64,000 bases of DNA from Candidatus Aldehydirespirator sp. (GTDB taxonomy: Bacteria > Actinomycetota > Acidimicrobiia > Acidimicrobiales > Aldehydirespiratoraceae), in assembly GCA_965203635.1 (NCBI GenBank), contig OZ241903.1, positions 2,290,583 through 2,354,582 on the forward strand. Direction: 5' to 3'. Of the stretch, positions 1 to 64,000 are shown one piece after another. How positions within the stretch are numbered: the first letter of the stretch is position 1; each line of letters opens with the position of its first letter. The notes under the pieces are model-generated. The model saw only the letters and a list, made by a program, of their open reading frames with translations, did no database searches and had not been told where the DNA came from. The position numbers were made by a program, and so were the translations under genes.

Positions 1-507
1 AGGATCTCGGCCCGGTCCTTCTTCCAGAACCGGCCCGCGGGGGCGGAGGCCCTCATCGACGAGGTGGCCGAGATGGTGGAGGAGCTGGCTACCGACGGCC
101 CCCTGGTGGACGCCTACGCCGGTGTCGGGCTGTTCGCGGGCACGGCGGGATCCGGCCGCAAGGTCACCGCCATCGAGCGCAGCGTCGACGCCGCGGCCGA
201 CGCCCGGGTCAATCTGGGCGAGGGCGCCAAGGTGCTGAGGATCCCGGTGGAGAAGTGGCGGGCCTCGCCGGCGAGCGTCGTCGTGGCCGACCCGGCCCGT
301 TCCGGGCTCGGCGTGGCGGCCGTGCGCCCGCTGCTGTCATGCAAGCCCCGCCTGGTGGTGCTGGCGAGCTGCGACCCGTCGTCGTTCGCCAAGGACGCCG
401 GCCGTCTCATCGAATGCGGCTACACCCTGGACCGCTGGACGGTGGTCGACCTGTTCCCCCTCACGTCCCACATAGAGACGGTGGCGGCCTTCATCGCGAC
501 GGCATAG
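1..507 (+). CDS. class I SAM-dependent RNA (uracil-5) methyltransferase, TrmA/RlmD (RumA) family; 5' end cut by window edge
   Basis: Frame 1 is open from base 1 (..SFFQNRPAGAEALIDEV..). SAM-binding YAGVGLFAG, then ADPARSGLG and the nucleophile motif LASCDPSS, then C-terminal DLFPLTSHIETVA. Confidence 0.8.
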   Translation, partial: RISARSFFQNRPAGAEALIDEVAEMVEELATDGPLVDAYAGVGLFAGTAGSGRKVTAIERSVDAAADARVNLGEGAKVLRIPVEKWRASPASVVVADPARSGLGVAAVRPLLSCKPRLVVLASCDPSSFAKDAGRLIECGYTLDRWTVVDLFPLTSHIETVAAFIATA

Positions 508-537
508 CCCGACCCGGCGCGGCCGGCGGCCGGCCGT

Positions 538-633
538 GTCTCCCGCTCTTGTTCGCTGCGCTCACGGGCCGCTCGGGCCACGGCCTCGCCCGTATGGCGC
601 CGGATGCGCTCGCCGACCCGCTCGGCCTCTCAG
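538..633 (+). repeat. MIRU-like dispersed intergenic repeat, copy 1 (long form)
   Basis: Core TCCCGCTCTTGTTCGCTGCGCTCACGGGCCGCTCGGGCCACGGCCTCGC, a variable middle, and terminal CCGCTCGGCCTCT. Related copies at 26802, 40771 (reverse), 41617 and 55642. Confidence 0.8.
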
Positions 634-1532
634 TAGTGCCAACCGAATGGTGACCAGTCCGGGGCACGCTTGTGCAGGAAGGCGTCGCGGCCCTCGGCGG
701 CCTCGTCGGTCATGTAGGCCAGCCGGGTGGCCTCGCCCGCGAACACCTGCTGGCCGATCAGCCCGTCGTCGACCAGGTTCAGGGCGAACTTCACCATCCG
801 CTGCGCCGTCGGGCTCTTGGCGTTGACCTCTCGCGCCCACTCCAGGGCGACGGTCTCCAGCTCGCCGTGGGGGACCACCTTGTTGACCATCCCCATCTCG
901 AAGGCCTCCTGGGCCGAGTAGGTGCGACCCAGGAAGAAGATCTCGCGGGCCCGCTTCTGGCCGATGAGCCTGGCCAGGTAGGCCGAGCCGAACCCGCCGT
1001 CGAAGCTGGCCACATCGGTGTCGGTCTGCTTGAACAGACCGTGCTCGGCGCTGGCCACGGTCAGGTCGGCCACCGCGTGGAGGCTGTGGCCCCCGCCCAC
1101 CGCCCAGCCGGGCACCACCGCGATCACCACCTTGGGCATCATGCGGACCAGGCGCTGCACCTCCAGGATGTGCAGCCGCCCCGAGCGCCCGGCGTCGATG
1201 GTGTCGCCGGTCTCCCCGGAGGCGTACCGGTAGCCGTCACGGCCCCGGATGCGCTGGTCCCCGCCCGAGCAGAAGGCCCAGCCCCCGTCGCGGGGCGAGG
1301 GCCCGTTGCCGGTGAGCAGCACGCAGCCCACGTCGCCGGTCATGCGGGCATGGTCGAGGCAGCGGTACAGCTCGTCCACGGTGTGGGGGCGGAAGGCGTT
1401 GCGCACCTCGGGCCGGTCGAAGGCGACTCGCACCGTTCCCTGGTCCACCGCTCGGTGGTAGGTGACGTCGGTGAGGTCCTCGAAGCCGTCGACAGCCTTC
1501 CAGGCCTCGGGGTCGAAGAGTTCTGAGACCAC
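630..1532 (-). CDS. menB: 1,4-dihydroxy-2-naphthoyl-CoA synthase
   Basis: 300-aa crotonase-fold protein with FCSGGDQRIRG..GYRY, VPGWAVGGGHSLH and the C-terminal WSPFGWHY typical of MenB. Confidence 0.93.
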   Translation of the reverse strand: MVSELFDPEAWKAVDGFEDLTDVTYHRAVDQGTVRVAFDRPEVRNAFRPHTVDELYRCLDHARMTGDVGCVLLTGNGPSPRDGGWAFCSGGDQRIRGRDGYRYASGETGDTIDAGRSGRLHILEVQRLVRMMPKVVIAVVPGWAVGGGHSLHAVADLTVASAEHGLFKQTDTDVASFDGGFGSAYLARLIGQKRAREIFFLGRTYSAQEAFEMGMVNKVVPHGELETVALEWAREVNAKSPTAQRMVKFALNLVDDGLIGQQVFAGEATRLAYMTDEAAEGRDAFLHKRAPDWSPFGWHY

Positions 1533-1551
1533 GACCGCACACTACAGTGAG

Positions 1552-1656
1552 CCGCCGTTGGCGGTTACGCCAGGCCGGCGCACGGTCTGCGGTGAGCCGC
1601 CGTTGGCGGTTACGCCAGGCCGGCGCACGGTCTACAGTCAGCCGCCGAGAAGACGA
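1552..1656. repeat. 45-bp tandem repeat, about 2.3 copies, in the divergent menB / PfkB-kinase intergenic region
   Basis: GTGAGCCGCCGTTGGCGGTTACGCCAGGCCGGCGCACGGTCT occurs at 1557-1598 and 1602-1643, with a third partial start ACAGTCAGCCGCC. Each unit contains the short hairpin GCCGCC-GTT-GGCGG. Confidence 0.85.
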
Positions 1657-2522
1657 TGCTGTTGACGATCGGGGACTTGGTCGAGGAGCTCGTGGTCGAG
1701 CTTCCCGACGGGATGCGTCGGGGCCATGTCGCGGAGGTCCGAACGCTGAGGGTCAGGGGCGGCTCGGCGGCCAACGTCGCGGCCATCACCTGCGAGCGGG
1801 GCGGGTCGGCCCGCTTCGTGGGCCAGGTCGGCGCCGACGCCCTGGGCGGCTCGCTGGTCGCCGACATGCGCCAGCGGGGTGTGGACGTCCACGTGATCGA
1901 CCACGGCGTGACCGGTGTGACTGTCAACCTGCTGCAACAGGGTTACCGCACCACTCTGGTGTACCGGGGCGCCTCGTCCCGGCTGGCGACTGCCGATCCG
2001 GAGGTGCTCGTGGGCGCGGTGCAGCTGTTCGTGCCGGCCAGGTCGCTCATGGCCGACCCCCTGGCCACTGTGGTGGAGGGACTGATCGCTGGAGCCATGG
2101 AGCGCCGGGTGCCGATAACTCTCACCGGGCTGTCCGCCGACGAGGTCGTGCACTTCGGTGCGACCGCCTTCGCCGAGCTGGTGACGGCAGTGCAGCCGGA
2201 CACGGTGATCTTCACGGCGCGGGACCATGCCCGCCTGGGTCTGGATCCGGGCCAGCCCATCGAGGGGAGCGGCTGCACGGTCGTCATCGGGCCCGAGCGC
2301 ACCGCGGTGGTGACCGCCGAGGGCATTCACCACCGCGAGCTGTCGCCTCCGGCCACGGTGGTGGATCGCACCGGCGCGACGGACGGGTTCGTGGCCGGCT
2401 ATCTGATGTCGCGGCGGACCGGTGCCGCCCCGGTAGCGGCCGTCGACGCCGCCCACCGGGTGATGTCGCTGGTGATGGCCAGCGTGGGCCCCACCACCCG
2501 CGGCGGTCCCTTCGAGGCCTGA
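1656..2522 (+). CDS. PfkB-family carbohydrate/nucleoside kinase
   Basis: GGSAANVAAI near the N-terminus and DRTGATDGFVAGYL near the C-terminus (PfkB signatures 1 and 2). Confidence 0.8.
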   Translation: MLLTIGDLVEELVVELPDGMRRGHVAEVRTLRVRGGSAANVAAITCERGGSARFVGQVGADALGGSLVADMRQRGVDVHVIDHGVTGVTVNLLQQGYRTTLVYRGASSRLATADPEVLVGAVQLFVPARSLMADPLATVVEGLIAGAMERRVPITLTGLSADEVVHFGATAFAELVTAVQPDTVIFTARDHARLGLDPGQPIEGSGCTVVIGPERTAVVTAEGIHHRELSPPATVVDRTGATDGFVAGYLMSRRTGAAPVAAVDAAHRVMSLVMASVGPTTRGGPFEA

Positions 2523-2530
2523 CCGCTCCA

Positions 2531-2654
2531 GGAATTGGCAGCGGTGGGTGCCGCTTTCGGCCCCGTGGGCTGCCAATTCGGTTGGACTGTTCGAGGCCCT
2601 GGGGAATTGGCAGCGGTGGGTGCCGTTTTGGGCCCCGTGGGCTGCCAATTCGGT
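2531..2654. repeat. two copies (72-bp period) of a hairpin element GAATTGGCAGC-N26-GCTGCCAATTC
   Basis: Copies at 2531-2582 and 2603-2654, nearly identical, each with an 11-bp perfect inverted repeat. Located just after the PfkB stop and before the ADH start. Confidence 0.85.
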
Positions 2655-2677
2655 CGGGGGCTAGGGTTGTGCCTCGC

Positions 2678-3784
2678 ATGAGAGCCGCTTTGCTGACGGA
2701 GCCCGGATCGCTACTCGAGATGGTCGACGATGTCGAGCTGGCCGGGCCCCGATCGGGCGAGGTGTGCGTGGCGATCAGCCACAGCGGCGTCTGCCACAGC
2801 GATCTGACCATCGTCGAGGGGGGATTCCTGTTCCCGGCGGTGCTGGGCCACGAGGCGGCCGGAGTGGTGGCCGCGGTCGGCGCCGGCGTGAGCCACGTCG
2901 CCGAGGGCGACAAGGTGATGCTCACACCGCTGGCGCCGTGCGGGCACTGCGAGGGCTGTGCCCGCCAGCAGGCCAGCCGCTGCCCCCAGGCGATGAGCTT
3001 CGTGGCCGGCACCCGACCTGACGCCACGTCGCCGCTGTCCCGCGGGGGCCGGCTCGTGCACCGGGGTCTGGGCGTGGGCGCTTTCGCGGAGCAAACCGTG
3101 GTCCCGGCCTCGGGCGTGGTCCGCCTGGCCGACGACATCCCCCTCGAAGTGGCCTGCCTGATCGGCTGCGCGGTGCAGACCGGGGTCGGTGCGGTGCTCA
3201 ACACGGCCAAGGTGGAGCGGGGATCCACCGTCGTGGTGACCGGACTCGGCGGGGTCGGCATCTCCGCGGTCCAGGGAGCCCGAATCGCCGGCGCGGCCCG
3301 CATCGTGGCGTCCGACCCGGTGGAGTCCCGCCAGCAGGTCGCCCTGCGCCTCGGGGCCACCGACGCGGTGGGCGGCGACGCTGCCGAGCTGCGAGCCGCG
3401 GTGGCCGAAGCCACCGGGGGCCGGGGCGCGGACTACGCCTTCGAGACCGCCGGCGTGGCCGACCTGGTCAGGCTCGGCCTGGAGGTCACTGGCGCCGGAG
3501 GCACCACCGTGGTGGTAGGCGCGCCCCCACCGGAGCACACCGTCGATATCGGCTCGGTGACCGTCTTCATGATCCAGCAGAAGCGCCTGGTGGGCAGCCT
3601 TCTCGGCGATTGCTGGCCAACCCGCGACATCCCCCGCCTAGTGGGCCTCTGGCAGCGCGGCGACCTAGACCTAGAGTCCATGATCACCCACCGGGTGCCC
3701 CTCGACGGAGTGAACGAGGGCTTCGACCGCCTCCGCTCAGCCGAAGGAGTCCGAACGGTCGTAGAAGTAGCCCAAGAGTCGTAG
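2678..3784 (+). CDS. zinc-dependent alcohol dehydrogenase (MDR superfamily)
   Basis: ATG at 2678 is in frame with the 745-aa track ORF. GVCHSDL, GHEAAGVV and CGHCEGC Zn ligands, plus the GLGGVG Rossmann motif. The upstream part of the track ORF reads through repeats and is not coding. Confidence 0.88.
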   Translation: MRAALLTEPGSLLEMVDDVELAGPRSGEVCVAISHSGVCHSDLTIVEGGFLFPAVLGHEAAGVVAAVGAGVSHVAEGDKVMLTPLAPCGHCEGCARQQASRCPQAMSFVAGTRPDATSPLSRGGRLVHRGLGVGAFAEQTVVPASGVVRLADDIPLEVACLIGCAVQTGVGAVLNTAKVERGSTVVVTGLGGVGISAVQGARIAGAARIVASDPVESRQQVALRLGATDAVGGDAAELRAAVAEATGGRGADYAFETAGVADLVRLGLEVTGAGGTTVVVGAPPPEHTVDIGSVTVFMIQQKRLVGSLLGDCWPTRDIPRLVGLWQRGDLDLESMITHRVPLDGVNEGFDRLRSAEGVRTVVEVAQES

Positions 3785-3838
3785 AGGGGCGCCGACAGCC
3801 GCGACCGGCTAGGCCGGGGGGTGGCGGCGGGTCCGGGC

Positions 3839-3868
3839 GGCCGACAATGGGGCGAAGCCCCGTCGGCC
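3839..3868. terminator. GC-rich hairpin between convergent ADH and hppA (possible bidirectional terminator, no U-tract)
   Basis: GGCCGAC-AA-TGGGGCGAAGCCCCG-TCGGCC: outer 7-bp stem plus inner GGGGC/GCCCC stem. Confidence 0.4.
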
Positions 3869-3914
3869 GGACGGAGCCCGACGACAGGACCCGCCGGCCG
3901 GGACGGCAGTGCCG

Positions 3915-6023
<2,109 letters not shown>

Positions 6024-6075
6024 GACACTGCTCCCTTTGATGAGTCCTAGAACCCGGCGAGCCTACTCTTGAGGG

Positions 6076-6666
6076 ATGAGATCGGTGTCGGATGCCAAAG
6101 CCCGTCTCCGGGCCGAGATGAGGTCCCGCCGCGCCGGGTTGAGCCCGGCGGCCGTGGCCGAGGCCGGAGCAGCCGTGGCACGGCGGTTGGAGGCGTTTCC
6201 GGCGATAGCCGAGGCCCGCCGCGTTGCCGCCTACCGGGCGCTGCGGGGCGAGATCCCGCTCGACGGGTTGCTGGACGGCCCGCGCCGGGAGGTGTTCACG
6301 GTTCCCCGCGTCGTGGGCGACGACCTGGAGTTCGTGGCCTGGTGCGAGGGGCAGTCGTTAGCGCCGGGGTCCTTCGGCATTCCCGAGCCGGCGGACGGCG
6401 AGGTGGTGGCCCTTGCCGACCACGATGCGGTGCTGGTGCCCCTGACCGCCTTCGACGGGCGCTGCCGCCGGCTGGGGCAGGGAGGAGGGTTCTATGACCG
6501 GGCCCTGGTGTCGCTGCCGTCCGGTGGGCCCCGGCTCGCGGCCATCGGCGTCGCCTACTCGTTCCAGCAGGTCGCCGACGTTCCTCAGGACCGGTGGGAC
6601 GTGCCTCTCGACGCAGTCGCCACCGACGCCGGCATCGTGATCGCCGACGGCGGACTGTTTGCCTGA
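6076..6666 (+). CDS. 5-formyltetrahydrofolate cyclo-ligase
   Basis: 196 aa. GFGIPEP, then VLVPLTAFDGRCRRLGQGGGFYDR, characteristic of MTHFS. Confidence 0.85.
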   Translation: MRSVSDAKARLRAEMRSRRAGLSPAAVAEAGAAVARRLEAFPAIAEARRVAAYRALRGEIPLDGLLDGPRREVFTVPRVVGDDLEFVAWCEGQSLAPGSFGIPEPADGEVVALADHDAVLVPLTAFDGRCRRLGQGGGFYDRALVSLPSGGPRLAAIGVAYSFQQVADVPQDRWDVPLDAVATDAGIVIADGGLFA

Positions 6667-6702
6667 TCGCGCTGGCCACCTCCGAGGCGCTAGAACATAG
6701 AC

Positions 6703-8055
6703 GTGCATGTCATCGTGGTGGGGGCCGGCGAGGTCGGCTCCTACGTGGCCGCTCGCCTCAGCCATGAGCGCCACAACGTCGCGGTGGTCGACGTCAACGC
6801 CAACCGCCTGCGCCAACTGGGCGCCGATCTCGACGTGCTCACCGTGGAGGGCAGCGGTACCCACCCCAGCGTCCTCTCCGACGCCGGGCTCGACAGCTGC
6901 GATCTGGTGGTGTCGCTCACCAGCAACGACGAGGTGAACCTGGTGACGTCGTTGATCGCCAAGCAGCACGGCGTGGACAACACCATCGTGCGCATCGAGT
7001 CCGAGGAGTTGCGCAGCCGGGCGTCGACGGAGCTGCTCCGGGCGTTCGGGGCCGACCTCGTCATAGATCCCGACCGCCAGACCGCGGAGCGGATCCTGAA
7101 TCTGCTCGACTATCCGGGGGCATCGGAGATCGCGGTGATGGCCCAGGGGGAGGCCATCGTGATCGGTGCCCGGCTCGAGGCCGACGCCCCCATCGTGGGC
7201 CGGCGCCTGTCGGAGATCGCCGCCGAGTACGAGCCCGACTGGGAGTTCATGGTCGGGTCGATCTCCCGCGGCGAGGACACCTACATTCCCCGCGCCGACT
7301 ACATGCTGCTGGAGGACGATCTGGTGCGGGTGGTCTGCAAGCGGCGAGCCCGTCACCGGGTGGCCAAACTCCTCGGCCTGGGAACCGGCGCGGTCCGCCA
7401 CGTGCTGCTGCTCGGCGGGGGTCGCACCGCCGAGATGCTCGCGGCCCGGCTGGTGTCGAGGGGAGTGGAGGTGGTCATCGTCGAGCGCGACGCCGGGCGG
7501 GCCCTGGAGTTGGCCGAGCGCCTGCCCGATGTGCAGGTGTTCGAGGGCGACATAACCGACGCCGACCTGCTGGAGGAGACCAACCTCGGCCGGTTCGACG
7601 CGGTGGCCGCGTTGACCGGCGAGGACGAGTCGAACATCCTGGCCTGCCTCTACGCCAAGTCCGTGGGCGCGTCGGAGACGATCGCGGTGGTGCACAAGCT
7701 GGCCCTGCTCTCGCTGCTGGACTCCGCGGGCGTGGATGTGGCCCTGTCGCCCCGAACCGCCACTGCCGACGGCGTGATGCGCTTCGTGCGCGGCGATGTG
7801 GCCGCGGTGGCCACCTTCCTGGAGTCCGACGCCGAGGTGCTGGAGCTCGAAGTGGAGAAGGGCTGCCCCGCCGATGAGGCCCTCGTGAAGGATCTCAAGC
7901 TGCCCAAGGGTGTGCTCATCGGGGCCATTGTGCGCGACGGCAAGCCGCAGATCGCCCGCGGCCGGAGCCGGCTGCGCGGACGCGACCATGTGGTCGCCTT
8001 CGCCACTCCGGGCTCGGTGAGGGAGGTCCATCGGCTGTTGACGTGCGACGCCTAG
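6703..8055 (+). CDS. trkA: Trk potassium uptake system NAD-binding protein TrkA (two RCK-N/RCK-C repeats)
   Basis: GTG start. VVGAGEVG and LLLGGGRTAE Rossmann motifs in two tandem halves; 450 aa. Confidence 0.92.
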   Translation: MHVIVVGAGEVGSYVAARLSHERHNVAVVDVNANRLRQLGADLDVLTVEGSGTHPSVLSDAGLDSCDLVVSLTSNDEVNLVTSLIAKQHGVDNTIVRIESEELRSRASTELLRAFGADLVIDPDRQTAERILNLLDYPGASEIAVMAQGEAIVIGARLEADAPIVGRRLSEIAAEYEPDWEFMVGSISRGEDTYIPRADYMLLEDDLVRVVCKRRARHRVAKLLGLGTGAVRHVLLLGGGRTAEMLAARLVSRGVEVVIVERDAGRALELAERLPDVQVFEGDITDADLLEETNLGRFDAVAALTGEDESNILACLYAKSVGASETIAVVHKLALLSLLDSAGVDVALSPRTATADGVMRFVRGDVAAVATFLESDAEVLELEVEKGCPADEALVKDLKLPKGVLIGAIVRDGKPQIARGRSRLRGRDHVVAFATPGSVREVHRLLTCDA

Positions 8056-9647
8056 GCAGTGCGGGGGGTCGACCGGCTGGCGGCTTGAGACGCTTGGGCG
8101 GTCTGCGTCGCACCCGTCCCCTGCTCCCCGATCCCAAGGAGCGGACACCGGCTCGGATCGTTTCCTGGGCGTTCGCCTCGATCGTCGATGCGGGCCTCGT
8201 GCTCGGCGTGGCCACCATGGTGTGCGGCCTGGCCGGGATCGGCGACGACAACGCCGACGCAGTGGCGTTCGCCTGCGTAGGGGCGGTGTGCGCAGTCCTC
8301 GCAGCCGTGGCCAGACGGCGGGTCGCGCCGCCGGACCGGCCCGGAACCGGCCGGGTGTTCGCCGGCATCGGCCTCCTCTGGACGGTGCTGGTGCTCTTCG
8401 GCGCGGTCCTCTATGCGGCCACCGGCAGCCTGACCCGCCTCGACGACGCCCTGGTCGAGTCGGCAGCCGGCTTCACCACCACCTCGCTCACCTTCCTGGA
8501 TGCCGCCGAGGCGTCGCGGTCGGTCCTGCTGTTCAGGGCGGCCACCAGTTGGGTGGGGGGTCTGATAGCGGTTTGGATCGGAGTGGTGACCCTCCCGATG
8601 GTGCTGCGGTCCACGGCCCTGATCGGCTACAACACCGGGCGCAGGGGGCAGGACCTCGTGCCCAGCGCCTCCACGGGCCGGCGCCGGGTGCTCATCCTGT
8701 ACTCGGGTTTCACCTCGGCCTGCGTGGTCGCCTACCTGCTGACCGGTCTCGGTGTCACCGAGGCGCTGGTCGTGGGCCTGGGCACCGCCTCCACCGGGGG
8801 CTTCACCGGGCAGGCCGACTCGCTGGCCGGCTACGGGGGTGCAACCCAGGCGGTCGCCGCCGCCGGGATGTTCCTGGCCGGCGCGGGAATCTTCGTGATC
8901 TGGTGGATCGCCCGGGGCCGGCTCCGCCCCCTCTGGCGCTCCCAGGAACTCAGGGCGTTCGTGGTGCTGCTCGCGTTGGCGACCGCCGCGATGGCCCTCC
9001 ACCGGGGCGTCGGCTGGGCCGAGGCCGGCTTCATGGCGGTGTCGGCCATGAGCACCACCGGGTTCGCGGTGGTCGACTGGACGGGGTGGGGGACCGCGAC
9101 CACGGTGATCATGCTGGTCGCGGTCGGGATCGGCTCAATGATGGGCTCGGCGGGCGGCGGCATGCGGGTCATGCGGGTCCAGCTGCTCATGGGCTCGGCG
9201 GGAGGAGAACTGCGCCGCCAGCTCGACCCGTACGCGGTCGTCCTTGTGCGGCGCGACCAGGAGACCCTCTCCCAGCGCACTCTGGACCGCCTGGGCGGCC
9301 ACCAGGTCGCTTACGTGGTCCTGGTGGGGCTCGGGGCCATGCTGCTGGGCGTCTCCGGTGTGTCGCTGCTGGGCAGCGTGTGGGGGTCGGTGAGCGCGGT
9401 GACCACCTTCGGTCCCGCGGTGGGGGAGATCGGCGCCTTCGGCCTGCTCGAAGGCGTGGACCGGGCGGAGCGGCTGGCTCTGGTGCCGCTGATGATGGGC
9501 GGCCGGATGTCGGTACCCCCGGTGCTGGCCGGTGTCGGCCTCGTGCTGAACACCTACAGGACGGTGCAGCGGCGGATCCGCTTCTCGGTCCGGCTGGCGT
9601 CCCGCCGCCGCGACACCCCGGGCCAATCCAGGTCGGACGATGGCTAG
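8043..9647 (+). CDS. trkH: TrkH-family potassium transporter, paralog 1
   Basis: Polytopic. ESAAGFTTTSLT, TASTGGF and MSTTGFAVVDW selectivity-filter-like segments. GTG start overlaps the trkA end; the exact start is uncertain. Confidence 0.8.
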   Translation: MRRLGSAGGRPAGGLRRLGGLRRTRPLLPDPKERTPARIVSWAFASIVDAGLVLGVATMVCGLAGIGDDNADAVAFACVGAVCAVLAAVARRRVAPPDRPGTGRVFAGIGLLWTVLVLFGAVLYAATGSLTRLDDALVESAAGFTTTSLTFLDAAEASRSVLLFRAATSWVGGLIAVWIGVVTLPMVLRSTALIGYNTGRRGQDLVPSASTGRRRVLILYSGFTSACVVAYLLTGLGVTEALVVGLGTASTGGFTGQADSLAGYGGATQAVAAAGMFLAGAGIFVIWWIARGRLRPLWRSQELRAFVVLLALATAAMALHRGVGWAEAGFMAVSAMSTTGFAVVDWTGWGTATTVIMLVAVGIGSMMGSAGGGMRVMRVQLLMGSAGGELRRQLDPYAVVLVRRDQETLSQRTLDRLGGHQVAYVVLVGLGAMLLGVSGVSLLGSVWGSVSAVTTFGPAVGEIGAFGLLEGVDRAERLALVPLMMGGRMSVPPVLAGVGLVLNTYRTVQRRIRFSVRLASRRRDTPGQSRSDDG

Positions 9648-11298
9648 CGACACCGTCGTCGGGGCCGCGCCGTCCGGTCCGAGCCCGCTGAGGAAGCGGT
9701 TCGACTCCACGACCCTGCACATCCTCGGCATCGCGCTGGCCGCGGTGTCGCTCGGGATGCTGGGCTGCACGCTCCTGGAGGCGGTCACCAGCCGGCGGGA
9801 CACGATGGCGCTGGGAGTGTCGGCGCTGCTGGCCGGCACGGCAGGAGGGTTGATGTGGTACGCCACTGTTCCGGGCGCGATCCGCATGCGTCAGGTCTTC
9901 GCCACCGTCTCCTGGACATGGATCCTCACGACCGTGGTGGGAGCCCTTCCCTTCGTTCTGGCCGGGACCTTCGCCGCGCCCGGCGTCGGGTTCGTCGAGC
10001 AGATCGTCAACAGCGTGTTCGAGTCGGCGTCAGGCTTCTCGGCCAGCGGCTCCACCGTCCTGTCGGACTTCGAGTCCCCGGGCCGCGGTCTGATGATGTA
10101 CCGCCAGCTCACCCATTGGTACGGGGGCATGGGCGTCGTGGTGCTGGCGGTGGCGGTCCTGCCGTTCCTCGGTGTCGGCGGCCTGGAACTCATCACCGCG
10201 GAGTTGCCGGGCACGTCCTCGGACCGTCTCGCCCCGAGGGTGAGCGAGACGGCCCGGAGGCTCTGGCTGGTCTACATCGGCTTCACGGCCTGCGCCGCGA
10301 TGGCGTTCTACGCGGCAGACGGCTTCTCCTCCCTCTACGACGCGGTGGCCCACGCGTTCACGGTCGCGGCCACCGGAGGCTTCTCGGTGCACGCCGACTC
10401 GATCGGCCACTACGACAGCGTGGCGGTGGAGACCGTCGCGATCGCGTTCATGATCCTGGGCGGCACCAGCTTCTCGCTGCACTGGCGCCTGGTCGCCACC
10501 CGCACCCTGCCCTACCACCGCAACAGCGAGTTCCGGACGTACCTGACCATGCTCGGTGCCTGCTCGGCCGTCATCGTGATCATCATCTGGCTCGAGAACG
10601 GACTGCCCCTGGGGTCGTCGATCCGGGCCGCGGTGTTCACCGTGGTGTCGCTGGGGACCAGCACCGGGCTGTCCAATGCGACCGGACCCGGCTCGCCCGC
10701 CGACTACGTCGCCTGGGTGGCCGGGGCGCAGCTGGTCCTGCTGTTCCTGATGGTGGTGGGCGGTTGCACGGGCTCGACATCGGGCGGCATCAAGGTGATG
10801 CGCATGAGGGTGCTGGGCCTGATGATGCTCCGATCGATCCAGCACACCCAGACGCCCCGGGCCATCATCCCGATCCGGCTCGGCACCGACAGCGTCCGCG
10901 AGACCGTCGTGTCGCGAGCGGCCGGGTTCTTCCTGCTGCACTTCCTGCTGATGATGGCCGGGCTGCTGGCCCTGACCTCGCTCGGCGGGGAACTGGAGAC
11001 CTCCCTGGGCGCGGTCGTGTCGACGCTGGGGAACATGGGACCGGCACTGGGTGAGGCCGGTCCGACCTCCAACTACGCGGTCGCCTTCACCCAGCCGGCG
11101 CGGCTGGTGCTGGCCCTGCTCATGGTGATCGGCCGGCTGGAGATCTTCCCGATCCTGCTGACGGGCGTGGGCCTCGTTGCCGGCGCCTACCGGGGCTCGG
11201 TGCGGCAGGGCCGTCACTCCGTCCGTTGGACGGCGCACCGTCTGGAGGCCATCGCCGAGTCCAGATCCGACGACGTATCCGACGATGTAGACGAATAG
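9640..11298 (+). CDS. trkH: TrkH-family potassium transporter, paralog 2
   Basis: FESASGFSASGSTVL, VAATGGFSVH, GTSTGLS and GCTGSTSGGIKVMR. Overlaps paralog 1 by 8 nt. Confidence 0.88.
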   Translation: MASDTVVGAAPSGPSPLRKRFDSTTLHILGIALAAVSLGMLGCTLLEAVTSRRDTMALGVSALLAGTAGGLMWYATVPGAIRMRQVFATVSWTWILTTVVGALPFVLAGTFAAPGVGFVEQIVNSVFESASGFSASGSTVLSDFESPGRGLMMYRQLTHWYGGMGVVVLAVAVLPFLGVGGLELITAELPGTSSDRLAPRVSETARRLWLVYIGFTACAAMAFYAADGFSSLYDAVAHAFTVAATGGFSVHADSIGHYDSVAVETVAIAFMILGGTSFSLHWRLVATRTLPYHRNSEFRTYLTMLGACSAVIVIIIWLENGLPLGSSIRAAVFTVVSLGTSTGLSNATGPGSPADYVAWVAGAQLVLLFLMVVGGCTGSTSGGIKVMRMRVLGLMMLRSIQHTQTPRAIIPIRLGTDSVRETVVSRAAGFFLLHFLLMMAGLLALTSLGGELETSLGAVVSTLGNMGPALGEAGPTSNYAVAFTQPARLVLALLMVIGRLEIFPILLTGVGLVAGAYRGSVRQGRHSVRWTAHRLEAIAESRSDDVSDDVDE

Positions 11299-11490
11299 GT
11301 CTTCCGCTGAGCGGGGGCCTCCTCCGGACTTGACGATCGGGGGGAACCGTCCGGTAGGTTGTCTGGACGCGTTTCGAGCGGTGAGCGGCCAATGACGTCT
11401 GGCGCCGCCCGCGCAAGTCGCGGTTCGGGCACAACCAGTTCTGCCTGAGAAGCGCCGCCAACGACGATCCAGCCTCCCGCGAGGAGAACG

Positions 11491-14400
11491 ATGGCTGCCG
11501 ACCCCGTACAGCCCCAGGGCCTCTACGACCCGCAGAACGAGCACGACGCCTGCGGCGTCAGCTTCGTGTGCAACATCAGCGGGAAGGCCTCCCACCGCGT
11601 GGTGGCTCTGGGCGTGCGGGCCCTGTGCAATCTCGAGCATCGGGGGGCATTGGGCGCCGACCCGCTCACCGGCGACGGCGCCGGCATCCTGATCCAGATA
11701 CCGGATCGCTTCCTGCGCGACGTGGTGGACTACGAGCTCCCGCCCGCGGGCCAGTACGCCACCGGCATCGGGTTCCTGCCTCCCGCCCACCATGACGCCG
11801 AGAAGGCGGCCGCGCAGGTGGAGCGCATCGTGCGGTCCGAGGGGCTCCATGTGATCGGATGGCGGGACGTCCCCGTCGACACCGCGGTGTTGGGCTCGGG
11901 CTCGCGGGCCGCGATGCCCAGCTTCCGTCAGGTGTTCATCGCCGGCGACGACCTCGCGGGCATCGATCTGGACCGGCGGGTCTACATCGTGCGCAAGCGC
12001 ATCGAGCACGAGATAGGGCCGGGGGGCGCCGGCTACGAGGCGGCCGAGGACGACGACGCGGCCATCGGCAACGCCGCACCGCCCCACACCGGGGTCTACT
12101 TCCCGAGCCTCAGCGCCCGGACGCTCGTCTACAAGGGGATGCTGATGTCCCGCCAGCTCACGTCGTTCTACGCCGATCTGCGCGACGAGCGGATCGAGAG
12201 CGCGCTGGCGCTGGTCCACTCCCGCTTCTCCACCAACACCTTCCCCTCGTGGCCGCTGGCCCACCCCTACCGGATGATCGCCCACAACGGCGAGATCAAC
12301 ACCATCGCCGGCAACCGCAACTGGATGCGGGCCCGTGAGACGCTGCTGTCGTCGCCGTCGCTGGAGGGCCTGGAGAGGGCCTTCCCCATCTGCACGCCCG
12401 GCGCCAGCGACACCGCCGGCTTCGACGAGGTGCTCGAACTCCTGACACTGGGCGGCTACTCGGTGGCCGAGGCGGTCCTGATGATGATCCCCGAGCCCTG
12501 GGAGCATCACGCCGAGATGGCCGCCGAGCGCAGGGCCTTCTACCAGTACCACGCCACCCGGATGGAGCCCTGGGACGGGCCGGCCTCGATCGCATTCACC
12601 GACGGGACCGTGATCGGAGCGGTTCTCGACCGCAACGGGCTGCGTCCCTCGCGCTACATGGTCACCAGCGACGGTCTGGTGGTCATGGCGTCCGAGACCG
12701 GCGTGATCGACGTTCCCCAACCTTCGGTGGTCGAGAAGGGCCGCCTGCAGCCCGGGCGCATGTTCCTGATCGACACCGCCGAGGGCCGCATCGTGCGCGA
12801 CGACGAGATCAAGGACCGCCTGGCCTCGGCCCGCCCCTACGGCCGGTGGCTGGACCGGAACCTGGTGCACCTCGACGACCTGCCCCGCCGGGAGCGGGAG
12901 ACACACGAGGGGTCGCTGATACAGCGCCAGCAGATGTTCGGCCACACCCACGAGGAGCACCGGCTGCTGCTGGCTCCCATGGCCATCGACGGCAAGGAAG
13001 CGTTGGGCTCTATGGGCACCGACACACCGCCGGCGGTGCTGTCAGACCGGGCCCGGCCGATCTACGACTACTTCAAGCAGCTCTTCGCGCAGGTCACCAA
13101 CCCGCCGCTGGACGCCATCCGGGAGGAACTCGTCACATCGCTGTACGCCCGGGTCGGCGGTGAGGGCAACCTCTTCGACCCCCAGCCGTCGTCGTGCCGG
13201 ACCGTTCACCTCGACAGCCCGGTCATCACCGACGAGGAGCTGGCCCGGCTGGTGGGCATTGACGGGCCCGGGGGTCTCGGGGACTTCCATGCCGAGATCC
13301 TCAGCGCGCTGTATCCGGTCGCCGACGGAGGCGAGGGTCTGCTCCGCGCTCTGGACGGGCTGTGCGAGGCGGCCTCGGAGGCCATAGCCGCGGGAGCCAA
13401 CATCCTGGTGGTGTCCGACCGGGGCAGCGACCAGCGGATGGCGCCGATCCCGTCGCTGCTGGCCGTCTCCGCCGTGCACCAGCACCTGGTGCGGGAGCGC
13501 ACCCGCACCCGGGTGGGGCTGGTGTCGGAGTCCGGCGACGCCCGCGAAGTCCACCACCTCTGCCTCCATCTCGGCTACGGCGCCAACGCGGTCAACCCCT
13601 ACCTGGCCTTCGAGACCATCACGCAGATGGTGTCGGAGGGACTCCACGGCCTGGACCCGTCGACGGGGGTCGAGGCCGCCCACCGCAACTTCGTGAAGGC
13701 CGCCTGCGCCGGGATCCTCAAGGTGATGTCCAAGATGGGCATCTCCACGGTGGCCTCCTACACCGGCGCCCAGATATTCGAGGCCATCGGGCTGGGCCCC
13801 GAGCTGGTGGACAAGCACTTCACCGGAACGGCCAGCCGCCTGGGAGGTATCGGTCTGGAAGAGATCGCGGCTGCGGTGGCGGTGCGCCACCGGCGGGCCT
13901 TCCCGGCGAACGCCGCCCGGCGGGCCCACCGCACCATCGAGGCCGGCGGCGAGTACCAATGGCGGCGCGAGGGCGAGTACCACCTGTTCAACCCCGAGAC
14001 CGTGTTCAAGCTCCAGCACGCCACCCGCGAGCGCCGCTTCGACATCTTCTCCGAGTACACCCGGCGCGTCGACGACCAGTCCAGCCGCCTGGGCACCCTG
14101 AGAGGGCTGTTCCGGCTCCGCACCGGAGCGCGGCCACCGGTGCCGCTCGACGAGGTCGAGCCGGTCGCGGCGATCATCAAGCGCTTCGCCACCGGCGCCA
14201 TGAGCTACGGATCGATCTCCAAGGAAGCCCACGAGACCCTGGCCGTAGCCATGAACCGCATCGGGGGCAAGTCCAACACCGGCGAGGGCGGCGAGGACGC
14301 CGACCGCTACGTAAGAGATCCCAACGGTGACTTGAGGCGCAGCGCGGTCAAGCAGGCCGCGTCGGGACGCTTCGGCGTGACCAGCGAATACCTGGTCAAC

Positions 14401-16101
14401 GCGGACGACATCCAGATCAAGATGGCCCAGGGGGCCAAGCCCGGCGAGGGAGGCCAGCTGCCGGGCCACAAGGTCTATCCGTGGATAGCCAAGACCCGGC
14501 ATTCCACGCCGGGGGTCGGCCTCATCTCCCCGCCGCCCCATCACGACATCTACTCCATCGAGGACCTGGCCCAGCTGATCCACGACCTCAAGAACGCCAA
14601 CCCCGCGGCCCGCATACACGTCAAGCTGGTGGCCGAGGTGGGGGTGGGCACGGTCGCCGCCGGGGTGTCCAAGGCCCACGCCGACGTGGTGCTCATCTCC
14701 GGCCACGACGGTGGCACGGGAGCATCGCCGTTGACATCCATCAAGCACGCCGGCGCGCCCTGGGAGTTGGGACTGGCCGAGACCCAGCAGACGCTGCTGC
14801 TCAACGACCTGAGGGACCGCATAGTCGTGCAGGTCGACGGTCAGCTCAAGACCGGCCGCGACGTGATGATCGCCGCGCTGCTGGGAGCCGAGGAGTTCGG
14901 CTTCGCCACCGCGCCCCTGGTGGTGATGGGCTGCGTGATGATGCGGGTGTGCCACCTCGACACCTGCCCGGTCGGCGTGGCCACCCAGAACCCCGAGCTG
15001 CGCAAGAAGTTCTCGGGACAGCCGGAGTTCGTGGTCAACTTCTTCGAGTTCATCGCCACCGAAGTACGGGCCCTGCTGGCGGAACTGGGCTTTCGCAGCA
15101 TCGAGGAGGCGGTCGGCCAGGTGGAGATGCTCGACGTGGCCGACGCGGTCGAGCATTGGAAGGCGTCGGGGTTGGACCTCACGCCCATCCTGCACCTGCC
15201 GACCATCCCCGACGATGCCGTACGCCACCAGCGAGCCGAGCAGGACCACGGCCTGGACCGGGCCCTCGACCAGATGCTGATCCAGCTCGCCGAGGGCGCT
15301 CTGTCCGACAGCCGTCCGGTGACCATCGACATTCCCATCCGCAACACCAACCGCACGGTGGGCACGCTGCTCGGCAGCGAGGTCACCCAGCGTTACGGCG
15401 CGGCCGGCCTGCCGGATGACACCATCGTCGTGAACTTCACCGGCTCGGCCGGAACGTCCTTCGGGGCGTTCGTGCCCCGGGGTATAACCCTGCGTCTTGA
15501 GGGCGACGCCAACGACTACGTCGGCAAGGGCCTGTCGGGCGGTCGCATCGTCGTGCGCCCGCCGGCCGACGCCAACTTCGCGGCGGAGCGCAACGTCATC
15601 GCGGGCAACGTCATCGGCTACGGCGCCACCTCGGGCGAGATGTACCTGCGGGGCCTGGTGGGGGAGCGGTTCTGCGTGCGCAACTCCGGGGCCATCGCGG
15701 TGGTCGAGGGCGTCGGCGACCACGGGTGCGAGTACATGACCGGCGGGCGGACGGTGGTCCTGGGCCCGGTGGGCCGCAATTTCGCGGCCGGAATGTCGGG
15801 CGGTGTCGCCTTCGTCTACGACCCCGGCGGCAAGCTGCCGGTGCGGGTGAATCCCGAGATGGTGGAGCTGGAGGAACTCGACGGCGAGGACTTCGTGTGG
15901 CTGCGGCACCGGGTGGAGCGCCATCGCCACGAGACCGGCAGCGAGGTGGCAGCCCGGCTGCTCGGCGACTGGGCCTCGGCCTCGAAGAAGTTCGTCAAGG
16001 TGATGCCCGTCGACTACAAGCGGGTGCTCCTGGCGGCCGAGCAGGCCCGGGCCTCCGGCACCGACGAGGTGGCCGCGGTGATGGCCGCAGCCCACGGGTG
16101 A
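11491..16101 (+). CDS. gltB: glutamate synthase large subunit
   Basis: 1536 aa. The N-terminal CGVSF amidotransferase nucleophile, FMN and 3Fe-4S regions, and the GXGXG C-terminal domain are all recognisable. Confidence 0.97.
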
Positions 16102-16113
16102 GGCTGGCGGGCT

Positions 16114-17577
16114 ATGGCTGATCCGCGGGGGTTCCTGACGCACACCCGGGAGCTCCCGACCCGCCGGCCGGTGCCGGTACGGCTGCGCGACTGGCGCGAG
16201 GTGTACGAGCGCTTCCCGGCGGACAAGCTCCGGCAGCAGGCGTCGCGCTGCATGGACTGCGGGATCCCGTTCTGCAACAGCGGCTGCCCGCTCGGCAACC
16301 TGATCCCCGACTGGAACGACCTGGTGTACCGGAAGCACTGGCGGCGGGCCATCGAGCGCCTGCACGCCACCAACAACTTCCCCGAGTTCACCGGCCGGTT
16401 GTGCCCCGCGCCGTGCGAGGCGGCCTGCGTTCTGGGCATCCACGAGCCTCCGGTCACGATCAAGCAGGTCGAGGTGGAGATCGTCGACCGGGCCTGGGCC
16501 GAGGGCTGGATCGTGCCCCAGCCCCCTGCGGTCCGCACCGACCGCAGCGTGGCCGTGGTGGGGTCGGGGCCGGCCGGGCTGGCCGCGGCCCAGCAGCTGA
16601 CCAGGGCCGGCCACGAAGTGGTCGTGTTCGAGCGGGCCGACCGGATCGGCGGTCTGCTGCGATACGGGATCCCCGAGTTCAAGATGGAGAAGCGCCATCT
16701 GGACCGCCGCCTGGCCCAGATGGAGGCCGAGGGAACCGGATTCCGGGCGGGTACCGACGTCGGCTCCGACGTGACCGCCGAGGAATTGCAGGACTCCTTC
16801 GATGCGGTGGTGCTGGCGTGCGGGGCCACGGCCTGGCGCGATCTTCCCATCCCGGGCCGGGAGCTGCGGGGCGTGTACCAGGCCATGGAGTACTTGCCGC
16901 TGGCCAACCGGGTGCAGGAGGGCGACCTCGACTCCTCGCCCATCACCGCGGAGGGCAAGCGGGTGGTGATCATCGGCGGTGGCGACACCGGGGCCGACTG
17001 CCTCGGGACTGCCCACCGCCAGCGGGCCGCCTCGATCCGGCAGTTCGAGATCATGCCCCGCCCGCCCGACGAGCGTCCCGACGCCAACCCGTGGCCTACA
17101 TGGCCCATGATCTACCGGGTGTCCTCGGCCCACGAGGAGGGCGGCGAGCGCGACTACGCCATCAACACCACCGAGTTCATAGGCGACGGCGACGGCAACC
17201 TGGCCGCGCTGGCCACAATCCGGGTCGAGCAGTCGCTGGTGGACGGCCGGATGCAGTTCGATCCGATTCCGGGGACCGAGGAGGAGATACCCGCGGAGAT
17301 GGTCCTGCTGGCCATGGGCTTCACAGGTCCGGAGCGGGGCCCGCTGATCGAGCAGTTCGGTGTGGAGTTGGATGCCCGGGGCAACGTGGCCCGCGACGGG
17401 AACTGGGCCACCAGCGTCGAGGGCACCTATGTGTGCGGTGACATGGGACGGGGCCAGAGCCTCATCGTGTGGGCCATAGCCGAGGGCCGGGCCTGCGCGG
17501 CGGCGGTGGACGCCTACCTGACCGGCTCGACCGACCTTCCTGCCGTGGTCACGCCTGCTTCGATGCCGTTGAGGTGA
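16114..17577 (+). CDS. gltD: glutamate synthase small subunit (NADPH)
   Basis: 487 aa. CMDCGIPFC, CPLGNLIP and GRLCPAPCE Fe-S motifs, plus VVGSGPAGLAAA FAD/NAD motifs. Confidence 0.95.
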   Translation: MADPRGFLTHTRELPTRRPVPVRLRDWREVYERFPADKLRQQASRCMDCGIPFCNSGCPLGNLIPDWNDLVYRKHWRRAIERLHATNNFPEFTGRLCPAPCEAACVLGIHEPPVTIKQVEVEIVDRAWAEGWIVPQPPAVRTDRSVAVVGSGPAGLAAAQQLTRAGHEVVVFERADRIGGLLRYGIPEFKMEKRHLDRRLAQMEAEGTGFRAGTDVGSDVTAEELQDSFDAVVLACGATAWRDLPIPGRELRGVYQAMEYLPLANRVQEGDLDSSPITAEGKRVVIIGGGDTGADCLGTAHRQRAASIRQFEIMPRPPDERPDANPWPTWPMIYRVSSAHEEGGERDYAINTTEFIGDGDGNLAALATIRVEQSLVDGRMQFDPIPGTEEEIPAEMVLLAMGFTGPERGPLIEQFGVELDARGNVARDGNWATSVEGTYVCGDMGRGQSLIVWAIAEGRACAAAVDAYLTGSTDLPAVVTPASMPLR

Positions 17578-18444
17578 TCAGGCCAGTGAGGCGAAGACGA
17601 TGACGTTCTCCTCGTAGGTCCTCACGCCGAAATCGAAGTCGCCGCCGCAGGTGACCAGCCTGAGCGTCGGCTGTTCGGTGGGTCCGTAGACCGCGTCGGT
17701 GGGGAATTCGTCCTTGTCGTGGCTCTCCAGGAAGTCGACCACGTAGCTGACGGTCGATCCGTCCACCCGGTCGACGTGGATCTCGTCGCCGGCCTTCATG
17801 TACCGCAAGTCGAAGAACACGGCCGGACCTTCCTCCTGGGAGTCCACATGGCCGAGAATCACGGCCGGTCCAGTCTCGCCCGGTTCGGGACCGCCCAGCC
17901 ACCAGCCCGCCTCGTCGGGGTTCTCCGGTATCTCGATCGATCCGTCCTCTTGAAGGCCGAGGGGGATGATCGAGGCCTCCACGCCGAGCCTCGGGATGCG
18001 GATGACGGCGGGGTTGGGCGCCTGCATCCGGGCGTCGTTGACCGCGTCGAGGCTCAAGTGGCCCGCCAGCGGCGAGTAGTCCCACGACGTCCCGGCGGCG
18101 TCGGTGACCGTCGTGGCGGGGGCGAGGGCGGGCTCGGCAACCGAGGCCGCCGGCTCCACCGCGATGAGCGTCGTTCCTGCGCTGGTCGTCGCCGCTTCCG
18201 GGTCCGTCGTCGAGTTCTCCGTCGCCACTGCCGGTGCCTCTGTTGCGGCCGTCGGTGTCGATTCTGGAGCGGCTGTGGCCGGCGGGTCGGCGGCGGTGTC
18301 GCTCGAGGTTGCCGGCGTGGAACTGGCGGGCGCCGGAACCACCACCCGGGCAGGGTCGGAGCTGCAGGACGCGACTGCGGCAGCGGCGATGAGAGCCGCT
18401 GCCGCAGTCCGCAGTCTTGCCGCTGAGGGCCTGGTGTTCGCCAT
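17578..18444 (-). CDS. sortase, class F-like, with lipoprotein-type N-terminus
   Basis: AVILGHVDS (His), LRLVTCGG (Cys) and a C-terminal Arg region. N-terminal AAVASCSS lipobox and a Pro/Thr/Ala-rich linker. Last gene of the minus-strand surface-protein cluster. Confidence 0.85.
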   Translation of the reverse strand: MANTRPSAARLRTAAAALIAAAAVASCSSDPARVVVPAPASSTPATSSDTAADPPATAAPESTPTAATEAPAVATENSTTDPEAATTSAGTTLIAVEPAASVAEPALAPATTVTDAAGTSWDYSPLAGHLSLDAVNDARMQAPNPAVIRIPRLGVEASIIPLGLQEDGSIEIPENPDEAGWWLGGPEPGETGPAVILGHVDSQEEGPAVFFDLRYMKAGDEIHVDRVDGSTVSYVVDFLESHDKDEFPTDAVYGPTEQPTLRLVTCGGDFDFGVRTYEENVIVFASLA

Positions 18445-18475
18445 GAACTCCCGCCCCTCGCGGGTTGGTTGTCTG

Positions 18476-19087
18476 TTAGGCGTGACGCCGGGTGACGAGC
18501 GCAGCCCCGCCGAGCAGGGTCACCGCGGCGATGGTGGCGGCCAGCGGCACGGCGACGCTGTTGCCGTCGGATCCGGCCATGCCGCCGAAGCCCGTCTCGG
18601 CTGCACCCTCGGGAGCCATGTCGTCGCCCATGTCGTCGCCCATGTCGTCGCCCATGTCCTCCGCGATGAAGAGCACTGGAGCAGCGCTGTCCTCAGTGAC
18701 GGCGACATCGCCCGCGCCGAACGCGAAGTTCGCCGGGACATCGTGGGTGATATCGACCGTGAAGGTGCCATCAGCGCCCACCGTGATGGGCGCGCCGAGG
18801 GGTGCGAGGATGCAGTCGGCCTGACCCATGCCCTCCAAAGCGGCCACTATCGCGTCGGTTGACGACGCGGTCGTGAGCTGCTCGCCGGGGACGGTGCAGG
18901 GCACAATGAAGACGGTCAGGCCTGCACTCCAGCCCGATCCGGTGAGCGTGAAGGTGTGGGTCCCCGGTCCGTCCACGGCCGGCGGGTCTGCTGTGAGCAA
19001 CGGCCCGTCCTGAGCCGAGGCCTGGCTGGTCAGCACAAACAGGGCCAACAGGCTGGCCACGGCTGTCAGTGCCACGATTCTCTTCAT
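18476..19087 (-). CDS. secreted surface protein, paralog 1 (predicted sortase substrate)
   Basis: Signal peptide MKRIVALTAVASLLALFVLTSQASAQ and a ~110-aa two-Cys domain (TLTGSGWSAGLTVFIVPC). (DDMG)n stalk, then AAETG-FGGMAGSDGNSVAVP-TM helix-RRHA. Confidence 0.85.
   Translation of the reverse strand: MKRIVALTAVASLLALFVLTSQASAQDGPLLTADPPAVDGPGTHTFTLTGSGWSAGLTVFIVPCTVPGEQLTTASSTDAIVAALEGMGQADCILAPLGAPITVGADGTFTVDITHDVPANFAFGAGDVAVTEDSAAPVLFIAEDMGDDMGDDMGDDMAPEGAAETGFGGMAGSDGNSVAVPLAATIAAVTLLGGAALVTRRHA
18617..18664. repeat. 12-bp tandem repeat encoding (DDMG)n stalk of paralog 1
   Basis: CATGTCGTCGCC x3 plus a degenerate fourth unit. Confidence 0.85.
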
Positions 19088-19135
19088 GTGTTGTGTCCTT
19101 TCGCGGATCCAGCAGATCTACTGCGAGTGCGGCCG

Positions 19136-19141
19136 AGTATA
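19136..19141 (-). promoter_or_regulatory. candidate -10 box (TATACT) for paralog 1
   Basis: CTGAGCATGGGTATACT is conserved upstream of both paralog 1 and paralog 2, about 50 nt before each ATG. No convincing -35. Confidence 0.35.
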
Positions 19142-19174
19142 CCCATGCTCAGACGGCCGGTGTGGGGACGTAAC

Positions 19175-19247
19175 GCGACTGCGGCAGCGACAATGATGCC
19201 GCTGCCGCAGTCCGCAGTCTCTCCGCCTAGGGCCTGGCGTCCGTCAT
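19175..19247 (-). pseudogene. fossil 5' end of the sortase gene (copy A)
   Basis: Aligns with sortase codons 1-25 (18371-18444). Reads ATG ACG GAC GCC AGG CCC TAG, with TAG where the sortase has TCA. Contains the same CTGCGGCAGCG...CGCTGCCGCAG hairpin. Confidence 0.55.
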
Positions 19248-19278
19248 GAACCCCGGCCCCGAGCGGGCTGGTATTTCG

Positions 19279-19869
19279 TCAGGCTTGGCGTCGGGAGACC
19301 AGCACGGCCCCGCCGAGCAGGGTCACCGCGGCGATGGTGGCGGCCAGCGGCACGGCGACGCTGTTGCCGTCGGATCCGGCCATGCCGCCGAAGCCCGTCT
19401 CGGCTGCACCCTCGGGAGCCATGTCGTCACCCATGTCGTCGCCCATGTCGTCCATCGGCGCACCGATGAACACCGGCGCGGCGCCAGACTCTGTCTGTGC
19501 AGCATCGCCGGCAACCCAGACGAAGTTCTGTCCGACTGTCGCCGAGACCGTGGCGCTGAAGGTGCCGTCGGCGCCGACTACCGCGGGCGTCAGGCTGCCG
19601 AGATCGCAATCGGTCTGGCCGATTCGCCCAATGGCCTCCGCGGCGTTCTCAGGGGTCATCGGGTCGCCGGGCGCGGTGCACGGCAGCACGAACAGCGCAA
19701 GACCGGCAGTGAACCCGGATCCGCTGACGGTGAAGGTGTAGTCGCCCTCGGCCGGCACGTAGGCGGGGTCCGCCGTCAGGGACGGCCCGCCCTGAGCATG
19801 GGCCTGGCTCGTCAGCACGAGCAGGGCCAGCATGCTCACTGCGGCCGTGAGTGCCATGATTCTCTTCAT
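19279..19869 (-). CDS. secreted surface protein, paralog 2 (predicted sortase substrate)
   Basis: MKRIMALTAAVSMLALLVLTSQAHAQ, then the same two-Cys domain and DDMGDDMGDDM stalk. AAETG-FGGMAGSDGNSVAVP-TM-RRQA. Confidence 0.85.
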   Translation of the reverse strand: MKRIMALTAAVSMLALLVLTSQAHAQGGPSLTADPAYVPAEGDYTFTVSGSGFTAGLALFVLPCTAPGDPMTPENAAEAIGRIGQTDCDLGSLTPAVVGADGTFSATVSATVGQNFVWVAGDAAQTESGAAPVFIGAPMDDMGDDMGDDMAPEGAAETGFGGMAGSDGNSVAVPLAATIAAVTLLGGAVLVSRRQA

Positions 19870-19922
19870 CTGTGTTCCGTCCTTTCGCGGACTCGGCGGA
19901 AGGTCTCCCGCATGTGCGTGAG

Positions 19923-19928
19923 AGTATA
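19923..19928 (-). promoter_or_regulatory. candidate -10 box (TATACT) for paralog 2
   Basis: Same conserved CTGAGCATGGGTATACT block as upstream of paralog 1. Confidence 0.35.
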
Positions 19929-19960
19929 CCCATGCTCAGGCGGCGGATAATGCAGGTAGC

Positions 19961-20034
19961 GCGACTGCGGCAGCGGCCACTAGTGCCGCTGCCGCAGTCC
20001 GCAGTCTCTCCGCCTAGGGCTTGGTGTCCGTCAC
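19961..20034 (-). pseudogene. fossil 5' end of the sortase gene (copy B)
   Basis: GTG ACG GAC ACC AAG CCC TAG. It has the same premature TAG at codon 7 as copy A. A 13-bp perfect hairpin stem lies at 19965-19997. Confidence 0.55.
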
Positions 20035-20065
20035 GAACTCCTGCCCCGGGCGGGCTGGTATTTCG

Positions 20066-21088
20066 TTAGGCGTTGCGTCGGGAGACCAGTACGGCGCCGC
20101 CGAGCAGCGTCACTGCGGCGATGGTGGCGGCCAGCGGGACGGCCAGGCTGTTGCCGTCGGATCCGGCTGTGCCGCCGAAGCCCGTAGCAGCTCCGCCCTC
20201 GGGAACCATGTCGTCACCCATGTCCTCGACCATGTCGTCGTCGGCCATGTCGTCGGTCATGTCGTCGGTCATGTCGTCGGTCATGTCGTCGTCGGTCATG
20301 TCGTCGGTCATGTCGTCGTCGGTCATGTCGTCGGTCATGTCGTCGTCGGCCATGTCGTCAGTCATGTCGTCGTCGGCCATGTCGTCGTCGGCCACGTCCT
20401 CTCCTTCAGCGGGGGCCTCTTCCTCGGCAGGAGCCTCTTCCTCGGCAGGAGCCTCTTCCTCGGCAGGAGCCTCTTCCTCGGCGGGGGCCTCTTCCTCGGC
20501 GGGGGCCTCTTCCTCGGCGGGCGCTTCTTCTTCGGCCGGTGCTTCTTCTTCAGCGGGCGCTTCTTCTTCGGCCGGTGCTTCTTCTTCAGCGGGAGCTTCT
20601 TCTTCGGCCGGTGCTTCTTCTTCAGCGGGGGCCTCTTCCTCGGCAGGAGCCTCCTCTTCGGCCGGTGCTTCCTCTTCGACCATCGGCTCTCCGACCTTGA
20701 TGACGGCAGTGGCGCCCGACTGGGGAGCCACGGTGAACACCAATATCACGAGCCCTTCGGCCGGAACGTCGACGGTTATCGACGTCGAGAATGACCCTCC
20801 CGGAGCTGAGATCGTTGAGCCCATGTCCGTCAAGAGGTTGGGGCAGTTGGTGGTGGTCGCCGTTTGATCGATAACGTCGGGCACGACGCCTCCGAAGCCA
20901 GTGCACGCGGTGATCGCCGGGTTTGCTGGGAAGCCGCTTCCAGAGACCGTGACCGTGTGGGTGCCTGCTGAGCTGACATACTCCGGGTCTATCGTCACCG
21001 TCTGCACCGATTGCGCGCTCGCCTGGGTTGTCAGCGCGAACAGGGCCAACAGGCTCACTGTGGCCGTCAGTGCCATGATCTTCTTCAT
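20066..21088 (-). CDS. secreted surface protein, paralog 3, with expanded acidic repeat stalk (predicted sortase substrate)
   Basis: Start set at internal ATG 21088 (MKKIMALTATVSLLALFALTTQASAQ) by homology with paralogs 1 and 2. About 15 EEEAPA units, then a long DDM(T/A/G) tract, then GAATG-FGGTAGSDGNSLAVP-TM-RRNA. Confidence 0.85.
   Translation of the reverse strand: MKKIMALTATVSLLALFALTTQASAQSVQTVTIDPEYVSSAGTHTVTVSGSGFPANPAITACTGFGGVVPDVIDQTATTTNCPNLLTDMGSTISAPGGSFSTSITVDVPAEGLVILVFTVAPQSGATAVIKVGEPMVEEEAPAEEEAPAEEEAPAEEEAPAEEEAPAEEEAPAEEEAPAEEEAPAEEEAPAEEEAPAEEEAPAEEEAPAEEEAPAEEEAPAEEEAPAEGEDVADDDMADDDMTDDMADDDMTDDMTDDDMTDDMTDDDMTDDMTDDMTDDMADDDMVEDMGDDMVPEGGAATGFGGTAGSDGNSLAVPLAATIAAVTLLGGAVLVSRRNA
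20207..20400. repeat. 12/15-bp tandem repeats encoding the Asp/Met-rich tract (DDMT/DDDMT/DDMA)
   Basis: Runs of CATGTCGTCGGT / CATGTCGTCGTCGGT on the plus strand. Confidence 0.9.
20404..20680. repeat. 18-bp tandem repeat, about 15 units, encoding (EEEAPA)n
   Basis: GGCCTCTTCCTCGGCRGG / GCTTCTTCTTCGGCCGGT variants repeated head to tail. Confidence 0.9.
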
Positions 21089-21175
21089 CTGAGCTGTCCT
21101 TTCGTGGAGCCGGCAACTCTGTGCCAGCACCGTCACTTGGGAGGAGGATACACATCGGATGGGAGCCGGGTCCAC

Positions 21176-21760
21176 CAGCCCGATCCCAGCCGGGACGCGA
21201 CGGAGCCCCGAGTAGCCTCCCGGCTTTCGCCGCTCAACTTCTCGGGGCCCCGATTGCGCCTATCCACCGACCGCCTAATCCCGTCGGATTCTGCGGTGCT
21301 CCGGGACACATCCCCGTATCCGGTTCAGTGCCCTGACCCCCGCCCCGGACGGCTCCGTGGCGTTGGCCTGAATCACCCGGCGGTACCCGTCGGCACCTCC
21401 TGAGACTCCGGGTTCGCCCTCTCTCCGTCGGGATCGGACTCGACCCGGTGCCTCGGCGACACCCTCACTTTGAGGCTGGTTCCGGTGACTCCCTCGCTCA
21501 CCCGGCGGTGTGCTCGGTTGTCGCCGGGCCTCCCGGCGAGGTGACCCTCCTCCGACCTTGCTGTCACCCTCCCCCGTCGGGGATTCCTACCGCTAGCTCG
21601 GAGGAGAACCTCCGTGTCCCCGGCTGACCCACCGGCTCCTGGGAACCGGTCTGGCTGGCTGGGTGTCCTCTGCGGACCGCTCCATCGACTCCGCTCCCGC
21701 TGTCTCCGGCCGAGGCCCTCGACTGCTGGTCCGGTGTCTCCGTCGCTGCTCACTTCGGAC
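21176..21760 (-). other. unassigned structured non-coding region (candidate long 5' leader or ncRNA, minus strand)
   Basis: No credible ORF. The minus strand is purine-rich with many local hairpins, for example CGGAGG-UUCU-CCUCCG, UCCCC-GACG-GGGGA, GGUGAC..GUCACC and CCGGG-AGG-CCCGG. It lies downstream of a near-consensus promoter. Confidence 0.35.
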
Positions 21761-21767
21761 GCTGGGC

Positions 21768-21847
21768 ATCTTGGGGGGTTGCCAGCGGGTTGTCAACCCC
21801 AAAACGCGAAATCCCCATCGAAATCCCGAGCATTTTCGAGAAATCCC
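21768..21847 (-). promoter_or_regulatory. candidate sigma-70-type promoter with three upstream direct repeats
   Basis: On the minus strand: TTGACA (21796-21791), a 17-nt spacer, then CAAGAT (21773-21768). GGGATTTC occurs three times (plus-strand GAAATCCC at 21808, 21820, 21840) just upstream. The -35 sits in the palindrome GGGTTG-T-CAACCC. Confidence 0.45.
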
Positions 21848-21916
21848 CAAGCGGCGCCCAGTTATGCACAGTGCGATCACAGTCTGGTGCCGATTCGAGG
21901 GCTCCGAACGGCCCGA

Positions 21917-22678
21917 TCAGGCCTCCCAGTGACCCCGATCGATCATCACCCGGCGCAATACCGAGGGCCTGTCGGTCATGATCCCGTCCACCCCCATGTC
22001 GAGTAGGCGGTGCATCTCAGCCGGCTCGTCGATGGTCCAGACATGAACCGCGACGCCGTGGCGATGGGCCGCGGCCAGCATCCCGGGCCGCACCAGCGTC
22101 AGGCCCTTGGAGCGGACCGGCACCTGGGCGGCGTGGAAGTCGAAGGACGCCGGCGCACCGAGCCGGGCCGAGGCGGCCAGCAGCCGGGCGATGCCGCGGG
22201 GGCCGGCTCCGACGCACAGCGCTGCCCCGATCTGGTCGCGAACCTGCCGGGTGCGCCGGTCCGAGAACGAGCACACGCACACCCGCTCGACCGCGTCGGT
22301 GCGTCGGAGGACCTCCACCAGCGGCCCGACCGCGGCGTCGCTCTTGGGATCGATGTTGATCCTGGTGTCGGGCAGTTCCTCGAGGAGCTCGTCGAGGAGC
22401 ATGATCGGGTCGGTGCCGGCCACCCGGGCTTGCCGGACCTGGCTCCAGTCAAGGTCGCTGACGACGCCTCGGCCGTCGGTGACCCGGTCCAGCGAGTCGT
22501 CGTGGAAGGCCACCGCGACCCCGTCGGCGGTGGCGTGGACATCGGTCTCCACATGGGTGTAGCCCAGGTCCACGGCGTGGCGGAAGGCCCGCAGCGTGTT
22601 CTCGGGGAACTCCTCGGCCCCGCCCCGGTGGGCGAAGGCGATGGGCCCGTCCACGTCCAGGTACGGGTGGCGCTGCAC
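21917..22678 (-). CDS. glycerophosphodiester phosphodiesterase family protein
   Basis: IAFAHRGG..FPENT..HVETDVH..HDDSLDR GDPD motifs. The start is uncertain: GTG 22678 is preferred, ATG 22747 is possible, and the track ORF start 22879 overlaps pyk. Confidence 0.8.
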   Translation of the reverse strand: MQRHPYLDVDGPIAFAHRGGAEEFPENTLRAFRHAVDLGYTHVETDVHATADGVAVAFHDDSLDRVTDGRGVVSDLDWSQVRQARVAGTDPIMLLDELLEELPDTRINIDPKSDAAVGPLVEVLRRTDAVERVCVCSFSDRRTRQVRDQIGAALCVGAGPRGIARLLAASARLGAPASFDFHAAQVPVRSKGLTLVRPGMLAAAHRHGVAVHVWTIDEPAEMHRLLDMGVDGIMTDRPSVLRRVMIDRGHWEA

Positions 22679-22745
22679 GAGCGAACCGTAGCCGCAGCCG
22701 AGAGTTATCCACAGGTTGACCGCACTCGGCGGTAGCGTTGTGGGC

Positions 22746-24179
22746 ATGCAGCGCCGCACGAAGATCGTCGCCACCATCGGTCCGGCCAGCGAGGACGAGT
22801 CCACGCTGCGGGACATGATGGCCGCCGGCATGGACGTGGCCCGCATCGGGCTGGCCCACGGGACGCTCGACGAGGCCATAGAGCGCTACCAGCGCATCCG
22901 CTGGGTCTCCGAGCAGGAGGGCCGGCCGGTGGGGATCCTGGTGGACCTTCCAGGACCCAAGGTGCGGGCGGCCAACTTCGGTGAGGATCCGGTGCGGTTC
23001 CACTCCGACAGCACCGTCGAGCTGGTGGTCGGCCGCGACCGCTCGACCGACAGCGTCGTGGAGGTGGACTACGAGGGCCTGATGGACGACGTGCTGGTGG
23101 GGGACACCCTCGACGTGGGCGACGGGCGGGTGGTGCTCGACGTCATCGACAAGGGTGGCGACCGCCTCAAGGTCAGCGTCATCCACGGCGGCGTCCTGTC
23201 GGGCTGCCCCGGCGTCCACATCCCCGCCGACCGGCTGCGGATATCCACGCCGACCCCCAGCGACTTCATGGCGCTCGACGCCTTCATCGAGCTCGGCGTG
23301 GACATGGTGGCCATATCGTTCGTGCGCTCCGCCCACGACATCCGGCGGGTCGGCACCGAGCCCCATCCCCGGGGCCCGCTGCTGGTGGCCAAGATCGAGA
23401 CCAGGGCCGCGGTGCAGAACCTGGCCGGCATCATCGACACCGCCGGAGCGATCATGGTGGCCCGCGGCGACCTCGGAAGCGAGTGCAGCATCGAGGAGCT
23501 GCCCCATCTCCAGAAGCAGATCATCCAGCAATGCATCGCCGGCGGCCGCCCGGTGATCACCGCCACGCAGATGCTCGAGTCGATGGTGTCGCGCCCGTCG
23601 CCCACCCGGGCCGAGGCCAGCGACGTGGCCAACGCCGTGTTCGACGGCTCCTCGGCGTTGATGCTCTCGGGCGAGACCGCCATCGGGACCGACCCTGCGA
23701 ACGTGGTCCGCACCATGGACCGCATCGCCCAGCGGGCCGACGAGGAGTTCGACTACGAGCTGTGGGCCGAGCGCCTCGCCGAGCTGCGCATGACCGACGA
23801 CTCCACCCGCGACGCCGCCTCGATCACCGACGCCATGACCATGGCAGCCTGGCGGGCCGCCGACGGGCTGGGGATCTCCACCATCCTGGCCATCTCCGGC
23901 ACCGGCTTCACCGTGCGGTCCATGGCCAGGTTCCGGCCCCATGCCCGGATCATCGGCCTGTCCCACAACTCCAGGACCGTGCAGCAGCTCACCCTGAGCT
24001 GGGGCACCACACCGGTGCTGGTCAAGGACATGGGCTCCAACGAGGAGATGGTCCGCCAGGCGGTGGCGGTGGCCCGCGACCGCGATTTCGCTCGCTCCGG
24101 CGAGATCGTCGGGATCCTGGCCGGCGCGGACAACCGGTCGCGCAGCGCCAACGTGCTCCGCCTGGAGCGCGTCCCCTAG
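22746..24179 (+). CDS. pyk: pyruvate kinase
   Basis: MQRRTKIVATIGPAS N-terminus, AKIETRAAV, MVARGDLG and ATQMLESM motifs. Confidence 0.95.
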   Translation: MQRRTKIVATIGPASEDESTLRDMMAAGMDVARIGLAHGTLDEAIERYQRIRWVSEQEGRPVGILVDLPGPKVRAANFGEDPVRFHSDSTVELVVGRDRSTDSVVEVDYEGLMDDVLVGDTLDVGDGRVVLDVIDKGGDRLKVSVIHGGVLSGCPGVHIPADRLRISTPTPSDFMALDAFIELGVDMVAISFVRSAHDIRRVGTEPHPRGPLLVAKIETRAAVQNLAGIIDTAGAIMVARGDLGSECSIEELPHLQKQIIQQCIAGGRPVITATQMLESMVSRPSPTRAEASDVANAVFDGSSALMLSGETAIGTDPANVVRTMDRIAQRADEEFDYELWAERLAELRMTDDSTRDAASITDAMTMAAWRAADGLGISTILAISGTGFTVRSMARFRPHARIIGLSHNSRTVQQLTLSWGTTPVLVKDMGSNEEMVRQAVAVARDRDFARSGEIVGILAGADNRSRSANVLRLERVP

Positions 24180-24209
24180 CGGATCCGCGGCTCTCTAGCA
24201 GCTCGGGCC

Positions 24210-25448
24210 ATGGCCATCGACTTCACGCTGTCGCCCGAGGTGGAGGAACTGCGGCTGAGGGTCCGCGCCTTCGTGGAGGAGGTCATCGCTCCGGTAGCCG
24301 ACCGGATCGAGGGAAGCGACGGCGGCGAGGGTCTCGCCGGCCGCGAGCGCGTCTCGGCCCTGATCGGCTTGCGGAAGCAGGCCAAAGCGGCCGGGCTCTG
24401 GCTGCCCCACATGCCTCCGGAGTGGGGCGGGATGGGCCTCGGCCACGTCGAGTTGGCCATGGTTCAGGCCGAGGCGGCCAAGTCCTACTACGGGCCGTGG
24501 GTGTTCAACTGCCAGGCGCCCGACGAGGGCAACATGCACACGCTGCTGCACTGGGCGACACCCGAGCAGGCCGAGCGATACCTCAGGCCGCTCTGCACCG
24601 GTACGGCCCGGTCGTGCTTCGCCATGACCGAGCCCGAAGTCGCCGGCTCCGATCCCACGTTGATACAGACCCGTGCGTACACCGACGGCGACGAGTGGGT
24701 GATCAACGGCCGCAAGTGGTTCATCTCGCAGGCCCACCGGGCCGACTTCGCCATCCTCATCTGCCGCACCGAGGACAACCCCGACATCCCCCAGGCGGCC
24801 AACACCGCGTTCATCATCGACCTTCCCCACGACGGCTGGAACGAGGTCCGCGAGATCGAGACCATGCACGGCGGCACCGGCCACTCGGAGATCCTCATCG
24901 AGGACCTCCGGATCCACGACTCCCAGAGGCTCGGCGGTCGGGGACAGGGCCACCTGCTGGGCCAGTACCGGCTCGGGCCTGCCCGCCTAGCCCACTGCAT
25001 GCGGTGGATCGCCCAGGCCGAGACCGCTCTCGACATGATGGTGGACCGCGCGCTGAACCGCTTCTCGCACGGTTCGCTCCTGGCCGAGAAGCAGGGGATC
25101 CAGTGGATGATCGCCGACTCCGCGATGGAGGTCTACCAGTCCAAGCTCATGGTCCTCCACGCGGCCCACAAGATCGACCGCGGCGAGGACTTCAAGTCCG
25201 AGGTGTCGATGGCGAAACACTTCGTGGCCAACACCCTCAACCGTGTGATCGACCGTTCGATCCAGGTGCACGGCGCGCTCGGCTACTCGACGGACACCCC
25301 GCTCGCCCACATGTACCAGCACGCCCGCTGGGCCCGCTTCGCCGACGGTGCCGACGAGATACACCAGATGCGGATCGCGCAGCGCACGATTGCGGCGTTC
25401 AGCGACACCGGATCCACCCGCCGTGCCACGGGAGACCTACCCATCTGA
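24210..25448 (+). CDS. acyl-CoA dehydrogenase family protein
   Basis: 412 aa. CFAMTEPEVAGSD, WFISQA and QVHGALGY motifs. Confidence 0.9.
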   Translation: MAIDFTLSPEVEELRLRVRAFVEEVIAPVADRIEGSDGGEGLAGRERVSALIGLRKQAKAAGLWLPHMPPEWGGMGLGHVELAMVQAEAAKSYYGPWVFNCQAPDEGNMHTLLHWATPEQAERYLRPLCTGTARSCFAMTEPEVAGSDPTLIQTRAYTDGDEWVINGRKWFISQAHRADFAILICRTEDNPDIPQAANTAFIIDLPHDGWNEVREIETMHGGTGHSEILIEDLRIHDSQRLGGRGQGHLLGQYRLGPARLAHCMRWIAQAETALDMMVDRALNRFSHGSLLAEKQGIQWMIADSAMEVYQSKLMVLHAAHKIDRGEDFKSEVSMAKHFVANTLNRVIDRSIQVHGALGYSTDTPLAHMYQHARWARFADGADEIHQMRIAQRTIAAFSDTGSTRRATGDLPI

Positions 25449-25461
25449 TGCACCAGCGGGA

Positions 25462-26442
25462 ATGGCCGGCACCGGGAGGGTGATCGTGGGAGCGTTCAGT
25501 GCAGAGTCGACGACCGACGAGGTCCTCGAGGGCGTGGATCTGGAGGGTCGCATCGTTGCGATCACCGGAGCGTCGAGCGGTCTGGGCGAGGAGTCGGCCA
25601 GGGCGATGTCGGCCAAGGGCGCACGGGTCCTGATGCTCGCACGCGACCTCCAGAAGAACGCCGAGGCGGCAGGGCGCATCCGGGTGTCCGTGCCCGACGC
25701 CGACCTCACCCTGTACACGGTCGACCTCGCCGACCTCGCCAGCATCGAGTCCTTCGCCGATGCGGTCGCGGCCGACGTCGACCGCATCGACGTCCTCCTC
25801 AACAATGCCGGGGTCATGGGCTGCCCCGAGGGGAGGACCGCGGACGGCTTCGAGACCCAGTTCGGCACCAACCACCTCGGGCACTTCGCGCTCACGGCGC
25901 GACTCATACCTTTGTTGCTGGCGGCTGATCGGCCGCGTGTGGTGACGCTGTCGTCGGGCGGTCACAGGATCTCCGACGTGGCGTTGGACGATCCGAACTT
26001 CGAGAGGGCCGACTATGACCCGTGGATCGCCTACGGCCGGTCCAAGAGCGCCAACGCACACTTCGCCGCCGAACTCGCCCGACGCCATGGCGAGCGACTG
26101 ATCTCGGTGTCGGTGCACCCCGGCGCCATCGTCACGAATCTCGGCCGCCACATGACGCCCGAGATGATCGAGCGCCTGATGGCGCGGCGAGCCGAGAACG
26201 AGGCCGCGGGCAAGGGCGGCGGCGGGCTCAAGTTCAAGAGCGTCGAGGCCGGCGCGGCCACACAGGTGTGGGCCGCTACAGCCGTCGAGGTGGCCGGCGG
26301 CAACGGCGCCTATCTGGCGGACTGCGGGCCGACGATCGTCGGGCCGGGCGAGAAGGGGCGGATGGCCTACCTCGACGATGCGGAGACCTCGACACGGCTC
26401 TGGGCGTTGAGCGAAGAACTCGTCGGATTGACGTTCGGCTGA
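25462..26442 (+). CDS. short-chain dehydrogenase/reductase (SDR)
   Basis: ITGASSGLG, NNAG and YGRSKSAN (YxxxK). An alternative GTG start at 25486 has a better GGGAGG Shine-Dalgarno. Confidence 0.85.
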   Translation: MAGTGRVIVGAFSAESTTDEVLEGVDLEGRIVAITGASSGLGEESARAMSAKGARVLMLARDLQKNAEAAGRIRVSVPDADLTLYTVDLADLASIESFADAVAADVDRIDVLLNNAGVMGCPEGRTADGFETQFGTNHLGHFALTARLIPLLLAADRPRVVTLSSGGHRISDVALDDPNFERADYDPWIAYGRSKSANAHFAAELARRHGERLISVSVHPGAIVTNLGRHMTPEMIERLMARRAENEAAGKGGGGLKFKSVEAGAATQVWAATAVEVAGGNGAYLADCGPTIVGPGEKGRMAYLDDAETSTRLWALSEELVGLTFG

Positions 26443-26475
26443 GAACCGTCCGGTCGGGCTCCGGTCGGGCTCCGG

Positions 26476-26739
26476 TCAGGCGCAGTTGGGGTTGGCGTCG
26501 GCGGGAACGGCGACTTCCTGGCCGTACAGCCTGCACGAGCAGGTCTCCACGCAGTCCTGCAGATCGGCGCGTTGCAGCCACAGGCTCGCAGCCAGCACGC
26601 CGATGAGCACCACTAGCACGAGTCGCAGCAGCAGCCTGCGCACAACTCGCATCACCAGCGCGGCAAGTACCCCCAGGGCCACGATCGCGCCGAGGAGGAC
26701 TGCTTGCAGAGACTCGGCGTCGACCCACTCACCCATCAC
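26476..26739 (-). CDS. small hypothetical membrane protein with Cys-rich C-terminus
   Basis: 87 aa with two hydrophobic helices, then DCVETCSC...NPNC. No recognisable family. Confidence 0.45.
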   Translation of the reverse strand: MMGEWVDAESLQAVLLGAIVALGVLAALVMRVVRRLLLRLVLVVLIGVLAASLWLQRADLQDCVETCSCRLYGQEVAVPADANPNCA

Positions 26740-26801
26740 CGTCGGGCACGTTACCTACAGCCTCGACGGACAGGTGAAGGCCCCGCCGCGCGATGCTGCC
26801 A

Positions 26802-26939
26802 CTCCCGCTCCTGTTCGCTTCGCTCACGGGCCGCTCGGGCCTGCCTGCCGCTCTTGTTCGCTGCGCTCACGGGCCGCTGGGCCCTGGGGCCTCGCCCGTA
26901 TGAGCCGGATCGGCCCGCCAATTCGCTCGGCCTCTGTAG
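26802..26939 (+). repeat. MIRU-like dispersed repeat, copy 2 (1.5 tandem units)
   Basis: Half unit at 26802-26841, then a full long-form unit at 26848-26939 ending CGCTCGGCCTCTGTAG. Confidence 0.8.
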
Positions 26940-26950
26940 CCTCGGCGGCG

Positions 26951-27418
26951 ATGAGTGACGCCGGCGTTCCCCTCCTGCGGCACGGTCCGCCCGAGACGGT
27001 CCTGGCCCCGGAGCCAGACGAAGTTCGGGCCGCGCTGGCCGCGGCCGCGGCGAGCGACGATCCGGTGGCCGCCGTAAGCGCGGTCTGCGAGCGCGGGCCG
27101 GTCAGCCTGGAGGCCTGGGCCTCACTCGGCGAGACCATGGAGTCGACGGGCGCGCCACCTGCTCTGGCCTACGCCGCGTTCCGCACCGGCTACCACCGCG
27201 GCCTGGACCGGCTCAGAGCCAGCGGCTGGCGCGGCTCCGGCTACGTGCGCTGGAAGTATCCGTCGAACCGCGGCTTCCTGCGCGCCCTCAGCGGGCTGCA
27301 GCGTGTCGCCGGGCGGATCGGAGAGACCGACGAGGCCGAGCGGTGCGCATTGTTCCTGGTCCAGCTCGACCCGGAGTGGCCTCACAATCACCCTGACAGC
27401 CCGGGGCCGCGTGGGTAG
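26951..27418 (+). CDS. conserved actinobacterial protein (resembles the DUF3151 family from memory)
   Basis: AYAAFRTGYHRGLDRLRASGWRGSGYVRW..NRGFLRAL. ATG 26951 is in frame with the longer track ORF, whose upstream part runs through the repeat. Confidence 0.65.
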   Translation: MSDAGVPLLRHGPPETVLAPEPDEVRAALAAAAASDDPVAAVSAVCERGPVSLEAWASLGETMESTGAPPALAYAAFRTGYHRGLDRLRASGWRGSGYVRWKYPSNRGFLRALSGLQRVAGRIGETDEAERCALFLVQLDPEWPHNHPDSPGPRG

Positions 27419-27440
27419 GTCGGCGCCATCCCTCCGCTGC

Positions 27441-28091
27441 ATGGGAGCCGTGCTGGCGGGCGGGGCCAGTTCCAGGATGGGCACCGACAAGGCGTTCATC
27501 GAGATCGAGGGAGAGCCGATGGTGGCTCGCGCCGCGGGCGCGCTGCGGGCCGCGGGGGCCGCGCCCGTGCTGGTGGTGGGCGGAGACCATTCTCGCGTCA
27601 GCGTCCTGGGCCTCGATCACGTGCCGGACCGCCATCCCGGCCAGGGCCCGCTGGGAGGGGTGATCACCGCCCTCGGCGCGCTCGACCCGCTCGGCGGCTC
27701 CGGCCCGGACGCGGTGGTGACTCTGCCCTGCGATGTCAAGGCGCCCGACCCGGCCGCAGTGCGGTTGGTGATCGAGCGCCTCGCCGACGCCGGCGACCGC
27801 TCTGGAGCCGGCCCGCCGCCCGCCGACCTGGTTGTACCGCTCGGCGGCGGGGTTCCCCAGTGGACGCATTCCGGGTGGCACCGGAGCTGCCTGCCGCGGC
27901 TGTCGCAGGCGTTCGCCACCGGAGTGAGGGCGCTGAACGAGGTGGCCCGGCAGTTGCGGACGGTCGCGGTCGAGGTGCCCGGAACGAGTTGGTACGCCGA
28001 CGCGAACCGTCCCGAGGACCTTCCCCCAACTACGCTTGGCGACGGCCACACAGAAGAGGCGGGCATCCAAGACGCCGACATCCCGAGGTAG
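27441..28091 (+). CDS. mobA: molybdenum cofactor guanylyltransferase
   Basis: GAVLAGGASSRMGTDKAF N-terminal motif. A GTG at 27411 is an alternative start. Confidence 0.8.
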   Translation: MGAVLAGGASSRMGTDKAFIEIEGEPMVARAAGALRAAGAAPVLVVGGDHSRVSVLGLDHVPDRHPGQGPLGGVITALGALDPLGGSGPDAVVTLPCDVKAPDPAAVRLVIERLADAGDRSGAGPPPADLVVPLGGGVPQWTHSGWHRSCLPRLSQAFATGVRALNEVARQLRTVAVEVPGTSWYADANRPEDLPPTTLGDGHTEEAGIQDADIPR

Positions 28092-28102
28092 GCATCGACG
28101 AG

Positions 28103-28450
28103 ATGGGCATCCCCGAGACCGACATCCCCGAGATAGACATCGACGAACTCGAGCGCCGGCGAGCGGCCGGAGCGGCCGTGTTCGATGTGCGTGAGCCTGA
28201 CGAGTACGACGAGGTGCGCATACCGGGCGCAGTGCTGGTGCCGCTGGCATCGGTCCCGGAGGCAGTCGAGGAGTTCCGGACGGCGGCGGCGGGCCAAGCG
28301 GTGTGCGTGGTGTGCGCGGTCGGGGGCCGCAGCGGGCAGGCCGTCGGGTTCCTCCGGTCCCTGGGTGTGGACGCGGTCAACGTCGACGGGGGAACCAACG
28401 CCTGGCACCAGTCGGGCCGACCGGTGGAGACGGGCCCCGTGTCCGCCTGA
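28103..28450 (+). CDS. rhodanese-like domain protein
   Basis: 115 aa. DVREPDEY..IPGA, with the active-site loop CAVGGRS. Confidence 0.8.
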   Translation: MGIPETDIPEIDIDELERRRAAGAAVFDVREPDEYDEVRIPGAVLVPLASVPEAVEEFRTAAAGQAVCVVCAVGGRSGQAVGFLRSLGVDAVNVDGGTNAWHQSGRPVETGPVSA

Positions 28451-28458
28451 CGGACCCC

Positions 28459-29661
28459 GTGCCCCGCGATCGCCGCTCTCGCTCCCGCAGCCGCGCCGCG
28501 GCGTCCTACCGCTACATCGACTCCGACCAGGGGCTGCGGGACGTGGTGGGCACGGTCTCCGCCGAGCCTCGCTTCGCGCTCGACACCGAGTTTCACCGGG
28601 AGCGCACCTACCGGCCCCAGGCTGCGTTGATCCAGATCGCCTGGCCCGGGGATCTGGTCCTGATAGATCCGCTGGCTGTGGATGTGGCCCCTCTGGCCGA
28701 GGTCCTCGGAGCCGGGAGTCTGATGGTCGCCCACGCGGCGGGACAGGACCTGGAGGTGCTCGACCACTGCTGCGGGGCAGTCCCCGGTCGCATCTTCGAC
28801 ACGCAGATCGCGGCCGGGTTCCTGGGTCTCGGCACGCCCGCGCTGTCCGCGCTCTATGAGAGCGAGATCGGCTGGAGGCCCCCGAAGGCGGACCGGCTCA
28901 CCGACTGGCTGGCACGGCCGCTGAAGGCTTCGCAACTCGACTACGCGGCCAGCGATGTGATGCACCTGCTGGAGATCCACGAACGGCTCGCGGCCCGGCT
29001 CAAGGAGTTGGGCCGGCAGGACTGGGCCGAAGCGGAGTTCGAGCTGCTGCTCGAACGCAACCGGCAGGGTCAGCGACCTGAGGAAGCCTGGTCCCGGCTC
29101 AAGGAGGTGCGACATCTGAGGCGCCGCGACCTGCCTGTCGTCCGATCGGTGGCGATGTGGCGTGAGCTGCGGGCGGCCAGGGTCAATCAACCGGTCCGCC
29201 ACGTCCTGTCAGACGTCGCGGTGGTGTCAATCTCACAGGCCGCTCCCCGAACGACCGAGGAGTTGGCCGGAGTGCGGGGCGTGGGGGAGGGCATGGCCCG
29301 CGGCCGTCTGGGCCCGGCCATCCTCAAGGCCGTCGCCGACGGGCTCGCGTCCGATTGGCGCCCACCCCCGAAGCGCACGGCCCGCACCGAGGCGGCCGAC
29401 CGCCTCCGCCCGGCCGTGGGCTTGGTGACCTCCTGGGTGAGCCAGCTCGCCCGCAACCGCATGATCGAGCCGTCGCTGCTGGCCACGCGGGCCGACATCG
29501 AAGCCCTTATCCGCGGCGACGCGGACGCTCGGCTGGCCCGGGGCTGGCGTTCGGAGATGGTGGGTGAGCCGCTGCGACGGCTGGTCTCGGGCGAGGCCGC
29601 CCTGGCCTTCGACAACGGCGAACTCGTCCTCGAGGAGCGCAGCCACCGGCCGGTGGCCTGA
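28459..29661 (+). CDS. rnd: ribonuclease D
   Basis: DEDD 3'-5' exonuclease motifs (FALDTEF, AHAAGQDLEVL, YAASDVMHL) followed by an HRDC-like region. The GTG start was chosen after the rhodanese stop. Confidence 0.85.
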   Translation: MPRDRRSRSRSRAAASYRYIDSDQGLRDVVGTVSAEPRFALDTEFHRERTYRPQAALIQIAWPGDLVLIDPLAVDVAPLAEVLGAGSLMVAHAAGQDLEVLDHCCGAVPGRIFDTQIAAGFLGLGTPALSALYESEIGWRPPKADRLTDWLARPLKASQLDYAASDVMHLLEIHERLAARLKELGRQDWAEAEFELLLERNRQGQRPEEAWSRLKEVRHLRRRDLPVVRSVAMWRELRAARVNQPVRHVLSDVAVVSISQAAPRTTEELAGVRGVGEGMARGRLGPAILKAVADGLASDWRPPPKRTARTEAADRLRPAVGLVTSWVSQLARNRMIEPSLLATRADIEALIRGDADARLARGWRSEMVGEPLRRLVSGEAALAFDNGELVLEERSHRPVA

Positions 29662-29762
29662 GCACATTCCGGCCGGTCCCGCGGGTGCGGTTCGGGTGGG
29701 CCGGTGGCACCGGTCCGGTACAATAGGAGCTCTGCGAATCCGTCAAAACCGGGAGTTGGGCC

Positions 29763-29954
29763 GTGAAGAAGGGGCGACACCGAAGGTATGAGGAAGCCCG
29801 CAAGTTCAAGCGCTCGCAGGTAGACGATCTCGAAGGGCTGATCGAATCCTTCAACGAGCCGGACGACTACGTGAAGCCCGAGCACGCGTCCTGGGCGGAG
29901 GAGTTCGCCGACGAGGAGCTCGCCGAGGCGGAGCTCGCCGCCGACGACGACTGA
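29763..29954 (+). CDS. small hypothetical protein, basic N-terminus and acidic C-terminus
   Basis: 63 aa, GTG start. TACAAT -10-like box about 30 nt upstream (29720s). No family recognised. Confidence 0.45.
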   Translation: MKKGRHRRYEEARKFKRSQVDDLEGLIESFNEPDDYVKPEHASWAEEFADEELAEAELAADDD

Positions 29955-29958
29955 CCGG

Positions 29959-31647
29959 TCAGCCCTCGGTTTCCTCGAGGATCTCGCCGAGCCGCACAAC
30001 GTCGTCCTCGGTGACTACGCCGATGAAGTTGCCGGCGCTGTCGGTCACGGCCAGCACCTCGATGTCGGCTGCCTCCATGGCCACCACCGCGTCGCGAACG
30101 GTCCACGACGGCGACCCGGCGGGCAGGTCCGTCGCCATCATCGACTCGACTGAGGTGGTCTCCCATTCGTCGCGGCTCACTGAGGACAGCTGCGACAGCT
30201 GGGCCATTCCCAGATAAGCACTGCCCGACACGACGGGCACCACCCGCTCGCGCCGGCCCAGGACGTGCATGTACACGAACTCCGACACGGTCGCGTCGGG
30301 CGGGACCGTCAGCACGTCCGTGGTGAGGATCGAGCTGAGCGGCAGCGTGAAGCGTTGCTCGATATGGCCCAGCCGCTTGGATCGCTGGTACTCGGTGACC
30401 GAGGACCGGCCGCCCACCACTTGGCTCACGGCGGCGGCAACCAGGGCGGGCACCACGAACGCGGCCGCACCGGTGGACTCAGCCACGAACATCACGGCTG
30501 CGATAGGGGCCCGGTAGCCGGCGCCGAGGAACGCGGCCAGGCCGAGCGTGGCGTACAGGCCCGTGGACTCTGCGTCCAGGGTCACGCCGACGAACTGACC
30601 CACGATCACGCCCAGAGTGGCCAGCGGGATGAACAGGCCGCCGACACCATCGCCCAGCACCGTGGCCAGCGTGGCCGCGACCCTGACCCCGAACAGCAGG
30701 GCGATCAGCTCCAGCGCGTCCTGCTGAACGACCCATTCCATGGCCCTGGTGCCGGGCCCGAGGCTTAGAACCTCGTCGAAGGCGGCGTCGGCCAGCACGG
30801 CGAGGCCCGCCATCACGACTGCGGCCGCCGCGGCCCTTCTGGGCCAGGAGACCGTGTGGGTGGCATGCTTGGCCTGCCGTACCAGCCAGGCGAAGCCCCG
30901 GCCGCCGAGGCCGGCGGCGATCCCCAGGATCAGCGCTCCCAGCAGATCGCCGATCTGCACGTCGAGCATGGCGGCGGCACCGTCGGCCGCGACGGGACCC
31001 TCGCCCAGGAACGGGACGACGGGAGTGCTGCCCACCAGGAACACGAACGTGACGTAGCTTGCGGCCGACGCGATGAGCGACGGCAGCAGAGCCTGTGGGG
31101 TCACGTCGTCGTGGTAGGGGGCCTCGAGGGCGAATATGACGCCGGTGGCCGGGGTCTTGAACACTGCAGCCACCCCGGCTGCGGCACCGGCGGTGAGCAG
31201 CAGGCGGGCCTCGTCGCGCCGGAAGAACCGCCCCAGGCGTCGATGGACGAACAGCCCCACCGACGATCCGGCGTACAGCGACGGGCCCTCAAGGCCCACT
31301 GCGCCGCCGGAGCCGATGGTCGCGACCCCCGCCAGCAGTTTGGCCGGCAGGAACCGGACGGGAATGCTGGGGTGGCGCTCATGGAACGCCCTGACGTACT
31401 CGTCGGAGGTGGAGCCCGACGTGCCGCCGCCCACGGTGCGCAGCACCAGCTTGGAGGCTGCGATGCCGATGACGGGGGCCAGCGCGAGCACTACCAGGTG
31501 CTGTTCCAACACTCGCTCGAGCACCATGTGAAGCGCCACTGTCTCGAATGCGGCCACCACCAGCGCCACGATCACGCCGGTGGCTGCCGACGCGGCCAGC
31601 AGGCGCGGGTTACGGGCCTGGCGGAGGGTCTTAGTGAGCGGCCGCAT
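29959..31647 (-). CDS. ClC-family chloride channel with C-terminal CBS pair
   Basis: GSGGAVGLEGP, GVIFALE and GLFIP motifs, then two CBS-like repeats in the last ~130 aa. Confidence 0.9.
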   Translation of the reverse strand: MRPLTKTLRQARNPRLLAASAATGVIVALVVAAFETVALHMVLERVLEQHLVVLALAPVIGIAASKLVLRTVGGGTSGSTSDEYVRAFHERHPSIPVRFLPAKLLAGVATIGSGGAVGLEGPSLYAGSSVGLFVHRRLGRFFRRDEARLLLTAGAAAGVAAVFKTPATGVIFALEAPYHDDVTPQALLPSLIASAASYVTFVFLVGSTPVVPFLGEGPVAADGAAAMLDVQIGDLLGALILGIAAGLGGRGFAWLVRQAKHATHTVSWPRRAAAAAVVMAGLAVLADAAFDEVLSLGPGTRAMEWVVQQDALELIALLFGVRVAATLATVLGDGVGGLFIPLATLGVIVGQFVGVTLDAESTGLYATLGLAAFLGAGYRAPIAAVMFVAESTGAAAFVVPALVAAAVSQVVGGRSSVTEYQRSKRLGHIEQRFTLPLSSILTTDVLTVPPDATVSEFVYMHVLGRRERVVPVVSGSAYLGMAQLSQLSSVSRDEWETTSVESMMATDLPAGSPSWTVRDAVVAMEAADIEVLAVTDSAGNFIGVVTEDDVVRLGEILEETEG

Positions 31648-31664
31648 CCGTCTGTGCTGCCCTT

Positions 31665-31868
31665 ATGGTGTCAGGCATGGTTGATAAGCGTCATGATATT
31701 TCAGAGCGGCTCTCGGCCATTGCCGAGGAGATCGCGGATCTGGCCCTTGAGAGCTTGCGGGGTTCCATTGAGGCGGGCGAAACGAAGTCGTCGGACGAAG
31801 AGAAGCGCCTCACTCGGGCCCGGCGAGCCGTCGAGAAGGCCACGCACCTCCTTCGGTCCGATCTGTAG
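31665..31868 (+). CDS. small hypothetical helical protein
   Basis: 67-aa ORF. No family recognised. Confidence 0.35.
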   Translation: MVSGMVDKRHDISERLSAIAEEIADLALESLRGSIEAGETKSSDEEKRLTRARRAVEKATHLLRSDL

Positions 31869-31938
31869 GTGCCGCGTGAGCCCGAGGCTAGCGGGCCGCT
31901 TGGTCGTCGTAGCGGTTCAGCACCATGGCGACCCCACG

Positions 31939-33861
31939 CTAGTGGGGCCCACTCGTGCCGCCACCGGGTTCGCGCACCCGCCGTAGCACCTCGGCCACTA
32001 TCTCGGCCGACGCCTCCGAGACATCGGTCTCGGCCGTGCGGACGTGCATCTCGGCCTCGGCCGGCGCCTCGTAGGGGGCCGACACGCCGGTCAGGTCGGA
32101 GATGGCGCCGGCTCTCGCCTTGGCGTAGAGGCCCTTGGGGTCGCGTGCCTCGCAAACGTCGAGCGGCGCGTCCACGAACACCTCCATGAAGGCGCCCGCG
32201 GGATGCAGGTTCCTCACCCGGTCGCGGTCCTGGCGGTAGGGCGAGATGAACGCGGCCAGCACGACTGCGCCGTACCGGTGCAGCAGGGCGGCTACCTCAC
32301 CGGCCCGTCGGATGTTCTCGGCCCGGTCCTCAGGCGAGAACCCCAGATCGGCATTGAGTCCGAAACGCAGGTTGTCGCCGTCGAGCACGCACGCGAAGAC
32401 CCCGGCCGCGGCCAACTCGGCCTCGGCCGCTCTGGCCAGGGTCGACTTCCCCGAGCCGGGCAGCCCGGTGAACCAGACCGTTAGGGCGCCATGGCCGAGC
32501 AACTGCGCTCTCGTCTCGGGCGACACCCGGCCGGCGCTGGGAACGATGTGGGCGGCCCGGGTCGCCGCCTTGATCATCCCCGCGGCCACGGTGGCGTTGT
32601 CGCTTGGGTCGATGAGGATGAACGACCCACAGGTCCGGTTCTGCTCGTACGGGTCGAACATGAGCTCGGCGTCGGTTCGCAGCGTGACCGAGGCAATGTC
32701 GTTGAGTCTCATGGCGGGCGCGGGCGCCGAGGTGAGCGTGTCGATGTCGAGGCGGCGGACGGGCTCGGTCACCCGGCAGCGCAGTCGCTGTCCGGACTGC
32801 TGGAGTTGGTAGTCCCGGCCTGCGACGAGATCGGACTCCGACATCCAGACCAGCGTCGCGGTGAACTCTCGGGCCCGATCGGGCGGCCGGTCGGGGCTGC
32901 ACAGGATGTCGCCGCGGCCGATGTCGATCGGATCGGCCGTGGTCACGGTTACGGCCCGGCCCGGCCCGGCCTCGTCGAGGTCGCCGTCGAAGGTGACGAT
33001 CCGCTCGACGGTGGTGATGAGACCCGACGGCTCGACCCGCACATCGTCTCCCGGCCGCAGCGTTCCCGAGCAGACGGTCCCCGCGTATCCCCGGAAGCTC
33101 TGGTCGGGCCGGATCACCAACTGCACCGGCAGTCGCAGCGCGTCAACGTGCTCCGGTGCGCCAGCTGGGCCGGCGGCGCGGCCGACGTCCACCTGCTCCA
33201 GGTGCTCCATGAGGCAGGGTCCGCGGTACCAGGGCATGCTCGCGCCCTGTTCAACTATGCAGTCGCCATGCAGCGCGGACATGGGAATGCACACCGGGGC
33301 GGGCAGCCCGAGCGCGCCGGCAAGATCGGAGGCCTCGGCCGCGATCGCGTCGAACCGGTCCTCGGCGTAGCCGACGAGGTCCATCTTGTTGATTGCGGCG
33401 ACGACCGCCTTGATGCCCAGCAGGCTCACTACGGCGCTGTGACGCCGGGTCTGGGTGGTCACACCCTTGGCTGCGTCGACAAGGATCACGGCCAGGTCCG
33501 CGGTGGAGGCGCCCGTGACCATGTTGCGGGTGTACTGCTCGTGGCCGGGAGCGTCGGCGATGATGAAGCTACGCCGGGGGGTCGAGAAGTACAGGTGGGC
33601 GACGTCGATGGTGATGCCCTGCTCACGTTCCGCCTTGAGGCCGTCGGCCAGCAGGGCCAGATCGACTTGCCCACCGGCGTGGCCCGATGTGGCCGAGTCC
33701 TTGCGCACCGCGGCCAGGTGGTCGTCGTAGAGGAGGTCCGAGTCGTGCAGGAGCCGCCCGATCAGTGTCGACTTGCCGTCGTCCACCGAGCCGCAGGTGA
33801 GCAGGCGGAGCAGATCGTGCCGCGGGCCTGGGCCGCCGTCTTCGGCTCGCGCCGGGGCCAT
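31939..33861 (-). CDS. cysN: bifunctional sulfate adenylyltransferase subunit 1 / adenylylsulfate kinase
   Basis: Start ATG 33861 overlaps the cysD stop (TGATG). GTPase GSVDDGKST, DAPGH and NKMD motifs. C-terminal APS kinase P-loop GLPGSGKST. Confidence 0.93.
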   Translation of the reverse strand: MAPARAEDGGPGPRHDLLRLLTCGSVDDGKSTLIGRLLHDSDLLYDDHLAAVRKDSATSGHAGGQVDLALLADGLKAEREQGITIDVAHLYFSTPRRSFIIADAPGHEQYTRNMVTGASTADLAVILVDAAKGVTTQTRRHSAVVSLLGIKAVVAAINKMDLVGYAEDRFDAIAAEASDLAGALGLPAPVCIPMSALHGDCIVEQGASMPWYRGPCLMEHLEQVDVGRAAGPAGAPEHVDALRLPVQLVIRPDQSFRGYAGTVCSGTLRPGDDVRVEPSGLITTVERIVTFDGDLDEAGPGRAVTVTTADPIDIGRGDILCSPDRPPDRAREFTATLVWMSESDLVAGRDYQLQQSGQRLRCRVTEPVRRLDIDTLTSAPAPAMRLNDIASVTLRTDAELMFDPYEQNRTCGSFILIDPSDNATVAAGMIKAATRAAHIVPSAGRVSPETRAQLLGHGALTVWFTGLPGSGKSTLARAAEAELAAAGVFACVLDGDNLRFGLNADLGFSPEDRAENIRRAGEVAALLHRYGAVVLAAFISPYRQDRDRVRNLHPAGAFMEVFVDAPLDVCEARDPKGLYAKARAGAISDLTGVSAPYEAPAEAEMHVRTAETDVSEASAEIVAEVLRRVREPGGGTSGPH

Positions 33862-34820
33862 CAGAAGTAGCCCTCCCGCTTCTTCGCCTCCATGGAGCCG
33901 GACTGGTCGTGGTCGATCACCCGGCCCTCCCTTTCGGAGCGGGTGGCACCGGCCATCTCGGCCGCGACCTCCGACACGGTGGCCGCGGTCGACTCGACCG
34001 CACCGGTGAGCGGGTAGCACCCCAGCGTGCGGAAGCGCACCGACCGCGCCTCGGGCCGCTCGCCCGCCTCGAACCTGAACCGGTCGTCGTCCACCATTAT
34101 CAGGGTCCCGTCCCGTTCGACCACCGGTCTCGGCGCGGCGAAGTACAGCGGCACGACCTCTATGCCGCTGGCCGCGATGTAGTACCACACGTCCAACTCG
34201 GTCCAGTTGCTCAACGGGAACACCCGGATGCTCTCGCCACCGGAGATGCGGCCGTTGTAGTGGTTCCACAGCTCGGGCCGCTGGTTCCTCGGATCCCATC
34301 GGTGTAGCCGGTCCCGGAAGCTGAAGACCCGCTCCTTGGCCCGCGAGCGCTCCTCGTCGCGCCGGGCCCCGCCGAACGCAGCGTCGTATCGGCCGGCGTC
34401 GAGGGCCTGCTTGAGGGCCCGGGTCTTCATCACGTCGGTGTAGTGCTGTGACGAGTGGTCGAACGGGTTGATCTGTGCCGCGACCCCGTCTGGGTTGGTG
34501 TGCACCACCAATTCGAAGCCGATCTCGTCGGCCATCCGGTCCCGGAAGGCGATCATCTCGGAGAACTTCCAGGTCGTGTCGATGTGCAGCAACGGGAAGG
34601 GGATCGGGCCGGGATGGAACGCCTTGCGGGCGAGGTGCAGCATCACCGAGCTGTCCTTGCCGATCGAGTAGAGCATCACGGGGTTGCTGAACTGCGCTCT
34701 GACCTCGCGGATGATGTGGATGCTCTCGTCCTCGAGTCGCTGCAGCCGTTCCGGCAGCTCCCCGGCCGTGGGGCGGCTAGGCGGGGCGGGACGAGGTGTG
34801 GAGGTCGTCGGCCTTGTCAC
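33861..34820 (-). CDS. cysD: sulfate adenylyltransferase subunit 2
   Basis: [21 protein letters not shown] (PP-loop) and C-terminal KKREGYF. The GTG start at 34820 overlaps the tal end by 44 nt, so the start is uncertain. Confidence 0.92.
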
Positions 34821-35892
34821 CTAGCACCCCTAGAAGCTCGTCGAAGCTCTTGGCGAAGGCAGCGACGCCCTCGTCCTCGAGTTGGGCGGTGACGGCTTCG
34901 AGGTCGACGCCCACGGCTGCGATCCGGTCGAGCACCTCGACCGCCTCGTCGATTCCCGACGCGAGCGTGGGCTCGGCGGTGCCGTGGTGCTCGAAGGCCT
35001 CCAGCGTGGCGTCGGGAAGGGTGTTCACCGTGCCGGGGCCGATCAGCTCGTCGACGTAGAGCGTGTCGGGATAGGCCGGGTTCTTGGTCGATGTGCTCGC
35101 CCACAGCAGGCGCTGGGGCCGTGCCCCCCGGTCGGCCAGCGCCTTCCAGCGCGGCTCGGAGCAGAGCCTCTGGAAGTGGGCGTATGCGACCTTGGCGTTG
35201 GCGATGGCCGCCTTGCCCCGCAACTGCAGCGCCTCTTCGGTGCCGATGGCGTCGAGGCGCCGGTCCACCTCTGTGTCGATCCTCGACACGAAGAACGACG
35301 CCACGCTGGACACTCTCGACAGGTCCCCGGGCCTCTGCTCGAGCCCGGACATGTAGGCGTCGGCCACCTCGAGGTAGCGCTCAACGCTGAAGATCAACGT
35401 GACATTGATGCTGTTGCCCTCTGCGATCATCTGGGAGATGGGCGCGAGACCCTCGGCTGTTCCCGGAATCTTCACGTAGAGGTTGGGCAGCGCGAGCTGA
35501 TCGTGCAGGTTCCGGGCGGCTTCAGCGGTGGCTGCGCCGTCCCGGGCAAGATCGGGCGCGACCTCGACCGACACATAGCCGTCGAGGCCGTCGGACTGGT
35601 CGTAGACCCCCCGCAGGACCGCGGCCGCAGCCGAAATGTCGGAGGTCACCAGGCGCCAGTAGGACGACTCGACGTCGAGTCCTGCATCGATGGAGGACCG
35701 GAACTCGTCGTCGTAGTCGGCGGTGGCGGTGATGGCCTTCTGGAATATCGACGGGTTCGACGTCAAGCCCCGGACACCCTGCTGGACCCACCTCTGGAGG
35801 TCTCCGCCGGTGATCCAGCCCCTGCGGATGTTGTCCAGCCAGGGACTCTGGCCGCAACGCCCGTAGAGCTCGTGCAGTCTGGTGGAAGTCAT
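34777..35892 (-). CDS. tal: transaldolase (long actinobacterial type)
   Basis: 371 aa. [18 protein letters not shown] and VKIPGT motifs. Confidence 0.93.
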
Positions 35893-35913
35893 CTCGAGCC
35901 GTCCTCCTCTACG

Positions 35914-37893
35914 TCAAAGAGCAGCCTCGACCCCTGGCCGAGCGCCGGCCAGCAGGGCCCGGGCCCTGCCGGCCACGTTGGACGCGGAGATCCCGAGCTG
36001 CTCCATCACCACCGCGCCGGGCGCCGAGGCGCCGAAGCGGTCGATGCCTACGGCATCGTCGGTCCAGCGGCTCCAACCCATGGTGCTGCCCGCCTCCACC
36101 GCCAACGACGGGAGGTCGGGCCGGAGCACCCGGGCCTGCTCGGAGTAGGGCACCTCCGCGAACAGCTCCCATGACGGCAGCGACACCACCCGGGCTGCGA
36201 CTCCCTCGGCGACCAGGATGGCGGCCGCGTCGCAGCACACCGCCACCTCGCTGCCCGTCCCCACCAGCGTCAGGCTGGGCTCGTCGGGCTCTCGCAGCGC
36301 GTAGCCCCCCGCCGCGACCGCGTCGGCCCGGGTGCCCTCGAGCACGGGCACACCCTGGCGGGTGAGAATCAGGGCGGTCGGACCGGCGGACTCCAACGCC
36401 ACCCGCCAGGCCCCCACCGTCTCGGTGGCGTCGGCGGGCCTGATGACCCGTAGGCCCGGTATGGCTCGGAGCGAGGCCAGGTGCTCGACCGGCTGGTGGG
36501 TGGGGCCGTCCTCTCCCACGCCCACCGAGTCGTGGCTCCACGCGAACACCACCTTGGCTTCCGACAGCGCGGCGAGCCGCACTGCGGGCCTCATGTAGTC
36601 GGCGAACACCAGGAAGGTGCCCACCACCGGTATGGCGCCGCCGTGCAGGGCCATGCCGTTGGCGATCGCCCCCATGGCGTGCTCGCGCACGCCGAAGTAG
36701 ATCTGCCGGCCTCCTGGCCCGCGGGCCGAGAACACGCCGGCGTCGGCGATGGCGGTGCCGGTGTTGCCCGTGAGGTCGGCACCCCCGCCGGTGAGTCCGG
36801 GCACCACCGGCAGCAAGGCCTGCAGGGTGGCATTGGAGGCCTTGCGGGTGGCGACCGACTGGCCCGGCTGGAACGACGGCAGCGAGTCGTCCCAGCCGGC
36901 ACGGCCGGTTGCGGCCAGGCACGCCTCGAGGTCGGCGCGGTCGCCGTCGAAGGCCGCGGCGCGGGCCTCCCAGGCGAAGCGCTCGTCCTGGCCGGCGGTC
37001 CCGGCGCGGCGGTAGTAGTCGAGCACCTCGGGCGGCACGTGGAACGGATCGCCGGCGGGCAGTCCCATCAGGGTCTTGGTGGCCGCGATCTCCTCGTCGA
37101 AGATGGCGTAGCCGTGTGCGGCCGGCGTGCCCGAAGCCTGGGGAGCCGGCGCGGCGATCACGGAGCGCACGATCACAAGGGTCGGGCGATCGTCGGCGCC
37201 GGTCGCGTCGCGCAGTCCGGCTTCCAGCGCGTCGAGGTCCTCGGCCGCCTCGCCGAGTTCGATGACATGCCAGCCGTAGGCCCGGAAGCGGGCCGCGGCG
37301 TCGTCGGAGAGGGCCAAGTCGGTGCCGCCGTCGATGGTGACCTCGTTGTCGTCGTAGACCACCACCAGCCGACCCAGGCCCAGATGTCCCGCCAGCGAGG
37401 CGGCCTCGTGGCTGACACCCTCGGACAGGTCGCCGTCGCCGGCGATCACGAAGATGCGGTGGTCGCAGACATCGGCGCCGTAGCGGCTTCGCATCTGGCT
37501 CTCCGCGATGGCCATGCCCACCGCGTTGGCGATGCCCTGACCGAGCGGGCCGGTGGTCACCTCCACCCCCGGCGTGCAGCCGACCTCGGGATGGCCGGGC
37601 GTGGGCGATCCCCACTGCCGGAAGTTCCTCAGATCCTCGAGGGTCAGGCCGTGACCGGTCAGGTAGAGCATGGCGTACTGCAGGATTGAGGCGTGACCGG
37701 CTGAGAGTACGAACCGGTCCCGGTCCGGCCAGTCCGGCCTCTGGGCGTCGTAGCGCATGATCCGGGTCCACAGCACGTGGGCGAGCGGGGCCAGGGCCAT
37801 GGCGGTGCCCTGGTGGCCCGAGCGCGCCGCATGGGGCGCGTCCATGGCCAGCGCCTTGATGACGTTGATTCCAAGCCTCTCGATGGAAGTCAC
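35914..37893 (-). CDS. tkt: transketolase
   Basis: SGHQGTAMA, GDGDLSEG (TPP), and GEDGPTHQP. GTG 37893 is preceded by GGAGGG; the track ORF starts 60 nt upstream. Confidence 0.95.
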   Translation of the reverse strand: MTSIERLGINVIKALAMDAPHAARSGHQGTAMALAPLAHVLWTRIMRYDAQRPDWPDRDRFVLSAGHASILQYAMLYLTGHGLTLEDLRNFRQWGSPTPGHPEVGCTPGVEVTTGPLGQGIANAVGMAIAESQMRSRYGADVCDHRIFVIAGDGDLSEGVSHEAASLAGHLGLGRLVVVYDDNEVTIDGGTDLALSDDAAARFRAYGWHVIELGEAAEDLDALEAGLRDATGADDRPTLVIVRSVIAAPAPQASGTPAAHGYAIFDEEIAATKTLMGLPAGDPFHVPPEVLDYYRRAGTAGQDERFAWEARAAAFDGDRADLEACLAATGRAGWDDSLPSFQPGQSVATRKASNATLQALLPVVPGLTGGGADLTGNTGTAIADAGVFSARGPGGRQIYFGVREHAMGAIANGMALHGGAIPVVGTFLVFADYMRPAVRLAALSEAKVVFAWSHDSVGVGEDGPTHQPVEHLASLRAIPGLRVIRPADATETVGAWRVALESAGPTALILTRQGVPVLEGTRADAVAAGGYALREPDEPSLTLVGTGSEVAVCCDAAAILVAEGVAARVVSLPSWELFAEVPYSEQARVLRPDLPSLAVEAGSTMGWSRWTDDAVGIDRFGASAPGAVVMEQLGISASNVAGRARALLAGARPGVEAAL

Positions 37894-37971
37894 CGGCCCT
37901 CCAACCGCTCGCACTCCGCGCACGCGCGGCCCACCATATCCATTGCCGCGCACTCGGATGGGGAGGACGCT

Positions 37972-38358
37972 CTAGCCGGGAGGAGGCAGCAGGGTGTAGG
38001 GGACCACGGTCACCGGTCCGGCATCGATGCGAGCCCGAGCCTCGACCGTGCCGTAGTCGGTGAACTCGAGTTCGGCCCGGACCAGCCGGTAGTTGAACTT
38101 CCCCGGCTCCACCTGCAGCGGCTGCACGTTGCGGGCTATCCGCTCCTCGCCCCGGAAGTAGGCGACCTCGAGAGCCCCGGCGCCGGGCTCGTCGGGCGCG
38201 CAGCGAACGATCACCACCAGGTGGGGGGCCCACATCAGCGGCAGCTCCGTGGGGGCGACCGCCGAGAACTGCACGCCGGTCAGGTCGATGCGGGTGGAGG
38301 GTCCCGGCACCTGGCGGAGCTGGATGTCGTCGATGAACAAGGCGGCCACGATGTCCAT
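37972..38358 (-). CDS. hypothetical protein
   Basis: 128-aa ORF with non-repetitive composition. No family recognised. Confidence 0.5.
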   Translation of the reverse strand: MDIVAALFIDDIQLRQVPGPSTRIDLTGVQFSAVAPTELPLMWAPHLVVIVRCAPDEPGAGALEVAYFRGEERIARNVQPLQVEPGKFNYRLVRAELEFTDYGTVEARARIDAGPVTVVPYTLLPPPG

Positions 38359-38428
38359 GCGCCGACCCTACCGAATGCCTGTCACGGCCGGGCAGCCCGG
38401 TCCCATCCGAGCCGGTAGGCGGCGTACC

Positions 38429-40108
38429 ATGGCGAGGATGCGTCGAATCCTGGTCTCGATCCTGCTGGCCGCGCTGGCGACCACCGCGGTCGGGTCGTAT
38501 GTCCAGGCGCGGCGCATCAACGCCGACTCCGATCCGGGCTGGGTCTCCGACACCGGCCCTCCGGAGATGGTGGTGTCCACGCCGCTGCTGAACGTCCGCC
38601 GGACGCCGTCGTGGCTGTCGGCTCCGGTCACCGAGGCCCGCCTGTTCGAGCGGCTCTCCGGCGTGGCCGAGCTGCCCAGCGCTCCGCCGCAGACGTGTCT
38701 GGCCGTCTACCGCAACGGTGAGCCCATCATGAGCGAGCAGGCTGAGGTGCCGCTGGTGCCGTCCTCGCTGATGAAGATCGTCACCGCAGCTGTGATCCTC
38801 GAGACCGCGGGACCCGCGGCCACCTTCACCACCGAGGCCTTCGTGCGCACGGCGGACCTCAGCGCGGCTGCCGGCGGTGTGCTCACCGGCGACGTCTATC
38901 TGGTCGGGCGGGGCGATCCCGTCCTGTCGACGCTCTCCTACATAAGGCGCTTCCCCGAGCCCATGGTCCACACCGACTTCACGGACTTGGCCGTGCAGGC
39001 CGCGGCAAGCCTGCGCGATCGGGGCATCTCTGTGGTGGAGGGCAGCGTCCTCGCCGACGAGTCGCGCTTCCCCGAAGCGGAGCGGGACTACTCCGGCCAA
39101 CGCGTCCAGCCCGACGACCGGCCGATCTGGAAGCAGTCCTACGTGAACAGCAACCAGGTCGGTCCCCTGTCCGCGCTGCTGCTCAACGACGGGTACGTGT
39201 CCTTCGCGGCGTCGGCGGACTACGCCAGCCGGCGGGAGAACGTGCGGGCCGTCGATCCCGCTCTCCACGCCGCGCAGGTGTTGGACGGATTGATCGAGGC
39301 CCGCGGCATCCGTGTCGCGGCGGAGGCCAGCAAGGGCACCGCGCCGCCGCTGTCTGAGCTTCACTCGCTGGGCAGCGTCGAGTCGCCGCCCATGTCCGAG
39401 ATTGTGGCTCGGATGCTGCGCTACTCGGACAACACCACTGCCGAGATGCTCCTGAAGGACATCGGCAGACGCTTCTCGGGCTCGGCCCGCGCCGAAGCGG
39501 TGACCGACGTCCACGACGTGCTGGAGAGACTGCTGGACGTCCCTACCGAAGGGATCGTCATTGTCGACGGCTCGGGACTCTCGCTGCACAATCTGCTGAC
39601 CTGTGACCTGATCGCCAGACTGTTGCTGCGGGCCGGCCCCGACTCGCCTCTGGTGAGCGGCCTGGCCGTGGTGGGGGAGAGCGGCACCCTGCGGGACTGC
39701 GAGGCGGAGCAACCCTCCGATGAGGCCGTCATCGACGCACCCGGTCTTGCCGACGGTGCGGTGGACAACCCGGTGTGGGCCAAGAGCGGGACTCTCAACG
39801 ATGTCTCGGCCCTCGCGGGGGTCACCGTGGCTCGCAACGGCGACGTGCTCACGTTCGCGCTGATCTCCAACCGCGAAGGTCTCATCTTCGATCTCGGCTT
39901 CTGCAACGACTTGCAGCGCGGCCTCATCGCGGCTGCGGCCGGCCACCCGTATGGACCGTCCTCGGCCGACGCCCTGCTCCATCCGCAGCCCGCGAGGGCG
40001 CCGGTAGTAGTCCCCGATCCCGAGTCAGGCAACGGCCAAGTAGACCCCGATCCCGAATCAGGCAACGGCCAAGTAGACCCCGATCCCGAGTCAGGCGACG
40101 GCCAATAG
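38429..40108 (+). CDS. dacB: D-alanyl-D-alanine carboxypeptidase/endopeptidase (PBP4, S13 family)
   Basis: Signal/anchor MARMRRILVSILLAALATTAV, SxxK as PSSLMK, YSDN (SxN) and KSGT (KTG-like). The C-terminus carries three 33-bp tandem units. Confidence 0.88.
   Translation: MARMRRILVSILLAALATTAVGSYVQARRINADSDPGWVSDTGPPEMVVSTPLLNVRRTPSWLSAPVTEARLFERLSGVAELPSAPPQTCLAVYRNGEPIMSEQAEVPLVPSSLMKIVTAAVILETAGPAATFTTEAFVRTADLSAAAGGVLTGDVYLVGRGDPVLSTLSYIRRFPEPMVHTDFTDLAVQAAASLRDRGISVVEGSVLADESRFPEAERDYSGQRVQPDDRPIWKQSYVNSNQVGPLSALLLNDGYVSFAASADYASRRENVRAVDPALHAAQVLDGLIEARGIRVAAEASKGTAPPLSELHSLGSVESPPMSEIVARMLRYSDNTTAEMLLKDIGRRFSGSARAEAVTDVHDVLERLLDVPTEGIVIVDGSGLSLHNLLTCDLIARLLLRAGPDSPLVSGLAVVGESGTLRDCEAEQPSDEAVIDAPGLADGAVDNPVWAKSGTLNDVSALAGVTVARNGDVLTFALISNREGLIFDLGFCNDLQRGLIAAAAGHPYGPSSADALLHPQPARAPVVVPDPESGNGQVDPDPESGNGQVDPDPESGDGQ
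40012..40108. repeat. 33-bp tandem repeat x3 encoding DPDPESGNGQV at the dacB C-terminus
   Basis: CCCCGATCCCGAGTCAGGCAACGGCCAAGTAGA at 40012, 40045 and 40078 (the last unit is cut by the stop). Confidence 0.9.
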
Positions 40109-40122
40109 GAGCGAGGGCCACC

Positions 40123-40770
40123 GTGGCTACGCCGATGTTCGCGCTCCAGTCGGTGCTGCTCCCCGGATCGCCGCTGCCGCTGCACGTCTTCGAGCCTCGC
40201 TATGTGGCCATGCTCGACACCGTCATCTCGACGGACGCCGAAATGGGCGTCGTGCTGATCGAGCGGGGCCGCGAGGTCGGGGGCGGGGATGTGCGGTGCG
40301 ATGTGGCCACCATGGCCCGCGTCGTGGAGGCCCGGGAGTTGGCCGACGGCAGGCTGCTGGTGATGGCGCTGGGAGTCCGTCGGATCCGGGTGCGGCGGTG
40401 GCTGCCCGACGATCCATACCCCTGCGCCGAGACTGAGGACTGGCCAGATGAGCCCGAAGGTGAGTCGCCGCCGAGCGGCGAGCAGCTGCGGCAGTTGGGC
40501 GCACTGGTCTCGGAGGCACGCAGCCTGGCCCGGCGTCTCGAGATCGCGCCCGGGCCGCAGCACGAGGCAGCTGAAGTGGTTCCCGTGGATGTGGGCCGCG
40601 ACGCTTCCCAGGCCTCCTACCGGGCCGCGGCTCTTGCTCCACTCGGTCCACTCGACCGCTACGAGGTGCTCTGCACGCCGGGCGCCGGCCGGCGGCTCTC
40701 CGTCGCGCACCGTGCGGTGGCCGATGCCGTCGACCTGTTGAGAGCCCGGATCGAGCTGGGCGGCGGGTAG
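40123..40770 (+). CDS. LON N-terminal (substrate-binding) domain protein
   Basis: MFALQSVLLPGSPLPLHVFEPRY..GVVLI. Confidence 0.8.
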   Translation: MATPMFALQSVLLPGSPLPLHVFEPRYVAMLDTVISTDAEMGVVLIERGREVGGGDVRCDVATMARVVEARELADGRLLVMALGVRRIRVRRWLPDDPYPCAETEDWPDEPEGESPPSGEQLRQLGALVSEARSLARRLEIAPGPQHEAAEVVPVDVGRDASQASYRAAALAPLGPLDRYEVLCTPGAGRRLSVAHRAVADAVDLLRARIELGGG

Positions 40771-40816
40771 CGTGAGGGCCTGAGTGGCCCGTGAGCGAAG
40801 CGAACAAGAGCGGGCA
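40771..40816 (-). repeat. MIRU-like dispersed repeat, copy 3 (core only, inverted orientation)
   Basis: The reverse complement reads CCCGCTCTTGTTCGCTTCGCTCACGGGCCACTCAGGCCCTCAC. Confidence 0.75.
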
Positions 40817-40848
40817 ACAAGCTCACTGAAGGGCCGGAGGGACCAGGT

Positions 40849-41148
40849 TTGGCACGCAGGCAGGGCGTCGCAGAAGTCGTGGACCTGATCAAGGCCTACG
40901 TGCGCCAGGAGTTGCTCGGCCCGCTGCGGGGAGCCGGGCGGTGGGTGTCGATGGGTCTTGCCGGGAGCGTCGCGCTGGTCGTGGGTGTGATCCTGCTGCT
41001 GCTGTCGTTGCTGCGGGCTCTGCAGACCGAGACGGGCAGCGCCTTCGACGGGAGCCGGTCGTGGATTCCCTACGTGATCGCGATCGCCGCGCTCGCCGCG
41101 GTCGTCGCCCTGCTGTTGCGCCAGGTCGGCAAGCGAGGCCTCCGGTGA
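40849..41148 (+). CDS. small two-TM membrane protein (Holin-X-like)
   Basis: 99 aa, TTG start, two long hydrophobic helices. Confidence 0.5.
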   Translation: MARRQGVAEVVDLIKAYVRQELLGPLRGAGRWVSMGLAGSVALVVGVILLLLSLLRALQTETGSAFDGSRSWIPYVIAIAALAAVVALLLRQVGKRGLR

Positions 41149-41357
41149 CCGCGGAACCGGACCGGATCACCCGTGATTCGCTGGAGGACGCCCTGCGCGA
41201 CCTCCAAGCCGACATCGACCGGGACACCCAGCCGCTTCTCGTCAAGGTCGCGTACGGAGCGGCCGCGGCCGCCGGCGTCCTGATCGGCCTCGCCTACCTG
41301 ATTGGGCGAAGGGCCGGCCGGCTTCGCAGGACTGTCGTAGAGGTGAGGCGGGTCTGA
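41145..41357 (+). CDS. small single-TM membrane protein
   Basis: The GTG overlaps the previous stop (GTGA). 70 aa with a C-terminal TM and Arg-rich tail. Confidence 0.45.
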   Translation: MTAEPDRITRDSLEDALRDLQADIDRDTQPLLVKVAYGAAAAAGVLIGLAYLIGRRAGRLRRTVVEVRRV

Positions 41358-41360
41358 GGA

Positions 41361-41597
41361 ATGGGGCTGGTCGGCGGGAAGGCAGCCGGAGCCTGGATCA
41401 CCCGCCAGGCCGTGCGACGCGGCCTGCTCGGCAGTTCCCGGCTGTGGTTCGCGGCATTCGTAGCGCAGGGCGCGTTCAAGCTGGCGCGCCGGGCGATCGG
41501 ATCCCGCGAGCCCACGACAGTGTTGGAGGAACGGCTCGAGCCGGGTGCCGGCATCGAGATCCGGCACCTCAAGAGCACCCGCGGGAAGGGTGAGTGA
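41361..41597 (+). CDS. small hypothetical protein
   Basis: 78-aa ORF, third gene of the small co-directional trio. Confidence 0.45.
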   Translation: MGLVGGKAAGAWITRQAVRRGLLGSSRLWFAAFVAQGAFKLARRAIGSREPTTVLEERLEPGAGIEIRHLKSTRGKGE

Positions 41598-41616
41598 CTC
41601 GCGATGAAGCAAACCG

Positions 41617-41684
41617 TCTCCCGCTCCTGTTCGCTGCGCTCACGGGCCGCTCGGGCCACGGCCTCGCTTCGCTCGGCCTCTAAG
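41617..41684 (+). repeat. MIRU-like dispersed repeat, copy 4 (short form)
   Basis: TCTCCCGCTCCTGTTCGCTGCGCTCACGGGCCGCTCGGGCCACGGCCTCGCTTCGCTCGGCCTCTAAG. Confidence 0.8.
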
Positions 41685-41728
41685 CGGGACCGCGGCTGAG
41701 CCGCCACAGGCCGAGCCAGGCTGGTCCG

Positions 41729-41929
41729 ATGCGAGTCGTGCTGCGCAACCCGACCAGGGAGATCGACGTCGAGGGTCCGATGACGGTGCACACCCTGCTG
41801 CAACGCCTGGAGCTGAACCGGGAGTCTCATCTGGTGATATGCGACGGCGAGCTGGTCGCGGGTGACCGCACGCTGGCGGCGGACGCTTCGGTGGAGATCC
41901 GCAGCGTCATATCGGGCGGGTCGCGGTGA
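41729..41929 (+). CDS. ThiS/MoaD-family ubiquitin-like sulfur carrier (TtuB-like), with Gly-Gly followed by two extra residues
   Basis: 66 aa ending ..[12 protein letters not shown]. Lies immediately upstream of the TtuA-like gene. Confidence 0.7.
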
Positions 41930-41960
41930 GGTGCCGGGTAGCGATGAGGGCGGTGTCGCG

Positions 41961-42899
41961 GTGAAGTGCCGGGTGTGCCGCGGCGCGGCGGTGATCGACA
42001 TCCGGCGCCACAACGCCAACTTCTGCCGGGAGCACTTCCTGCGGCTGTGTCGCGACCAGGTGGAGAAGGCCATCCGACGCTTCGGCATGCTGCAGCCCGG
42101 CGAGCGGGTGCTGGTGGCGGTGTCGGGCGGCAAGGACAGCCTGGCCCTGTGGGACATCCTCGTGGACTTGGGGTACGACGCCGACGGCTTCTACCTGGGA
42201 CTCGGCATCGGCGACTACAGCGACGAATCCGCCGGCTACGCCCACCTCTACGCGGAGGGCCGGAACCTCACCCTCCACACCGTCGACCTGCCGCAGAGCC
42301 ACGGCTTCGACATCCCTACCGGCGCTCGCGCGGCCAAGCGGGCACCCTGTTCCGCGTGCGGTCTGTCCAAGCGGCATCTCTTCGACGACGCAGCCCGTCG
42401 CGGCGGCTACGACGCCCTCGCCACCGGCCACAACCTCGACGACGAGGCGGCGGTGCTGATGGGCAACACGCTCAGGTGGCAGACCGAGTACCTGGGCCGG
42501 CAACTGCCCGTGCTCGACGCCCGAGACGGCTTTCCCCGCAAGATCAAGCCCCTAGTGCGCCTCACCGAGCGCGAGACCGCGGCCTACTGCATCCTGAGGG
42601 GCATCGACTACATCGTCGAGGAGTGCCCCATGGCGGTCGGCAACAAGCACCTCGCGTACAAGGCCGCCCTCAACGACATCGAGGTGGAGTCGCCGGGAGC
42701 CAAGCACGACTTCTACTTCGGCTTCCTCGAGCGGGCCTCGGAGCGCTTCCGGGCCGAGGTCGAGCGGGACCGGGCCGCCCTGGCCGCGTGCGAGCGGTGC
42801 GGGTCGCCCACCGATGCCGGTGTGTGCGCCTTCTGCCGCCTGACCGATCGGGCGACAGTTGGAGCCCCGGTTCACTTCTCCGACCGCGGCCTCCCATGA
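41961..42899 (+). CDS. TtuA/Ncs6-type tRNA 2-thiolation PP-loop ATPase
   Basis: N-terminal CRVC..CREH zinc finger and PP-loop SGGKDS. CSACG and EECP Fe-S cysteines. C-terminal CERC..CAFC zinc finger. GTG 41931 is an alternative start. Confidence 0.8.
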   Translation: MKCRVCRGAAVIDIRRHNANFCREHFLRLCRDQVEKAIRRFGMLQPGERVLVAVSGGKDSLALWDILVDLGYDADGFYLGLGIGDYSDESAGYAHLYAEGRNLTLHTVDLPQSHGFDIPTGARAAKRAPCSACGLSKRHLFDDAARRGGYDALATGHNLDDEAAVLMGNTLRWQTEYLGRQLPVLDARDGFPRKIKPLVRLTERETAAYCILRGIDYIVEECPMAVGNKHLAYKAALNDIEVESPGAKHDFYFGFLERASERFRAEVERDRAALAACERCGSPTDAGVCAFCRLTDRATVGAPVHFSDRGLP

Positions 42900-43672
42900 C
42901 CGCCGGGGCGTTCGAGCCGGGCGAGCCGGTCCTGCTGATCGACCGCAAGAACCGTCGCTATCTGATCGACCTGGCCGCGGGCCGGGAGTTCCACACCCAC
43001 ACCGGTGTGATCGCCCATGACGACATCATCGGCGCGCCCGAAGGCGCCAGGTTGAAGTCCTCGCGCGGCTCGGCCTTCCTGGCCCTGCGCCCCACCCTGG
43101 CCGACGCCGTGCTCAAGATGCCCCGGGGAGCGCAGGTGGTGTACCCCAAGGACACGGGGGCGATCCTCGTGCTGGCCGACATCTTTCCGGGTGCCAGGGT
43201 GCTCGAAGCCGGGGTCGGCTCAGGGGCGCTGTCGATGTCGCTGCTGCGGGCGGGCGCGGTCGTGTCGGGCTACGAGCGGCGGGAGGACTTCTGTGCCCGG
43301 GCCCGGGCCAACGTCGAGCGCTTCTGCGGCCCCGAGGCGATGGAGCGGTACCGCACCGAGGTCCGGGACGTCTACGAGGGCATCGACGAGACCGGCCTCG
43401 ACCGGATGGTGCTCGACCTGCCGGAGCCGTGGCGGGTGGTTCCCCACGCCGCGCGGGCGCTGCGCACCGGCGGCATCCTGCTGGCCTACACGCCGAGCAT
43501 CGTGCAGGTCCAGAGGCTGCGCCGGGCGCTGGAAGACTCGCCGTTCGGTCTGCACGACACCGTCGAGGTGCTGCACCGGGGCTGGCATGTCGAGGGCGAC
43601 GCGGTGCGCCCCAACCACCGCATGGTGGCCCACACCGGCTTCCTGACGGTGAGCCGGCTCACTGCTTCGTGA
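42896..43672 (+). CDS. trmI: tRNA (adenine58-N1)-methyltransferase
   Basis: ATGA overlap with the previous gene. PRGAQVVYPKD, EAGVGSGALS and DLPEPW motifs. Same neighbourhood as Rv2118c relative to mpa. Confidence 0.9.
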   Translation: MTAGAFEPGEPVLLIDRKNRRYLIDLAAGREFHTHTGVIAHDDIIGAPEGARLKSSRGSAFLALRPTLADAVLKMPRGAQVVYPKDTGAILVLADIFPGARVLEAGVGSGALSMSLLRAGAVVSGYERREDFCARARANVERFCGPEAMERYRTEVRDVYEGIDETGLDRMVLDLPEPWRVVPHAARALRTGGILLAYTPSIVQVQRLRRALEDSPFGLHDTVEVLHRGWHVEGDAVRPNHRMVAHTGFLTVSRLTAS

Positions 43673-44529
43673 GACACTCGGGGCGGTGGCGCGCCGTCGC
43701 CGCAGCCGCGGCCGTGGTCTTGGCGGGAGCGGGTGTGGCGGTGGCCGCGGATGCGATCTGGGACGCCCTGACGGGGTCCGGTACGGACGGGGGAGTTGCT
43801 GCGCCGGCCGAACCCGCGGAGGTGCCCGATCCGGTTCCCACCTCCACCCGTCCGCCCTTGGACGATCCTCCCGATCCGGGTCCGGTGCCCGACGATCACG
43901 GCATCTCGGAGGCGGACCTGGCCGCCGCGGTGGCTTCATCGGTCCGGGTGGCGGCACCGGCATGCCGGGGGATCGTGCGCGAGGGCAGCGGGTTCGGGGT
44001 CTCCGACGGTGATCTCGTTGTGACCATCGCGCACCTGATGGTCGGGATGGAGGAGCCTGAGGTCGAGCTGGCGGACGGCCGCAAGCTGGCCGCGGTGACG
44101 GTGGCCTTCGATCCCGCCAACGACCTGGCCGTGCTGCGGGTGCCGGGCGCGGGCCTGCGCCCCCTGCCCCTCAGCGAAGCCGCGCCCGACGGGACGCTGG
44201 GAGCGCTGCTGGCCTGGGAGGCGGAGGGCGCTCCCGACCCGACGCCGTTCCGCATCGACCGGCCGGTGACGGTGCGAACCGAGCCGGTGGGCGGGGGCGA
44301 GCGCATCGAGCGCCCTTCGTGGCTCCTGGCCGCCGACACCGAGGTGGGCGACTCCGGCGCCGCCCTGGTGACCGAGCTGGACGGCCGGATCACCGCAGTG
44401 GGTGTGGCCTGGGGCGCCTCCCGGCGCGGGGGAGGCGGGGTGGCCTACGCCACCCGGTCGAGCGCGGTGGAGACTCTGTTGGCGTCGTCCGATCTCAACG
44501 AGCGTGCCGAACTGCCCGGCTGCGGCTGA
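43669..44529 (+). CDS. secreted/membrane-anchored trypsin-like (S1) serine protease
   Basis: GTGA overlap start and an N-terminal hydrophobic anchor. GSGFGV..TIAHL (His), NDLAVLRV (Asp) and GDSGAAL (Ser). Confidence 0.8.
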   Translation: MRHSGRWRAVAAAAAVVLAGAGVAVAADAIWDALTGSGTDGGVAAPAEPAEVPDPVPTSTRPPLDDPPDPGPVPDDHGISEADLAAAVASSVRVAAPACRGIVREGSGFGVSDGDLVVTIAHLMVGMEEPEVELADGRKLAAVTVAFDPANDLAVLRVPGAGLRPLPLSEAAPDGTLGALLAWEAEGAPDPTPFRIDRPVTVRTEPVGGGERIERPSWLLAADTEVGDSGAALVTELDGRITAVGVAWGASRRGGGGVAYATRSSAVETLLASSDLNERAELPGCG

Positions 44530-44584
44530 TCGGCTGCGGGTGTCTCTGGGCTTGAGGCGCAGCCCTAGCGCGGCGCCCGGTCGC

Positions 44585-44818
44585 TCACACCTCTATGAAG
44601 ATGCACTCCCCGGGGCATTCCTCGGCCGACTCGATCACGGCCTCCTCCTGGCCGGCGGGCACCGCGGCGAGCCCGTCCGGTCCACCGGGATCGGAGAACA
44701 CATTGCCATCTTCCACTACATACGCGAGCCCGTCGTCGAGGAGGGTGAAGACGTCGGGGGCGATCTCCTCGCACAGTCCGTCCCCCGTGCACAGATCCTG
44801 ATCAATCCAGACCTTCAT
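44585..44818 (-). CDS. small ferredoxin (single-cluster type)
   Basis: 77 aa. DLCTGDGLCEEIAP ... ECPGECI. Confidence 0.85.
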   Translation of the reverse strand: MKVWIDQDLCTGDGLCEEIAPDVFTLLDDGLAYVVEDGNVFSDPGGPDGLAAVPAGQEEAVIESAEECPGECIFIEV

Positions 44819-45084
44819 GTCGGTAGCGGTACCTCTCTTCAGTGGGGCTCTCTACGTGGGGGCAGGCCCGACTCGGTCGGAGCAGCCCGCCGCGGACCGC
44901 TCTTCTAAGCAGCATAGCGGCTGCGGGTTCCAAACATTGCCAGGAAGCCTCGACTATTGCCAACATCACCGGCCGACAGTCTTCCGGTTCGCCTCCTCAC
45001 AGAGCACTAGTGCACAGTCTGGCGCCCGTGCCGTCTAGGGTGTCGTCCTACCCGCAATCCATCAAGCCGCGCAGGAGGTGAGCT

Positions 45085-46839
45085 GTGAGCGAGGCCGGCA
45101 CCGGCGACTCAGCGAGAGACCTGGACCGTCTGCGCCAGCTTGTGTCCGAGCTGGAGAGCGAGGTTGCCTCGCTGCGGCGGCGCCTGCACGACGCACCCAA
45201 GCGGGTGCGGATGCTCGAGGAGCGGCTGGCCGACACCAAGGGCCGTCTCACCCAGGCCGTGTCGCAGAATGAGCGGCTCACGACCATGCTCCGCGACGCG
45301 CGCGAGCACATCGGCTCGCTGCGCGAGGAGGTCGAGAAGCTCACCCAGCCGCCCAGCGGTTACGGCACCGTGCTCGGGTGCAACGACGACGGCACCGTGG
45401 ACGTGCGGGCCGGGGGCCGCAAGATGCGGGTCGCGGTCCATCCCGAGCTCGCCGACGACCTCAAGGCCGGCGAGGAGGTCGCGCTCAACGAATCGTTCAG
45501 CGTGGTGCTGGCCCGCCGGCCGGATCGCACCGGAGAGGTAGCCACCGTCAAGGAGCTGCTGCCGGGGGGCGACCGGGCCGTGGTGCTGGGCCGCGCCGAC
45601 GAGGAGCGGGTCGTCGAGCTCAGCGCGGTGGTCTCGGCCGAGCCCATCCGCAGTGGCGACAACGTGCTCATCGACGCCTCGGGCGATCTCGTCATCGAGC
45701 GCCTGCCCCGCCCCGAGGTGGAGGATCTCATCCTGGAGGAGGTGCCCGACACCTGCTACGACGATGTCGGAGGCCTCGACGTTCAGATCGAGCAGATCAC
45801 CGACGCGGTGGAACTGCCGTTCGTGCACCACACCCTGTTCGCCGAGTACGACCTGCCCGCGCCCAAGGGCGTGCTGCTCTACGGGCCGCCGGGCTGTGGC
45901 AAGACCCTCATCGCCAAGGCCGTGGCCAACAGCCTGGCCAGCAAGGTGTCGGAGCTGTCGGGCGACGCCCGGGCCCGCAGCTTCTTCCTGAACATCAAGG
46001 GACCCGAGCTGCTCAACAAGTACGTGGGCGAGACCGAGCGGCAGATCCGCCTGGTGTTCCAGCGGGCCCGGGAGAAGAGCGAGCAGGGCTGGCCCGTCAT
46101 CGTCTTCTTCGACGAGATGGAGTCGCTGTTCCGCACCCGGGGCTCGGGAATCAGCTCCGACATCGAGTCGACCATCGTCCCCCAGCTCCTGGCCGAGATC
46201 GACGGCGTGGAGGCTCTGCGCAACGTCATCGTGATCGGAGCGTCCAACCGCGAGGACCTCATCGACCCGGCCATCCTTCGCCCCGGTCGCCTCGACGTGA
46301 AGATCAAGATCGAGCGGCCCGACGCCGAGGCGGCCGCGTCCATCTTCGCCCGCTACCTGATCCCGAGCCTGCCGATCGCGGCCGAGATGGTCGACACCGT
46401 CGGCGGTGGCGACCCGGACAAGGCGGTGCGGGGCATGATCGAGCAGACCGTCGAGGACATGTACCGGCCCGCGGACCCGAACCGCTTTCTGGAGGTGACC
46501 TACCAGAACGGCGACAAGGAGGTCATGTACTACCGGGACTTCGCCTCGGGGGCGATGATCGAGAACGTGGTCCGGCGGGCCAAGAAGCTGGCCATCAAGC
46601 GCGAGATCGCCGGAGGGACCCGCGGCATCATGACCGCCGACCTGCTCGCCTCCGTGCGCCAGGAGTTCAAGGAGCACGAGGACCTGCCCAACACCACCAA
46701 CCCCGACGACTGGGCCCGGATATCGGGAAAGAAGGGCGAGCGCATCGTGTTCGTGCGCACCCTGGTTTCCAGCGACGAGGAGGACATCGCCTCCGGCGGG
46801 CGCTCCATCGAGAGGGTGCAGACCGGCCAGTACCTGTAG
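45085..46839 (+). CDS. arc: proteasome-associated AAA ATPase ARC/Mpa
   Basis: AGGAGG plus GTG start and an N-terminal coiled coil. Walker [10 protein letters not shown]-terminal proteasome-docking GQYL. Confidence 0.95.
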
Positions 46840-46909
46840 CCGGTCGCCGGCCGTGGGCCAGCATCGTCTGCCATCCCCACAAGTTCACCATTCCCCACAA
46901 GGAGGAGCC

Positions 46910-48076
46910 ATGCCTTCCGCAAAGCCCTTGTCGTGGAGCGCGCTGGCCGTCGTCTGCGCCGTGATCCTGCTCGCCGCCGCGTGCGGCGATGACGCCGGCG
47001 AGGCCGGCGACGGCGCGGCGGCGCCCGAGGACACCGCGCCGCCCGAGGACACCGCCGCCCCCGCCGAGCCCAGCGTCACCGCGGCCGACGCCGTCGAGGT
47101 CACCCAGGGCGGCGACCTGCTGCAGACGGTGCTGGGGCGAGGCAGGCTGGTGTGCGGCGTGTCGGGCACCAGGGTGATCTTCTCGGAGACACGGCCCGAC
47201 GGCAGCGTGGTCGGCGTCGACGCCGACTACTGCCGGGTTGTGGCGGCGGTCATGTTCGGCGACGCCGACGCGGTGGAGTACGTGTCGCTCACCACCGGAG
47301 AGCGCTTCACAGCCCTCCAGACCGGCGTCATCGACGTGCTGATTCGCAGCACCACATGGACGCAGACCCGCGACACCGAGCTGGCGCTGGACTTCGGGCC
47401 GGTGATCTACTACGACGGCCAGCAACTCATGGCCCGGGCCGGCGACGACTTCTCGCCCTCCTCGGACGTGGCCGACATCGCCGGGGCGGTGGTGTGCGCC
47501 CTGGCCGGGACGACGACCGAGCAGAACGTCTCCGACGCCGCCGACGCCGCCGGGATCGACATCACCCTCACCACCCTCGAGGACTTCGACGCCATCACCG
47601 AGAGCTTCATCCAGGGATCATGCGACGTGGTCACCGCCGACGGCTCGGCGCTGGCCGGGCGCAAGGCGAAGCAGCAGCCCGACGACCAGGAGTGGGTGAT
47701 CTTCCCGGCCACCCCGATCTCCAAGGAGCCGCTGGCCCCGGTGTACCTCCACAACCAGTCGCGCTTCGGCGACGTGGTGAACTGGGCGGTGTACGCCACC
47801 ATCATCGCGGACGAGAAGGGCATCACCTCCGCCAACGTCGACGACATGGCGGCCAGCCCGCCCGACGCGGAGGTGGCCCGCCTGCTCGGTGGCGAGGGCG
47901 AGCTCCAGACCGCTATGGGCCTGGCTCCCGACGCCTTCTACCAGGCCATCTCCCAGGTGGGGAATTACGACGAGATCCTCGGCCGGCACTTGGAGCCGGC
48001 CGGTCTGACCCGGGCCGGCACGATCAACGCCGGTTGGCGTGACGGCGGCCTGATCTATGCCCCTCCCGCCCGGTGA
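46910..48076 (+). CDS. amino-acid ABC transporter substrate-binding lipoprotein (AapJ-like), paralog 1
   Basis: AAGGAGGAG Shine-Dalgarno and lipobox LLAAAC. 388 aa. Confidence 0.88.
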   Translation: MPSAKPLSWSALAVVCAVILLAAACGDDAGEAGDGAAAPEDTAPPEDTAAPAEPSVTAADAVEVTQGGDLLQTVLGRGRLVCGVSGTRVIFSETRPDGSVVGVDADYCRVVAAVMFGDADAVEYVSLTTGERFTALQTGVIDVLIRSTTWTQTRDTELALDFGPVIYYDGQQLMARAGDDFSPSSDVADIAGAVVCALAGTTTEQNVSDAADAAGIDITLTTLEDFDAITESFIQGSCDVVTADGSALAGRKAKQQPDDQEWVIFPATPISKEPLAPVYLHNQSRFGDVVNWAVYATIIADEKGITSANVDDMAASPPDAEVARLLGGEGELQTAMGLAPDAFYQAISQVGNYDEILGRHLEPAGLTRAGTINAGWRDGGLIYAPPAR

Positions 48077-48175
48077 CGGCGGAGCAGCGCCGGTGAGAAC
48101 GATCCTCAGTTGAAACCGCCTCGCCGGGCCAATACGGTGGCAGCGTCATTGACGGACAGCCCACGGAGGGAACCA

Positions 48176-49342
48176 GTGACCAGAAACAGACCACTGCTAT
48201 GGCGCGCGCTTGCAGTGCTATTTGCCGTGACCTTGATCGCAGCATCATGCGGCGACGACGAAGACGACGTAGAGGTAACGGCGCCTACTGAGACGGCAGC
48301 GCCGGATACTGACGATGCCGAGCCTGCCGAGACCACGACCACCGCGGCCGACGCCATCGAGGACACCCAGGACGGCGACCTGCTCGACACGGTCCTCGCT
48401 CGCGGCGAGTTGAACTGCGGCGTTTCCGGTTCTGCGGTTGCATTCTCGGAGACCCAGCCCGACGGATCCCAGACCGGTTTCGACGCCGACTACTGCCGGG
48501 CGGTGGCCGCGGCGCTGTTCGGCGACGCCGAAGCGGTCGTCTTCACTCCTTTGACCGCGGCCGAGCGGTTCACCGCGGTGCAGACGGGCGAGGTCGACGT
48601 GCTGATGCGCAACACCACCTGGACCCAGAGCCGTGACACCGAGGTCGGCATGGACTTCGGTCCCACCACCTACTACGACGGCCAGCAGCTCATGGCCCGC
48701 GAGTCGGCCGGCTTCTCGGGCTCGTCCCAGGTTGCCGACATCGCCGGCGCGGTCGTGTGCACCAACGCCGGAACCACCACCGAGCAGAACATCGCCGACG
48801 CGGCCGACGCAGCCGGGATCGACATACAGCTCACGACCTTCGAGGACTTCGACCAGGTCACCGAGAACTTCATCAACGGCGCCTGCGACGTGATCACGAC
48901 CGACGGCTCGGCCCTGGTCGGGCGCAAGGCCAACAACCAGCCTGCGGGTGAGAACTGGGTGATCTTCCCGGCCACGCCGATCTCCAAGGAGCCCCTCGGC
49001 CCGACCTACGGGCAGAACCAGTCCCGCTTCGCCGACGTGGTGAACTGGACCGTGTACGCCACGGTCATCGCCGATGAGAAGGGCATCACCTCTGCCAACG
49101 TGGCCGACATGGCGGCCAGCCCGCCCGACGCCGAGGCGGCCCGCCTGCTGGGCGCAGCCGACGACGAGCAGCAGTCGAACATGGGTCTGGCTCCCGACGC
49201 CTTCTACCAGGTGATCGCCCAGGTCGGGAACTACGACGAGATCTACTCCCGCCACCTCATCCCGGTCGGGCTGACCCGCGAGGGCTCGGCCAACGCCGGC
49301 TGGCTCGACGGAGGTCTCATCTACGCACCGCCGGCCCGCTAA
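48176..49342 (+). CDS. amino-acid ABC transporter substrate-binding lipoprotein (AapJ-like), paralog 2
   Basis: GGAGGG plus GTG 48176 and lipobox LIAASC. 388 aa, colinear with paralog 1. Confidence 0.88.
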   Translation: MTRNRPLLWRALAVLFAVTLIAASCGDDEDDVEVTAPTETAAPDTDDAEPAETTTTAADAIEDTQDGDLLDTVLARGELNCGVSGSAVAFSETQPDGSQTGFDADYCRAVAAALFGDAEAVVFTPLTAAERFTAVQTGEVDVLMRNTTWTQSRDTEVGMDFGPTTYYDGQQLMARESAGFSGSSQVADIAGAVVCTNAGTTTEQNIADAADAAGIDIQLTTFEDFDQVTENFINGACDVITTDGSALVGRKANNQPAGENWVIFPATPISKEPLGPTYGQNQSRFADVVNWTVYATVIADEKGITSANVADMAASPPDAEAARLLGAADDEQQSNMGLAPDAFYQVIAQVGNYDEIYSRHLIPVGLTREGSANAGWLDGGLIYAPPAR

Positions 49343-49395
49343 GGGGCGACGGCCTAGAGAAACCTCACCTGAAGGACATACTCGTCTAGGTTTGC

Positions 49396-49425
49396 GGGGG
49401 TCCGGGACGGCAGTCCCGGACCCCC
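49396..49425 (+). terminator. strong hairpin between binding-protein and permease genes (attenuator/terminator candidate)
   Basis: GGGGGTCCGGGAC-GGCA-GTCCCGGACCCCC, a 13-bp perfect stem, followed by GTTGCCGTTTCC. Confidence 0.5.
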
Positions 49426-49479
49426 GTTGCCGTTTCCATAGCCGAAGACCGCGACCGACCGCCCCGGAGGCGCCCCGGC

Positions 49480-51015
49480 GTGTCCAACACCGATCAAGCC
49501 ACGCTGGCCGCGACCCAGTCGCAGCGCCCGCCCTTCTACCGCGACGTCACCGTCGTCAAGTGGCTGGCCCAGGTCTTCACGCTCCTGCTGGTCGTCTTCG
49601 CCCTGTTCTTCCTCACCACTCAGGCGCTCGAGAATCTCGACCGCCAGGGAATCGAGATCAAGTACGACTTCCTGGGCATCGGGCTCGGGAGCGACCTCCG
49701 GGAGGGCATCGACACCGATCCCGACACCGCCGGCCGGGCGCTGTGGGCCGGAGCGGTCAACACGATCCGCATCGCCGCGGGCGGGATCGTGGCGGCCACC
49801 ATCCTCGGGGTGCTGATCGGGGTCGGGCGGCTGTCGAGCAACTGGATCGTCAGCCGCATGTGCAGCGTCTTCGTCGAGACAATGCGCAACATCCCGCTGC
49901 TGGTCCAGATCGTCTTCATCTGGGCGCTGGTTGCCACCCTTCCCGACGTGGAGTTGGACCAGGGGCCCATCAACGGCCTCCTGCACCTCTCCAACAAGGG
50001 GGTGTCGGTGCCGCGCGTGCACATCGACGACGGCTTCTACCAGTGGCTCGTCTTCATCGGTATCGGCTGGCTGGTCGGCTCGTTGGTCAAGCGCCGCCAG
50101 GAGCGCCGTCACGACGCCACCGGCCACGACACCTACCCGGTGCTGAGCTTCCTGGCCGTGCTGGCCGTCTTCGGCGCGGTGGGCTGGGTGGCGCACCCGA
50201 TATTCGGCTGGGTGGGCGCCATCTTCGACTTCATCGGCGACGGGTTCTCCTCGTTGACGCCGGTCGTCGTGCAGGTGGTTCTGTCGCTGGCCGCGCTGGC
50301 GGCGGCGGCGTGGTGGATCCGCCGCTTCCTGGCCCGGCACCGCACGCCGGCGGGGCTCATGAAGCTCACCGACGACGACAAGTTCCGGATCATCTTCGCC
50401 GGGGTGGGCGCCCTGGCGGTGATCGCGTTCGTGCTGGTGGTCTGGCCCGGTCTGTCGAGCTGGATCATCAACTCCGGCAGCGACCTGCTCGGGGTCATCG
50501 CCGACAAGTTCGGGGACGGCCGCACCGGACGGCCCATCGACATCAAGCGGCCCGACGTCGAGCAGCTCGGCAACTTCCCCAATCCCGGCCCGGCCGGGCT
50601 GAACCTCACCCAGGGCGGCGCCGCGGTGTTCTTCGGCGTCGTCCTCTACACCGCGTCGTTCATCGCCGAGATCGTGCGGGGCGGCATCCTGGCCGTCCCG
50701 AAGGGCCAGACCGAGGCCGCCCAGGCGGTCGGGCTGCGGCGGGTGACGATGCTGCGCCGGGTCATCCTGCCCCAGGCCTTCCGGGTGATACTCCCGCCGC
50801 TGGGCAACCAGTACCTGAACCTCACCAAGAACACGTCGCTGGCCATCGCCGTGGGCTACAGCGACTTCGTGCAGGTGGGCCAGATCGTCTACAACCAGAC
50901 GGGCAAGACGCTCGAGGTGATCTCCCTTTGGATGCTGTTCTACCTGGCCTGCTCGTTGACGATCTCGGTAGTGGTCAACTTCTTCAACATCCGCATGAAG
51001 ATCGTGGAGCGCTGA
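49480..51015 (+). CDS. amino-acid ABC transporter permease (AapQ-like)
   Basis: 511 aa. The TMD halves are split by a long insert, as in the AapQ/BztB type. EAA-like loop AVPKGQTEAAQAVGL. Confidence 0.88.
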   Translation: MSNTDQATLAATQSQRPPFYRDVTVVKWLAQVFTLLLVVFALFFLTTQALENLDRQGIEIKYDFLGIGLGSDLREGIDTDPDTAGRALWAGAVNTIRIAAGGIVAATILGVLIGVGRLSSNWIVSRMCSVFVETMRNIPLLVQIVFIWALVATLPDVELDQGPINGLLHLSNKGVSVPRVHIDDGFYQWLVFIGIGWLVGSLVKRRQERRHDATGHDTYPVLSFLAVLAVFGAVGWVAHPIFGWVGAIFDFIGDGFSSLTPVVVQVVLSLAALAAAAWWIRRFLARHRTPAGLMKLTDDDKFRIIFAGVGALAVIAFVLVVWPGLSSWIINSGSDLLGVIADKFGDGRTGRPIDIKRPDVEQLGNFPNPGPAGLNLTQGGAAVFFGVVLYTASFIAEIVRGGILAVPKGQTEAAQAVGLRRVTMLRRVILPQAFRVILPPLGNQYLNLTKNTSLAIAVGYSDFVQVGQIVYNQTGKTLEVISLWMLFYLACSLTISVVVNFFNIRMKIVER

Positions 51016-51068
51016 GATGGCTGGAGTGCGCCGATGACGGTTCCGAATGAAGGTCCTGGAGTGCACCG

Positions 51069-53216
51069 ATGACTGCGCCGATGGGTGATCCGGCCCCGAC
51101 GGGCGCAGGTCCGGTGGAGCCGTGGGCCGGCGAGCGCGAGCCTGCCCAGAAGCCCGAGGAGCCGAGCCTGTCCGCGGGCGAGTGGCTCGGCAGGAACCTG
51201 TTCTCCTCCCCGGTCAACTCGCTGCTCACGGTCGTCTTCTCGCTGCTGGTGCTCCTGGCCGTGCGCGGCCTGCTCAACTTCACCTTCAGCGAGGAGCGAA
51301 CCTGGCGGGCCGTCAAGACCAACATGCGGTTCCTGTTCACCCACGCCTACCCCCAGGACCAGTACGCCCGCATCTGGGTCTGCGTGGGCGCCATCGCGGT
51401 GCTCTCCGGGCTCTCGGTGGGGCTGCTGGCCCGGGTCGGCCGCGGCATCTCGATGAAGAAGCTGTCGATGAACCTGATGGCCACCGGCGGCGTGATCGCG
51501 CTGGGGGTCGTTCTGCGCGAGCCCTCGGCCATCGTCGACGACGAGGGCGTGGCCCTGCACCGCGACGCCTCAGAGGCCGTCGGCAACTCCTTCGCCGGCT
51601 GGCTGGACGCCAACGCATTCACGGTTATGGCCGTGCTGGTGCTGGCCAACGCCGCGCTCGCGCTGTGGTTCCACCTCCAGGGCGCCTACCTGCGCGGCGG
51701 ACCGGAGCCGAGGATCGCTCACGGGGCGCTCGTGCTGGCGGGGATCGGGGTGCTGATCGTGCAGCAGTACGCCACCGGCGAGATCGTCCGGGAGTCGTTC
51801 GCCGACGCCATGTCGGACCGGGCCTGGTGGTGGCTGGCCGCGGCCGTGCTCACCGGCGCGGGCGCAGCCCTGTGGTCCGGGCTGGGCGACGCCCGCCGGC
51901 GCAACACCTTCGTGCCGGCCATGTACGTGTTCTTCGCCGGTGCCGGGGTGATGGTGCTGTCGGCGTGGGTGTACCCGTGGGGGCACTACGGCTTCCTGGA
52001 GGGCGAGTTCATCAACGAGCCGGGTCGCACCGTCGCCATGACCACGAAGCTGCCGTGGACGGTCATGCTGGCCCTGCTGGTGGCCACCTACGAGCTGGGA
52101 CGAGTGCTCAGGGCGGCAGGAGCGGGCCCGAGGCTGCGGATCCCGCTGAACCTGCTGTGGGTGCTGACCCCCTTCGTCCTGTACTGGGCCGTGCTGCGCG
52201 ACCCCGACCTCGACTGGGACCACGTGCTGTCCACCGACCTCCCGATGGCGCTGTTCTTCGCGGCCTTCGGGGGCCTGGTGGTGTGGTTCCTGGCCCACCC
52301 CCGCATCGGCGAGGCCGGCAGGGTGATGGCCGTCGTGCTGGTGGCGGTGGCCGCGCTCAACTGGGTGGCCGCGTACTTCGGCTGGTACCCGATGCTGCAG
52401 AAGGCGCGGATCAGCTTCCTGCTGCTGGCGGTGGTCGCCATGCTGGCCCACAACTTCGCCGGGGACCGCTCCCAGCGGATGAAGCTGGTGGCCGTGTGGG
52501 TCGCGACCATGGCCGTGTTCCACTGGCTGGTCACGCTGGTCAACTCGCCCTCGACCGTCGACACGCCCACCGACGCCCTGATCGGCGGCTTCGGCATAAC
52601 CCTCATCGTGGCCGTGTTCACGCTGCTGCTGGCCTTCCCGATGGGCGTGCTGCTGGCGCTGGCCCGCACGTCCAAGCTGCCGATCTTCAGGGTGCTGGCC
52701 ACCGTCTACATCGAGGTGTTCCGGGGCGTGCCGCTGATCACGGTGCTGTTCTTCTTCACCCTGATCTTCAACCTGTTCCTTCCCGACAACATGACCTTGG
52801 TGGACATCGCCGGGGCCACCATCGGCTTCGCCCTGTTCTCGGCCGCCTACCTGGCCGAGAACGTGCGCGGCGGTCTGCAGGCCGTCCGCCGGGGCCAGTA
52901 CGAGGCCTCCGACGCGGTCGGGTTCACCACCGTCCAGCGCACCCTGTTCATCGTGCTGCCCCAGGCCCTCAGGGTGTCGATACCGCCGCTGGTCGGCCAG
53001 GTCATCGCCACGTTCAAGGAGACCTCGCTGCTGGCCATCGTCGGCATCTTCGACTTCCTGCGGATCGCCGACAAGGTCATCTCCGCCCAGTCGGAGTTCC
53101 TCGGCGTCAAGCGCGAGGGCCTGCTGTTCGTGTCGTTCGTCTACTGGATCTTCGCCTACAACATGTCCAAGCACAGCCAGCGCCTCGAGAAGCGGCTGGG
53201 AGTGGGGGAGCGCTAG
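51069..53216 (+). CDS. amino-acid ABC transporter permease (AapM-like) with very long polytopic N-terminal region
   Basis: 715 aa. The conserved permease core (..YIEVFRGVPLITVLFF.. ..AVRRGQYEASDAVGF..) is confined to the last ~215 aa. Confidence 0.85.
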   Translation: MTAPMGDPAPTGAGPVEPWAGEREPAQKPEEPSLSAGEWLGRNLFSSPVNSLLTVVFSLLVLLAVRGLLNFTFSEERTWRAVKTNMRFLFTHAYPQDQYARIWVCVGAIAVLSGLSVGLLARVGRGISMKKLSMNLMATGGVIALGVVLREPSAIVDDEGVALHRDASEAVGNSFAGWLDANAFTVMAVLVLANAALALWFHLQGAYLRGGPEPRIAHGALVLAGIGVLIVQQYATGEIVRESFADAMSDRAWWWLAAAVLTGAGAALWSGLGDARRRNTFVPAMYVFFAGAGVMVLSAWVYPWGHYGFLEGEFINEPGRTVAMTTKLPWTVMLALLVATYELGRVLRAAGAGPRLRIPLNLLWVLTPFVLYWAVLRDPDLDWDHVLSTDLPMALFFAAFGGLVVWFLAHPRIGEAGRVMAVVLVAVAALNWVAAYFGWYPMLQKARISFLLLAVVAMLAHNFAGDRSQRMKLVAVWVATMAVFHWLVTLVNSPSTVDTPTDALIGGFGITLIVAVFTLLLAFPMGVLLALARTSKLPIFRVLATVYIEVFRGVPLITVLFFFTLIFNLFLPDNMTLVDIAGATIGFALFSAAYLAENVRGGLQAVRRGQYEASDAVGFTTVQRTLFIVLPQALRVSIPPLVGQVIATFKETSLLAIVGIFDFLRIADKVISAQSEFLGVKREGLLFVSFVYWIFAYNMSKHSQRLEKRLGVGER

Positions 53217-53296
53217 CCGTGCCGACCGTCTACACACACACCGCAGGGGGATGAAGCCATGAGTGTCAGCGACATGGCCACAGGGGGGACTGCACC

Positions 53297-54076
53297 ATGA
53301 GCGTCAGCGACGCCACCACCGCCTTGACCGAGGAGCTGGCCGCCCGCGACGACATGATCGTGTGCGAGGGGGTCAACAAGTGGTTCGGGGACTTCCAGGC
53401 CCTCGACGGCATCACCGCCGTCATCAAGGAGCGCGAGGTCGTGGTGGTGCTCGGCCCGTCGGGCTCGGGCAAGTCCACCTGGATCCGCTGCATCAACCGC
53501 CTCGAGGCCCACCAGGAGGGCCGCATCGTCATCGACGGCGTGGAACTCACCAACGACCTGCGCAACATCGAGAAGATCCGCTCCGAGGTCGGCATGGTGT
53601 TCCAGCAGTTCAACCTGTTCCCACACCTCACCGTGCTCGACAACATCATGCTGGCCCCGATCTGGGTGCGCAAGAAGCCCAAGCGGGAGGCCGAGGAGCT
53701 GGCCCGCTCGCTGCTGGAGCGGGTCGGCATACCCGAGCAGGCCGAGAAGTATCCGGGGCAGCTCTCCGGCGGGCAGCAGCAGCGGGTGGCCATCGCCCGG
53801 GCGCTGGCCATGGAGCCCAGGATCATGCTCTTCGACGAGCCCACCTCCGCCCTCGATCCCGAGATGATCAAGGAGGTCCTCGACGTGATGAAGGAGCTGG
53901 CGATGTCAGGCATGACCATGATGGTGGTCACCCACGAGATGGGCTTCGCCCGGGAGGTCGCCGACCGGGTGATCTTCATGGAGGACGGCCAGATAGTGGA
54001 GACCGGCACCCCAGAGCACTTCTTCACCAACCCCGAGGAGGAGCGCACCAGGCTCTTCCTCTCCCAGATCCTCTAA
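53297..54076 (+). CDS. amino-acid ABC transporter ATP-binding protein
   Basis: Walker [10 protein letters not shown], signature LSGGQQQRV and Walker [12 protein letters not shown]. Confidence 0.95.
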
Positions 54077-54121
54077 CCCCGACAACCCCTACCGGCAGTC
54101 GCCTGAGTAGCGTGCCGCTCG

Positions 54122-55639
54122 ATGGCTGTCCCCAAGACGCTCGGCCTTGAGACCGAGTACGGCATCGTCCACCGGGGTGCTCCGGAGCCCAACCCGATCT
54201 CGGCCTCCTCGCTGCTGATCAACGCCTACCTGATCGCCACCCATCAGGCACCCGAGCCGGGCCGGGCCGCGGTGGGCTGGGACTTCACCGACGAGACACC
54301 CGGCAACGATGCCCGGGGCGGCGCTCCCGCGGGCTCGCTCGCGCCCGAGATCGAGACCCACCTGGTGAACGCGGTGCTCACCAACGGCGCCCGCTACTAC
54401 GTCGACCACGCCCATCCCGAGCTGTCCACCCCCGAGTGCGCCGACGCCCGCTCGGTGGTCGTCTACGACCGGGCTGCCGAGCTGATCGCGGCCCGCTCGA
54501 TGGAGTCGGCCCGGATGCTGCTGCCACCGGGCGAGGAGATCGTGGTCTACAAGAACAACTCCGACGGCAAGGGCAACAGCTACGGCTGCCACGAGAACTA
54601 CCTGGTGAGCCGGGCTGTGCCGTTCTCCCGCATCGTCACCCACGCCACCGCGCACTTCGTGACCCGCCAGATCTTCTGCGGTGCCGGCAAGATGGGCAGC
54701 GAGACCTCCGGCATGCGCCTGGACGAGGCCGGCTACCAGATCACCCAGCGGGCCGACTTCATCGAGGAGGAGGTCGGCCTGGAGACCACCCTCAAGCGTC
54801 CCATCGTCAACACCCGCGACGAGCCCCACGCCGACGCGGCCAAGTACCGGCGCCTGCACGTGATCGTGGGCGACGCCAACATGTCGCAGGTGGCGACGTT
54901 CCTCAAGGTCGGCACCACTGCGCTGATCATGGCCCTCACCGAGGACGACGCCGTGCCCCGCGAGCTGCGCTTCGCCGCGCCGGTGGCGGCGCTTCGCCAG
55001 GTGAGCCGCGACCTGTCGCTGCGAGAGCCGCTGGAACTCGTCGACGGCTCCACGATCACCGCCCTGGGCGCGCAGTGGGAGCTGCTGGCCGCGGCCCGCG
55101 CCTATGTGGAGACGAGGGGCGCGGACGCGGTGGGCGGCGACGTCGCCCACCAGGTCCTGGATCGCTGGGAGGCCGTGCTCGGCGGACTGGAGCGCGACCC
55201 GATGAGTCTCGCCGCGCAGATCGACTGGGTGGCCAAGCTCCGGTTGCTGGAGGGCTTCCGGTCCCGCCACGGCCTCGACTGGGAGGACGCCCGCCTCAGG
55301 GCCCTCGACATCCAGTACCACGACCTGCGCCCCACGAAGTCGCTGGCGGCCAGGGCGGGGCTGGAGACCCTGGTGGACGAGGCCGAGGCCGAGCTGGCCA
55401 TGACCGAGCCGCCGCCCGACACCCGCGCCTTCTTCAGGGGGCGCTGCCTGCAACGCTTCGCGGCGGAGGTGGTGGCGGCCAACTGGGACTCGATCGTCTT
55501 CGACGTGGGCGAGGGCTCGCTGCGACGGGTCTCCATGACCGAGCCGACGCGGGGAACCGTCGCCCACGTGGGCACGATGTTCGACGAATGCGGCTCCGCG
55601 ATCGACCTGCTTCGCCGCTTGGGCGCTGCTGGCGCGTGA
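54122..55639 (+). CDS. dop: Pup deamidase/depupylase
   Basis: GLETEYG N-terminus. 505 aa, which is Dop-sized rather than PafA-sized. Located immediately upstream of pup. Confidence 0.88.
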   Translation: MAVPKTLGLETEYGIVHRGAPEPNPISASSLLINAYLIATHQAPEPGRAAVGWDFTDETPGNDARGGAPAGSLAPEIETHLVNAVLTNGARYYVDHAHPELSTPECADARSVVVYDRAAELIAARSMESARMLLPPGEEIVVYKNNSDGKGNSYGCHENYLVSRAVPFSRIVTHATAHFVTRQIFCGAGKMGSETSGMRLDEAGYQITQRADFIEEEVGLETTLKRPIVNTRDEPHADAAKYRRLHVIVGDANMSQVATFLKVGTTALIMALTEDDAVPRELRFAAPVAALRQVSRDLSLREPLELVDGSTITALGAQWELLAAARAYVETRGADAVGGDVAHQVLDRWEAVLGGLERDPMSLAAQIDWVAKLRLLEGFRSRHGLDWEDARLRALDIQYHDLRPTKSLAARAGLETLVDEAEAELAMTEPPPDTRAFFRGRCLQRFAAEVVAANWDSIVFDVGEGSLRRVSMTEPTRGTVAHVGTMFDECGSAIDLLRRLGAAGA

Positions 55640-55641
55640 AA

Positions 55642-55740
55642 TCCCGCTCTTGTTCGCTGCGCTCACGGGCCGCTCGGGCCACGGCCTCGCTCAGCTTCTC
55701 GGCGTCCCGGGTAAGTGCGGCCCACCCGCTCGGCCTCTAG
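55642..55740 (+). repeat. MIRU-like dispersed repeat, copy 5 (long form), between dop and pup
   Basis: TCCCGCTCTTGTTCGCTGCGCTCACGGGCCGCTCGGGCCACGGCCTCGC ... CCGCTCGGCCTCTAG. Confidence 0.85.
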
Positions 55741-55787
55741 CCTCCGTTGTGGAAAACTGAGGTAGGCACCGAGCCGGGAGGAATCCA

Positions 55788-55982
55788 GTGGCCGAACGAG
55801 AGCAGATCCGCAAGCCGGCGCCGGCGAACCGCGAACAGTCCGTGGAGGAGGCGCCGCCCGCGTCCGAGCGGGGCTCGGACATCAAGGCCCAGCTCGACGA
55901 CCTGCTCGACGAGATCGACGAGGTGCTCGAGACCAACGCCGAGGACTTCGTGAAGAGCTACATCCAAAAGGGCGGCGAGTGA
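55788..55982 (+). CDS. pup: prokaryotic ubiquitin-like protein Pup, Glu-terminated (GGE)
   Basis: 64 aa, GTG start after [36 protein letters not shown]. Confidence 0.93.
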
Positions 55983-56046
55983 GCCTGCGCGCCAGGATCG
56001 TGCGTTTCTCGGGCAACCGGAGGCGCTGCGGCCCGGGGGCCGGCGA

Positions 56047-56877
56047 GTGAGCCTGCCCCGCTTCGGACCGCACGACGATCCCGGCCCCGACTTCGCCGCG
56101 CTCCTGCGCCTCACCGGCGCCGGTGGAGAGGCCGGCCCGCTCGGCACGGCCGCCCAGCGCCCGCAGGCGGCGCCGGACATCCCCCACGGCACGACCTGCG
56201 TGGCCGTGCGCTACGACTCGGGGGTGGTCCTGGCCGGAGACCGGCGAGCAACCGCGGGGCATCTGATCAGCAACCACCGCATCGAGAAGGTGTTCCCCGC
56301 CGACCGTCATTCCGGCGTGGCCATCGCCGGTGCAGCCGGGCCCTCGGCCGAGATGGTGAGGCTGTTCCAGCTCCAGCTCGAGCACTACGAGAAGGTGGAG
56401 GGCACGCCGATCAGCCTGGAGGGCAAGGCCAACCAGCTCGGCCAGATGGTGAGGGCCAACCTGCCCTCCGCCATGCAGGGACTGGTGGTGGTGCCGATCT
56501 TCGCGGGCTTCGACACGGCGGTCTCCAGGGGCCGGATATTCGAGTACGACGTCACCGGCGGGCGGTACGAGGAGCGGGACCACGCGGCCACCGGCTCGGG
56601 CTCGCTGCACGCCGACACCGTGGTGAAGCTGGGCTTCCGCCCGTCGATGGCGAGAGCGGCGGCTGTTGACCTGGTGCTGGACGCGCTGTACGTGGCCTCC
56701 GACGCGGACTCCGCCACCGGCGGACCCGACCCGGTGCGCGACGTGTTCCCCGTGGTGGCCGTGATCGACGCCGGCGGCTACCAGCGCTTGGACGACGCCG
56801 AGTTGCGCCGCCGAACCGAGCGGCTGCTGCGCCGCCACCGCAGCCGGCGCGAGGGAGACAAGGGGGATGCATCATGA
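56047..56877 (+). CDS. prcB: 20S proteasome beta subunit
   Basis: Propeptide ending ..DIPHG, followed by the catalytic TTCVAVRY. Confidence 0.93.
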   Translation: MSLPRFGPHDDPGPDFAALLRLTGAGGEAGPLGTAAQRPQAAPDIPHGTTCVAVRYDSGVVLAGDRRATAGHLISNHRIEKVFPADRHSGVAIAGAAGPSAEMVRLFQLQLEHYEKVEGTPISLEGKANQLGQMVRANLPSAMQGLVVVPIFAGFDTAVSRGRIFEYDVTGGRYEERDHAATGSGSLHADTVVKLGFRPSMARAAAVDLVLDALYVASDADSATGGPDPVRDVFPVVAVIDAGGYQRLDDAELRRRTERLLRRHRSRREGDKGDAS

Positions 56878-56920
56878 CCATGCCCTCGGCCCGAGCCTCG
56901 AGCACAGGGGGGTGCCGGCG

Positions 56921-57610
56921 ATGACCATGCCCTTCTACGCCCCGCCCGAGCAGATGATGAAGGACAAGGCCGACTACGCCCAGAAGGGCATCGCCCGGGG
57001 CCGCAGCCTGGTCGCCTTCCGCTACGGCGGCGGCATCGCCATCGTGGCCGAGAACACCTCCAGCACGTTGCGCAAGGTGAGCGAGATCTACGACCGCATC
57101 GCCTTCGCGGGCGTGGGCCGCTACAACGAGTTCGACCAGCTCCGCATCGCCGGGGTGCGCCACGCCGACCTGAAGGGCTTCGCCTTCAGCCGCGAGGACG
57201 TGGACGCACGCAGCCTGGCCAACGCCTACGCCCAGAGCCTCGGGCAGGTCTTCACCCACGAGTTCAAGCCGATGGAGGTGGAGATCCTGGTGGCCGAGAT
57301 CGGTCTCGACGCCGACGGCCGCGGCGACCAGCTGTTCCACATCCTCTACGACGGCACCGTGGTCGACGAGGACGACTGGGTGGTGCTCGGCGGCGAGACC
57401 GAGGAGATCTCGGAGCGCTTCGCGGAGGCGCTGCCGGAAGCACCCCGGAGCCTCGCCGACGGTGTTCGTGCCGCGGTGGCCGCCCTGGCCGGCCCCGATC
57501 GCACCCTCACCGCCGAGAGCCTCGAGGCCGCGGTGTTGGACCGCGGCAACGACCGCCGAGCCTTCCGCCGCCTAACCGACCGCGAGGTCGCCGCCATCCT
57601 GGAGGGCTAG
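56921..57610 (+). CDS. prcA: 20S proteasome alpha subunit
   Basis: MTMPFYAPPEQMMKDKADYAQKGIARG matches the usual PrcA N-terminus. The track ORF starts 54 nt upstream. Confidence 0.92.
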   Translation: MTMPFYAPPEQMMKDKADYAQKGIARGRSLVAFRYGGGIAIVAENTSSTLRKVSEIYDRIAFAGVGRYNEFDQLRIAGVRHADLKGFAFSREDVDARSLANAYAQSLGQVFTHEFKPMEVEILVAEIGLDADGRGDQLFHILYDGTVVDEDDWVVLGGETEEISERFAEALPEAPRSLADGVRAAVAALAGPDRTLTAESLEAAVLDRGNDRRAFRRLTDREVAAILEG

Positions 57611-57734
57611 CCGAGAACCCAGCTAGGCGTTGCGCATTCTCAATCACTGGCGACATCAATGCGGGTTGTCCGAGTTGTCGTAGGTTAGGGTTGATAGCTA
57701 GACGACGTTCCATGTAGGTTCGACTTATTCTGAT

Positions 57735-57754
57735 GGCTCCCCCCTTGGGGAGCC
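57735..57754 (+). terminator. hairpin downstream of prcA (terminator candidate)
   Basis: GGCTCCCC-CCTT-GGGGAGCC, followed by a second GC-rich palindrome GGGCCCCTCGGGGCCC. Confidence 0.35.
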
Positions 57755-57804
57755 GAGCGGGGGCCCCTCGGGGCCCTCGCGCTGCTTCTGGGAGGTGACA
57801 GGCC

Positions 57805-59604
57805 ATGGACCGCTGCGCCGTGTTCGTCGATGCTGGCTACCTGTACGCGGAGGGAGGCAAGCTCATCGGACTCGGCCCGTCGCGCCGCAATGTCCGGCTC
57901 GACCCTTCGGGGCGCAAGTACTCTCTACCCATGGGCAAGCGAAGCAGAATGGGCAAGCGAAGCAGAAGAAAGCCTCGGGGGAGCAGCAGGGGTCGCAAAT
58001 CTCAGGCCAAGACCTTCAAGATCGTCTACTTCTTCTTGCCGCTGCCTGTCCCGCTCCGTGTTCCTGACGGCCACACAATCCGAATAACTGTGCCGTCCAA
58101 CCCGCTTGAAGGAGATGACGACGTCATCGAGACACTTCATGACGATGAGTTCGGCTATCATGGACTTGCTACAAGCATCAGAATCCATCAGATCAAGTCT
58201 AAACAATCACACATAAACTTGAGAGCCGCATTTGAGGCGGCAGCTCGAGCATTCCCGGCTGGCGGTCCATTCGAGAGTGGCGATACTTCTCCACCAGACC
58301 CAGCAATCACAACTACCGTAATCGAAGCTGCTACTCGTCTCTCAAGCATGTCTGAAGAACCTATGACTGAGGCCTTCGATCGTGTGGTGGATGGACTTCA
58401 ATCGCTACAGCGCAGCTATGTTGTAGCAACAAATCATATCATATCTCTCGTGTCTCTGTCGCAGATGCCCTTCTGTGTGCCATACGCCATTCGTACAGCA
58501 ACAAGTGGTGAAGATGAACCGTCATGGCCTACGGATGGCGGTTTGTTTCTAACTAATTTCCACGATAGTTACCTCGAACAGCAGAGCTATAGCGAAGATT
58601 CAATAGATGAGTCGGCCCTCGACGCTATGTCGATTCTTGGTGATTTAGATTCGAGTCCATTCGTATCATTTATCGACAACTGGCGGGAGGCACAGCTAGC
58701 GGGGCGTAATCGCACCGGTTCAGTGGCGTGCATTCTAGCCGCGACATCGGCTGAATTGCTGCTCCGAGAATTGTTGACAATGTTGCTGTGGGAAGAAGGT
58801 GTTACGCCACTCGCGGCAGCGATACGACTCTGCAGAAACTCCGCCGGTAGTCGAACCATTTCTTCGCTTCTTGCTACCGAGTTTCACGACAGACTCGGAG
58901 GATCGTGGGATCGGAATGGGGACGGCGTCATCGCGCGATACATGAAGCTGGTGATTCAGGTCCGTAATCGCATTGTGCATAGTGGCTATGATCCATCTAC
59001 TGACGATGTTCAAGCGGCGATTGAAACATGTAGAGAGCTAGTTGAGTTTATTCACCAGCGCCTGATCAAGCGCATTGCACGTTACCCCTTGACGACGCTG
59101 ATGACAGCAGGCTATGGCGAACTTGATAGTCGAGACCTTACGGAGCATCTTGAGCGGCTTCTATCCGAGATGATCGTTCCTCAAGACATTTACGAGAACT
59201 ATATGTCGTATCGATTTGAGGTAGACAGATATACTCACGATAGATCCTTGCGTGATGGAGGTGAGCTCTCAGCAAGTCTTGAGGGGGCTCATGTTGCGCT
59301 ACTCATATTTCCGACCGGCAAGATGCAGTGGTGGCTCATTGATCCTGATGCACGAATCGGTTGCCTAGCTAGCGCGCCAAAGCTCAGTCGCAAGATGAAG
59401 CGTACAGTAGACGAAGTCCGTCGGCGTGCGATTGCTGATCGCCCCTTTCAGGGTGCATGCCCAGTTCGCATCGAGGCGAGTACGGTGCCCTTGACGGAGC
59501 CGCCAGTTTGGTATCTGATGCACGAAGTATGGCCTCTGGTTCGCGTGGATCGCTTTCCATCCTGCCCCATACCGATCTACGATGAGCGTCGCTCAACCGC
59601 GTGA
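57805..59604 (+). CDS. hypothetical 599-aa protein with an Rx4H (HEPN-like) motif; 5' end looks chimeric
   Basis: Long ORF in a low-GC stretch (29/60 G+C hand-counted at 58561-58620). VIQVRNRIVHSGYD lies inside a predicted helical region. The first ~35 aa are high-GC and NYN-like (AVFVDAGYLYAEG). The 3' end overlaps the convergent methyltransferase by 12 nt. Confidence 0.7.
   Translation: MDRCAVFVDAGYLYAEGGKLIGLGPSRRNVRLDPSGRKYSLPMGKRSRMGKRSRRKPRGSSRGRKSQAKTFKIVYFFLPLPVPLRVPDGHTIRITVPSNPLEGDDDVIETLHDDEFGYHGLATSIRIHQIKSKQSHINLRAAFEAAARAFPAGGPFESGDTSPPDPAITTTVIEAATRLSSMSEEPMTEAFDRVVDGLQSLQRSYVVATNHIISLVSLSQMPFCVPYAIRTATSGEDEPSWPTDGGLFLTNFHDSYLEQQSYSEDSIDESALDAMSILGDLDSSPFVSFIDNWREAQLAGRNRTGSVACILAATSAELLLRELLTMLLWEEGVTPLAAAIRLCRNSAGSRTISSLLATEFHDRLGGSWDRNGDGVIARYMKLVIQVRNRIVHSGYDPSTDDVQAAIETCRELVEFIHQRLIKRIARYPLTTLMTAGYGELDSRDLTEHLERLLSEMIVPQDIYENYMSYRFEVDRYTHDRSLRDGGELSASLEGAHVALLIFPTGKMQWWLIDPDARIGCLASAPKLSRKMKRTVDEVRRRAIADRPFQGACPVRIEASTVPLTEPPVWYLMHEVWPLVRVDRFPSCPIPIYDERRSTA
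57931..57966 (+). repeat. perfect 18-bp tandem duplication at the GC transition
   Basis: ATGGGCAAGCGAAGCAGA x2, encoding MGKRSR-MGKRSR. Confidence 0.9.
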
Positions 59605-62600
59605 TCCGTGTTTCGTAGCGTCTTCTGAGCGCAACCAGGGTGGTCGGGTTTCGGCTGGGTGGGCTTGGCTGGGGTGTGCTGGTGGGGGATCGACGTTGGT
59701 CATGTAGTTCGCGGCGAGGGCATCGGCGAGCAGGCGGCTGTACGTGGTGAGGCTTGGTTGATCCAGTGGCGGGTTGGGGCCACTCGGGGTTCCTGCGAGG
59801 GTTCTGTGCCTGGCCTTGAAGGCTGCGGTCATGGCGTCGTAGCGATCAAGGATGAGGCGCTTCGTGCGGAACTCGCCATGAGCCTCTTCGTCCTTACGCT
59901 GGACGATTGGGAAGGTACTCATGATATAGTCAACATCGTCACGGGTGATAGCGTAGAGGTGGAACATCAGCGCATCTAGCTCGGCTCGAATCAGTGAGCG
60001 GCGTTCGTCATTCCAGCGGAATGGTGGACCGTCATAGCCTAGATCTAGGCCGAATGACTCCATGTCCCAGGCCGTATAGACGAGCTCCAACAGACTGGGT
60101 GTAGCAATGCAGCTATGTATTTCAAGTAGATCCGACGACGGAACTGGAAGCTGCTTCAGGTAACCGTAGGTCAAGTTGTTACCTCCGACCTTTTGTCGGG
60201 CGACGTAGTCGAATGAGAAGGAGCTAAGTGTCGTCAACAGCAGATGATCTGCGTCGGTTACGTAGATCAATGGCTCCGAGTGTCCAACCGAGACTAGCGG
60301 AACAGCCGAAGGTATCATGGTGCGCTCATTCGTCACACTGGTTACGTTATTGAATCCAAGCAGCCATCCCTTTCGGCTGTGATGGCGTGCGGCGACAATG
60401 CGCTGCTGCACCCAACAAAGGGGTATCACTGATCTATTGGGATTGTCCTTGTCCTTACTTGAGAGATAATGCGGTTGGTTTTGGCGATGAACGGCAGTAG
60501 AACTCTTTATGACATCTGCAGCTCGATGATCAAAGAAGTTGACCATCTTTGCTTCATATAGTGGAAGGCACCTAGCTTGCTCATGCCCATTTGTATGAGT
60601 GTCTCGAAGAATAAAATGGTTTCCTTCAAGAATATAGCCTTGAGATTCAAGCTGTTCACGGGTAAGAAAGAGATGAGAATCACTCGACATGTGAAACATG
60701 GCTTGAAACGATACACACCAGGGATTTCCATCGGCAGATGTCTCGTTTAGAAGTACTGGTAGTCTGCGATAGATAGCTCTGGTTATGTCGGCGTCCCGCA
60801 GGGTGCGAAAAATTGGACAGGTCTTGGTGTTGGGATTCAAGAGGCCGAAGTCTTCTGAGTTCAACATGAAGCGTCTATCGTGATCTTCTAGATGTGCAGC
60901 ATCTTGAGCAAAGAAGGAGAAGCTTGCTTGAGAGACAGGAGCCTTGGAGCCTGTCAGTGTCAATAGACAGAACTTCATACGGCTATCGACGGCCGGGAAG
61001 ATCTTCTTGCGGTTCTCAAAATCATAGAGAGATAGCAGCCGTCTGTGCTCGACCAGTTGTCCGAAGAGATGTTTGGTCGTGTCATCCGTGGCGATGCCGG
61101 TCGGCAGTATCGTGCCGATTTGACCGCGCGGGGAGACAGCGTTCGCCATCAACTCCACAAAGACGGCGTAGGTATTGACATCCCCGCGTCCCCCAAGCGG
61201 AAAGCGCTCGGAGTTACGCAATAGCGCACTCGTTCCTTCCGCTTCGCGCAACGCTCGTTCAAATGCGACGCGCAGTCCGGGGTTGTTGGTTTTCAGATCT
61301 TCAATGAGCTGTTTGCGAACAGCCGCAGTCGGCGCGCTAGCGATCGTCGCGTCTTGCTGGGCGAAGAACTCCTTCTCCTGTAGCTTGACACGCTCCCACG
61401 GGGGATTACTGAGAATGACATCGAATCCGCCTGACCAGGCGGTTTGGTCGTTCGCGGCGTCGGCAGGCTCTTCAGGCACGTCGAATACGTCCGGGAAGGT
61501 CAAGTGCAGGTGGATGAACTGGTAACGGTCGGCCACATCCACGACGATGTTGATGGCAGCCGGGTCTGCTGGTGGTGTTGGGGCTGCAACCAGCCCTCGC
61601 GCTTGTCCGACTAAGGACGCGACCTCTTCAGGAGCGAGGCGTTGTATTGCCTTCAGCGTACCTTCGGTAATCGCTGGGGAGTTCGGCTGCTTAGGTACGA
61701 CGAAGGCGGCGCACCATGTGTCGGCCACCAGTTTGGCCTTCATCGCGTTAGCGGTGGCGCGTAGTCGGGCGTACTCAGCCTCCTTGGCGGCGACCTGACC
61801 GGCGGTGTCGTCGGGAGCGGCGTCGATGCGGTTCAGTTCCCCAGCTAGCTGCCTGGTATCGGACGAGGAGGACCAGTCCAAGCCGAAGGAGGGCTGGTTG
61901 GCGTGCTTGCGCTCAGTCTTGTTGCGCTTCCGCAGTGCGCTGGCGTGCTGGCGGTCGTCACCCGTCAGGGGCTTATAGGCGGCGTCGGGAATGCCTGCTG
62001 CCAGCAGTCTGGGAGTGGTTCCTAGGAGGCTGTTGCCGCAGATGATTCGGTGGTCCAGGAAGCTGAGTGGCTTTCCGGGTGTGTTCGACTCGAGCCAGAG
62101 GCTCACCTTGCAGAGTTCCACCGCCATGGGGTTGATGTCGATGCCGTACAGGCAGTTGCCCACGACCTCGCGCAGAGCGGCGCGTGATGCCTCGGGGGAG
62201 GGTTCGGTGCCGCCCTCGCGCATCGACGCCAGCGCGTCGGCTATGCGGTGCGCGGCAGCGATCAGGAAGTGGCCGGAGCCGCAGGCCGGATCAAGCACCT
62301 TCAGGTCGAGCAGCGCCTGTTCGGGCTCGGGCTTCGCCTTCGCCTCCGCGATCACGGGATCGAGGGCCTCGTCGAGGAGCCTTGAGATCAGCTCAGGCGG
62401 TGTGTAGTAGCTGCCGGTCGTCTTGCGCTCGCTGCCCGCCGCCGATCCCAGGCCGAACGAGCGGTCCTCGGGGTCGACGACGGCATGCAACTCCAAGAGC
62501 GACTCGTAGACCGAGCCCAGTTCCTCGGTGCCGAGATTCTGGTAGTCCACGGGACGCAGCAGCCTGGCCTCGTCGTCGTGGACGAACGCCAGATGGCGTA

Positions 62601-63798
62601 CCGCCTCCAGCAGGTGGGCATTGTCGATGCGGGCCGCGGTTAGTTCGGCGACCTCCTCCTGGGACCACAGCAGACTTCCCAGCGATGTGAGGCCGAGCGC
62701 CTCCCGGGCGGCTCGCTGGGGTGACTCGTCCCCGACGTCGAGCGCTGCCATCGTCACGCCCAGCGCCTGCCACAGGTCGCTGTGGGCGCCACCGCGCCGG
62801 GCGCTGGCCAGACGGCACAGCCGCCTCATCGAGTAGAAGCGCTCGTAGCGGTCCTTGGTGTCGGCAGACACGTCGGACGCAAGCAGGAGGCTGCGGGACT
62901 CGGCAACCAGCAGGAACAGCATCCGGTACACGACCCGCAGGAGCTGGCGTTGCAGGTCGACCGCGGTCAGCTCGCTGTTCCGCAAGCGGGCTCGCAGCTC
63001 CGAATTGGCGCTGTGGACTAGCACGCCGTTGCCGAGGCACACGATGGCCTGTTCAACGCCTGAGCGGAGCTTCTCTCGGGCTCGCGTCCCCTGGGCAGCT
63101 GCCTCCTTGTGCCACTGCTCTAGCAGGCAGCGCACCGGAGGGTCGCCCTCGAACCGCGTGCGGTGGCAGCAGAGCCACAGCAACGTGAAGTCCGCGAACG
63201 ACTCCCCGTCGAAGATCGCCATCAGGTCGAACTCCACATAGGCCTGCCGGGTCAGCGACGCGTTGTCGCGCAGCAGGCGCAGCACCCTGCCGTTGGAGAC
63301 GATGCCCCACAAGTGCAGGTCGGAGCTGTTGAGGAACTCCTGCAGCAGCCCGTGCGGAGACGCCTTCGCGGCGCCGGGCAGGCCAGGGGTGCGGCGATCG
63401 ATCGGCGTGCGCCAGCCCATGAGATGCACCGGCACTCGCCCTCGCCATTCGTGGCTGATCGCGTACGTCTTTCCGTCCCTGTCCGGCGCGAGGCTCTGGA
63501 CGGCATCCAAGCCTGCGAAGCCGAGTTCGCTGAGCAACGGCAGCAGCCAGCGCTCCCTGGTGAGCCTCGTAGCACTGTCATCGGTGTCCGGAAGTGCCAG
63601 TTCCTCCCGCTTGAACGCTGTCCACAACGTCGCGAGCCGGTTCCATGAGCGGGTAACCGCGTCGCGAAGCCGTTCGCTCGGCGCGAGTTCGAAGTGGGTC
63701 GGCTTCAGACCGGGGAGCGCCGGGTCGCCGTGGTCGAGGCGTTCGAGGAGTTCTCGGGTCAGCAGTCCCCCGACCGTTGAGATAGCGCCTGCGGTCAC
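59593..63798 (-). CDS. large single-chain N6-adenine DNA methyltransferase, MmeI/PglX-like architecture (Eco57I-type methylase domain)
   Basis: 1401 aa. TGSYYTP, motif [18 protein letters not shown], motif IV SNPPW and the helical-spacer motif [14 protein letters not shown]. The C-terminal ~600 aa include [14 protein letters not shown]. The GTG start overlaps the upstream stop (GTGA). Confidence 0.88.
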
Positions 63799-64000
63799 GA
63801 GGTGCGCGCCTCTGGCAGGAAGTGGTAGATGGCGAGCACGTCCACTGGCAACTGGGCCTCTACAACCACGGCTTTCGGGGCCGAACCGGGCCGCCGGTCG
63901 GCATCGCGAACGCCGCGATGGGCCTCGGCGAGGGCCGTGGCCCGGCTCTCTGCCTCGGCGTGGACCGTCGGCCTCCAGTTCGCATGGTTCTCAAGGATCC
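63795..64000 (-). CDS. 3' end of an unidentified gene translationally coupled to the methyltransferase (5' part outside window)
   Basis: Open frame from the window edge, ..[67 protein letters not shown], ending in a TGA that overlaps the GTG at 63798. Confidence 0.6.
   Translation of the reverse strand, partial: ILENHANWRPTVHAEAESRATALAEAHRGVRDADRRPGSAPKAVVVEAQLPVDVLAIYHFLPEARTS

Follow-up and report, generated by a model that had tools for sequence, protein, structure and literature searches.

A probable gene for a large structured RNA of a new family between the GDPD and surface-protein genes of Candidatus Aldehydirespirator

The intergenic region described here lies in a 64-kb stretch of DNA from Candidatus Aldehydirespirator sp. 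(hereafter the window, meaning the whole stretch that was analysed) and is probably an independent gene for a structured non-coding RNA of a new family. Transcription would start at about position 21760 from a sigma-A-type promoter (TTGACA-N17-CAAGAT) with about 100 bp of conserved upstream sites, and the transcript of approximately 571 nt is predicted to fold into a 96-nt 5′ rod, central hairpin and multibranch domains and a conserved 67-nt 3′ hairpin, ending near 21190, before a separate promoter of the surface-protein gene. The family would have a core formed by the 5′ rod together with the penultimate and the 3′ hairpins; in a 290-nt short form this core would be joined to a short and different middle, and in the form found in the lineage of the window to a central expansion of about 350 nt.

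The gap extends exactly from a GDPD gene to the gene for a secreted acidic-repeat protein, both encoded on the minus strand:

21917-22690, minus strand: GDPD gene (Pfam PF03009, E 5.5e-46), the upstream neighbour of the gap
20066-21088, minus strand: secreted acidic-repeat (surface) protein gene with its ATG at 21088, the downstream neighbour of the gap

In a GC3 frame plot the coding signal is lost between about 21160 and 21880 and the curve is flat across the RNA region, in agreement with the first-pass annotation, which had seen no protein-like open reading frame here. In the alignment of relatives, variable columns are spread over the three codon phases (79, 92 and 84 of about 190 each) without 3-nt periodicity, single-nucleotide indels occur at no fewer than 15 scattered sites, and stop-free stretches differ between species. 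A protein-coding gene or small ORF was rejected on the absence of periodicity, the scattered 1-nt indels and the lack of a GC3 signal. The first-pass annotation had called the gap the largest non-coding one in the window; crude GC3-based gene calls of limited reliability leave another stretch, of 686 nt, uncovered at 40109-40794.

Minus-strand positions 21883 to 21190 contain a conserved promoter block followed by the conserved RNA of about 571 nt. Within the block, CTGTG-N8-CTGTGCATAAC, three GGGATTTC repeats and TTGACA-N17-CAAGAT succeed one another in this order, and the individual features are as follows:

21861-21883, minus strand: upstream element ACTGTGATCGCACTGTGCATAAC, a direct repeat CTGTG-N8-CTGTG followed by CATAAC, at approximately -100 to -123 from the predicted start
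21808-21847, minus strand: three direct GGGATTTC repeats (copies 21847-21840, 21827-21820 and 21815-21808); short A/T tracts lie between the copies, and the phasing is roughly helical
21768-21796, minus strand: promoter as read from the sequence, with -35 TTGACA (21796-21791), a 17-nt spacer and -10 CAAGAT (21773-21768)
21190-21760, minus strand: structured non-coding RNA, long form, about 571 nt, with its predicted 5′ end at the G at 21760, 8 nt past the -10, and its 3′ end placed where conservation stops

The TTGACA-N17-CAAGAT arrangement is present at the positions given by the first-pass annotation, which had called it near-consensus; this description fits the perfect -35, but not the -10, which matches TATAAT at only three of six positions. 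For this reason a consensus scanner made no call at the window promoter, although it should be noted that the -10 was judged against the E. coli consensus and that the site is weak by that measure. Among 28 distinct sequences from long-form relatives, the -35 is invariant, the -10 is either CAAGAT or CATGAT, and the spacer is constant in length and variable in sequence. The homologous promoter of a more distant relative, L055, reads TTGACA-17-CATAAT, which corresponds to 11 of 12 consensus matches and was called by the scanner. The palindrome GGGTTG-T-CAACCC, in which the -35 was said to be embedded, does exist; however, it is missing in L001 and L016 and, not being conserved, is probably incidental.

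Further upstream, the three direct repeats noticed earlier were found again as GGGATTTC copies with starts 20 and 12 bp apart. Three of the five copies of GGGATTTC in the whole 64-kb window are located here (window expectation, 1.19), and the repeats are invariant or nearly so in the 28 distinct relatives and partly kept at the short-form locus L055; judging from the sequence, we read them as an activator-site or UP-like module. In the ACTGTGATCGCACTGTGCATAAC element, TGTG is invariant and (C/A)ATAAC nearly so across the same 28 relatives, and L055 carries the variant CTGGGTATAAC in its place at the equal relative position; the element is possibly a regulator site. In L010 and L012, 2.4-3.3 kb separate the GDPD gene from the unit, and the promoter still travels with the RNA.

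The unit is present as a single copy in at least 25 GTDB species and in five metagenome contigs, all belonging to the Acidimicrobiales, and the carriers are uncultivated marine and sponge-associated members of this order. A second bait used on metagenome contigs returned 20 matches, five of which were true members and the other 15 chance. The nucleotide identity of the RNA is about 82-97% in at least 30 loci, which is level with that of the neighbouring housekeeping genes (PK and GDPD). At least one more distant relative, L055, carries a short form of 290 nt, which has the promoter, 5′ rod and 3′ hairpin in common with the long form and ends in a hairpin followed by U5. Regarding the outgroups, L052 has retained only a relic, and nothing of the unit is found in L053 or L054. 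The RNA is dispensable in these three related lineages. No gene for a possible protein partner is consistently adjacent to the RNA.

The RNA strand, described in the first-pass annotation as G/A-rich with five or more GGAGG-like tracts, has the composition G 0.41, A 0.20, C 0.29, U 0.10 and contains seven GGAGG tracts. CCGNCGG occurs six times in 572 nt of RNA, compared with 1.9 times per kb in the window. The minimum-free-energy z-score of the window RNA is -5.1 on the minus strand versus -3.2 on the plus strand, and that of the L055 short form is -7.2. The overall consensus fold obtained with RNAalifold is a string of about ten domains. Over its 170 proposed pairs, canonical pairing amounts to 97.6%, versus 35-48% in slid controls, and double (compensatory) changes are seen in 20 pairs and 72 cells, versus at most 10 pairs and 29 cells in slid controls, with none of 500 shuffles reaching this level; these slid and shuffle controls favour a structure derived from the very alignment that is tested. 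As the aligned sequences are close (at least 81% identity) and come from few clades, many of the double changes represent single evolutionary events. Moreover, invariant columns are more frequent among paired positions (224 of 338) than among unpaired positions (87 of 212), so that the helices owe much of their support to conservation and not to covariation. Of the paired cells, 11.3% are G·U and only 0.9% A·C, a difference that fixes the sense strand and that, together with the compensatory changes, argues for selection acting on an RNA. De novo column covariation for long-range or pseudoknot pairs gave a signal confounded by clade-specific substitutions. The RNA exceeds 500 nt and has many helices with the 20 covarying pairs, yet its divergence is low, its central fold is ambiguous and its unpaired columns are less conserved. 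The conservation in relatives, of sequence as well as structure, on which the first-pass annotation had made its proposal depend, is borne out by the species carrying the unit (at least 25) and by the compensatory changes in the fold.

The RNA can be divided into the following regions:

21665-21760, minus strand: Domain 1, a rod (irregular hairpin, about 96 nt) beginning at +1; its internal loops contain tandem G·A, and its tip is UNCG-like (GGGC-CUCG-GCC)
21370-21663, minus strand: central expansion, comprising D2 (21619-21663), D3 (21540-21613), hairpins at 21521-21539 and 21492-21517, and the multibranch D4 (21370-21491)
21265-21368, minus strand: three hairpin domains (21335-21368, 21304-21333 and 21265-21303), the last with a tandem A·G/G·A loop and a GNCG tip
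21194-21260, minus strand: 3′ terminal hairpin, about 67 nt long and containing 25 pairs; it has an A·A mismatch and a 3x3 internal loop (GAG/GGA), and its tip is of GNRA type (GAAA or GCAA)

The fold of Domain 1 was recovered independently in 26 of 26 sequences. Among its compensatory changes are CCG/CGG to CUG/CAG and GUC/GAC to GCU/AGC, and the short form in L055 keeps the domain with its apical sequence diverged. The central expansion, which holds four of the five CC-GNCG-GG hairpins, belongs to the long form only and is absent from L055; GNCG hairpins cannot be the core function because they are absent from the short form. Covariation in the expansion was found with RNAalifold at D3 pairs 181-224, 183-222 and 190-215 and in hairpin 241-260. 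Its pairing is ambiguous, as single-sequence folds contain an alternative long-range GACAC/GUGUC pairing, and at approximately 21420-21455 the hairpin GGAU-UCGA-GUCC competes with the helix CCGGGU/ACCCGG. In the three-hairpin region, double changes occur at pairs 421-452, 422-451 and 423-450 in 2, 10 and 4 sequences, respectively, and hairpin 21265-21303 is kept in the short form, where A-U/U-A replaces the A·G/G·A mismatches. Of all modules, the 3′ terminal hairpin shows the highest conservation: it hardly varies in any long form, L055 has an almost identical version, and its 3′ strand persists in the L052 relic. We infer both ends of the transcript, as well as its abundance, from the sequence.

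Two further features separate the RNA from the surface-protein gene:

21155-21189, minus strand: non-conserved spacer just 3′ of the RNA, with a local duplication of UCCCGGCU, not alignable in most relatives
21145-21154, minus strand: -10-like element TGTGTATCCT, conserved as TGTGTATACT 30-120 nt past the RNA end in loci with the surface-protein operon

The first-pass annotation had left the choice between an independent non-coding RNA and a long regulatory leader of the surface-protein gene, the latter as part of a predicted RNA of about 670 nt running into the start of that gene. If the RNA were a 5′ leader acting in cis on the surface-protein and sortase operon, as a riboswitch or attenuator, this would agree with its position, directly upstream of the surface gene and in the same orientation both in the window and in roughly half the relatives, and also with the lack of an intrinsic terminator between the two, no consistent terminator hairpin having been found 3′ of the long-form RNA. 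However, the conserved RNA stops at about 21190, approximately 100 nt short of the ATG at 21088, and the conserved -10-like element TGTGTATCCT lies in between; it is probably a promoter that serves the surface-protein gene separately. The downstream gene also varies: in a clade of at least eight relatives, the RNA is followed by an FAD-oxidoreductase and glycosyltransferase (GT4) cluster with no surface-protein/sortase operon, and TACACT stands before the oxidoreductase gene in place of TGTGTATACT; each downstream gene is thereby preceded by a -10-like element of its own, 30-120 nt past the RNA end. In L006, a 1.2-kb AAA_14/DUF4143 gene on the opposite strand has come to lie between the RNA and the surface gene, and L003 has inserted gene(s) downstream of the RNA too. 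Conversely, the outgroups L052 and L053 keep the arrangement of GDPD, surface protein and sortase without the RNA, and in L054 GDPD is followed by the oxidoreductase/glycosyltransferase cluster, again without it. Since there is neither a constant class of downstream gene nor a terminator-like hairpin or expression platform that overlaps or sequesters the ribosome-binding site, a riboswitch or cis leader was rejected, and we regard this reading as highly improbable. The other option of the first-pass annotation, an independent RNA, is the one favoured by the RNA's own conserved promoter, by the end of conservation before the ATG, by the covariation and by an identity that is kept while the downstream neighbour changes. 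The gap might alternatively be a DNA element that is conserved as such, a protein gene in decay or the remnant of a mobile element, given that comparison with the outgroups makes the unit look like an indel of about 700 bp that follows GDPD, with small tandem duplications in its 3′ flank. This is extremely improbable in view of the strand asymmetry of G·U versus A·C with its compensatory changes, the tolerance of frameshifting indels without codon periodicity, and the conserved promoter in the matching orientation. The unit furthermore occurs once per genome and has no terminal repeats, blastn found no match in 50,697 phage or 72,556 plasmid records, and neither bait matched in IMG/VR; a phage- or plasmid-borne element was rejected on the basis of the single copy and of these searches.

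Known RNA families were searched with Rfam 15, whose 4227 models include RNase P, tmRNA, SRP, 6S, OLE, GOLLD, ROOL, raiA, HEARO, group I/II introns and riboswitches. There were no matches at the gathering score in the whole window, none at E<=10 on 20900-22100, and none at E<=1 in the RNA region of five divergent members; in all, the comparison with Rfam covered the window and six members of the family. The first-pass annotation had likewise recognised no RNase P, tmRNA, SRP, 6S or common riboswitch; the Rfam comparison agrees and assigns no known family, F6 appearing below threshold only, and the literature searched contains no description of this RNA family. Likenesses to RNase P (CR-I, CR-V), to the tmRNA/tRNA T-arm and to group II intron domain V (GAGGGAGUC, ACAGAACCGGAUAC and UCGAGUCC), compared by hand, were discarded, as they had no model match and no covariation-backed pairing.

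The F6 signal raises the question of whether the RNA is a distant, 5′-extended relative of the actinobacterial F6/SfdS-type sRNAs; on that view its own 3′ hairpin, possibly processed, would be the functional part and would base-pair with mRNAs via the loop. In Mycobacterium, F6 is transcribed from a SigF promoter between fadA2 and fadE5 as a 102-nt RNA that is processed to a stable hairpin of 58 nt (PMC8557902), and it acts via its hairpin loop (PMC8583896). The organisms belong to the same phylum, F6 (RF01791) is the only Rfam signal and covers the model from end to end (1-57), the core of the 3′ hairpin, with 56 nt, is as long as the F6 hairpin and shares its AGCCCCG...CGGGGCU stem, and this hairpin is the most conserved part, surviving even in the relic. 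However, the scores of 22.2 bits in the window (21199-21254) and 25.3 bits in L055 are about half the gathering threshold of 46, their E values of 0.009-0.036 were obtained in small search spaces, and searches of 1.2 kb or 49 kb gave no match. The reverse strand scores 19-20 bits, and because both strands score, the signal comes mostly from a GC-rich palindromic stem. F6 membership was rejected on the score and on differences in promoter, length, synteny and taxon: the promoter here is sigma-A-like and not SigF, the RNA has 570 nt instead of 58-102, its neighbour is GDPD and not fadA2/fadE5, and the hairpin is at the 3′ end rather than the 5′ end, with a GNRA tetraloop that is not a typical seed. 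We therefore consider such a relationship distinctly unlikely. An RNA-polymerase-binding RNA similar to 6S or Ms1, which would buffer transcription in a lineage lacking a recognisable 6S, is very unlikely. It would account for a stand-alone gene with a strong-looking, heavily conserved promoter, for a presumably abundant RNA and for the long irregular rod of Domain 1, and non-canonical members exist in Actinomycetota, many of which have no canonical 6S and use Ms1 instead (PMC9130861). Against it stand the absence of a 6S match in Rfam and a fold that is a string of domains and not one rod with a central open-promoter-like bubble, in an RNA that is about 2-3 times larger. The synteny of Ms1 is with a HAD-IB hydrolase and an oxidoreductase, in a study whose coverage lies outside the Acidimicrobiia (PMC9130861); this synteny is absent from the neighbourhood, and Ms1 was rejected because the locus differs. 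Since the RNA is missing in close outgroups, a global regulator of RNA polymerase is itself unlikely.

The large "ornate" non-coding RNAs OLE, GOLLD and ROOL resemble the RNA described here, in likeness only and not in homology. OLE (RF01071) has a similar size of about 600 nt, many helices, GNRA loops and G·A-rich internal loops, and is likewise lineage-restricted and probably part of a ribonucleoprotein. Nevertheless, there is no match in sequence or structure; OLE belongs to the Bacillota and is transcribed within an operon, whereas the RNA here is found in Actinomycetota with its own promoter, lacks an adjacent oapA-like partner and has a narrower distribution, having been lost in sister lineages. 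GOLLD and ROOL are also large, with an ornate multi-domain fold and unknown function, and are known to self-associate (PMC12286853). By analogy, palindromic or self-similar loops such as the invariant UCGA could in principle allow self-association here as well; differently from GOLLD and ROOL, the RNA has no Rfam match, no association with phages, prophages or tRNA clusters, and a fixed chromosomal locus by GDPD. The raiA motif is another structured non-coding RNA of unknown biochemical function from Actinomycetota, including Acidimicrobiia (PMC10861870), but it measures about 200 nt, is typically located near raiA or comFC, and has no Rfam match here.

What an independent RNA of this kind would do can be approached from its motifs. 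The G·A-rich internal loops, the GNRA loop and the five reiterated CC-GNCG-GG hairpins tentatively suggest that it may act in trans, as a ribonucleoprotein scaffold or as a protein-titrating RNA. It is unlikely, although conceivable, that it represents a large functional RNA of a new class that is itself active, for example as a ribozyme or by assembling into multimers; the core (5′ rod and 3′ hairpin) would then be the active or assembly module, and the five CC-GNCG-GG hairpins, GNRA loops and palindromic UCGA loop of the 350-nt expansion would provide tertiary or intermolecular contacts.

To our knowledge, only a handful of conserved RNAs in bacteria exceed about 500 nt (rRNAs, RNase P, tmRNA, group I/II introns, OLE, GOLLD and ROOL), and each of the large bacterial RNAs known to us has proved to be catalytic or an unexpected RNA machine or assembly. 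With no match to a described family, the RNA of Candidatus Aldehydirespirator would be one of very few large RNAs in bacteria whose function is unknown. The family spans a narrow phylogenetic range, and its transcript is predicted; as far as the libraries searched show, it is the first such large-RNA candidate from the Acidimicrobiia, which are mostly uncultivated marine and sponge-symbiotic Actinomycetota. At one locus, nature has provided a dissection series made up of a 570-nt long form, a 290-nt short form that defines the core, a decayed relic and clean absences, which makes structure-function hypotheses directly testable, and the conserved promoter block offers a route to the regulator of the RNA and to the conditions under which it would be expressed.

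The gap between the glycerophosphodiester phosphodiesterase (GDPD) gene and the surface-protein operon carries a conserved, single-copy, non-coding, strand-specific and structured RNA element, with a co-conserved promoter in matching orientation, and this unit is independent of the downstream gene. The genome has a G+C content of about 69%, and the surroundings are as follows.

21917-22690, minus strand: GDPD gene (Pfam GDPD, E 5.5e-46)
21089-21916: gap between two minus-strand genes
17578-21088, minus strand: operon of three paralogous secreted proteins, then a sortase (PF04203)
20066-21088, minus strand: first paralogue, the surface protein (340 aa, secreted; long acidic repeats (EEEAPA)n and (DDMT)n; C-terminal membrane anchor)
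19279-19869 and 18476-19087, minus strand: the other two paralogues
21861-21883, minus strand: direct repeat CTGTG-N8-CTGTGCATAAC, some 100 bp ahead of where the RNA begins, kept in 28 relatives
21796-21791, minus strand: -35 TTGACA
21773-21768, minus strand: -10 CAAGAT, after a 17-nt spacer
21154-21145, minus strand: -10-like element TGTGTATCCT of the surface-protein gene, the window version of TGTGTATACT

Alignment of the gap across relatives reveals a highly conserved block that spans about 690 nt, beginning some 100 bp before the -35 and reaching approximately 21190; the stretch from there to the surface-protein start codon is not conserved. A GTDB search with a 21-mer from the block returned 25 species representatives, all Acidimicrobiia ("Ca. 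Aldehydirespirator" and Acidimicrobiaceae MAGs, several of them sponge-derived), each with one full-length copy at 81-96% identity. JGI metagenome contigs contributed five further members through a second, independent bait, while a profile search discarded the remaining 15 matches of that bait as chance. Across carriers, nucleotide identity is 82-97% for the RNA and 78-95% for the promoter, which equals, and does not exceed, the level of the PK and GDPD genes (81-97%) and therefore indicates purifying selection of a strength similar to that acting on housekeeping genes. The surface-protein gene is only 70-83% identical, and the spacer 3' of the RNA is mostly unalignable. In that spacer (21161-21189 in the window) short tandem duplications recur, with two copies of UCCCGGCU in the window, about 2.5 of CCCGGACCCTGCCGCGC in locus L007 and two of CAGGGCTCATGCC in L019, which suggests that the transcription unit has an end prone to slippage. 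The surface-protein family itself evolves fast (60-76% amino-acid identity), with only 11 homologues detected among 5.8 billion proteins, on whose contigs the order GDPD, gap of about 850-950 nt, surface proteins, sortase and gltDB is kept. The N-terminal domain of the paralogues is Ig-like, paralogue 2 having a weak neocarzinostatin Pfam match.

The first-pass annotation had seen no protein-like ORF in the gap, and this is borne out by a GC3 frame plot that is flat from about 21160 to 21880 and sharp in both flanking genes, by the even spread of variable alignment columns over the codon phases (79, 92 and 84) and by 1-nt indels at no fewer than 15 scattered sites; stop-free stretches vary among species. 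By a crude GC3-based gene call, a second stretch of the window (40109-40794, about 686 nt) also lacks a convincing ORF, and it too has no Rfam match.

The TTGACA-N17-CAAGAT element is present where first described (21796-21768, minus strand), yet the label "near-consensus" overstates it: the -35 is perfect, but CAAGAT agrees with TATAAT at just three of six positions, for which reason a consensus scanner made no promoter call. The three direct GGGATTTC repeats noted earlier are likewise found on the minus strand, spaced by 20 and 12 bp from start to start; the window holds five copies against 1.19 expected, three of the five in the promoter block. The repeat CTGTG-N8-CTGTGCATAAC, a putative factor-binding site, resembles a half-site array more than a CRP-type palindrome.

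On the RNA strand the element is purine-rich (G 0.41, A 0.20, U 0.10); it has seven GGAGG tracts where at least five had been announced. Its fold exceeds shuffles in stability, with z = -5.1 on the minus strand and -3.2 on the plus strand. RNAalifold gave 163 pairs, 15 with compensatory double changes; replacing its poorly aligned 5' domain by the fold that 26 of 26 sequences reach independently yields 170 pairs, with 97.6% of cells canonical, a share that falls to 35-48% if the partners are shifted by 1-3 columns. Two-sided changes affect 20 pairs (72 cells) versus at most 10 pairs (at most 29 cells) in the slid controls, and none of 500 shuffles scores as high, although the structure so favoured derives from the same alignment, and the sample consists of close sequences from few clades, so that several "double changes" are single events. 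Among paired cells G·U accounts for 11.3% and A·C for only 0.9%, so the structure is one that the complementary strand could not adopt. Invariance is commoner among paired than unpaired columns, and competing folds exist in the centre of the molecule. The long form, as in the window, is organized as follows (all minus strand).

21760: G, predicted 5' end, 8 nt past the -10 and first base of domain 1
21760-21665: domain 1, irregular rod of 96 nt with tandem G·A loops and a UNCG-like tip
21663-21619: D2
21613-21540: D3
21539-21521 and 21517-21492: hairpins
21491-21370: D4, multibranch
21368-21335, 21333-21304 and 21303-21265: hairpins
21260-21194: 3' hairpin of 25 pairs with an A·A mismatch, a 3x3 GAG/GGA loop and a GNRA tip (GAAA or GCAA)
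21422-21583, 21278-21289, 21382-21397 and 21499-21510: five conserved CC-GNCG-GG-capped hairpins, N differing between species

Conservation stops at approximately 21190, and no consistent terminator was found 3' of the long form. The heptamer CCGNCGG occurs six times in the 572 nt of RNA versus 1.9 times per kb in the window. Stable tetraloops of the standard classes (GNRA, UNCG) do not include GNCG, whose repeated appearance may point to a motif for protein recognition or tertiary contacts.

Two readings had been offered for the gap, a long regulatory leader whose transcript runs into the surface-protein start, and an independent ncRNA. The leader is contradicted by the end of conservation well short of the start codon, and we reject it on several further grounds. 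In at least eight relatives the RNA precedes, in place of a surface-protein gene, genes for an FAD-dependent oxidoreductase and then a GT4 glycosyltransferase, and every downstream gene has its own -10-like element (TGTGTATACT or TACACT) 30-120 nt past the RNA end. Among L001-L031, all loci with the surface-protein operon carry ATGTGTATACT (in the window, TGTGTATCCT) 50-150 nt upstream of the surface-protein gene's start codon, which looks like that gene's own putative -10 region; in the oxidoreductase clade its place is taken by TACACT about 10 nt ahead of the ATG, suggesting a nearly leaderless mRNA. The RNA and the surface-protein gene are separable, as a natural experiment in L006 demonstrates, where an AAA_14/DUF4143 ATPase gene on the opposite strand (853-2061) lies between them; L003 has an additional 317-aa gene there, and in L010 and L012 2.4-3.3 kb are inserted between GDPD and the unit, the promoter block remaining with the RNA. 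The independent ncRNA, with its co-conserved promoter, is the reading that stands.

The earlier failure to recognize a known consensus element holds against Rfam 15, which has no match at gathering score on the window, none at E<=10 on the gap and, for five divergent members, none in the RNA. Restricting the search to about 120-170 nt around the 3' hairpin brings up the mycobacterial F6 sRNA model (RF01791), aligned over its full length at 22-25 bits, versus a gathering score of 46; the reverse strand aligns too, scoring 19-20 bits. The two share the stem AGCCCCG/CGGGGCU; however, F6 is SigF-dependent, is processed from 102 to 58 nt and lies between fadA2 and fadE5 (PMC8557902), and its loop pairs with targets (PMC8583896), and none of these defining features is seen here. 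We therefore do not accept F6 membership, retaining it as a lead. Ms1 differs in synteny (PMC9130861). Phage and plasmid collections gave no blastn match and IMG/VR no bait match; full-text literature on the organism and on Acidimicrobiia ncRNAs, together with searches of signature 16-mers, contained nothing relevant. Since no described family fits, the element is classed by elimination as a probable new family among large bacterial ncRNAs.

Loci around more distant GDPD homologues show how far the family reaches. In L054 and L053 (GDPD identity 65-69%) 52-256 nt separate GDPD from the next gene, with nothing similar to the RNA; in L053 the stretch behind GDPD (6880-7150) is made of tandemly repeated units of about 120 nt (GCCGCCCCGGGTGGGTGAAGCAGCC...), reaching into the next called gene. 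What L052 (75%) retains is a relic, about 90 nt long and promoterless, in which GGUCCGC... is joined to a hairpin with a 3' strand, GGCUACUCGGGGCUCCGUCGCG, that does not differ from that of the family. L055 (78%) has a short form of about 290 nt behind the same upstream block with GGGGATTTC repeats and a promoter, TTGACA-17-CATAAT, that matches at 11 of 12 positions and is called by the scanner. The family profile matches it only in domain 1 (E 8e-07) and the last two hairpins (E 1.9e-24), a different 43-nt stretch standing in for some 350 nt present in the long form. It folds with z = -7.2, keeps the rod and penultimate hairpin via compensatory changes (tandem A·G/G·A to A-U/U-A, U·G to C-G) and has a hairpin and U5 immediately past the 3' hairpin. 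The family therefore consists of a core, to which the 5' rod, the penultimate hairpin, the 3' hairpin and the promoter belong, and a lineage-specific central expansion. Some sister lineages have lost it altogether.

Transcription would run from about 21760 to about 21190, and the RNA would act in trans. Its G·A loops, GNRA loop and reiterated GNCG hairpins prompt the idea of a ribonucleoprotein scaffold or protein-titrating RNA, the mode of action we favour, but with low confidence and as the least secure of these proposals; the GNCG hairpins speak against it by sitting in the dispensable expansion. Long form, short form, relic and absences constitute a natural deletion series. A catalytic or self-assembling role of the RNA is possible and, if true, would be the most interesting outcome.

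Follow-up and report, generated by a model that had tools for sequence, protein, structure and literature searches.

Three consecutive genes in the window (the whole 64,000-nt stretch of DNA that was analysed) probably form a ttuB-ttuA-trmI operon whose products modify the T-loop of tRNA, with a tailed carrier protein that would need an unlinked peptidase and an unlinked E1 enzyme (Table 1). Sequence profiles, motifs and fold support the assignment of the carrier, the PP-loop enzyme and the methyltransferase as orthologues of TtuB, TtuA and TrmI, respectively, and comparison across loci supports a conserved, translationally coupled Acidimicrobiales operon. Judged by its genes, the pathway is a known one; what is new is the host order, which is apparently not thermophilic. 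A sequence-only reading of the same DNA had placed a carrier, a TtuA-like enzyme and TrmI at 41729-43672 on the plus strand; its sequence statements about this set hold, and the three identities are borne out.

Table 1. Features of the operon and its surroundings (positions in the window)
Feature	Position	Strand	Remarks
ttuB-like sulfur-carrier/ubiquitin-like precursor	41729-41929	+	66 aa: 64-aa beta-grasp body, Ser-Arg tail, TGA
Duplicated carrier/ttuA junction	41920-41974	+	20-nt direct repeat
Relic 12-codon mini-ORF	41926-41964	+	Read from sequence
ttuA, orthologue of [4Fe-4S]-/ATP-dependent tRNA 2-thiouridine(54) synthetase	41961-42899	+	312 aa, GTG start
trmI, orthologue of tRNA (adenine58-N1)-methyltransferase	42896-43672	+	258 aa; ATG overlaps ttuA TGA
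arc	45085-46839		Downstream of trmI
dop	54107-55639		Downstream of block
pup	55761-55982		Downstream of block

Conservation and coupling of the three genes

The carrier gene lies directly upstream of ttuA in all 80 related Acidimicrobiales loci, and the complete block, whose co-occurrence the sequence-only reading had suggested profiling, is present in 79 of them, which is far more than expected by chance. An RTGA stop/start overlap joins the carrier to ttuA at 58 of 81 junctions, and 64 of 78 loci have a 4-nt RTGA overlap between ttuA and trmI. In the window, the latter is the ATGA described earlier, with the ttuA stop at 42897-42899 lying over the trmI start at 42896-42898. The earlier claim that the block is translationally coupled is thus sustained for the conserved unit, but the window's own carrier/ttuA junction is not a simple overlap. 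No promoter or terminator was found in a scan of 40000-45200, and a search for tRNA genes in the window and in 39 loci came up empty. Upstream of the carrier there is a window-specific insert of 110 nt that lacks a fold signal (z 0.40) and has no copies elsewhere.

The ttuA start is corrected to the GTG at 41961 (M-K-C), a codon that is not in contact with the carrier stop. This start is conserved as [AG]TG AAG TGC, and gene callers give 312 aa for TtuA in relatives. It follows that carrier and ttuA are 31 nt apart in the window, with the relic mini-ORF spanning the interval. The two copies of the duplicated junction (41920-41939 and 41955-41974) are 95% identical at a spacing of 35 nt, and the mini-ORF overlaps the carrier TGA with its GTG and the ttuA GTG with its TGA, both as GTGA. 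Where the duplication is missing, orthologues show just one junction, of the form TCn GGn GGn NNN NNR TGA AGT GC, and open relay ORFs span the gap in 19 of the 20 loci that have no direct carrier-ttuA overlap. The window mini-ORF is probably a termination-reinitiation relay, and such mini-ORFs neatly illustrate, in natural sequences, how translational coupling is selected for. A role of the Gly-Gly codons as the ttuA Shine-Dalgarno sequence was also considered and rejected, the excess of GGR at Gly63 being weak (45% versus a background of 27%, at 31 canonical junctions).

The carrier and its masked Gly-Gly

By profile and predicted fold, the carrier is of the TtuB/SAMP2 type. It scores above the Pfam gathering cut-offs for SAMP2 (29.3 bits, cut-off 27) and ThiS (23.7 bits, cut-off 22.5), and its profile matches SAMP2 (1.1e-9), TtuB (1.5e-9) and ThiS (0.37) in the PDB. 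An AF2 model, predicted with the help of database homologues, has a pLDDT of 89.6 (below 50 at residues 64-66) and the small beta-grasp fold, with T. thermophilus TtuB as the top Foldseek match (5ztb_E, TM 0.87, rmsd 1.6 A). Fifteen positions, VISGG among them, are invariant in 39 diverse aligned orthologues. The C-terminus reads VISGG-SR, in which the invariant Gly63-Gly64 (41915-41920) is followed by Ser65-Arg66 (41921-41926), so that the protein as translated does not end in a free Gly-Gly; solved structures of its relatives all end at GG. Public annotation of these loci is inconsistent, with carriers labelled ThiS or MoaD and some TtuA genes labelled lysidine synthetase.

The masking of the Gly-Gly, which the sequence-only reading had pointed out in the window ORF, is real, but it is no peculiarity of this gene. 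Residues beyond the Gly-Gly are found in 80 of 81 loci and in 118 of 120 database homologues, and Thermus-type TtuB is tailed in scattered cases as well. The first of these residues is Ala or Ser in 67 of 80 loci and 109 of 118 homologues (84-92%), the tail is 2-32 aa long, and its sequence is variable after that first position. The carrier frame usually terminates within the start codon of ttuA, with TGA as the stop in 80 of 81 cases. Two carriers end exactly at GG (L060 and P0103), and both are without ttuA overlap and without a relay ORF.

The bias toward Ala or Ser, together with the near-universal masking, points to a putative maturation protease. The Gly-Gly would need to be exposed because TtuB, through its C-terminal (thio)carboxylate, ligates the cluster of TtuA at its unique Fe (PMC7138817), and carriers with a tail after GG are known to undergo maturation by JAMM proteases and activation by MoeZ in actinomycetes (PMC5925218). 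The earlier claim that a JAMM-type protease is implied but not visible stands as to the window, where neither a six-frame scan for H[ST]H..S..D nor Pfam scans found a JAMM/MPN+ gene; the type of the protease is drawn from the QbsE/QbsD and CxnE/CxnF precedents. Neither the window nor 80 orthologous flanks of ~20 kb yielded a gene for a JAMM enzyme, E1, rhodanese or cysteine desulfurase; no ThiF/MoeB-type gene was seen in the window or the orthologous loci, and no JAMM gene beside the tailed ttuB of L085 and L086. Maturation and activation of the carrier by a protease and an E1 enzyme would therefore rest on precedent. The trypsin-like gene after trmI was rejected as the source of the tail protease, as its product resembles MarP/HtrA and carries a membrane anchor at the N-terminus, and is hence probably extracytoplasmic.

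It is conceivable, though unlikely, that the tail is a by-product of gene overlap with no regulatory role, and that it is trimmed by general carboxypeptidases or simply tolerated, without a dedicated JAMM enzyme. This idea accords with the termination of the carrier frame at the start of ttuA whatever the length of the tail, the lack of conservation past the first residue, the overlap-free arrangement of the two carriers ending at GG, the overlap of ttuB with ttuA in the tailed Thermus-type cases, and the failure to find a linked JAMM gene. However, a tail of zero length is in principle compatible with overlap, as GGA-TGA or GGG-TGA, and this occurs at 0 of 81 junctions. The frequency of Ala or Ser at the first position suggests instead a recognised cleavage site, and an untrimmed tail would bar both C-terminal adenylation and ligation of the Fe (PMC7138817). 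We favor a precursor that is processed before use.

Proteasome neighborhood

Like arc, dop and pup, prcB/prcA lie downstream of the block, and an ABC transporter sits between arc and dop/pup in the window. The distance from the end of trmI to arc is 1.4 kb, not 1.2 kb as first given. Among 48 loci, arc lies 0.5-5.8 kb downstream of the block in 39, and it is absent in nine in which the block is kept. In M. tuberculosis H37Rv, trmI (Rv2118c) already lies near mpa (Rv2115c), upstream of the proteasomal ATPase gene as in the window, in a genome that is not known to contain ttuAB, which speaks against reading the nearness of arc as a sign that the carrier is a protein modifier; no joint mention of Rv2118c and Rv2115c was found in the literature. 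Inherited trmI-arc synteny probably accounts for the location of the block next to arc and the Pup-proteasome genes. As for the second ubiquitin-like system next to the proteasome that had been proposed, the genes are indeed nearby, but since the link to arc is lost in nine loci while the block persists, the arrangement does not speak for a functional system tied to the proteasome.

It would be tempting to regard removal of the tail as a regulated switch, in which a dedicated, unlinked protease specific for GG-Ala/Ser gates, in non-thermophilic actinobacteria, both the 2-thiolation of U54, rendered efficient by co-translation of TrmI, and the conjugation of TtuB to proteins, with conjugates passing to the neighboring Arc and proteasome. 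We consider this very unlikely. If it were true, 54-thiolation would be a regulated tRNA mark rather than a thermophile-specific one, and these bacteria would possess two interacting ubiquitin-like systems.

Highly improbable, too, is that TtuA works independently of the carrier, with sulfide or some other compound as its sulfur source, and that the tailed carrier is mainly a ubiquitin-like protein modifier, or a regulator of TtuA, that perhaps feeds substrates to Arc and the proteasome. Enzymes from organisms without ttuB do use sulfide, as does T. thermophilus TtuA in vitro, but ttuB is needed in vivo where it is present (PMC7138817). Thermus TtuB is conjugated to Lys137 of TtuA (PMC3980101), a residue that is invariant here, and arc is close by in most loci; yet the block outlasts the link to arc, and conjugation would likewise demand removal of the tail. 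Moreover, the tight coupling of the carrier to ttuA, restored by relay ORFs where it is interrupted, argues for a stoichiometric partnership.

The thiolation enzyme and the methyltransferase

The product of the second gene combines a TtuA_LIM_N domain (Pfam 38.3 bits, cut-off 27) with a PP-loop domain. Both zinc fingers, the SGGKDS motif and the three Fe-S cysteines reported earlier are present: the zinc ligands are C3/C6/C22/H25 (CxxC...CxxH) and C277/C280/C289/C292 (CxxC...CxxC), SGGKDS occupies residues 55-60, and C130/C133/C222 align with the same-numbered cluster cysteines of Thermus TtuA. None of these residues, nor Lys137, varies among 81 orthologues or in the Thermus and Pyrococcus TtuA proteins. 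Identity to T. thermophilus TtuA is 51.7%, and a phmmer search of the PDB ranked this enzyme first (306 bits, E 2e-90), followed by PhTtuA (236 bits) and NcsA (73.6 bits). Among NCBIfam models, TtuA scores 255 bits, NcsA 110 and TtcA 65. The TtuA equivalog cut-off of 450 bits (NF049949) is not reached; because that model is named after the Pyrococcus enzyme and the Thermus enzyme is the nearer one, the shortfall affects automatic naming more than orthology. By its sequence, the enzyme is clearly of the TtuA and not the NcsA type, and the TtcA identity that the sequence-only reading had named as a possible refutation is far from these scores.

Thiolation of another position (s2U34 as by NcsA/Ncs6, or s2C32 as by TtcA) with an incidental link to trmI might be entertained, given a family with one fold and one chemistry, the missed NCBIfam cut-off and hosts that are not thermophiles, but it is scarcely credible in view of the large gap between the TtuA scores and those for NcsA and TtcA, the presence of both zinc fingers, which TtcA lacks (PMC3980101), and the placement of trmI in the same operon in all but one of the 80 loci and near ttuA in an unrelated phylum as well.

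TrmI contains the GCD14 (1.7e-24) and TrmI-like_N (5.9e-19) domains of Pfam. Among PDB entries it is closest to Rv2118c of M. tuberculosis (223 bits), followed by archaeal and Thermus TrmI, with 160 bits to the T. thermophilus enzyme, so that both the domain pair and closeness to characterised enzymes were found. An exact-sequence look-up of the window protein returned no record.

Proposed pathway and its implications

We suggest the following pathway. The carrier would be made as a precursor, its frame running past the Gly-Gly to a TGA inside the ttuA start (RTGA), an arrangement that would tie translation of ttuA to that of the carrier. An unlinked peptidase, most likely a JAMM/Mec-type enzyme, would clip the tail, after which an unlinked E1-like enzyme of the TtuC/MoeZ type could adenylate and thiocarboxylate Gly64. 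On the tRNA, TrmI would first convert A58 to m1A58. The PP-loop of TtuA would next adenylate C2 of U54 (or m5U54), and the enzyme would then exchange oxygen for sulfur by means of its [4Fe-4S] cluster, with the thiocarboxylated C-terminal Gly of the carrier as the donor. Published work indicates that m1A58 promotes thiolation at position 54 (PMC6313347, PMC7912444); the conserved, coupled arrangement, and with it the earlier suggestion of action at neighboring T-loop positions, is consistent with this dependence, and the operon in turn lends independent genomic support to the m1A58-to-s2T54 dependency of Thermus.

Hosts carrying the block include Microthrix and marine, groundwater and sponge MAGs, and the Acidimicrobiales hosts are, for the most part, apparently non-thermophilic, being mesophilic or psychrotolerant. 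Complete MAG chromosomes with the block include OZ220747.1, OZ220743.1, OZ242033.1 and CBDEWA010000002.1. The operon leads one to expect 54-thiolation, with some importance to the cell, at moderate temperature as well. Reviews up to 2026 have called m5s2U54 thermophile-specific or an adaptation to thermophily (PMC6313347, PMC5372745, PMC13602947), a view against which these hosts sit. Marinithermus and a Methylomirabilales MAG also have a tailed ttuB that overlaps ttuA, and in the MAG trmI lies 1.6 kb downstream.

Comparison with known systems

The closest known system is that of Thermus thermophilus, in which TtuA and TtuB act with TtuC, TtuD and IscS/SufS to form m5s2U54. Its TtuA shares the zinc fingers, the PP-loop, the cluster cysteines and Lys137; its TtuB matches the present carrier in fold and in the ..ISGG that closes the body, and is encoded directly upstream of ttuA; and its E1 gene is unlinked, as here. 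The systems differ in that trmI is inside the ttuBA operon only in the present case, in that tails occur in 23 of 84 Thermus-type TtuB proteins versus 80 of 81 Acidimicrobiales members, and apparently in the temperature preference of their hosts. TrmI of T. thermophilus and Rv2118c have the same domain pair as the window protein, but mycobacterial trmI lacks the ATGA coupling to ttuA.

With respect to the tail, the nearest parallels are QbsE/QbsD (thioquinolobactin) and CxnE/CxnF (chuangxinmycin), in which the residues past the Gly-Gly (two, CF, in QbsE and 10 in CxnE; PMC5925218) are cleared before E1 adenylation, as predicted here. In those systems the JAMM gene belongs to the cluster and the carriers serve secondary metabolites, whereas here neither the window nor any of the 80 orthologous loci has such a gene, and the carrier is predicted to serve tRNA modification. 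Finally, archaeal SAMP2, the best profile match, and eukaryotic Urm1 belong to the same carrier subfamily and have in common with the present carrier the potential to act both as sulfur carrier and as protein modifier; however, with NcsA/Ncs6 they thiolate U34, whereas the partner here is of the TtuA type.

Results

The three-gene block that the sequence-only reading had described (a ThiS-like carrier, a TtuA-like thiolase and trmI) holds, because the open reading frames lie at 41729-43672 and all have Pfam assignments above the gathering score. The ATG of trmI overlaps the TGA of ttuA as ATGA. Window G+C is ~70%, and the nearest relatives are Acidimicrobiales metagenome-assembled genomes (MAGs).

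Features of the window and of related loci (L-numbers, loci holding ttuA relatives)
Feature	Position	Strand	Remarks
RlmD/RumA-like (uracil-5)-methyltransferase	1-504		C-terminal part, cut by window edge
cysNC + cysD	31942-34820	minus	fused GTPase + APS kinase; PAPS_reduct family
Lon N-terminal (substrate-binding) domain-only protein	40135-40770
~110-nt insertion	41574-41685		directly 5' of carrier
Gene 1, carrier (ttuB-like)	41729-41929	+	66 aa, ending VISGG-Ser-Arg; Pfam SAMP2/ThiS
Duplicated junctions	41920-41974; L001-L013, L024, L027, L028, L047, L049, L075, L076		relay mini-ORFs
12-codon ORF	41926-41964		relay mini-ORF
Gene 2, ttuA (PP-loop enzyme)	41961-42899	+	Pfam TtuA_LIM_N + PP-loop family
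Gene 3, trmI	42896-43672	+	Pfam GCD14 + TrmI-like_N
MarP/HtrA-like trypsin-fold serine protease	43735-44529		directly 3' of trmI; N-terminal membrane anchor
Amino-acid-type ABC transporter	46634-54076		two SBP_bac_3 genes, two unusually long permeases, one ATPase
601-aa ORF	57799-59601		no Pfam match
1465-aa ORF	59596-63990	minus	Eco57I/MmeI/N6_Mtase-type domains

Among PDB sequences, the enzyme matches Thermus thermophilus TtuA best (306 bits, E 2e-90), followed by Pyrococcus horikoshii TtuA (236 bits), with the U34 thiolase NcsA far lower (73.6 bits). NCBIfam models score it at 255 bits for TtuA, below the equivalog cut-off of 450 of a model named for Pyrococcus, and at 110 for NcsA and 65 for TtcA. 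When 81 orthologues were aligned with the Thermus and Pyrococcus enzymes, identity to T. thermophilus TtuA was 51.7%, and C3/C6/C22/H25, SGGKDS, C130/C133/C222, K137 and C277/C280/C289/C292 were invariant, K137 being the TtuB-conjugation lysine of Thermus (PMC3980101). We place the ttuA start at the GTG at 41961 and rule out 41931, because the Thermus alignment begins at this M1, every orthologue carries [AG]TG-AAG-TGC (M-K-C) at its start, and gene callers give the relatives 312 aa.

The carrier as a single sequence matches TtuB weakly (E 4e-4), and a profile of 39 orthologues finds P. furiosus SAMP2 and T. thermophilus TtuB at ~1e-9 and ThiS at just 0.37. Its AlphaFold model is a beta-grasp fold (pLDDT 89.6) with residues 64-66 disordered, and the nearest structures are TtuB chains of TtuA-TtuB complexes (TM 0.87). 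TrmI is nearest to M. tuberculosis Rv2118c (223 bits), then to archaeal and Thermus TrmI.

A scan of species-representative genomes returned 137 enzyme relatives, the best 80 of which served as loci; all 80 are Acidimicrobiales-type MAGs, among them Microthrixaceae, Iamiaceae, Ca. Aldehydirespirator and sponge, ocean and groundwater bins. The co-occurrence of the three genes, which the sequence-only reading had left to phylogenetic profiling, is borne out in these best 80, with the carrier 5' of ttuA in 80/80 and trmI 3' of it in 79/80. The order is largely kept as S13 peptidase, Lon-N-domain protein, three small ORFs, ttuB, ttuA, trmI, MarP-like protease, ferredoxin (opposite strand) and arc.

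The three small ORFs (~99, 70 and 78 aa, up to 41597) are packed tightly 5' of the carrier and, like the Lon-N-domain protein, are conserved throughout the order; the first, and probably the second, has hydrophobic segments, and no confident family assignment was obtained for the small ORFs within 40135-41597. The insertion gives the small ORF before it a different C-terminus, is absent in the close relatives L001, L003 and L082, and shows neither a fold signal (z 0.40) nor copies in 86 loci. Sulfate-activation genes (cysNC, cysD) are situated 7-10 kb 5' of the carrier operon, beside tal and tkt, in a synteny kept in the close relatives L081 and L082. A low-G+C island (~58000-64000; 54-55% vs ~70%) holds the 1465-aa ORF, which is probably a type IIG/IIL restriction-modification gene, or one like it, gained by horizontal transfer; the 601-aa ORF adjoins it.

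VISGG is invariant, yet 80/81 carriers run beyond it, as do 118/120 database homologues. The tail is two residues long in 46 carriers and at most 32, and the stop is TGA in 80. Ala or Ser opens the tail in 67/80 loci and 109/118 homologues, whereas its second position is unconstrained. Carrier stop and ttuA start overlap as RTGA in 58/81 junctions, and ttuA stop and trmI start overlap in 64/78. The tail is thus whatever stretch separates Gly-Gly from the start codon of ttuA. An overlap with no tail (GGR-TGA), though possible in principle, was seen in none of the 81 junctions. The modal two-codon tail sets GGNGGN 5-6 nt ahead of the ttuA start, which suggests a Shine-Dalgarno role, for which codon bias is weak. 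In the two carriers that stop precisely at GG (locus L060 and homologue P0103), the overlap is gone and a relay ORF is missing.

The carrier-end/ttuA-start junction of the window was duplicated, as a 20-nt repeat shows (copies at 41920-41939 and 41955-41974; 95% identical, spacing 35). The carrier takes its Ser-Arg-TGA from the first copy, at whose decayed ttuA start the 12-codon ORF opens; the TGA of this ORF overlaps the real ttuA GTG. Such mini-ORFs, one to four in number and with RTGA at both ends, chain carrier to ttuA in 19/20 loci without direct overlap, among them multi-copy duplications as well as independent gaps of 7, 10, 22 or 28 nt. Since one relay ORF on its own works only with a gap of 1 mod 3, the pattern speaks for selection keeping ttuA translation coupled to that of the carrier. 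The junction is also a hot spot of short tandem duplications, whose 1-4 copies survive as open mini-ORFs.

Discussion

We consider it most likely that, as the sequence-only reading proposed, TrmI and TtuA would act on the same tRNAs as a T-loop module, and that the carrier must be trimmed to Gly64 before an E1 activates it. This reading is favored because the cluster of TtuA has a unique Fe to which TtuB binds through its C-terminal (thio)carboxylate, because ttuB is needed in vivo where present (PMC7138817), and because the m1A58 that TrmI forms promotes 54-thiolation (PMC6313347, PMC7912444, PMC13602947). JAMM-type trimming has precedents in QbsD on QbsE (GG-CF) and CxnF on CxnE (GG + 10 aa), and MoeZ is the E1 in actinomycetes (PMC5925218); a Thermus JAMM mutant showed disturbed TtuB conjugates and lowered thiolation (PMC3980101). 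Both partners would be unlinked to the block, since neither a JAMM motif (the sequence-only reading had likewise seen no processing protease in the window) nor a ThiF-type gene was found within the window or in the best 80 of 137 loci. The MarP/HtrA-like protease is kept in ~70 of these best 80 loci; it is probably extracytoplasmic, given its membrane anchor, and is therefore an unlikely tail protease.

No tRNA genes were found in the window or in 39 loci. The sole m5U-methyltransferase-like gene seen, at the window edge, bears on U54 methylation in the host; its top matches are rRNA enzymes, and it matches TrmA weakly.

The proximity to Pup-proteasome genes recurs in part: of the 48 loci whose flanks were long enough, 39 have arc 0.5-5.8 kb past trmI and nine lack it. 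We read it as inherited trmI synteny rather than a property of the carrier, because arc is lost in these nine, the ABC transporter separates arc from dop/pup/prcBA in the window and so splits the cluster, and mpa (Rv2115c) is already a near neighbor of trmI (Rv2118c) in M. tuberculosis.

Public naming is inconsistent. JGI pipelines alone call the enzyme homologues tRNA-5-methyluridine54 2-sulfurtransferase; elsewhere they are ATP-binding protein or adenine nucleotide alpha hydrolase (both NCBI), TIGR00269 family or, wrongly for some, tRNA(Ile)-lysidine synthetase (NCBI), and carriers are 'thiamine biosynthesis protein ThiS' or MoaD/ThiS (all P0001-P0240). We found no paper on TtuA/TtuB in Actinomycetota or in mesophiles, and reviews state that m5s2U54 is absent from mesophiles (PMC6313347, PMC5372745). 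Thus the block, by its sequence, belongs to the known TtuA/TtuB pathway and stands out in three ways: its hosts appear to be non-thermophilic, trmI is fused into the operon, and a carrier precursor is near-universal.

Outside Actinomycetota, ttuB also overlaps ttuA in a Methylomirabilales MAG (L085, 8001-11571) and in Marinithermus hydrothermalis (L086, 8001-9180). In L085, trmI lies 1.6 kb 3' of ttuA with a glycosyltransferase in between; ttuAB and trmI are thus associated a second time, and independently, in a lineage that is not known to be thermophilic. Tails are not confined to the Acidimicrobiales clade. Solved relatives of the carrier all stop precisely at Gly-Gly, and among 84 Thermus-type TtuB homologues 61 end there and 23 carry 1-8 extra residues, for example those of Marinithermus (GG-HGALP) and the Methylomirabilales MAG (GG-SADEV).

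Follow-up and report, generated by a model that had tools for sequence, protein, structure and literature searches.

The window, by which we mean the whole 64,000-nt (64-kb) stretch of DNA analysed here, contains six copies of a 49-nt core sequence, TTCCCGCTCTTGTTCGCTGCGCTCACGGGCCGCTCGGGCCACGGCCTCGC, at five loci, one of which is the junction between dop and pup. Three cores (541-589, 41619-41667 and 55642-55690) show at most one mismatch, where none is expected by chance (0 in 100 shuffles); the diverged cores comprise a pair at 26803 and 26846 and an inverted copy at 40777-40819. The dispersed repeat family described at five loci by the first-pass annotation is therefore real, and its middles are variable, A-type and B-type forms being among them. 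A profile search of the 64-kb window returned no copies beyond those already known.

The individual copies differ in how much of the element they retain. Copy 1 (538..630, plus strand) consists of the core, an A-type middle and a 3' arm running to GGCCTC at 629, and has no recognisable 5' arm. Copy 2 (26756..26935, plus) is full-length, its alignment to the profile beginning at profile position 5, with a 5' arm at 26756-26801 followed by the tandem cores, an A-type middle and the 3' arm, while copy 3 (40777..40825, minus) is a reversed, core-only fragment. Copy 4 (approximately 41573..41681, plus) is a full-length short form, in which the 5' arm (GAGCACCCGCGGGAAGGGTGAG...) and core are followed by TTCGCTCGGCCTCT. 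Copy 5, between dop and pup (55640..55737, plus), has the core, a B-type middle and a 3' arm to GGCCTC at 55737; its 5' arm is absent, and the element begins directly after the dop stop codon. A 5' arm is recognisable in copies 2 and 4 alone among the window copies, and with it these two extend beyond the limits first drawn for them, although the five loci themselves stand. The terminus CCGCTCGGCCTCT is likewise found at four loci (five occurrences, counting a minus-strand match at 27331-27343, against 0.62 expected), but the TAG or TAA said to follow it does not generalise: family-wide, only 26% of copies carry a stop triplet directly after GGCCTC.

Comparison with related genomes places the insertions precisely. 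Copy 1 fills the gap between two convergent genes, one tRNA methyltransferase-like with a TAG stop at 505-507, the other encoding an enoyl-CoA hydratase on the minus strand, with its stop (TCA) at 630-632; hydratase orthologues in L036 and L032 have the identical end, TCAGTAGTGCC, and the element is missing. Copy 2 lies between divergent genes for an 87-aa membrane protein (minus) and a DUF3151 protein (plus), and is missing at the syntenic locus L056, where the empty site reads GGTACCGG/TAG/CCTCAGCGGCGATGAGT. These convergent and divergent settings make the earlier statement that four of five copies share the orientation of their flanking genes a loose one. Copy 3 begins 6 nt past the TAG of a gene for a LON-substrate-binding-domain protein (40135-40770) and is missing in the relatives L122, L123 and L125. 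Copy 4 entered a 75-aa gene 13 nt short of its original stop, and the resulting 78-aa ORF takes its last eight codons and its stop from the element, ending ...KSTRGKGE with a TGA at 41595-41597; the copies are for the most part intergenic, as had been claimed of all of them, but this one is not. The native 3' end of the 75-aa gene, pushed downstream by the insertion, persists as a relic (41684..41700, plus; GCGGGACCGCGGCTGA) that aligns with ...AAGAGGGACCGCGGCTGA of L123. Copy 4 is missing in L122, L124 and L125, and L123 carries an independent, reverse-orientation insertion 8 nt past the stop of the same gene. Overall, orthologous sites in relatives (neighbouring proteins 86-97% identical; L056 matched by syntenic DNA) are empty for four of the five copies, and presence and absence of the element at exactly defined sites are shown between close relatives. 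Native flanks resembling element ends occur at three empty sites (AGGCCGAGC, CTAGAGGCC and TAGCCTC), a resemblance that counts against the transposon origin proposed below.

The dop-pup copy is missing in all six relatives whose Dop proteins are 91-97% identical (L118-L121, L126 and L127). Their empty sites, exemplified by GCG/TAG/CCTCTCC (L126) and GCG/TAA/CCTCCT (L118), compare with GCG/TGA/AA(element)/TAG/CCTCCG in the window: the insertion point is exactly the dop stop codon, and the native CCTCC is kept downstream of a TAG (55738..55740, plus) that represents the native stop or target triplet. This insertion is very recent. The first-pass annotation had suggested that it could affect the coupling of dop and pup; however, there was never overlap coupling to disturb, gene calls placing a spacer of 33-74 nt between the two genes in the six relatives and alignments showing that pup retains its own ribosome-binding site, GGGAGGAA. 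Both the end of the dop protein and the pup ribosome-binding site are preserved, which makes it unlikely that the Pup system is strongly affected. A scan of 55400-56100 found no promoter-like or terminator-like site.

Beyond the window, a search of species-representative genomes with a 21-mer of the core matched at least 117 blocks of 8 kb, drawn from some 50 species of Acidimicrobiia; among the matches listed, all that carry a class label are Acidimicrobiia. The family is common to two sponge-associated families of that class, which carry the same core with differing arms. Viral contigs yielded zero copies of the core, and a phage origin was dropped on that account. Searches of the accessible literature turned up no account of this family in sponge-dwelling Acidimicrobiia. 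Full copies measure 110-181 nt and the window copies 49-180 nt, with no transposase gene; a search of all frames of the element gave no protein family match, and a peptide search recovered only spurious ORFs of 31-93 aa. A reading of the core as a transposase C-terminus (reversed, it reads ...EAVARAARERSEQERE and a stop) was rejected, the protein search returning only such domainless ORFs.

Both arms are kept in 41 of 137 copies, many of the others consisting of core and 3' end or of the core alone, and the exact 21-mer is missing from 37 of some 177 copies detected. Copies reduced in this way are not expected from standard cut-and-paste transposition unless they are products of decay. Tandem cores reach four units of about 45 nt (L106) and 3.5 units (L079), compared with the two at 26803 and 26846 in the window. 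Extra exact copies, beyond the one anchoring each block, occur at about one per 67 kb; the window has six in 64 kb. Relative to both flanking genes, 54 copies are anti-oriented and 24 co-oriented (2.25:1, P = 0.0009), a bias that exists as the first-pass annotation anticipated but runs in the direction opposite to that seen in the window. In other genomes eight genes end within the element, the core being read there in all three frames.

The ends of the element indicate how it may have moved. Well-preserved copies measure 110-150 nt and have inverted ends of about 22 nt, GAGGCCnnGCGGATAGG...CCTATCCGCTCGGCCTC, the consensus 5' end GAGcgtGCGCGGATAGGTGAG matching the reverse complement of the 3' end, GAGGCCGAGCGGATAGGCGAG. 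End-to-end alignment scores average 4.5, whereas shuffles give -0.16 (sd 2.7), and the 99th percentile is exceeded by 11 of the 41 full copies; pairing is nearly perfect in L058 and L019, and L019 folds as one long hairpin (z = -3.2 and -4.4). The target duplication is 3 bp, mostly TTA or TAA, as at L196 with TTA on either side. Flanking 3-mers are identical in eight of the 41 full copies versus 3.3 expected (P = 0.01), a count that includes the non-TWA triplets CGA, CGG and TAC, and an intact duplication is missing from many full copies. Longer, variable duplications (13 nt at L105, 15 nt at pup-prcB) were considered as a sign of another insertion mechanism, a reading set aside in view of the statistical support for the 3-bp duplication and of its occurrence in the IS5 elements as well.

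When metagenomic sequences were scanned with the end sequence, 13 or more elements, 957-1008 bp long, proved to share these ends, and in nine of them the same triplet (TAA, TTA or TGA) lies on either side. Every element contains one open frame of roughly 230-330 codons; NCBIfam identified one frame as an IS5 family transposase (NF033580, 151.7 bits; cut-off 110), and Pfam assigned DUF4096 and DDE_Tnp_1 to two. The ends recur, around different interiors, in further MITEs 91-287 nt long. Since the same ends and duplication bound these IS5-transposase elements of about 1 kb, the repeat family is, judging from sequence, very probably an IS5-type MITE (general definition in bacteria: PMC3184786), that is, a non-coding passenger with IS5-family ends that would be moved in trans by a DDE transposase; the five repeats in the window would be decayed copies of it. 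Neither the 64-kb window nor Acidimicrobiia loci totalling about 0.9 Mb yielded an IS5 copy carrying such ends when searched by end motif, and screening those loci for segments of 400 bp or more present in several copies turned up no autonomous element.

This origin suggests a course of events that may account for the placement and shapes of the copies. In a genome of 69% G+C, stop codons and the reverse complements of these would be where TNA targets are concentrated, so that insertions would accumulate just after genes; an insertion could leave the stop codon duplicated or replaced and would sometimes rewrite the final few codons. Subsequent decay may then proceed by loss of the 5' arm, by deletion between internal CCGCTC motifs, or by tandem duplication of the 45-nt core, and four of the five window copies appear to have decayed or been rearranged by such routes.

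An alternative class of mobile repeat, the REP/BIME-type extragenic palindrome moved by a RAYT (Y1) transposase, is suggested by copies that are short, G+C-rich, orientation-biased and situated just downstream of genes. The core, however, is not palindromic, its only stem being 4-5 bp. A folded RNA, which the first-pass annotation had proposed to look for, did not emerge: single-sequence folds of the window copies and cores on both strands gave z from -1.05 to +1.15, near zero, and the consensus fold of 33 full copies is weak (-14 kcal/mol), with covariation in none of its 15 pairs, a result on which we dropped the structured-RNA reading. Inspection by eye of the 5' arm (CGCAGCG) against the core (CGCTGCG) showed no covariation with the G/T polymorphism. 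Rfam gave zero matches at gathering score across the whole window, and in E-value mode, for the intact copies and the dop-prcB region, chance-level matches only (E >= 0.45, 13-16 bits). The element has, moreover, the long inverted ends common to DDE IS5 elements and the 3-bp duplication; to our knowledge, REPs have neither. We consider a REP/BIME origin extremely improbable.

The first-pass annotation proposed instead that the element resembles the MIRUs of mycobacteria, intra-operon repeats whose role would be to carry relay mini-ORFs coupling the translation of neighbouring genes. Both mini-ORFs on which this rested are present as described. One (55636..55740, plus; 34 codons) opens with a GTG overlapping the dop TGA, and the other (41594..41683, plus; 29 codons) with a GTG that overlaps the stop, TGA, of the 78-aa ORF, its start and the overlapped stop both coming from the element; each runs to the stop at the end of its copy, which for the first is the TAG at 55738..55740. 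The tandem core arrays also recall MIRUs, for which ORFs that overlap neighbouring genes, sites both empty and filled, and short direct repeats have been described; the analogy is a reasonable one given that a review calls them "possible MITE-like" (PMC3184786). Yet the stop said to be the element's own is, in the dop-pup copy, the native stop or target triplet, only the 26% of copies noted above end on a stop triplet, and relay mini-ORFs do not characterise the family. In 119 copies, the three forward frames are open in 79-88%, and starts that overlap a stop and read through the element occur as often in reverse (15 of 68, 22%) as in forward orientation (8 of 38, 21%); in the majority orientation the frames contain stops. 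Neither mini-ORF relays to the next gene, since their stops precede the next start by 47 nt (pup) and 54 nt (a ThiS-like gene), and the dop-pup insertion itself is missing in every one of the close relatives compared. The relay reading is largely refuted at the family level and now strikes us as very improbable. We judge the mini-ORFs incidental by-products and no family trait; they would arise passively, since the forward frames are nearly free of stops, the element terminates at a target triplet resembling a stop, and a GTG is made where G precedes TGA.

The 49-nt core is the one feature that may point past ordinary selfish DNA. In a typical MITE the best-conserved part is the ends; here it is the central core. 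Where two species have inherited the same insertion (three cases), the core outside the search word differs at 5 of 85 positions (5.9%), compared with 71 of 251 (28%, P = 5e-6 vs core) in arms and middle and 214 of 895 (24%, P = 3e-5) in flanks, a comparison that comprises three clean orthologous pairs only. Such slow change would be expected of a functional cis-element under host selection that rides on the MITE, the candidates being a protein-binding DNA site and an mRNA 3'-UTR or intercistronic motif; this reading adds to the MITE origin and does not replace it. The retention of one core by two bacterial families in which the arms differ, the orientation bias, and the recurrence of CGCT(C) inside the core at roughly helical spacing, as read from its sequence, all agree with function. 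Against it stand the small number of pairs, a fourth orthologous pair (L004/L051) with a disrupted core (12 of 28 positions differ), the copies that lack the exact 21-mer, the want of an Rfam match, of a fold beating shuffles and of covariation, and the scan around dop-pup that found neither promoter-like nor terminator-like sites. On balance we regard a functional core as unlikely.

Concerted evolution could give the same pattern: gene conversion among tens of dispersed copies, with the core as the longest shared tract, would homogenise the core without any function. The many copies per genome, at the densities given above, suit this process, and the family is shown to recombine, its internal CCGCTC repeats giving rise to deletions and tandem duplications. 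Conversion within genomes alone, however, does not hold one consensus across two families, and horizontal exchange or selection would also be needed; we find concerted evolution plausible but, as it stands, somewhat doubtful. The boldest extension, that the core is a selected module (a host-protein site or an mRNA signal after stops) spread on an IS5-type MITE chassis through two families of sponge symbionts and rewiring many operon junctions, dop-pup among them, we offer as a speculation that is probably wrong.

Several consequences follow for annotation, evolution and strain typing. The family places a recognisable block of 50-150 nt at gene ends, creating spurious small ORFs and altered C-termini, as in the 78-aa gene of the window and the eight genes elsewhere that end inside the element. 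As a MITE that homes to stop codons, it is a clean example from a high-GC genome, and its presence or absence and tandem copy number could serve as markers for typing strains of uncultured sponge symbionts.

Among known systems, REP, BIME and BOX elements (see also PMC3184786) are like this family in sitting just after genes, in being modular with a repeatable middle module, and in having candidate post-transcriptional effects; they are unlike it in that the present core is no palindrome and gives no structural signal, and its signatures of mobilisation indicate a DDE IS5 transposase. MIRUs (Supply et al. 1997, summarised in PMC3184786) are units of 40-100 nt in the intergenic regions of operons, sometimes in tandem, and the two families have in common an intergenic position, some tandem copies, empty and filled sites, short flanking direct repeats, imperfect inverted ends and some ORFs that touch their neighbours (PMC3184786). 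Compared by published description, the mycobacterial arrangement that had been proposed is nevertheless not the one found: the host is a high-GC member of the Acidimicrobiia related closely to Ca. Aldehydirespirator, overlapping mini-ORFs are no family property, and the ends are of IS5 type with a 3-bp TNA duplication. The family departs from other IS5-derived MITEs in the conservation of a central 49-nt passenger core, in the tandem arrays formed by that core, in the loss of the 5' arm from most copies and in a clear orientation bias relative to genes, but shares with them small size, lack of coding capacity, inverted ends matching those of a transposase-bearing IS, a short duplication of fixed length, many dispersed copies, empty versus filled sites, hairpin potential in intact copies and occasional in-frame fusion to the ends of genes.

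The dispersed repeat occupies five loci of the window, at 538-630, 26756-26935, 40777-40825 (inverted, core only), 41573-41681 and 55640-55737, the last between dop and pup (copies 1 to 5), all beside ordinary housekeeping genes in DNA of 68.8% G+C. The 49-nt core reported in the first-pass annotation is exact at 541-589 and 55642-55690 and has one mismatch at 41619-41667, with zero matches in 100 dinucleotide-preserving shuffles; repeat finding recovered a tandem pair of more diverged cores (26803 and 26846) and another, inverted, at 40777-40819. The terminus CCGCTCGGCCTCT ends four of the five loci and matches five times against 0.62 expected, including an extra minus-strand match at 27331-27343. 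Profile HMMs built on the wider family retrieved these same five loci and no additional copies in the window, confirming the family and revising its extents, since two copies reach farther 5' than first described (26756-26937 and 41571-41684). Repeats of other kinds in the window include a pair of 55-nt direct repeats (2531-2585 and 2603-2657; 95% identical), internally dyad-symmetric (GGAATTGGCAGC...GCTGCCAATTC), in the gap separating genes 1656-2522 and 2690-3784; a tandem run of three paralogous segments, each about 790 bp, at 18370-20726 (minus-strand genes 18476-21088), with long arrays of 12-, 15- and 18-nt periods (GTCGTCGGTCATGTC...) that encode, on the minus strand, acidic repeats rich in Asp, Met and Thr; and three tandem 33-nt units, 94-100% identical, at 40006-40105, the 3' end of gene 38438-40108.

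With each species represented by a single genome, a 21-mer search word from the core occurred in at least 117 8-kb blocks, and among the matches listed all blocks with a class-level label came from metagenome-assembled genomes of Acidimicrobiia. Carriers include Ca. Aldehydirespirator, whose loci are syntenic with the window at 81-91% nucleotide identity, 'Microthrixaceae', and Ca. Poriferisodalis, which belongs to a different family from Ca. Aldehydirespirator; the clades of these two Candidatus genera have been described as sponge-associated (PMC11706023). The core was absent from viral contigs. The element is thus neither confined to the window nor mycobacterial, and no earlier description of it was found in the searchable literature.

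Alignment of 137 copies defined the full element as, in order, T(T/A)A, GAGcgtGCGCGGATAGGTGAGAGCC..GTCGCGtcGCAGCGGTGTCA, TTCCCGCTCTTGTTCGCT(G/T)CGCTCACGGGCCGCTCGGGCCACGGCCTCGC, a variable middle of about 5-50 nt (types A, B, C and D), ..CCTATCCGCTCGGCCTC and T(T/A)A. Its ends form imperfect inverted repeats: the 5' end aligned to the reverse complement of the 3' end with a mean score of 4.5, against -0.16 (sd 2.7) for shuffled arms, exceeding the 99th percentile of shuffles in 11 of 41 full copies. The inverted ends are nearly perfect in two comparison loci, L058 and L019, the latter folding as a single long hairpin (z = -3.2 and -4.4). Identical flanking 3-mers, indicating a 3-bp target duplication, are seen in 8 of the 41 full copies, where chance predicts 3.3 (P = 0.01); because the duplicated triplets include CGA, CGG and TAC as well as TTA and TAA, this signal is not merely compositional. 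Both arms survive only in these 41 of the 137 copies, the remainder comprising core plus 3' end, core alone, or deletion products between internal CCGCTC motifs. The core of about 45 nt also forms tandem arrays (4 units in L106, 3.5 in L079, two in L092, L084 and at 26803/26846 of the window).

The copies in the window are insertions specific to this lineage and lie at stop codons or close to them. Between dop and pup the element is absent from six relatives with 91-97% identical Dop, whose spacers measure 33-74 nt. Comparison of empty sites (GCG-TAG-CCTCTCC in L126, GCG-TAA-CCTCCT in L118) with the filled site, GCG-TGA-AA(TCCCGCTC...GGCCTC)-TAG-CCTCCG, shows that it landed on the dop stop codon, leaving unaltered the Dop C-terminus (...GAAGA-stop), the pup ribosome-binding site (GGGAGGAA) and the pup GTG. 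Pup itself ends ...KGGE (55968-55982), with C-terminal Glu rather than Gln, so that deamidation by Dop would presumably not be needed before ligation. Copy 2 is absent from syntenic L056 (empty site ..GG-TAG-CCTCAGCGGCGATGAGT), copy 3 from L122, L123 and L125, and copy 4 from L122, L124 and L125. Copy 4 split a gene, 75 aa in its orthologue and ending ...HLKRDRG, at a point 13 nt ahead of the stop codon; in the window the ORF ends ...HLKSTRGKGE, its tail drawn from the element's 5' arm, and the former 3' end, GGGACCGCGGCTGA, persists just downstream. An independent reverse-orientation insertion lies 8 nt past the stop of this gene's orthologue in L123. The end of copy 1 abuts the reverse-complement stop (TCA) of an enoyl-CoA hydratase gene, and orthologues in L036 and L032 have the identical gene end without the element. 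A second repeat family of similar flavour (...GGTGCTCGCTTGCTCGCACGGGCTTCGCCCTACTCGCTCGCA..CGAGCACCGGCGTCTCCCGCC) occurs twice beside the L032 orthologue (about 2800-3140, reverse strand). At three insertion sites the native sequence resembles the element's end (TAGCCTC, CTAGAGGCC, ACAGGCCGAGCC; empty sites in L056 at about 3640 and L122/L123 at about 1560/1330, and window 41700-41720); this likeness could reflect transposase target preference, old footprints or homology-assisted insertion.

Scanning metagenomes with the end sequence GAGGCCRMGCGGATAGG and searching for inverted pairs yielded at least 13 elements, 957-1008 bp long and bounded by GAGGCCGCGCGGATAGG...CCTATCCGC(G/T)..GCCTC, nine of them flanked at either end by an identical TAA, TTA or TGA. 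A single open frame, about 230-330 codons in length, lies in each; one frame scanned against NCBIfam matched 'IS5 family transposase' (NF033580, 151.7 bits, cut-off 110), and two scanned against Pfam matched DUF4096 and DDE_Tnp_1. The same ends and TNA duplications enclose unrelated interiors in other short elements of 91-287 nt (L035 7594-7691; L141, L142, L157, L204, L209, L212, L242), so that one transposase family appears to serve several passengers across different bacteria. The core was absent from the 957-1008-bp copies, profile matches in that set being only L196 and L240, both MITE copies. Neither the window nor about 0.9 Mb of Acidimicrobiia loci yielded an IS5 copy with these ends, so a resident transposase source remains putative. 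On the features tested, the element is a bacterial MITE, as defined in PMC3184786, with IS5-family ends, and the conserved core is its passenger.

Two mini-ORFs (55636-55740 and 41594-41683) had been proposed as relays coupled to the upstream gene. Both exist as described, and both are by-products: the three forward frames all lack stops in 79-88% of 119 copies; a stop triplet directly follows GGCCTC in only 26%; and ORFs starting on an upstream stop and running through the element arise at an equal rate forward (8/38) and reverse (15/68). Among genes that terminate within the element, the core is read in each of its three frames (...PWPERPVSAANKSG.., ...ARAARERSEQERE-stop, ...GRGPSGP-stop). 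The TAG closing the 34-codon mini-ORF is the native stop and target triplet, and the two mini-ORFs stop 47 nt and 54 nt short of the next start codon. The relay mini-ORF is thus no family property. A true relay arrangement does occur nearby, between pup (55788-55982) and prcB (56047-56877), where a 68-bp insertion (55974-56056) with a 15-nt direct repeat on either side, GGCGAGTGAGCCTGC (55974-55988 and 56042-56056), duplicates the pup-stop/prcB-start overlap (GTGA); its 23-codon ORF (55979-56050) starts on the pup TGA and ends on the prcB GTG. Four relatives lack the insertion, pup and prcB overlapping directly; L127 (Dop 95% identical) shares it with the ORF still open, and no other copy of the 53-nt insert was found in the DNA examined.

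With genes predicted by a simple codon-usage caller, and taking the first-pass orientation as plus, both neighbours lie on the opposite strand at 54 copies and on the same strand at 24 (binomial P = 0.0009), with 33 mixed; all 11 copies overlapping a gene 3' end are antisense (P = 0.001). The orientation of four of the five window copies is the minority one. In 69 cases involving an opposite-strand stop codon, the GGCCTC end lies within -2 to +6 nt of it about half the time, and in other contexts the 5' end abuts same-strand stops; contact with stop codons is thus a tendency of both ends, the pattern that a TNA target should produce in G+C-rich DNA.

The element's centre is more strongly conserved than its ends. 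To keep the choice of search word from biasing the result, three insertions inherited by two species with both flanks alignable were compared: core positions not covered by the 21-mer differ at 5/85 (5.9%), the 5' arm and middle at 71/251 (28%; Fisher P = 5e-6) and flanking DNA at 214/895 (24%; P = 3e-5). This constraint is not absolute, as the core is disrupted (12/28) in a fourth pair, L004/L051; the exact 21-mer is missing from 37 of about 177 detected copies. Selection on a function may keep the core, or gene conversion may keep it uniform by concerted evolution. Searches for RNA structure, Rfam families, promoters and terminators gave no signal favouring a specific function. The core is not recognisable as a transposase C-terminus. 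Only its slow evolution and the orientation bias might be worth pursuing further.

Among known systems, a REP-type repeat was rejected since the core is not a palindrome. The element resembles MIRUs, themselves called possibly MITE-like (PMC3184786), in size and in lying between genes, and also in sometimes forming tandem arrays and sometimes showing ORF overlaps; of the testable MIRU features, it differs in host genus and in that ORF overlap is no family trait.
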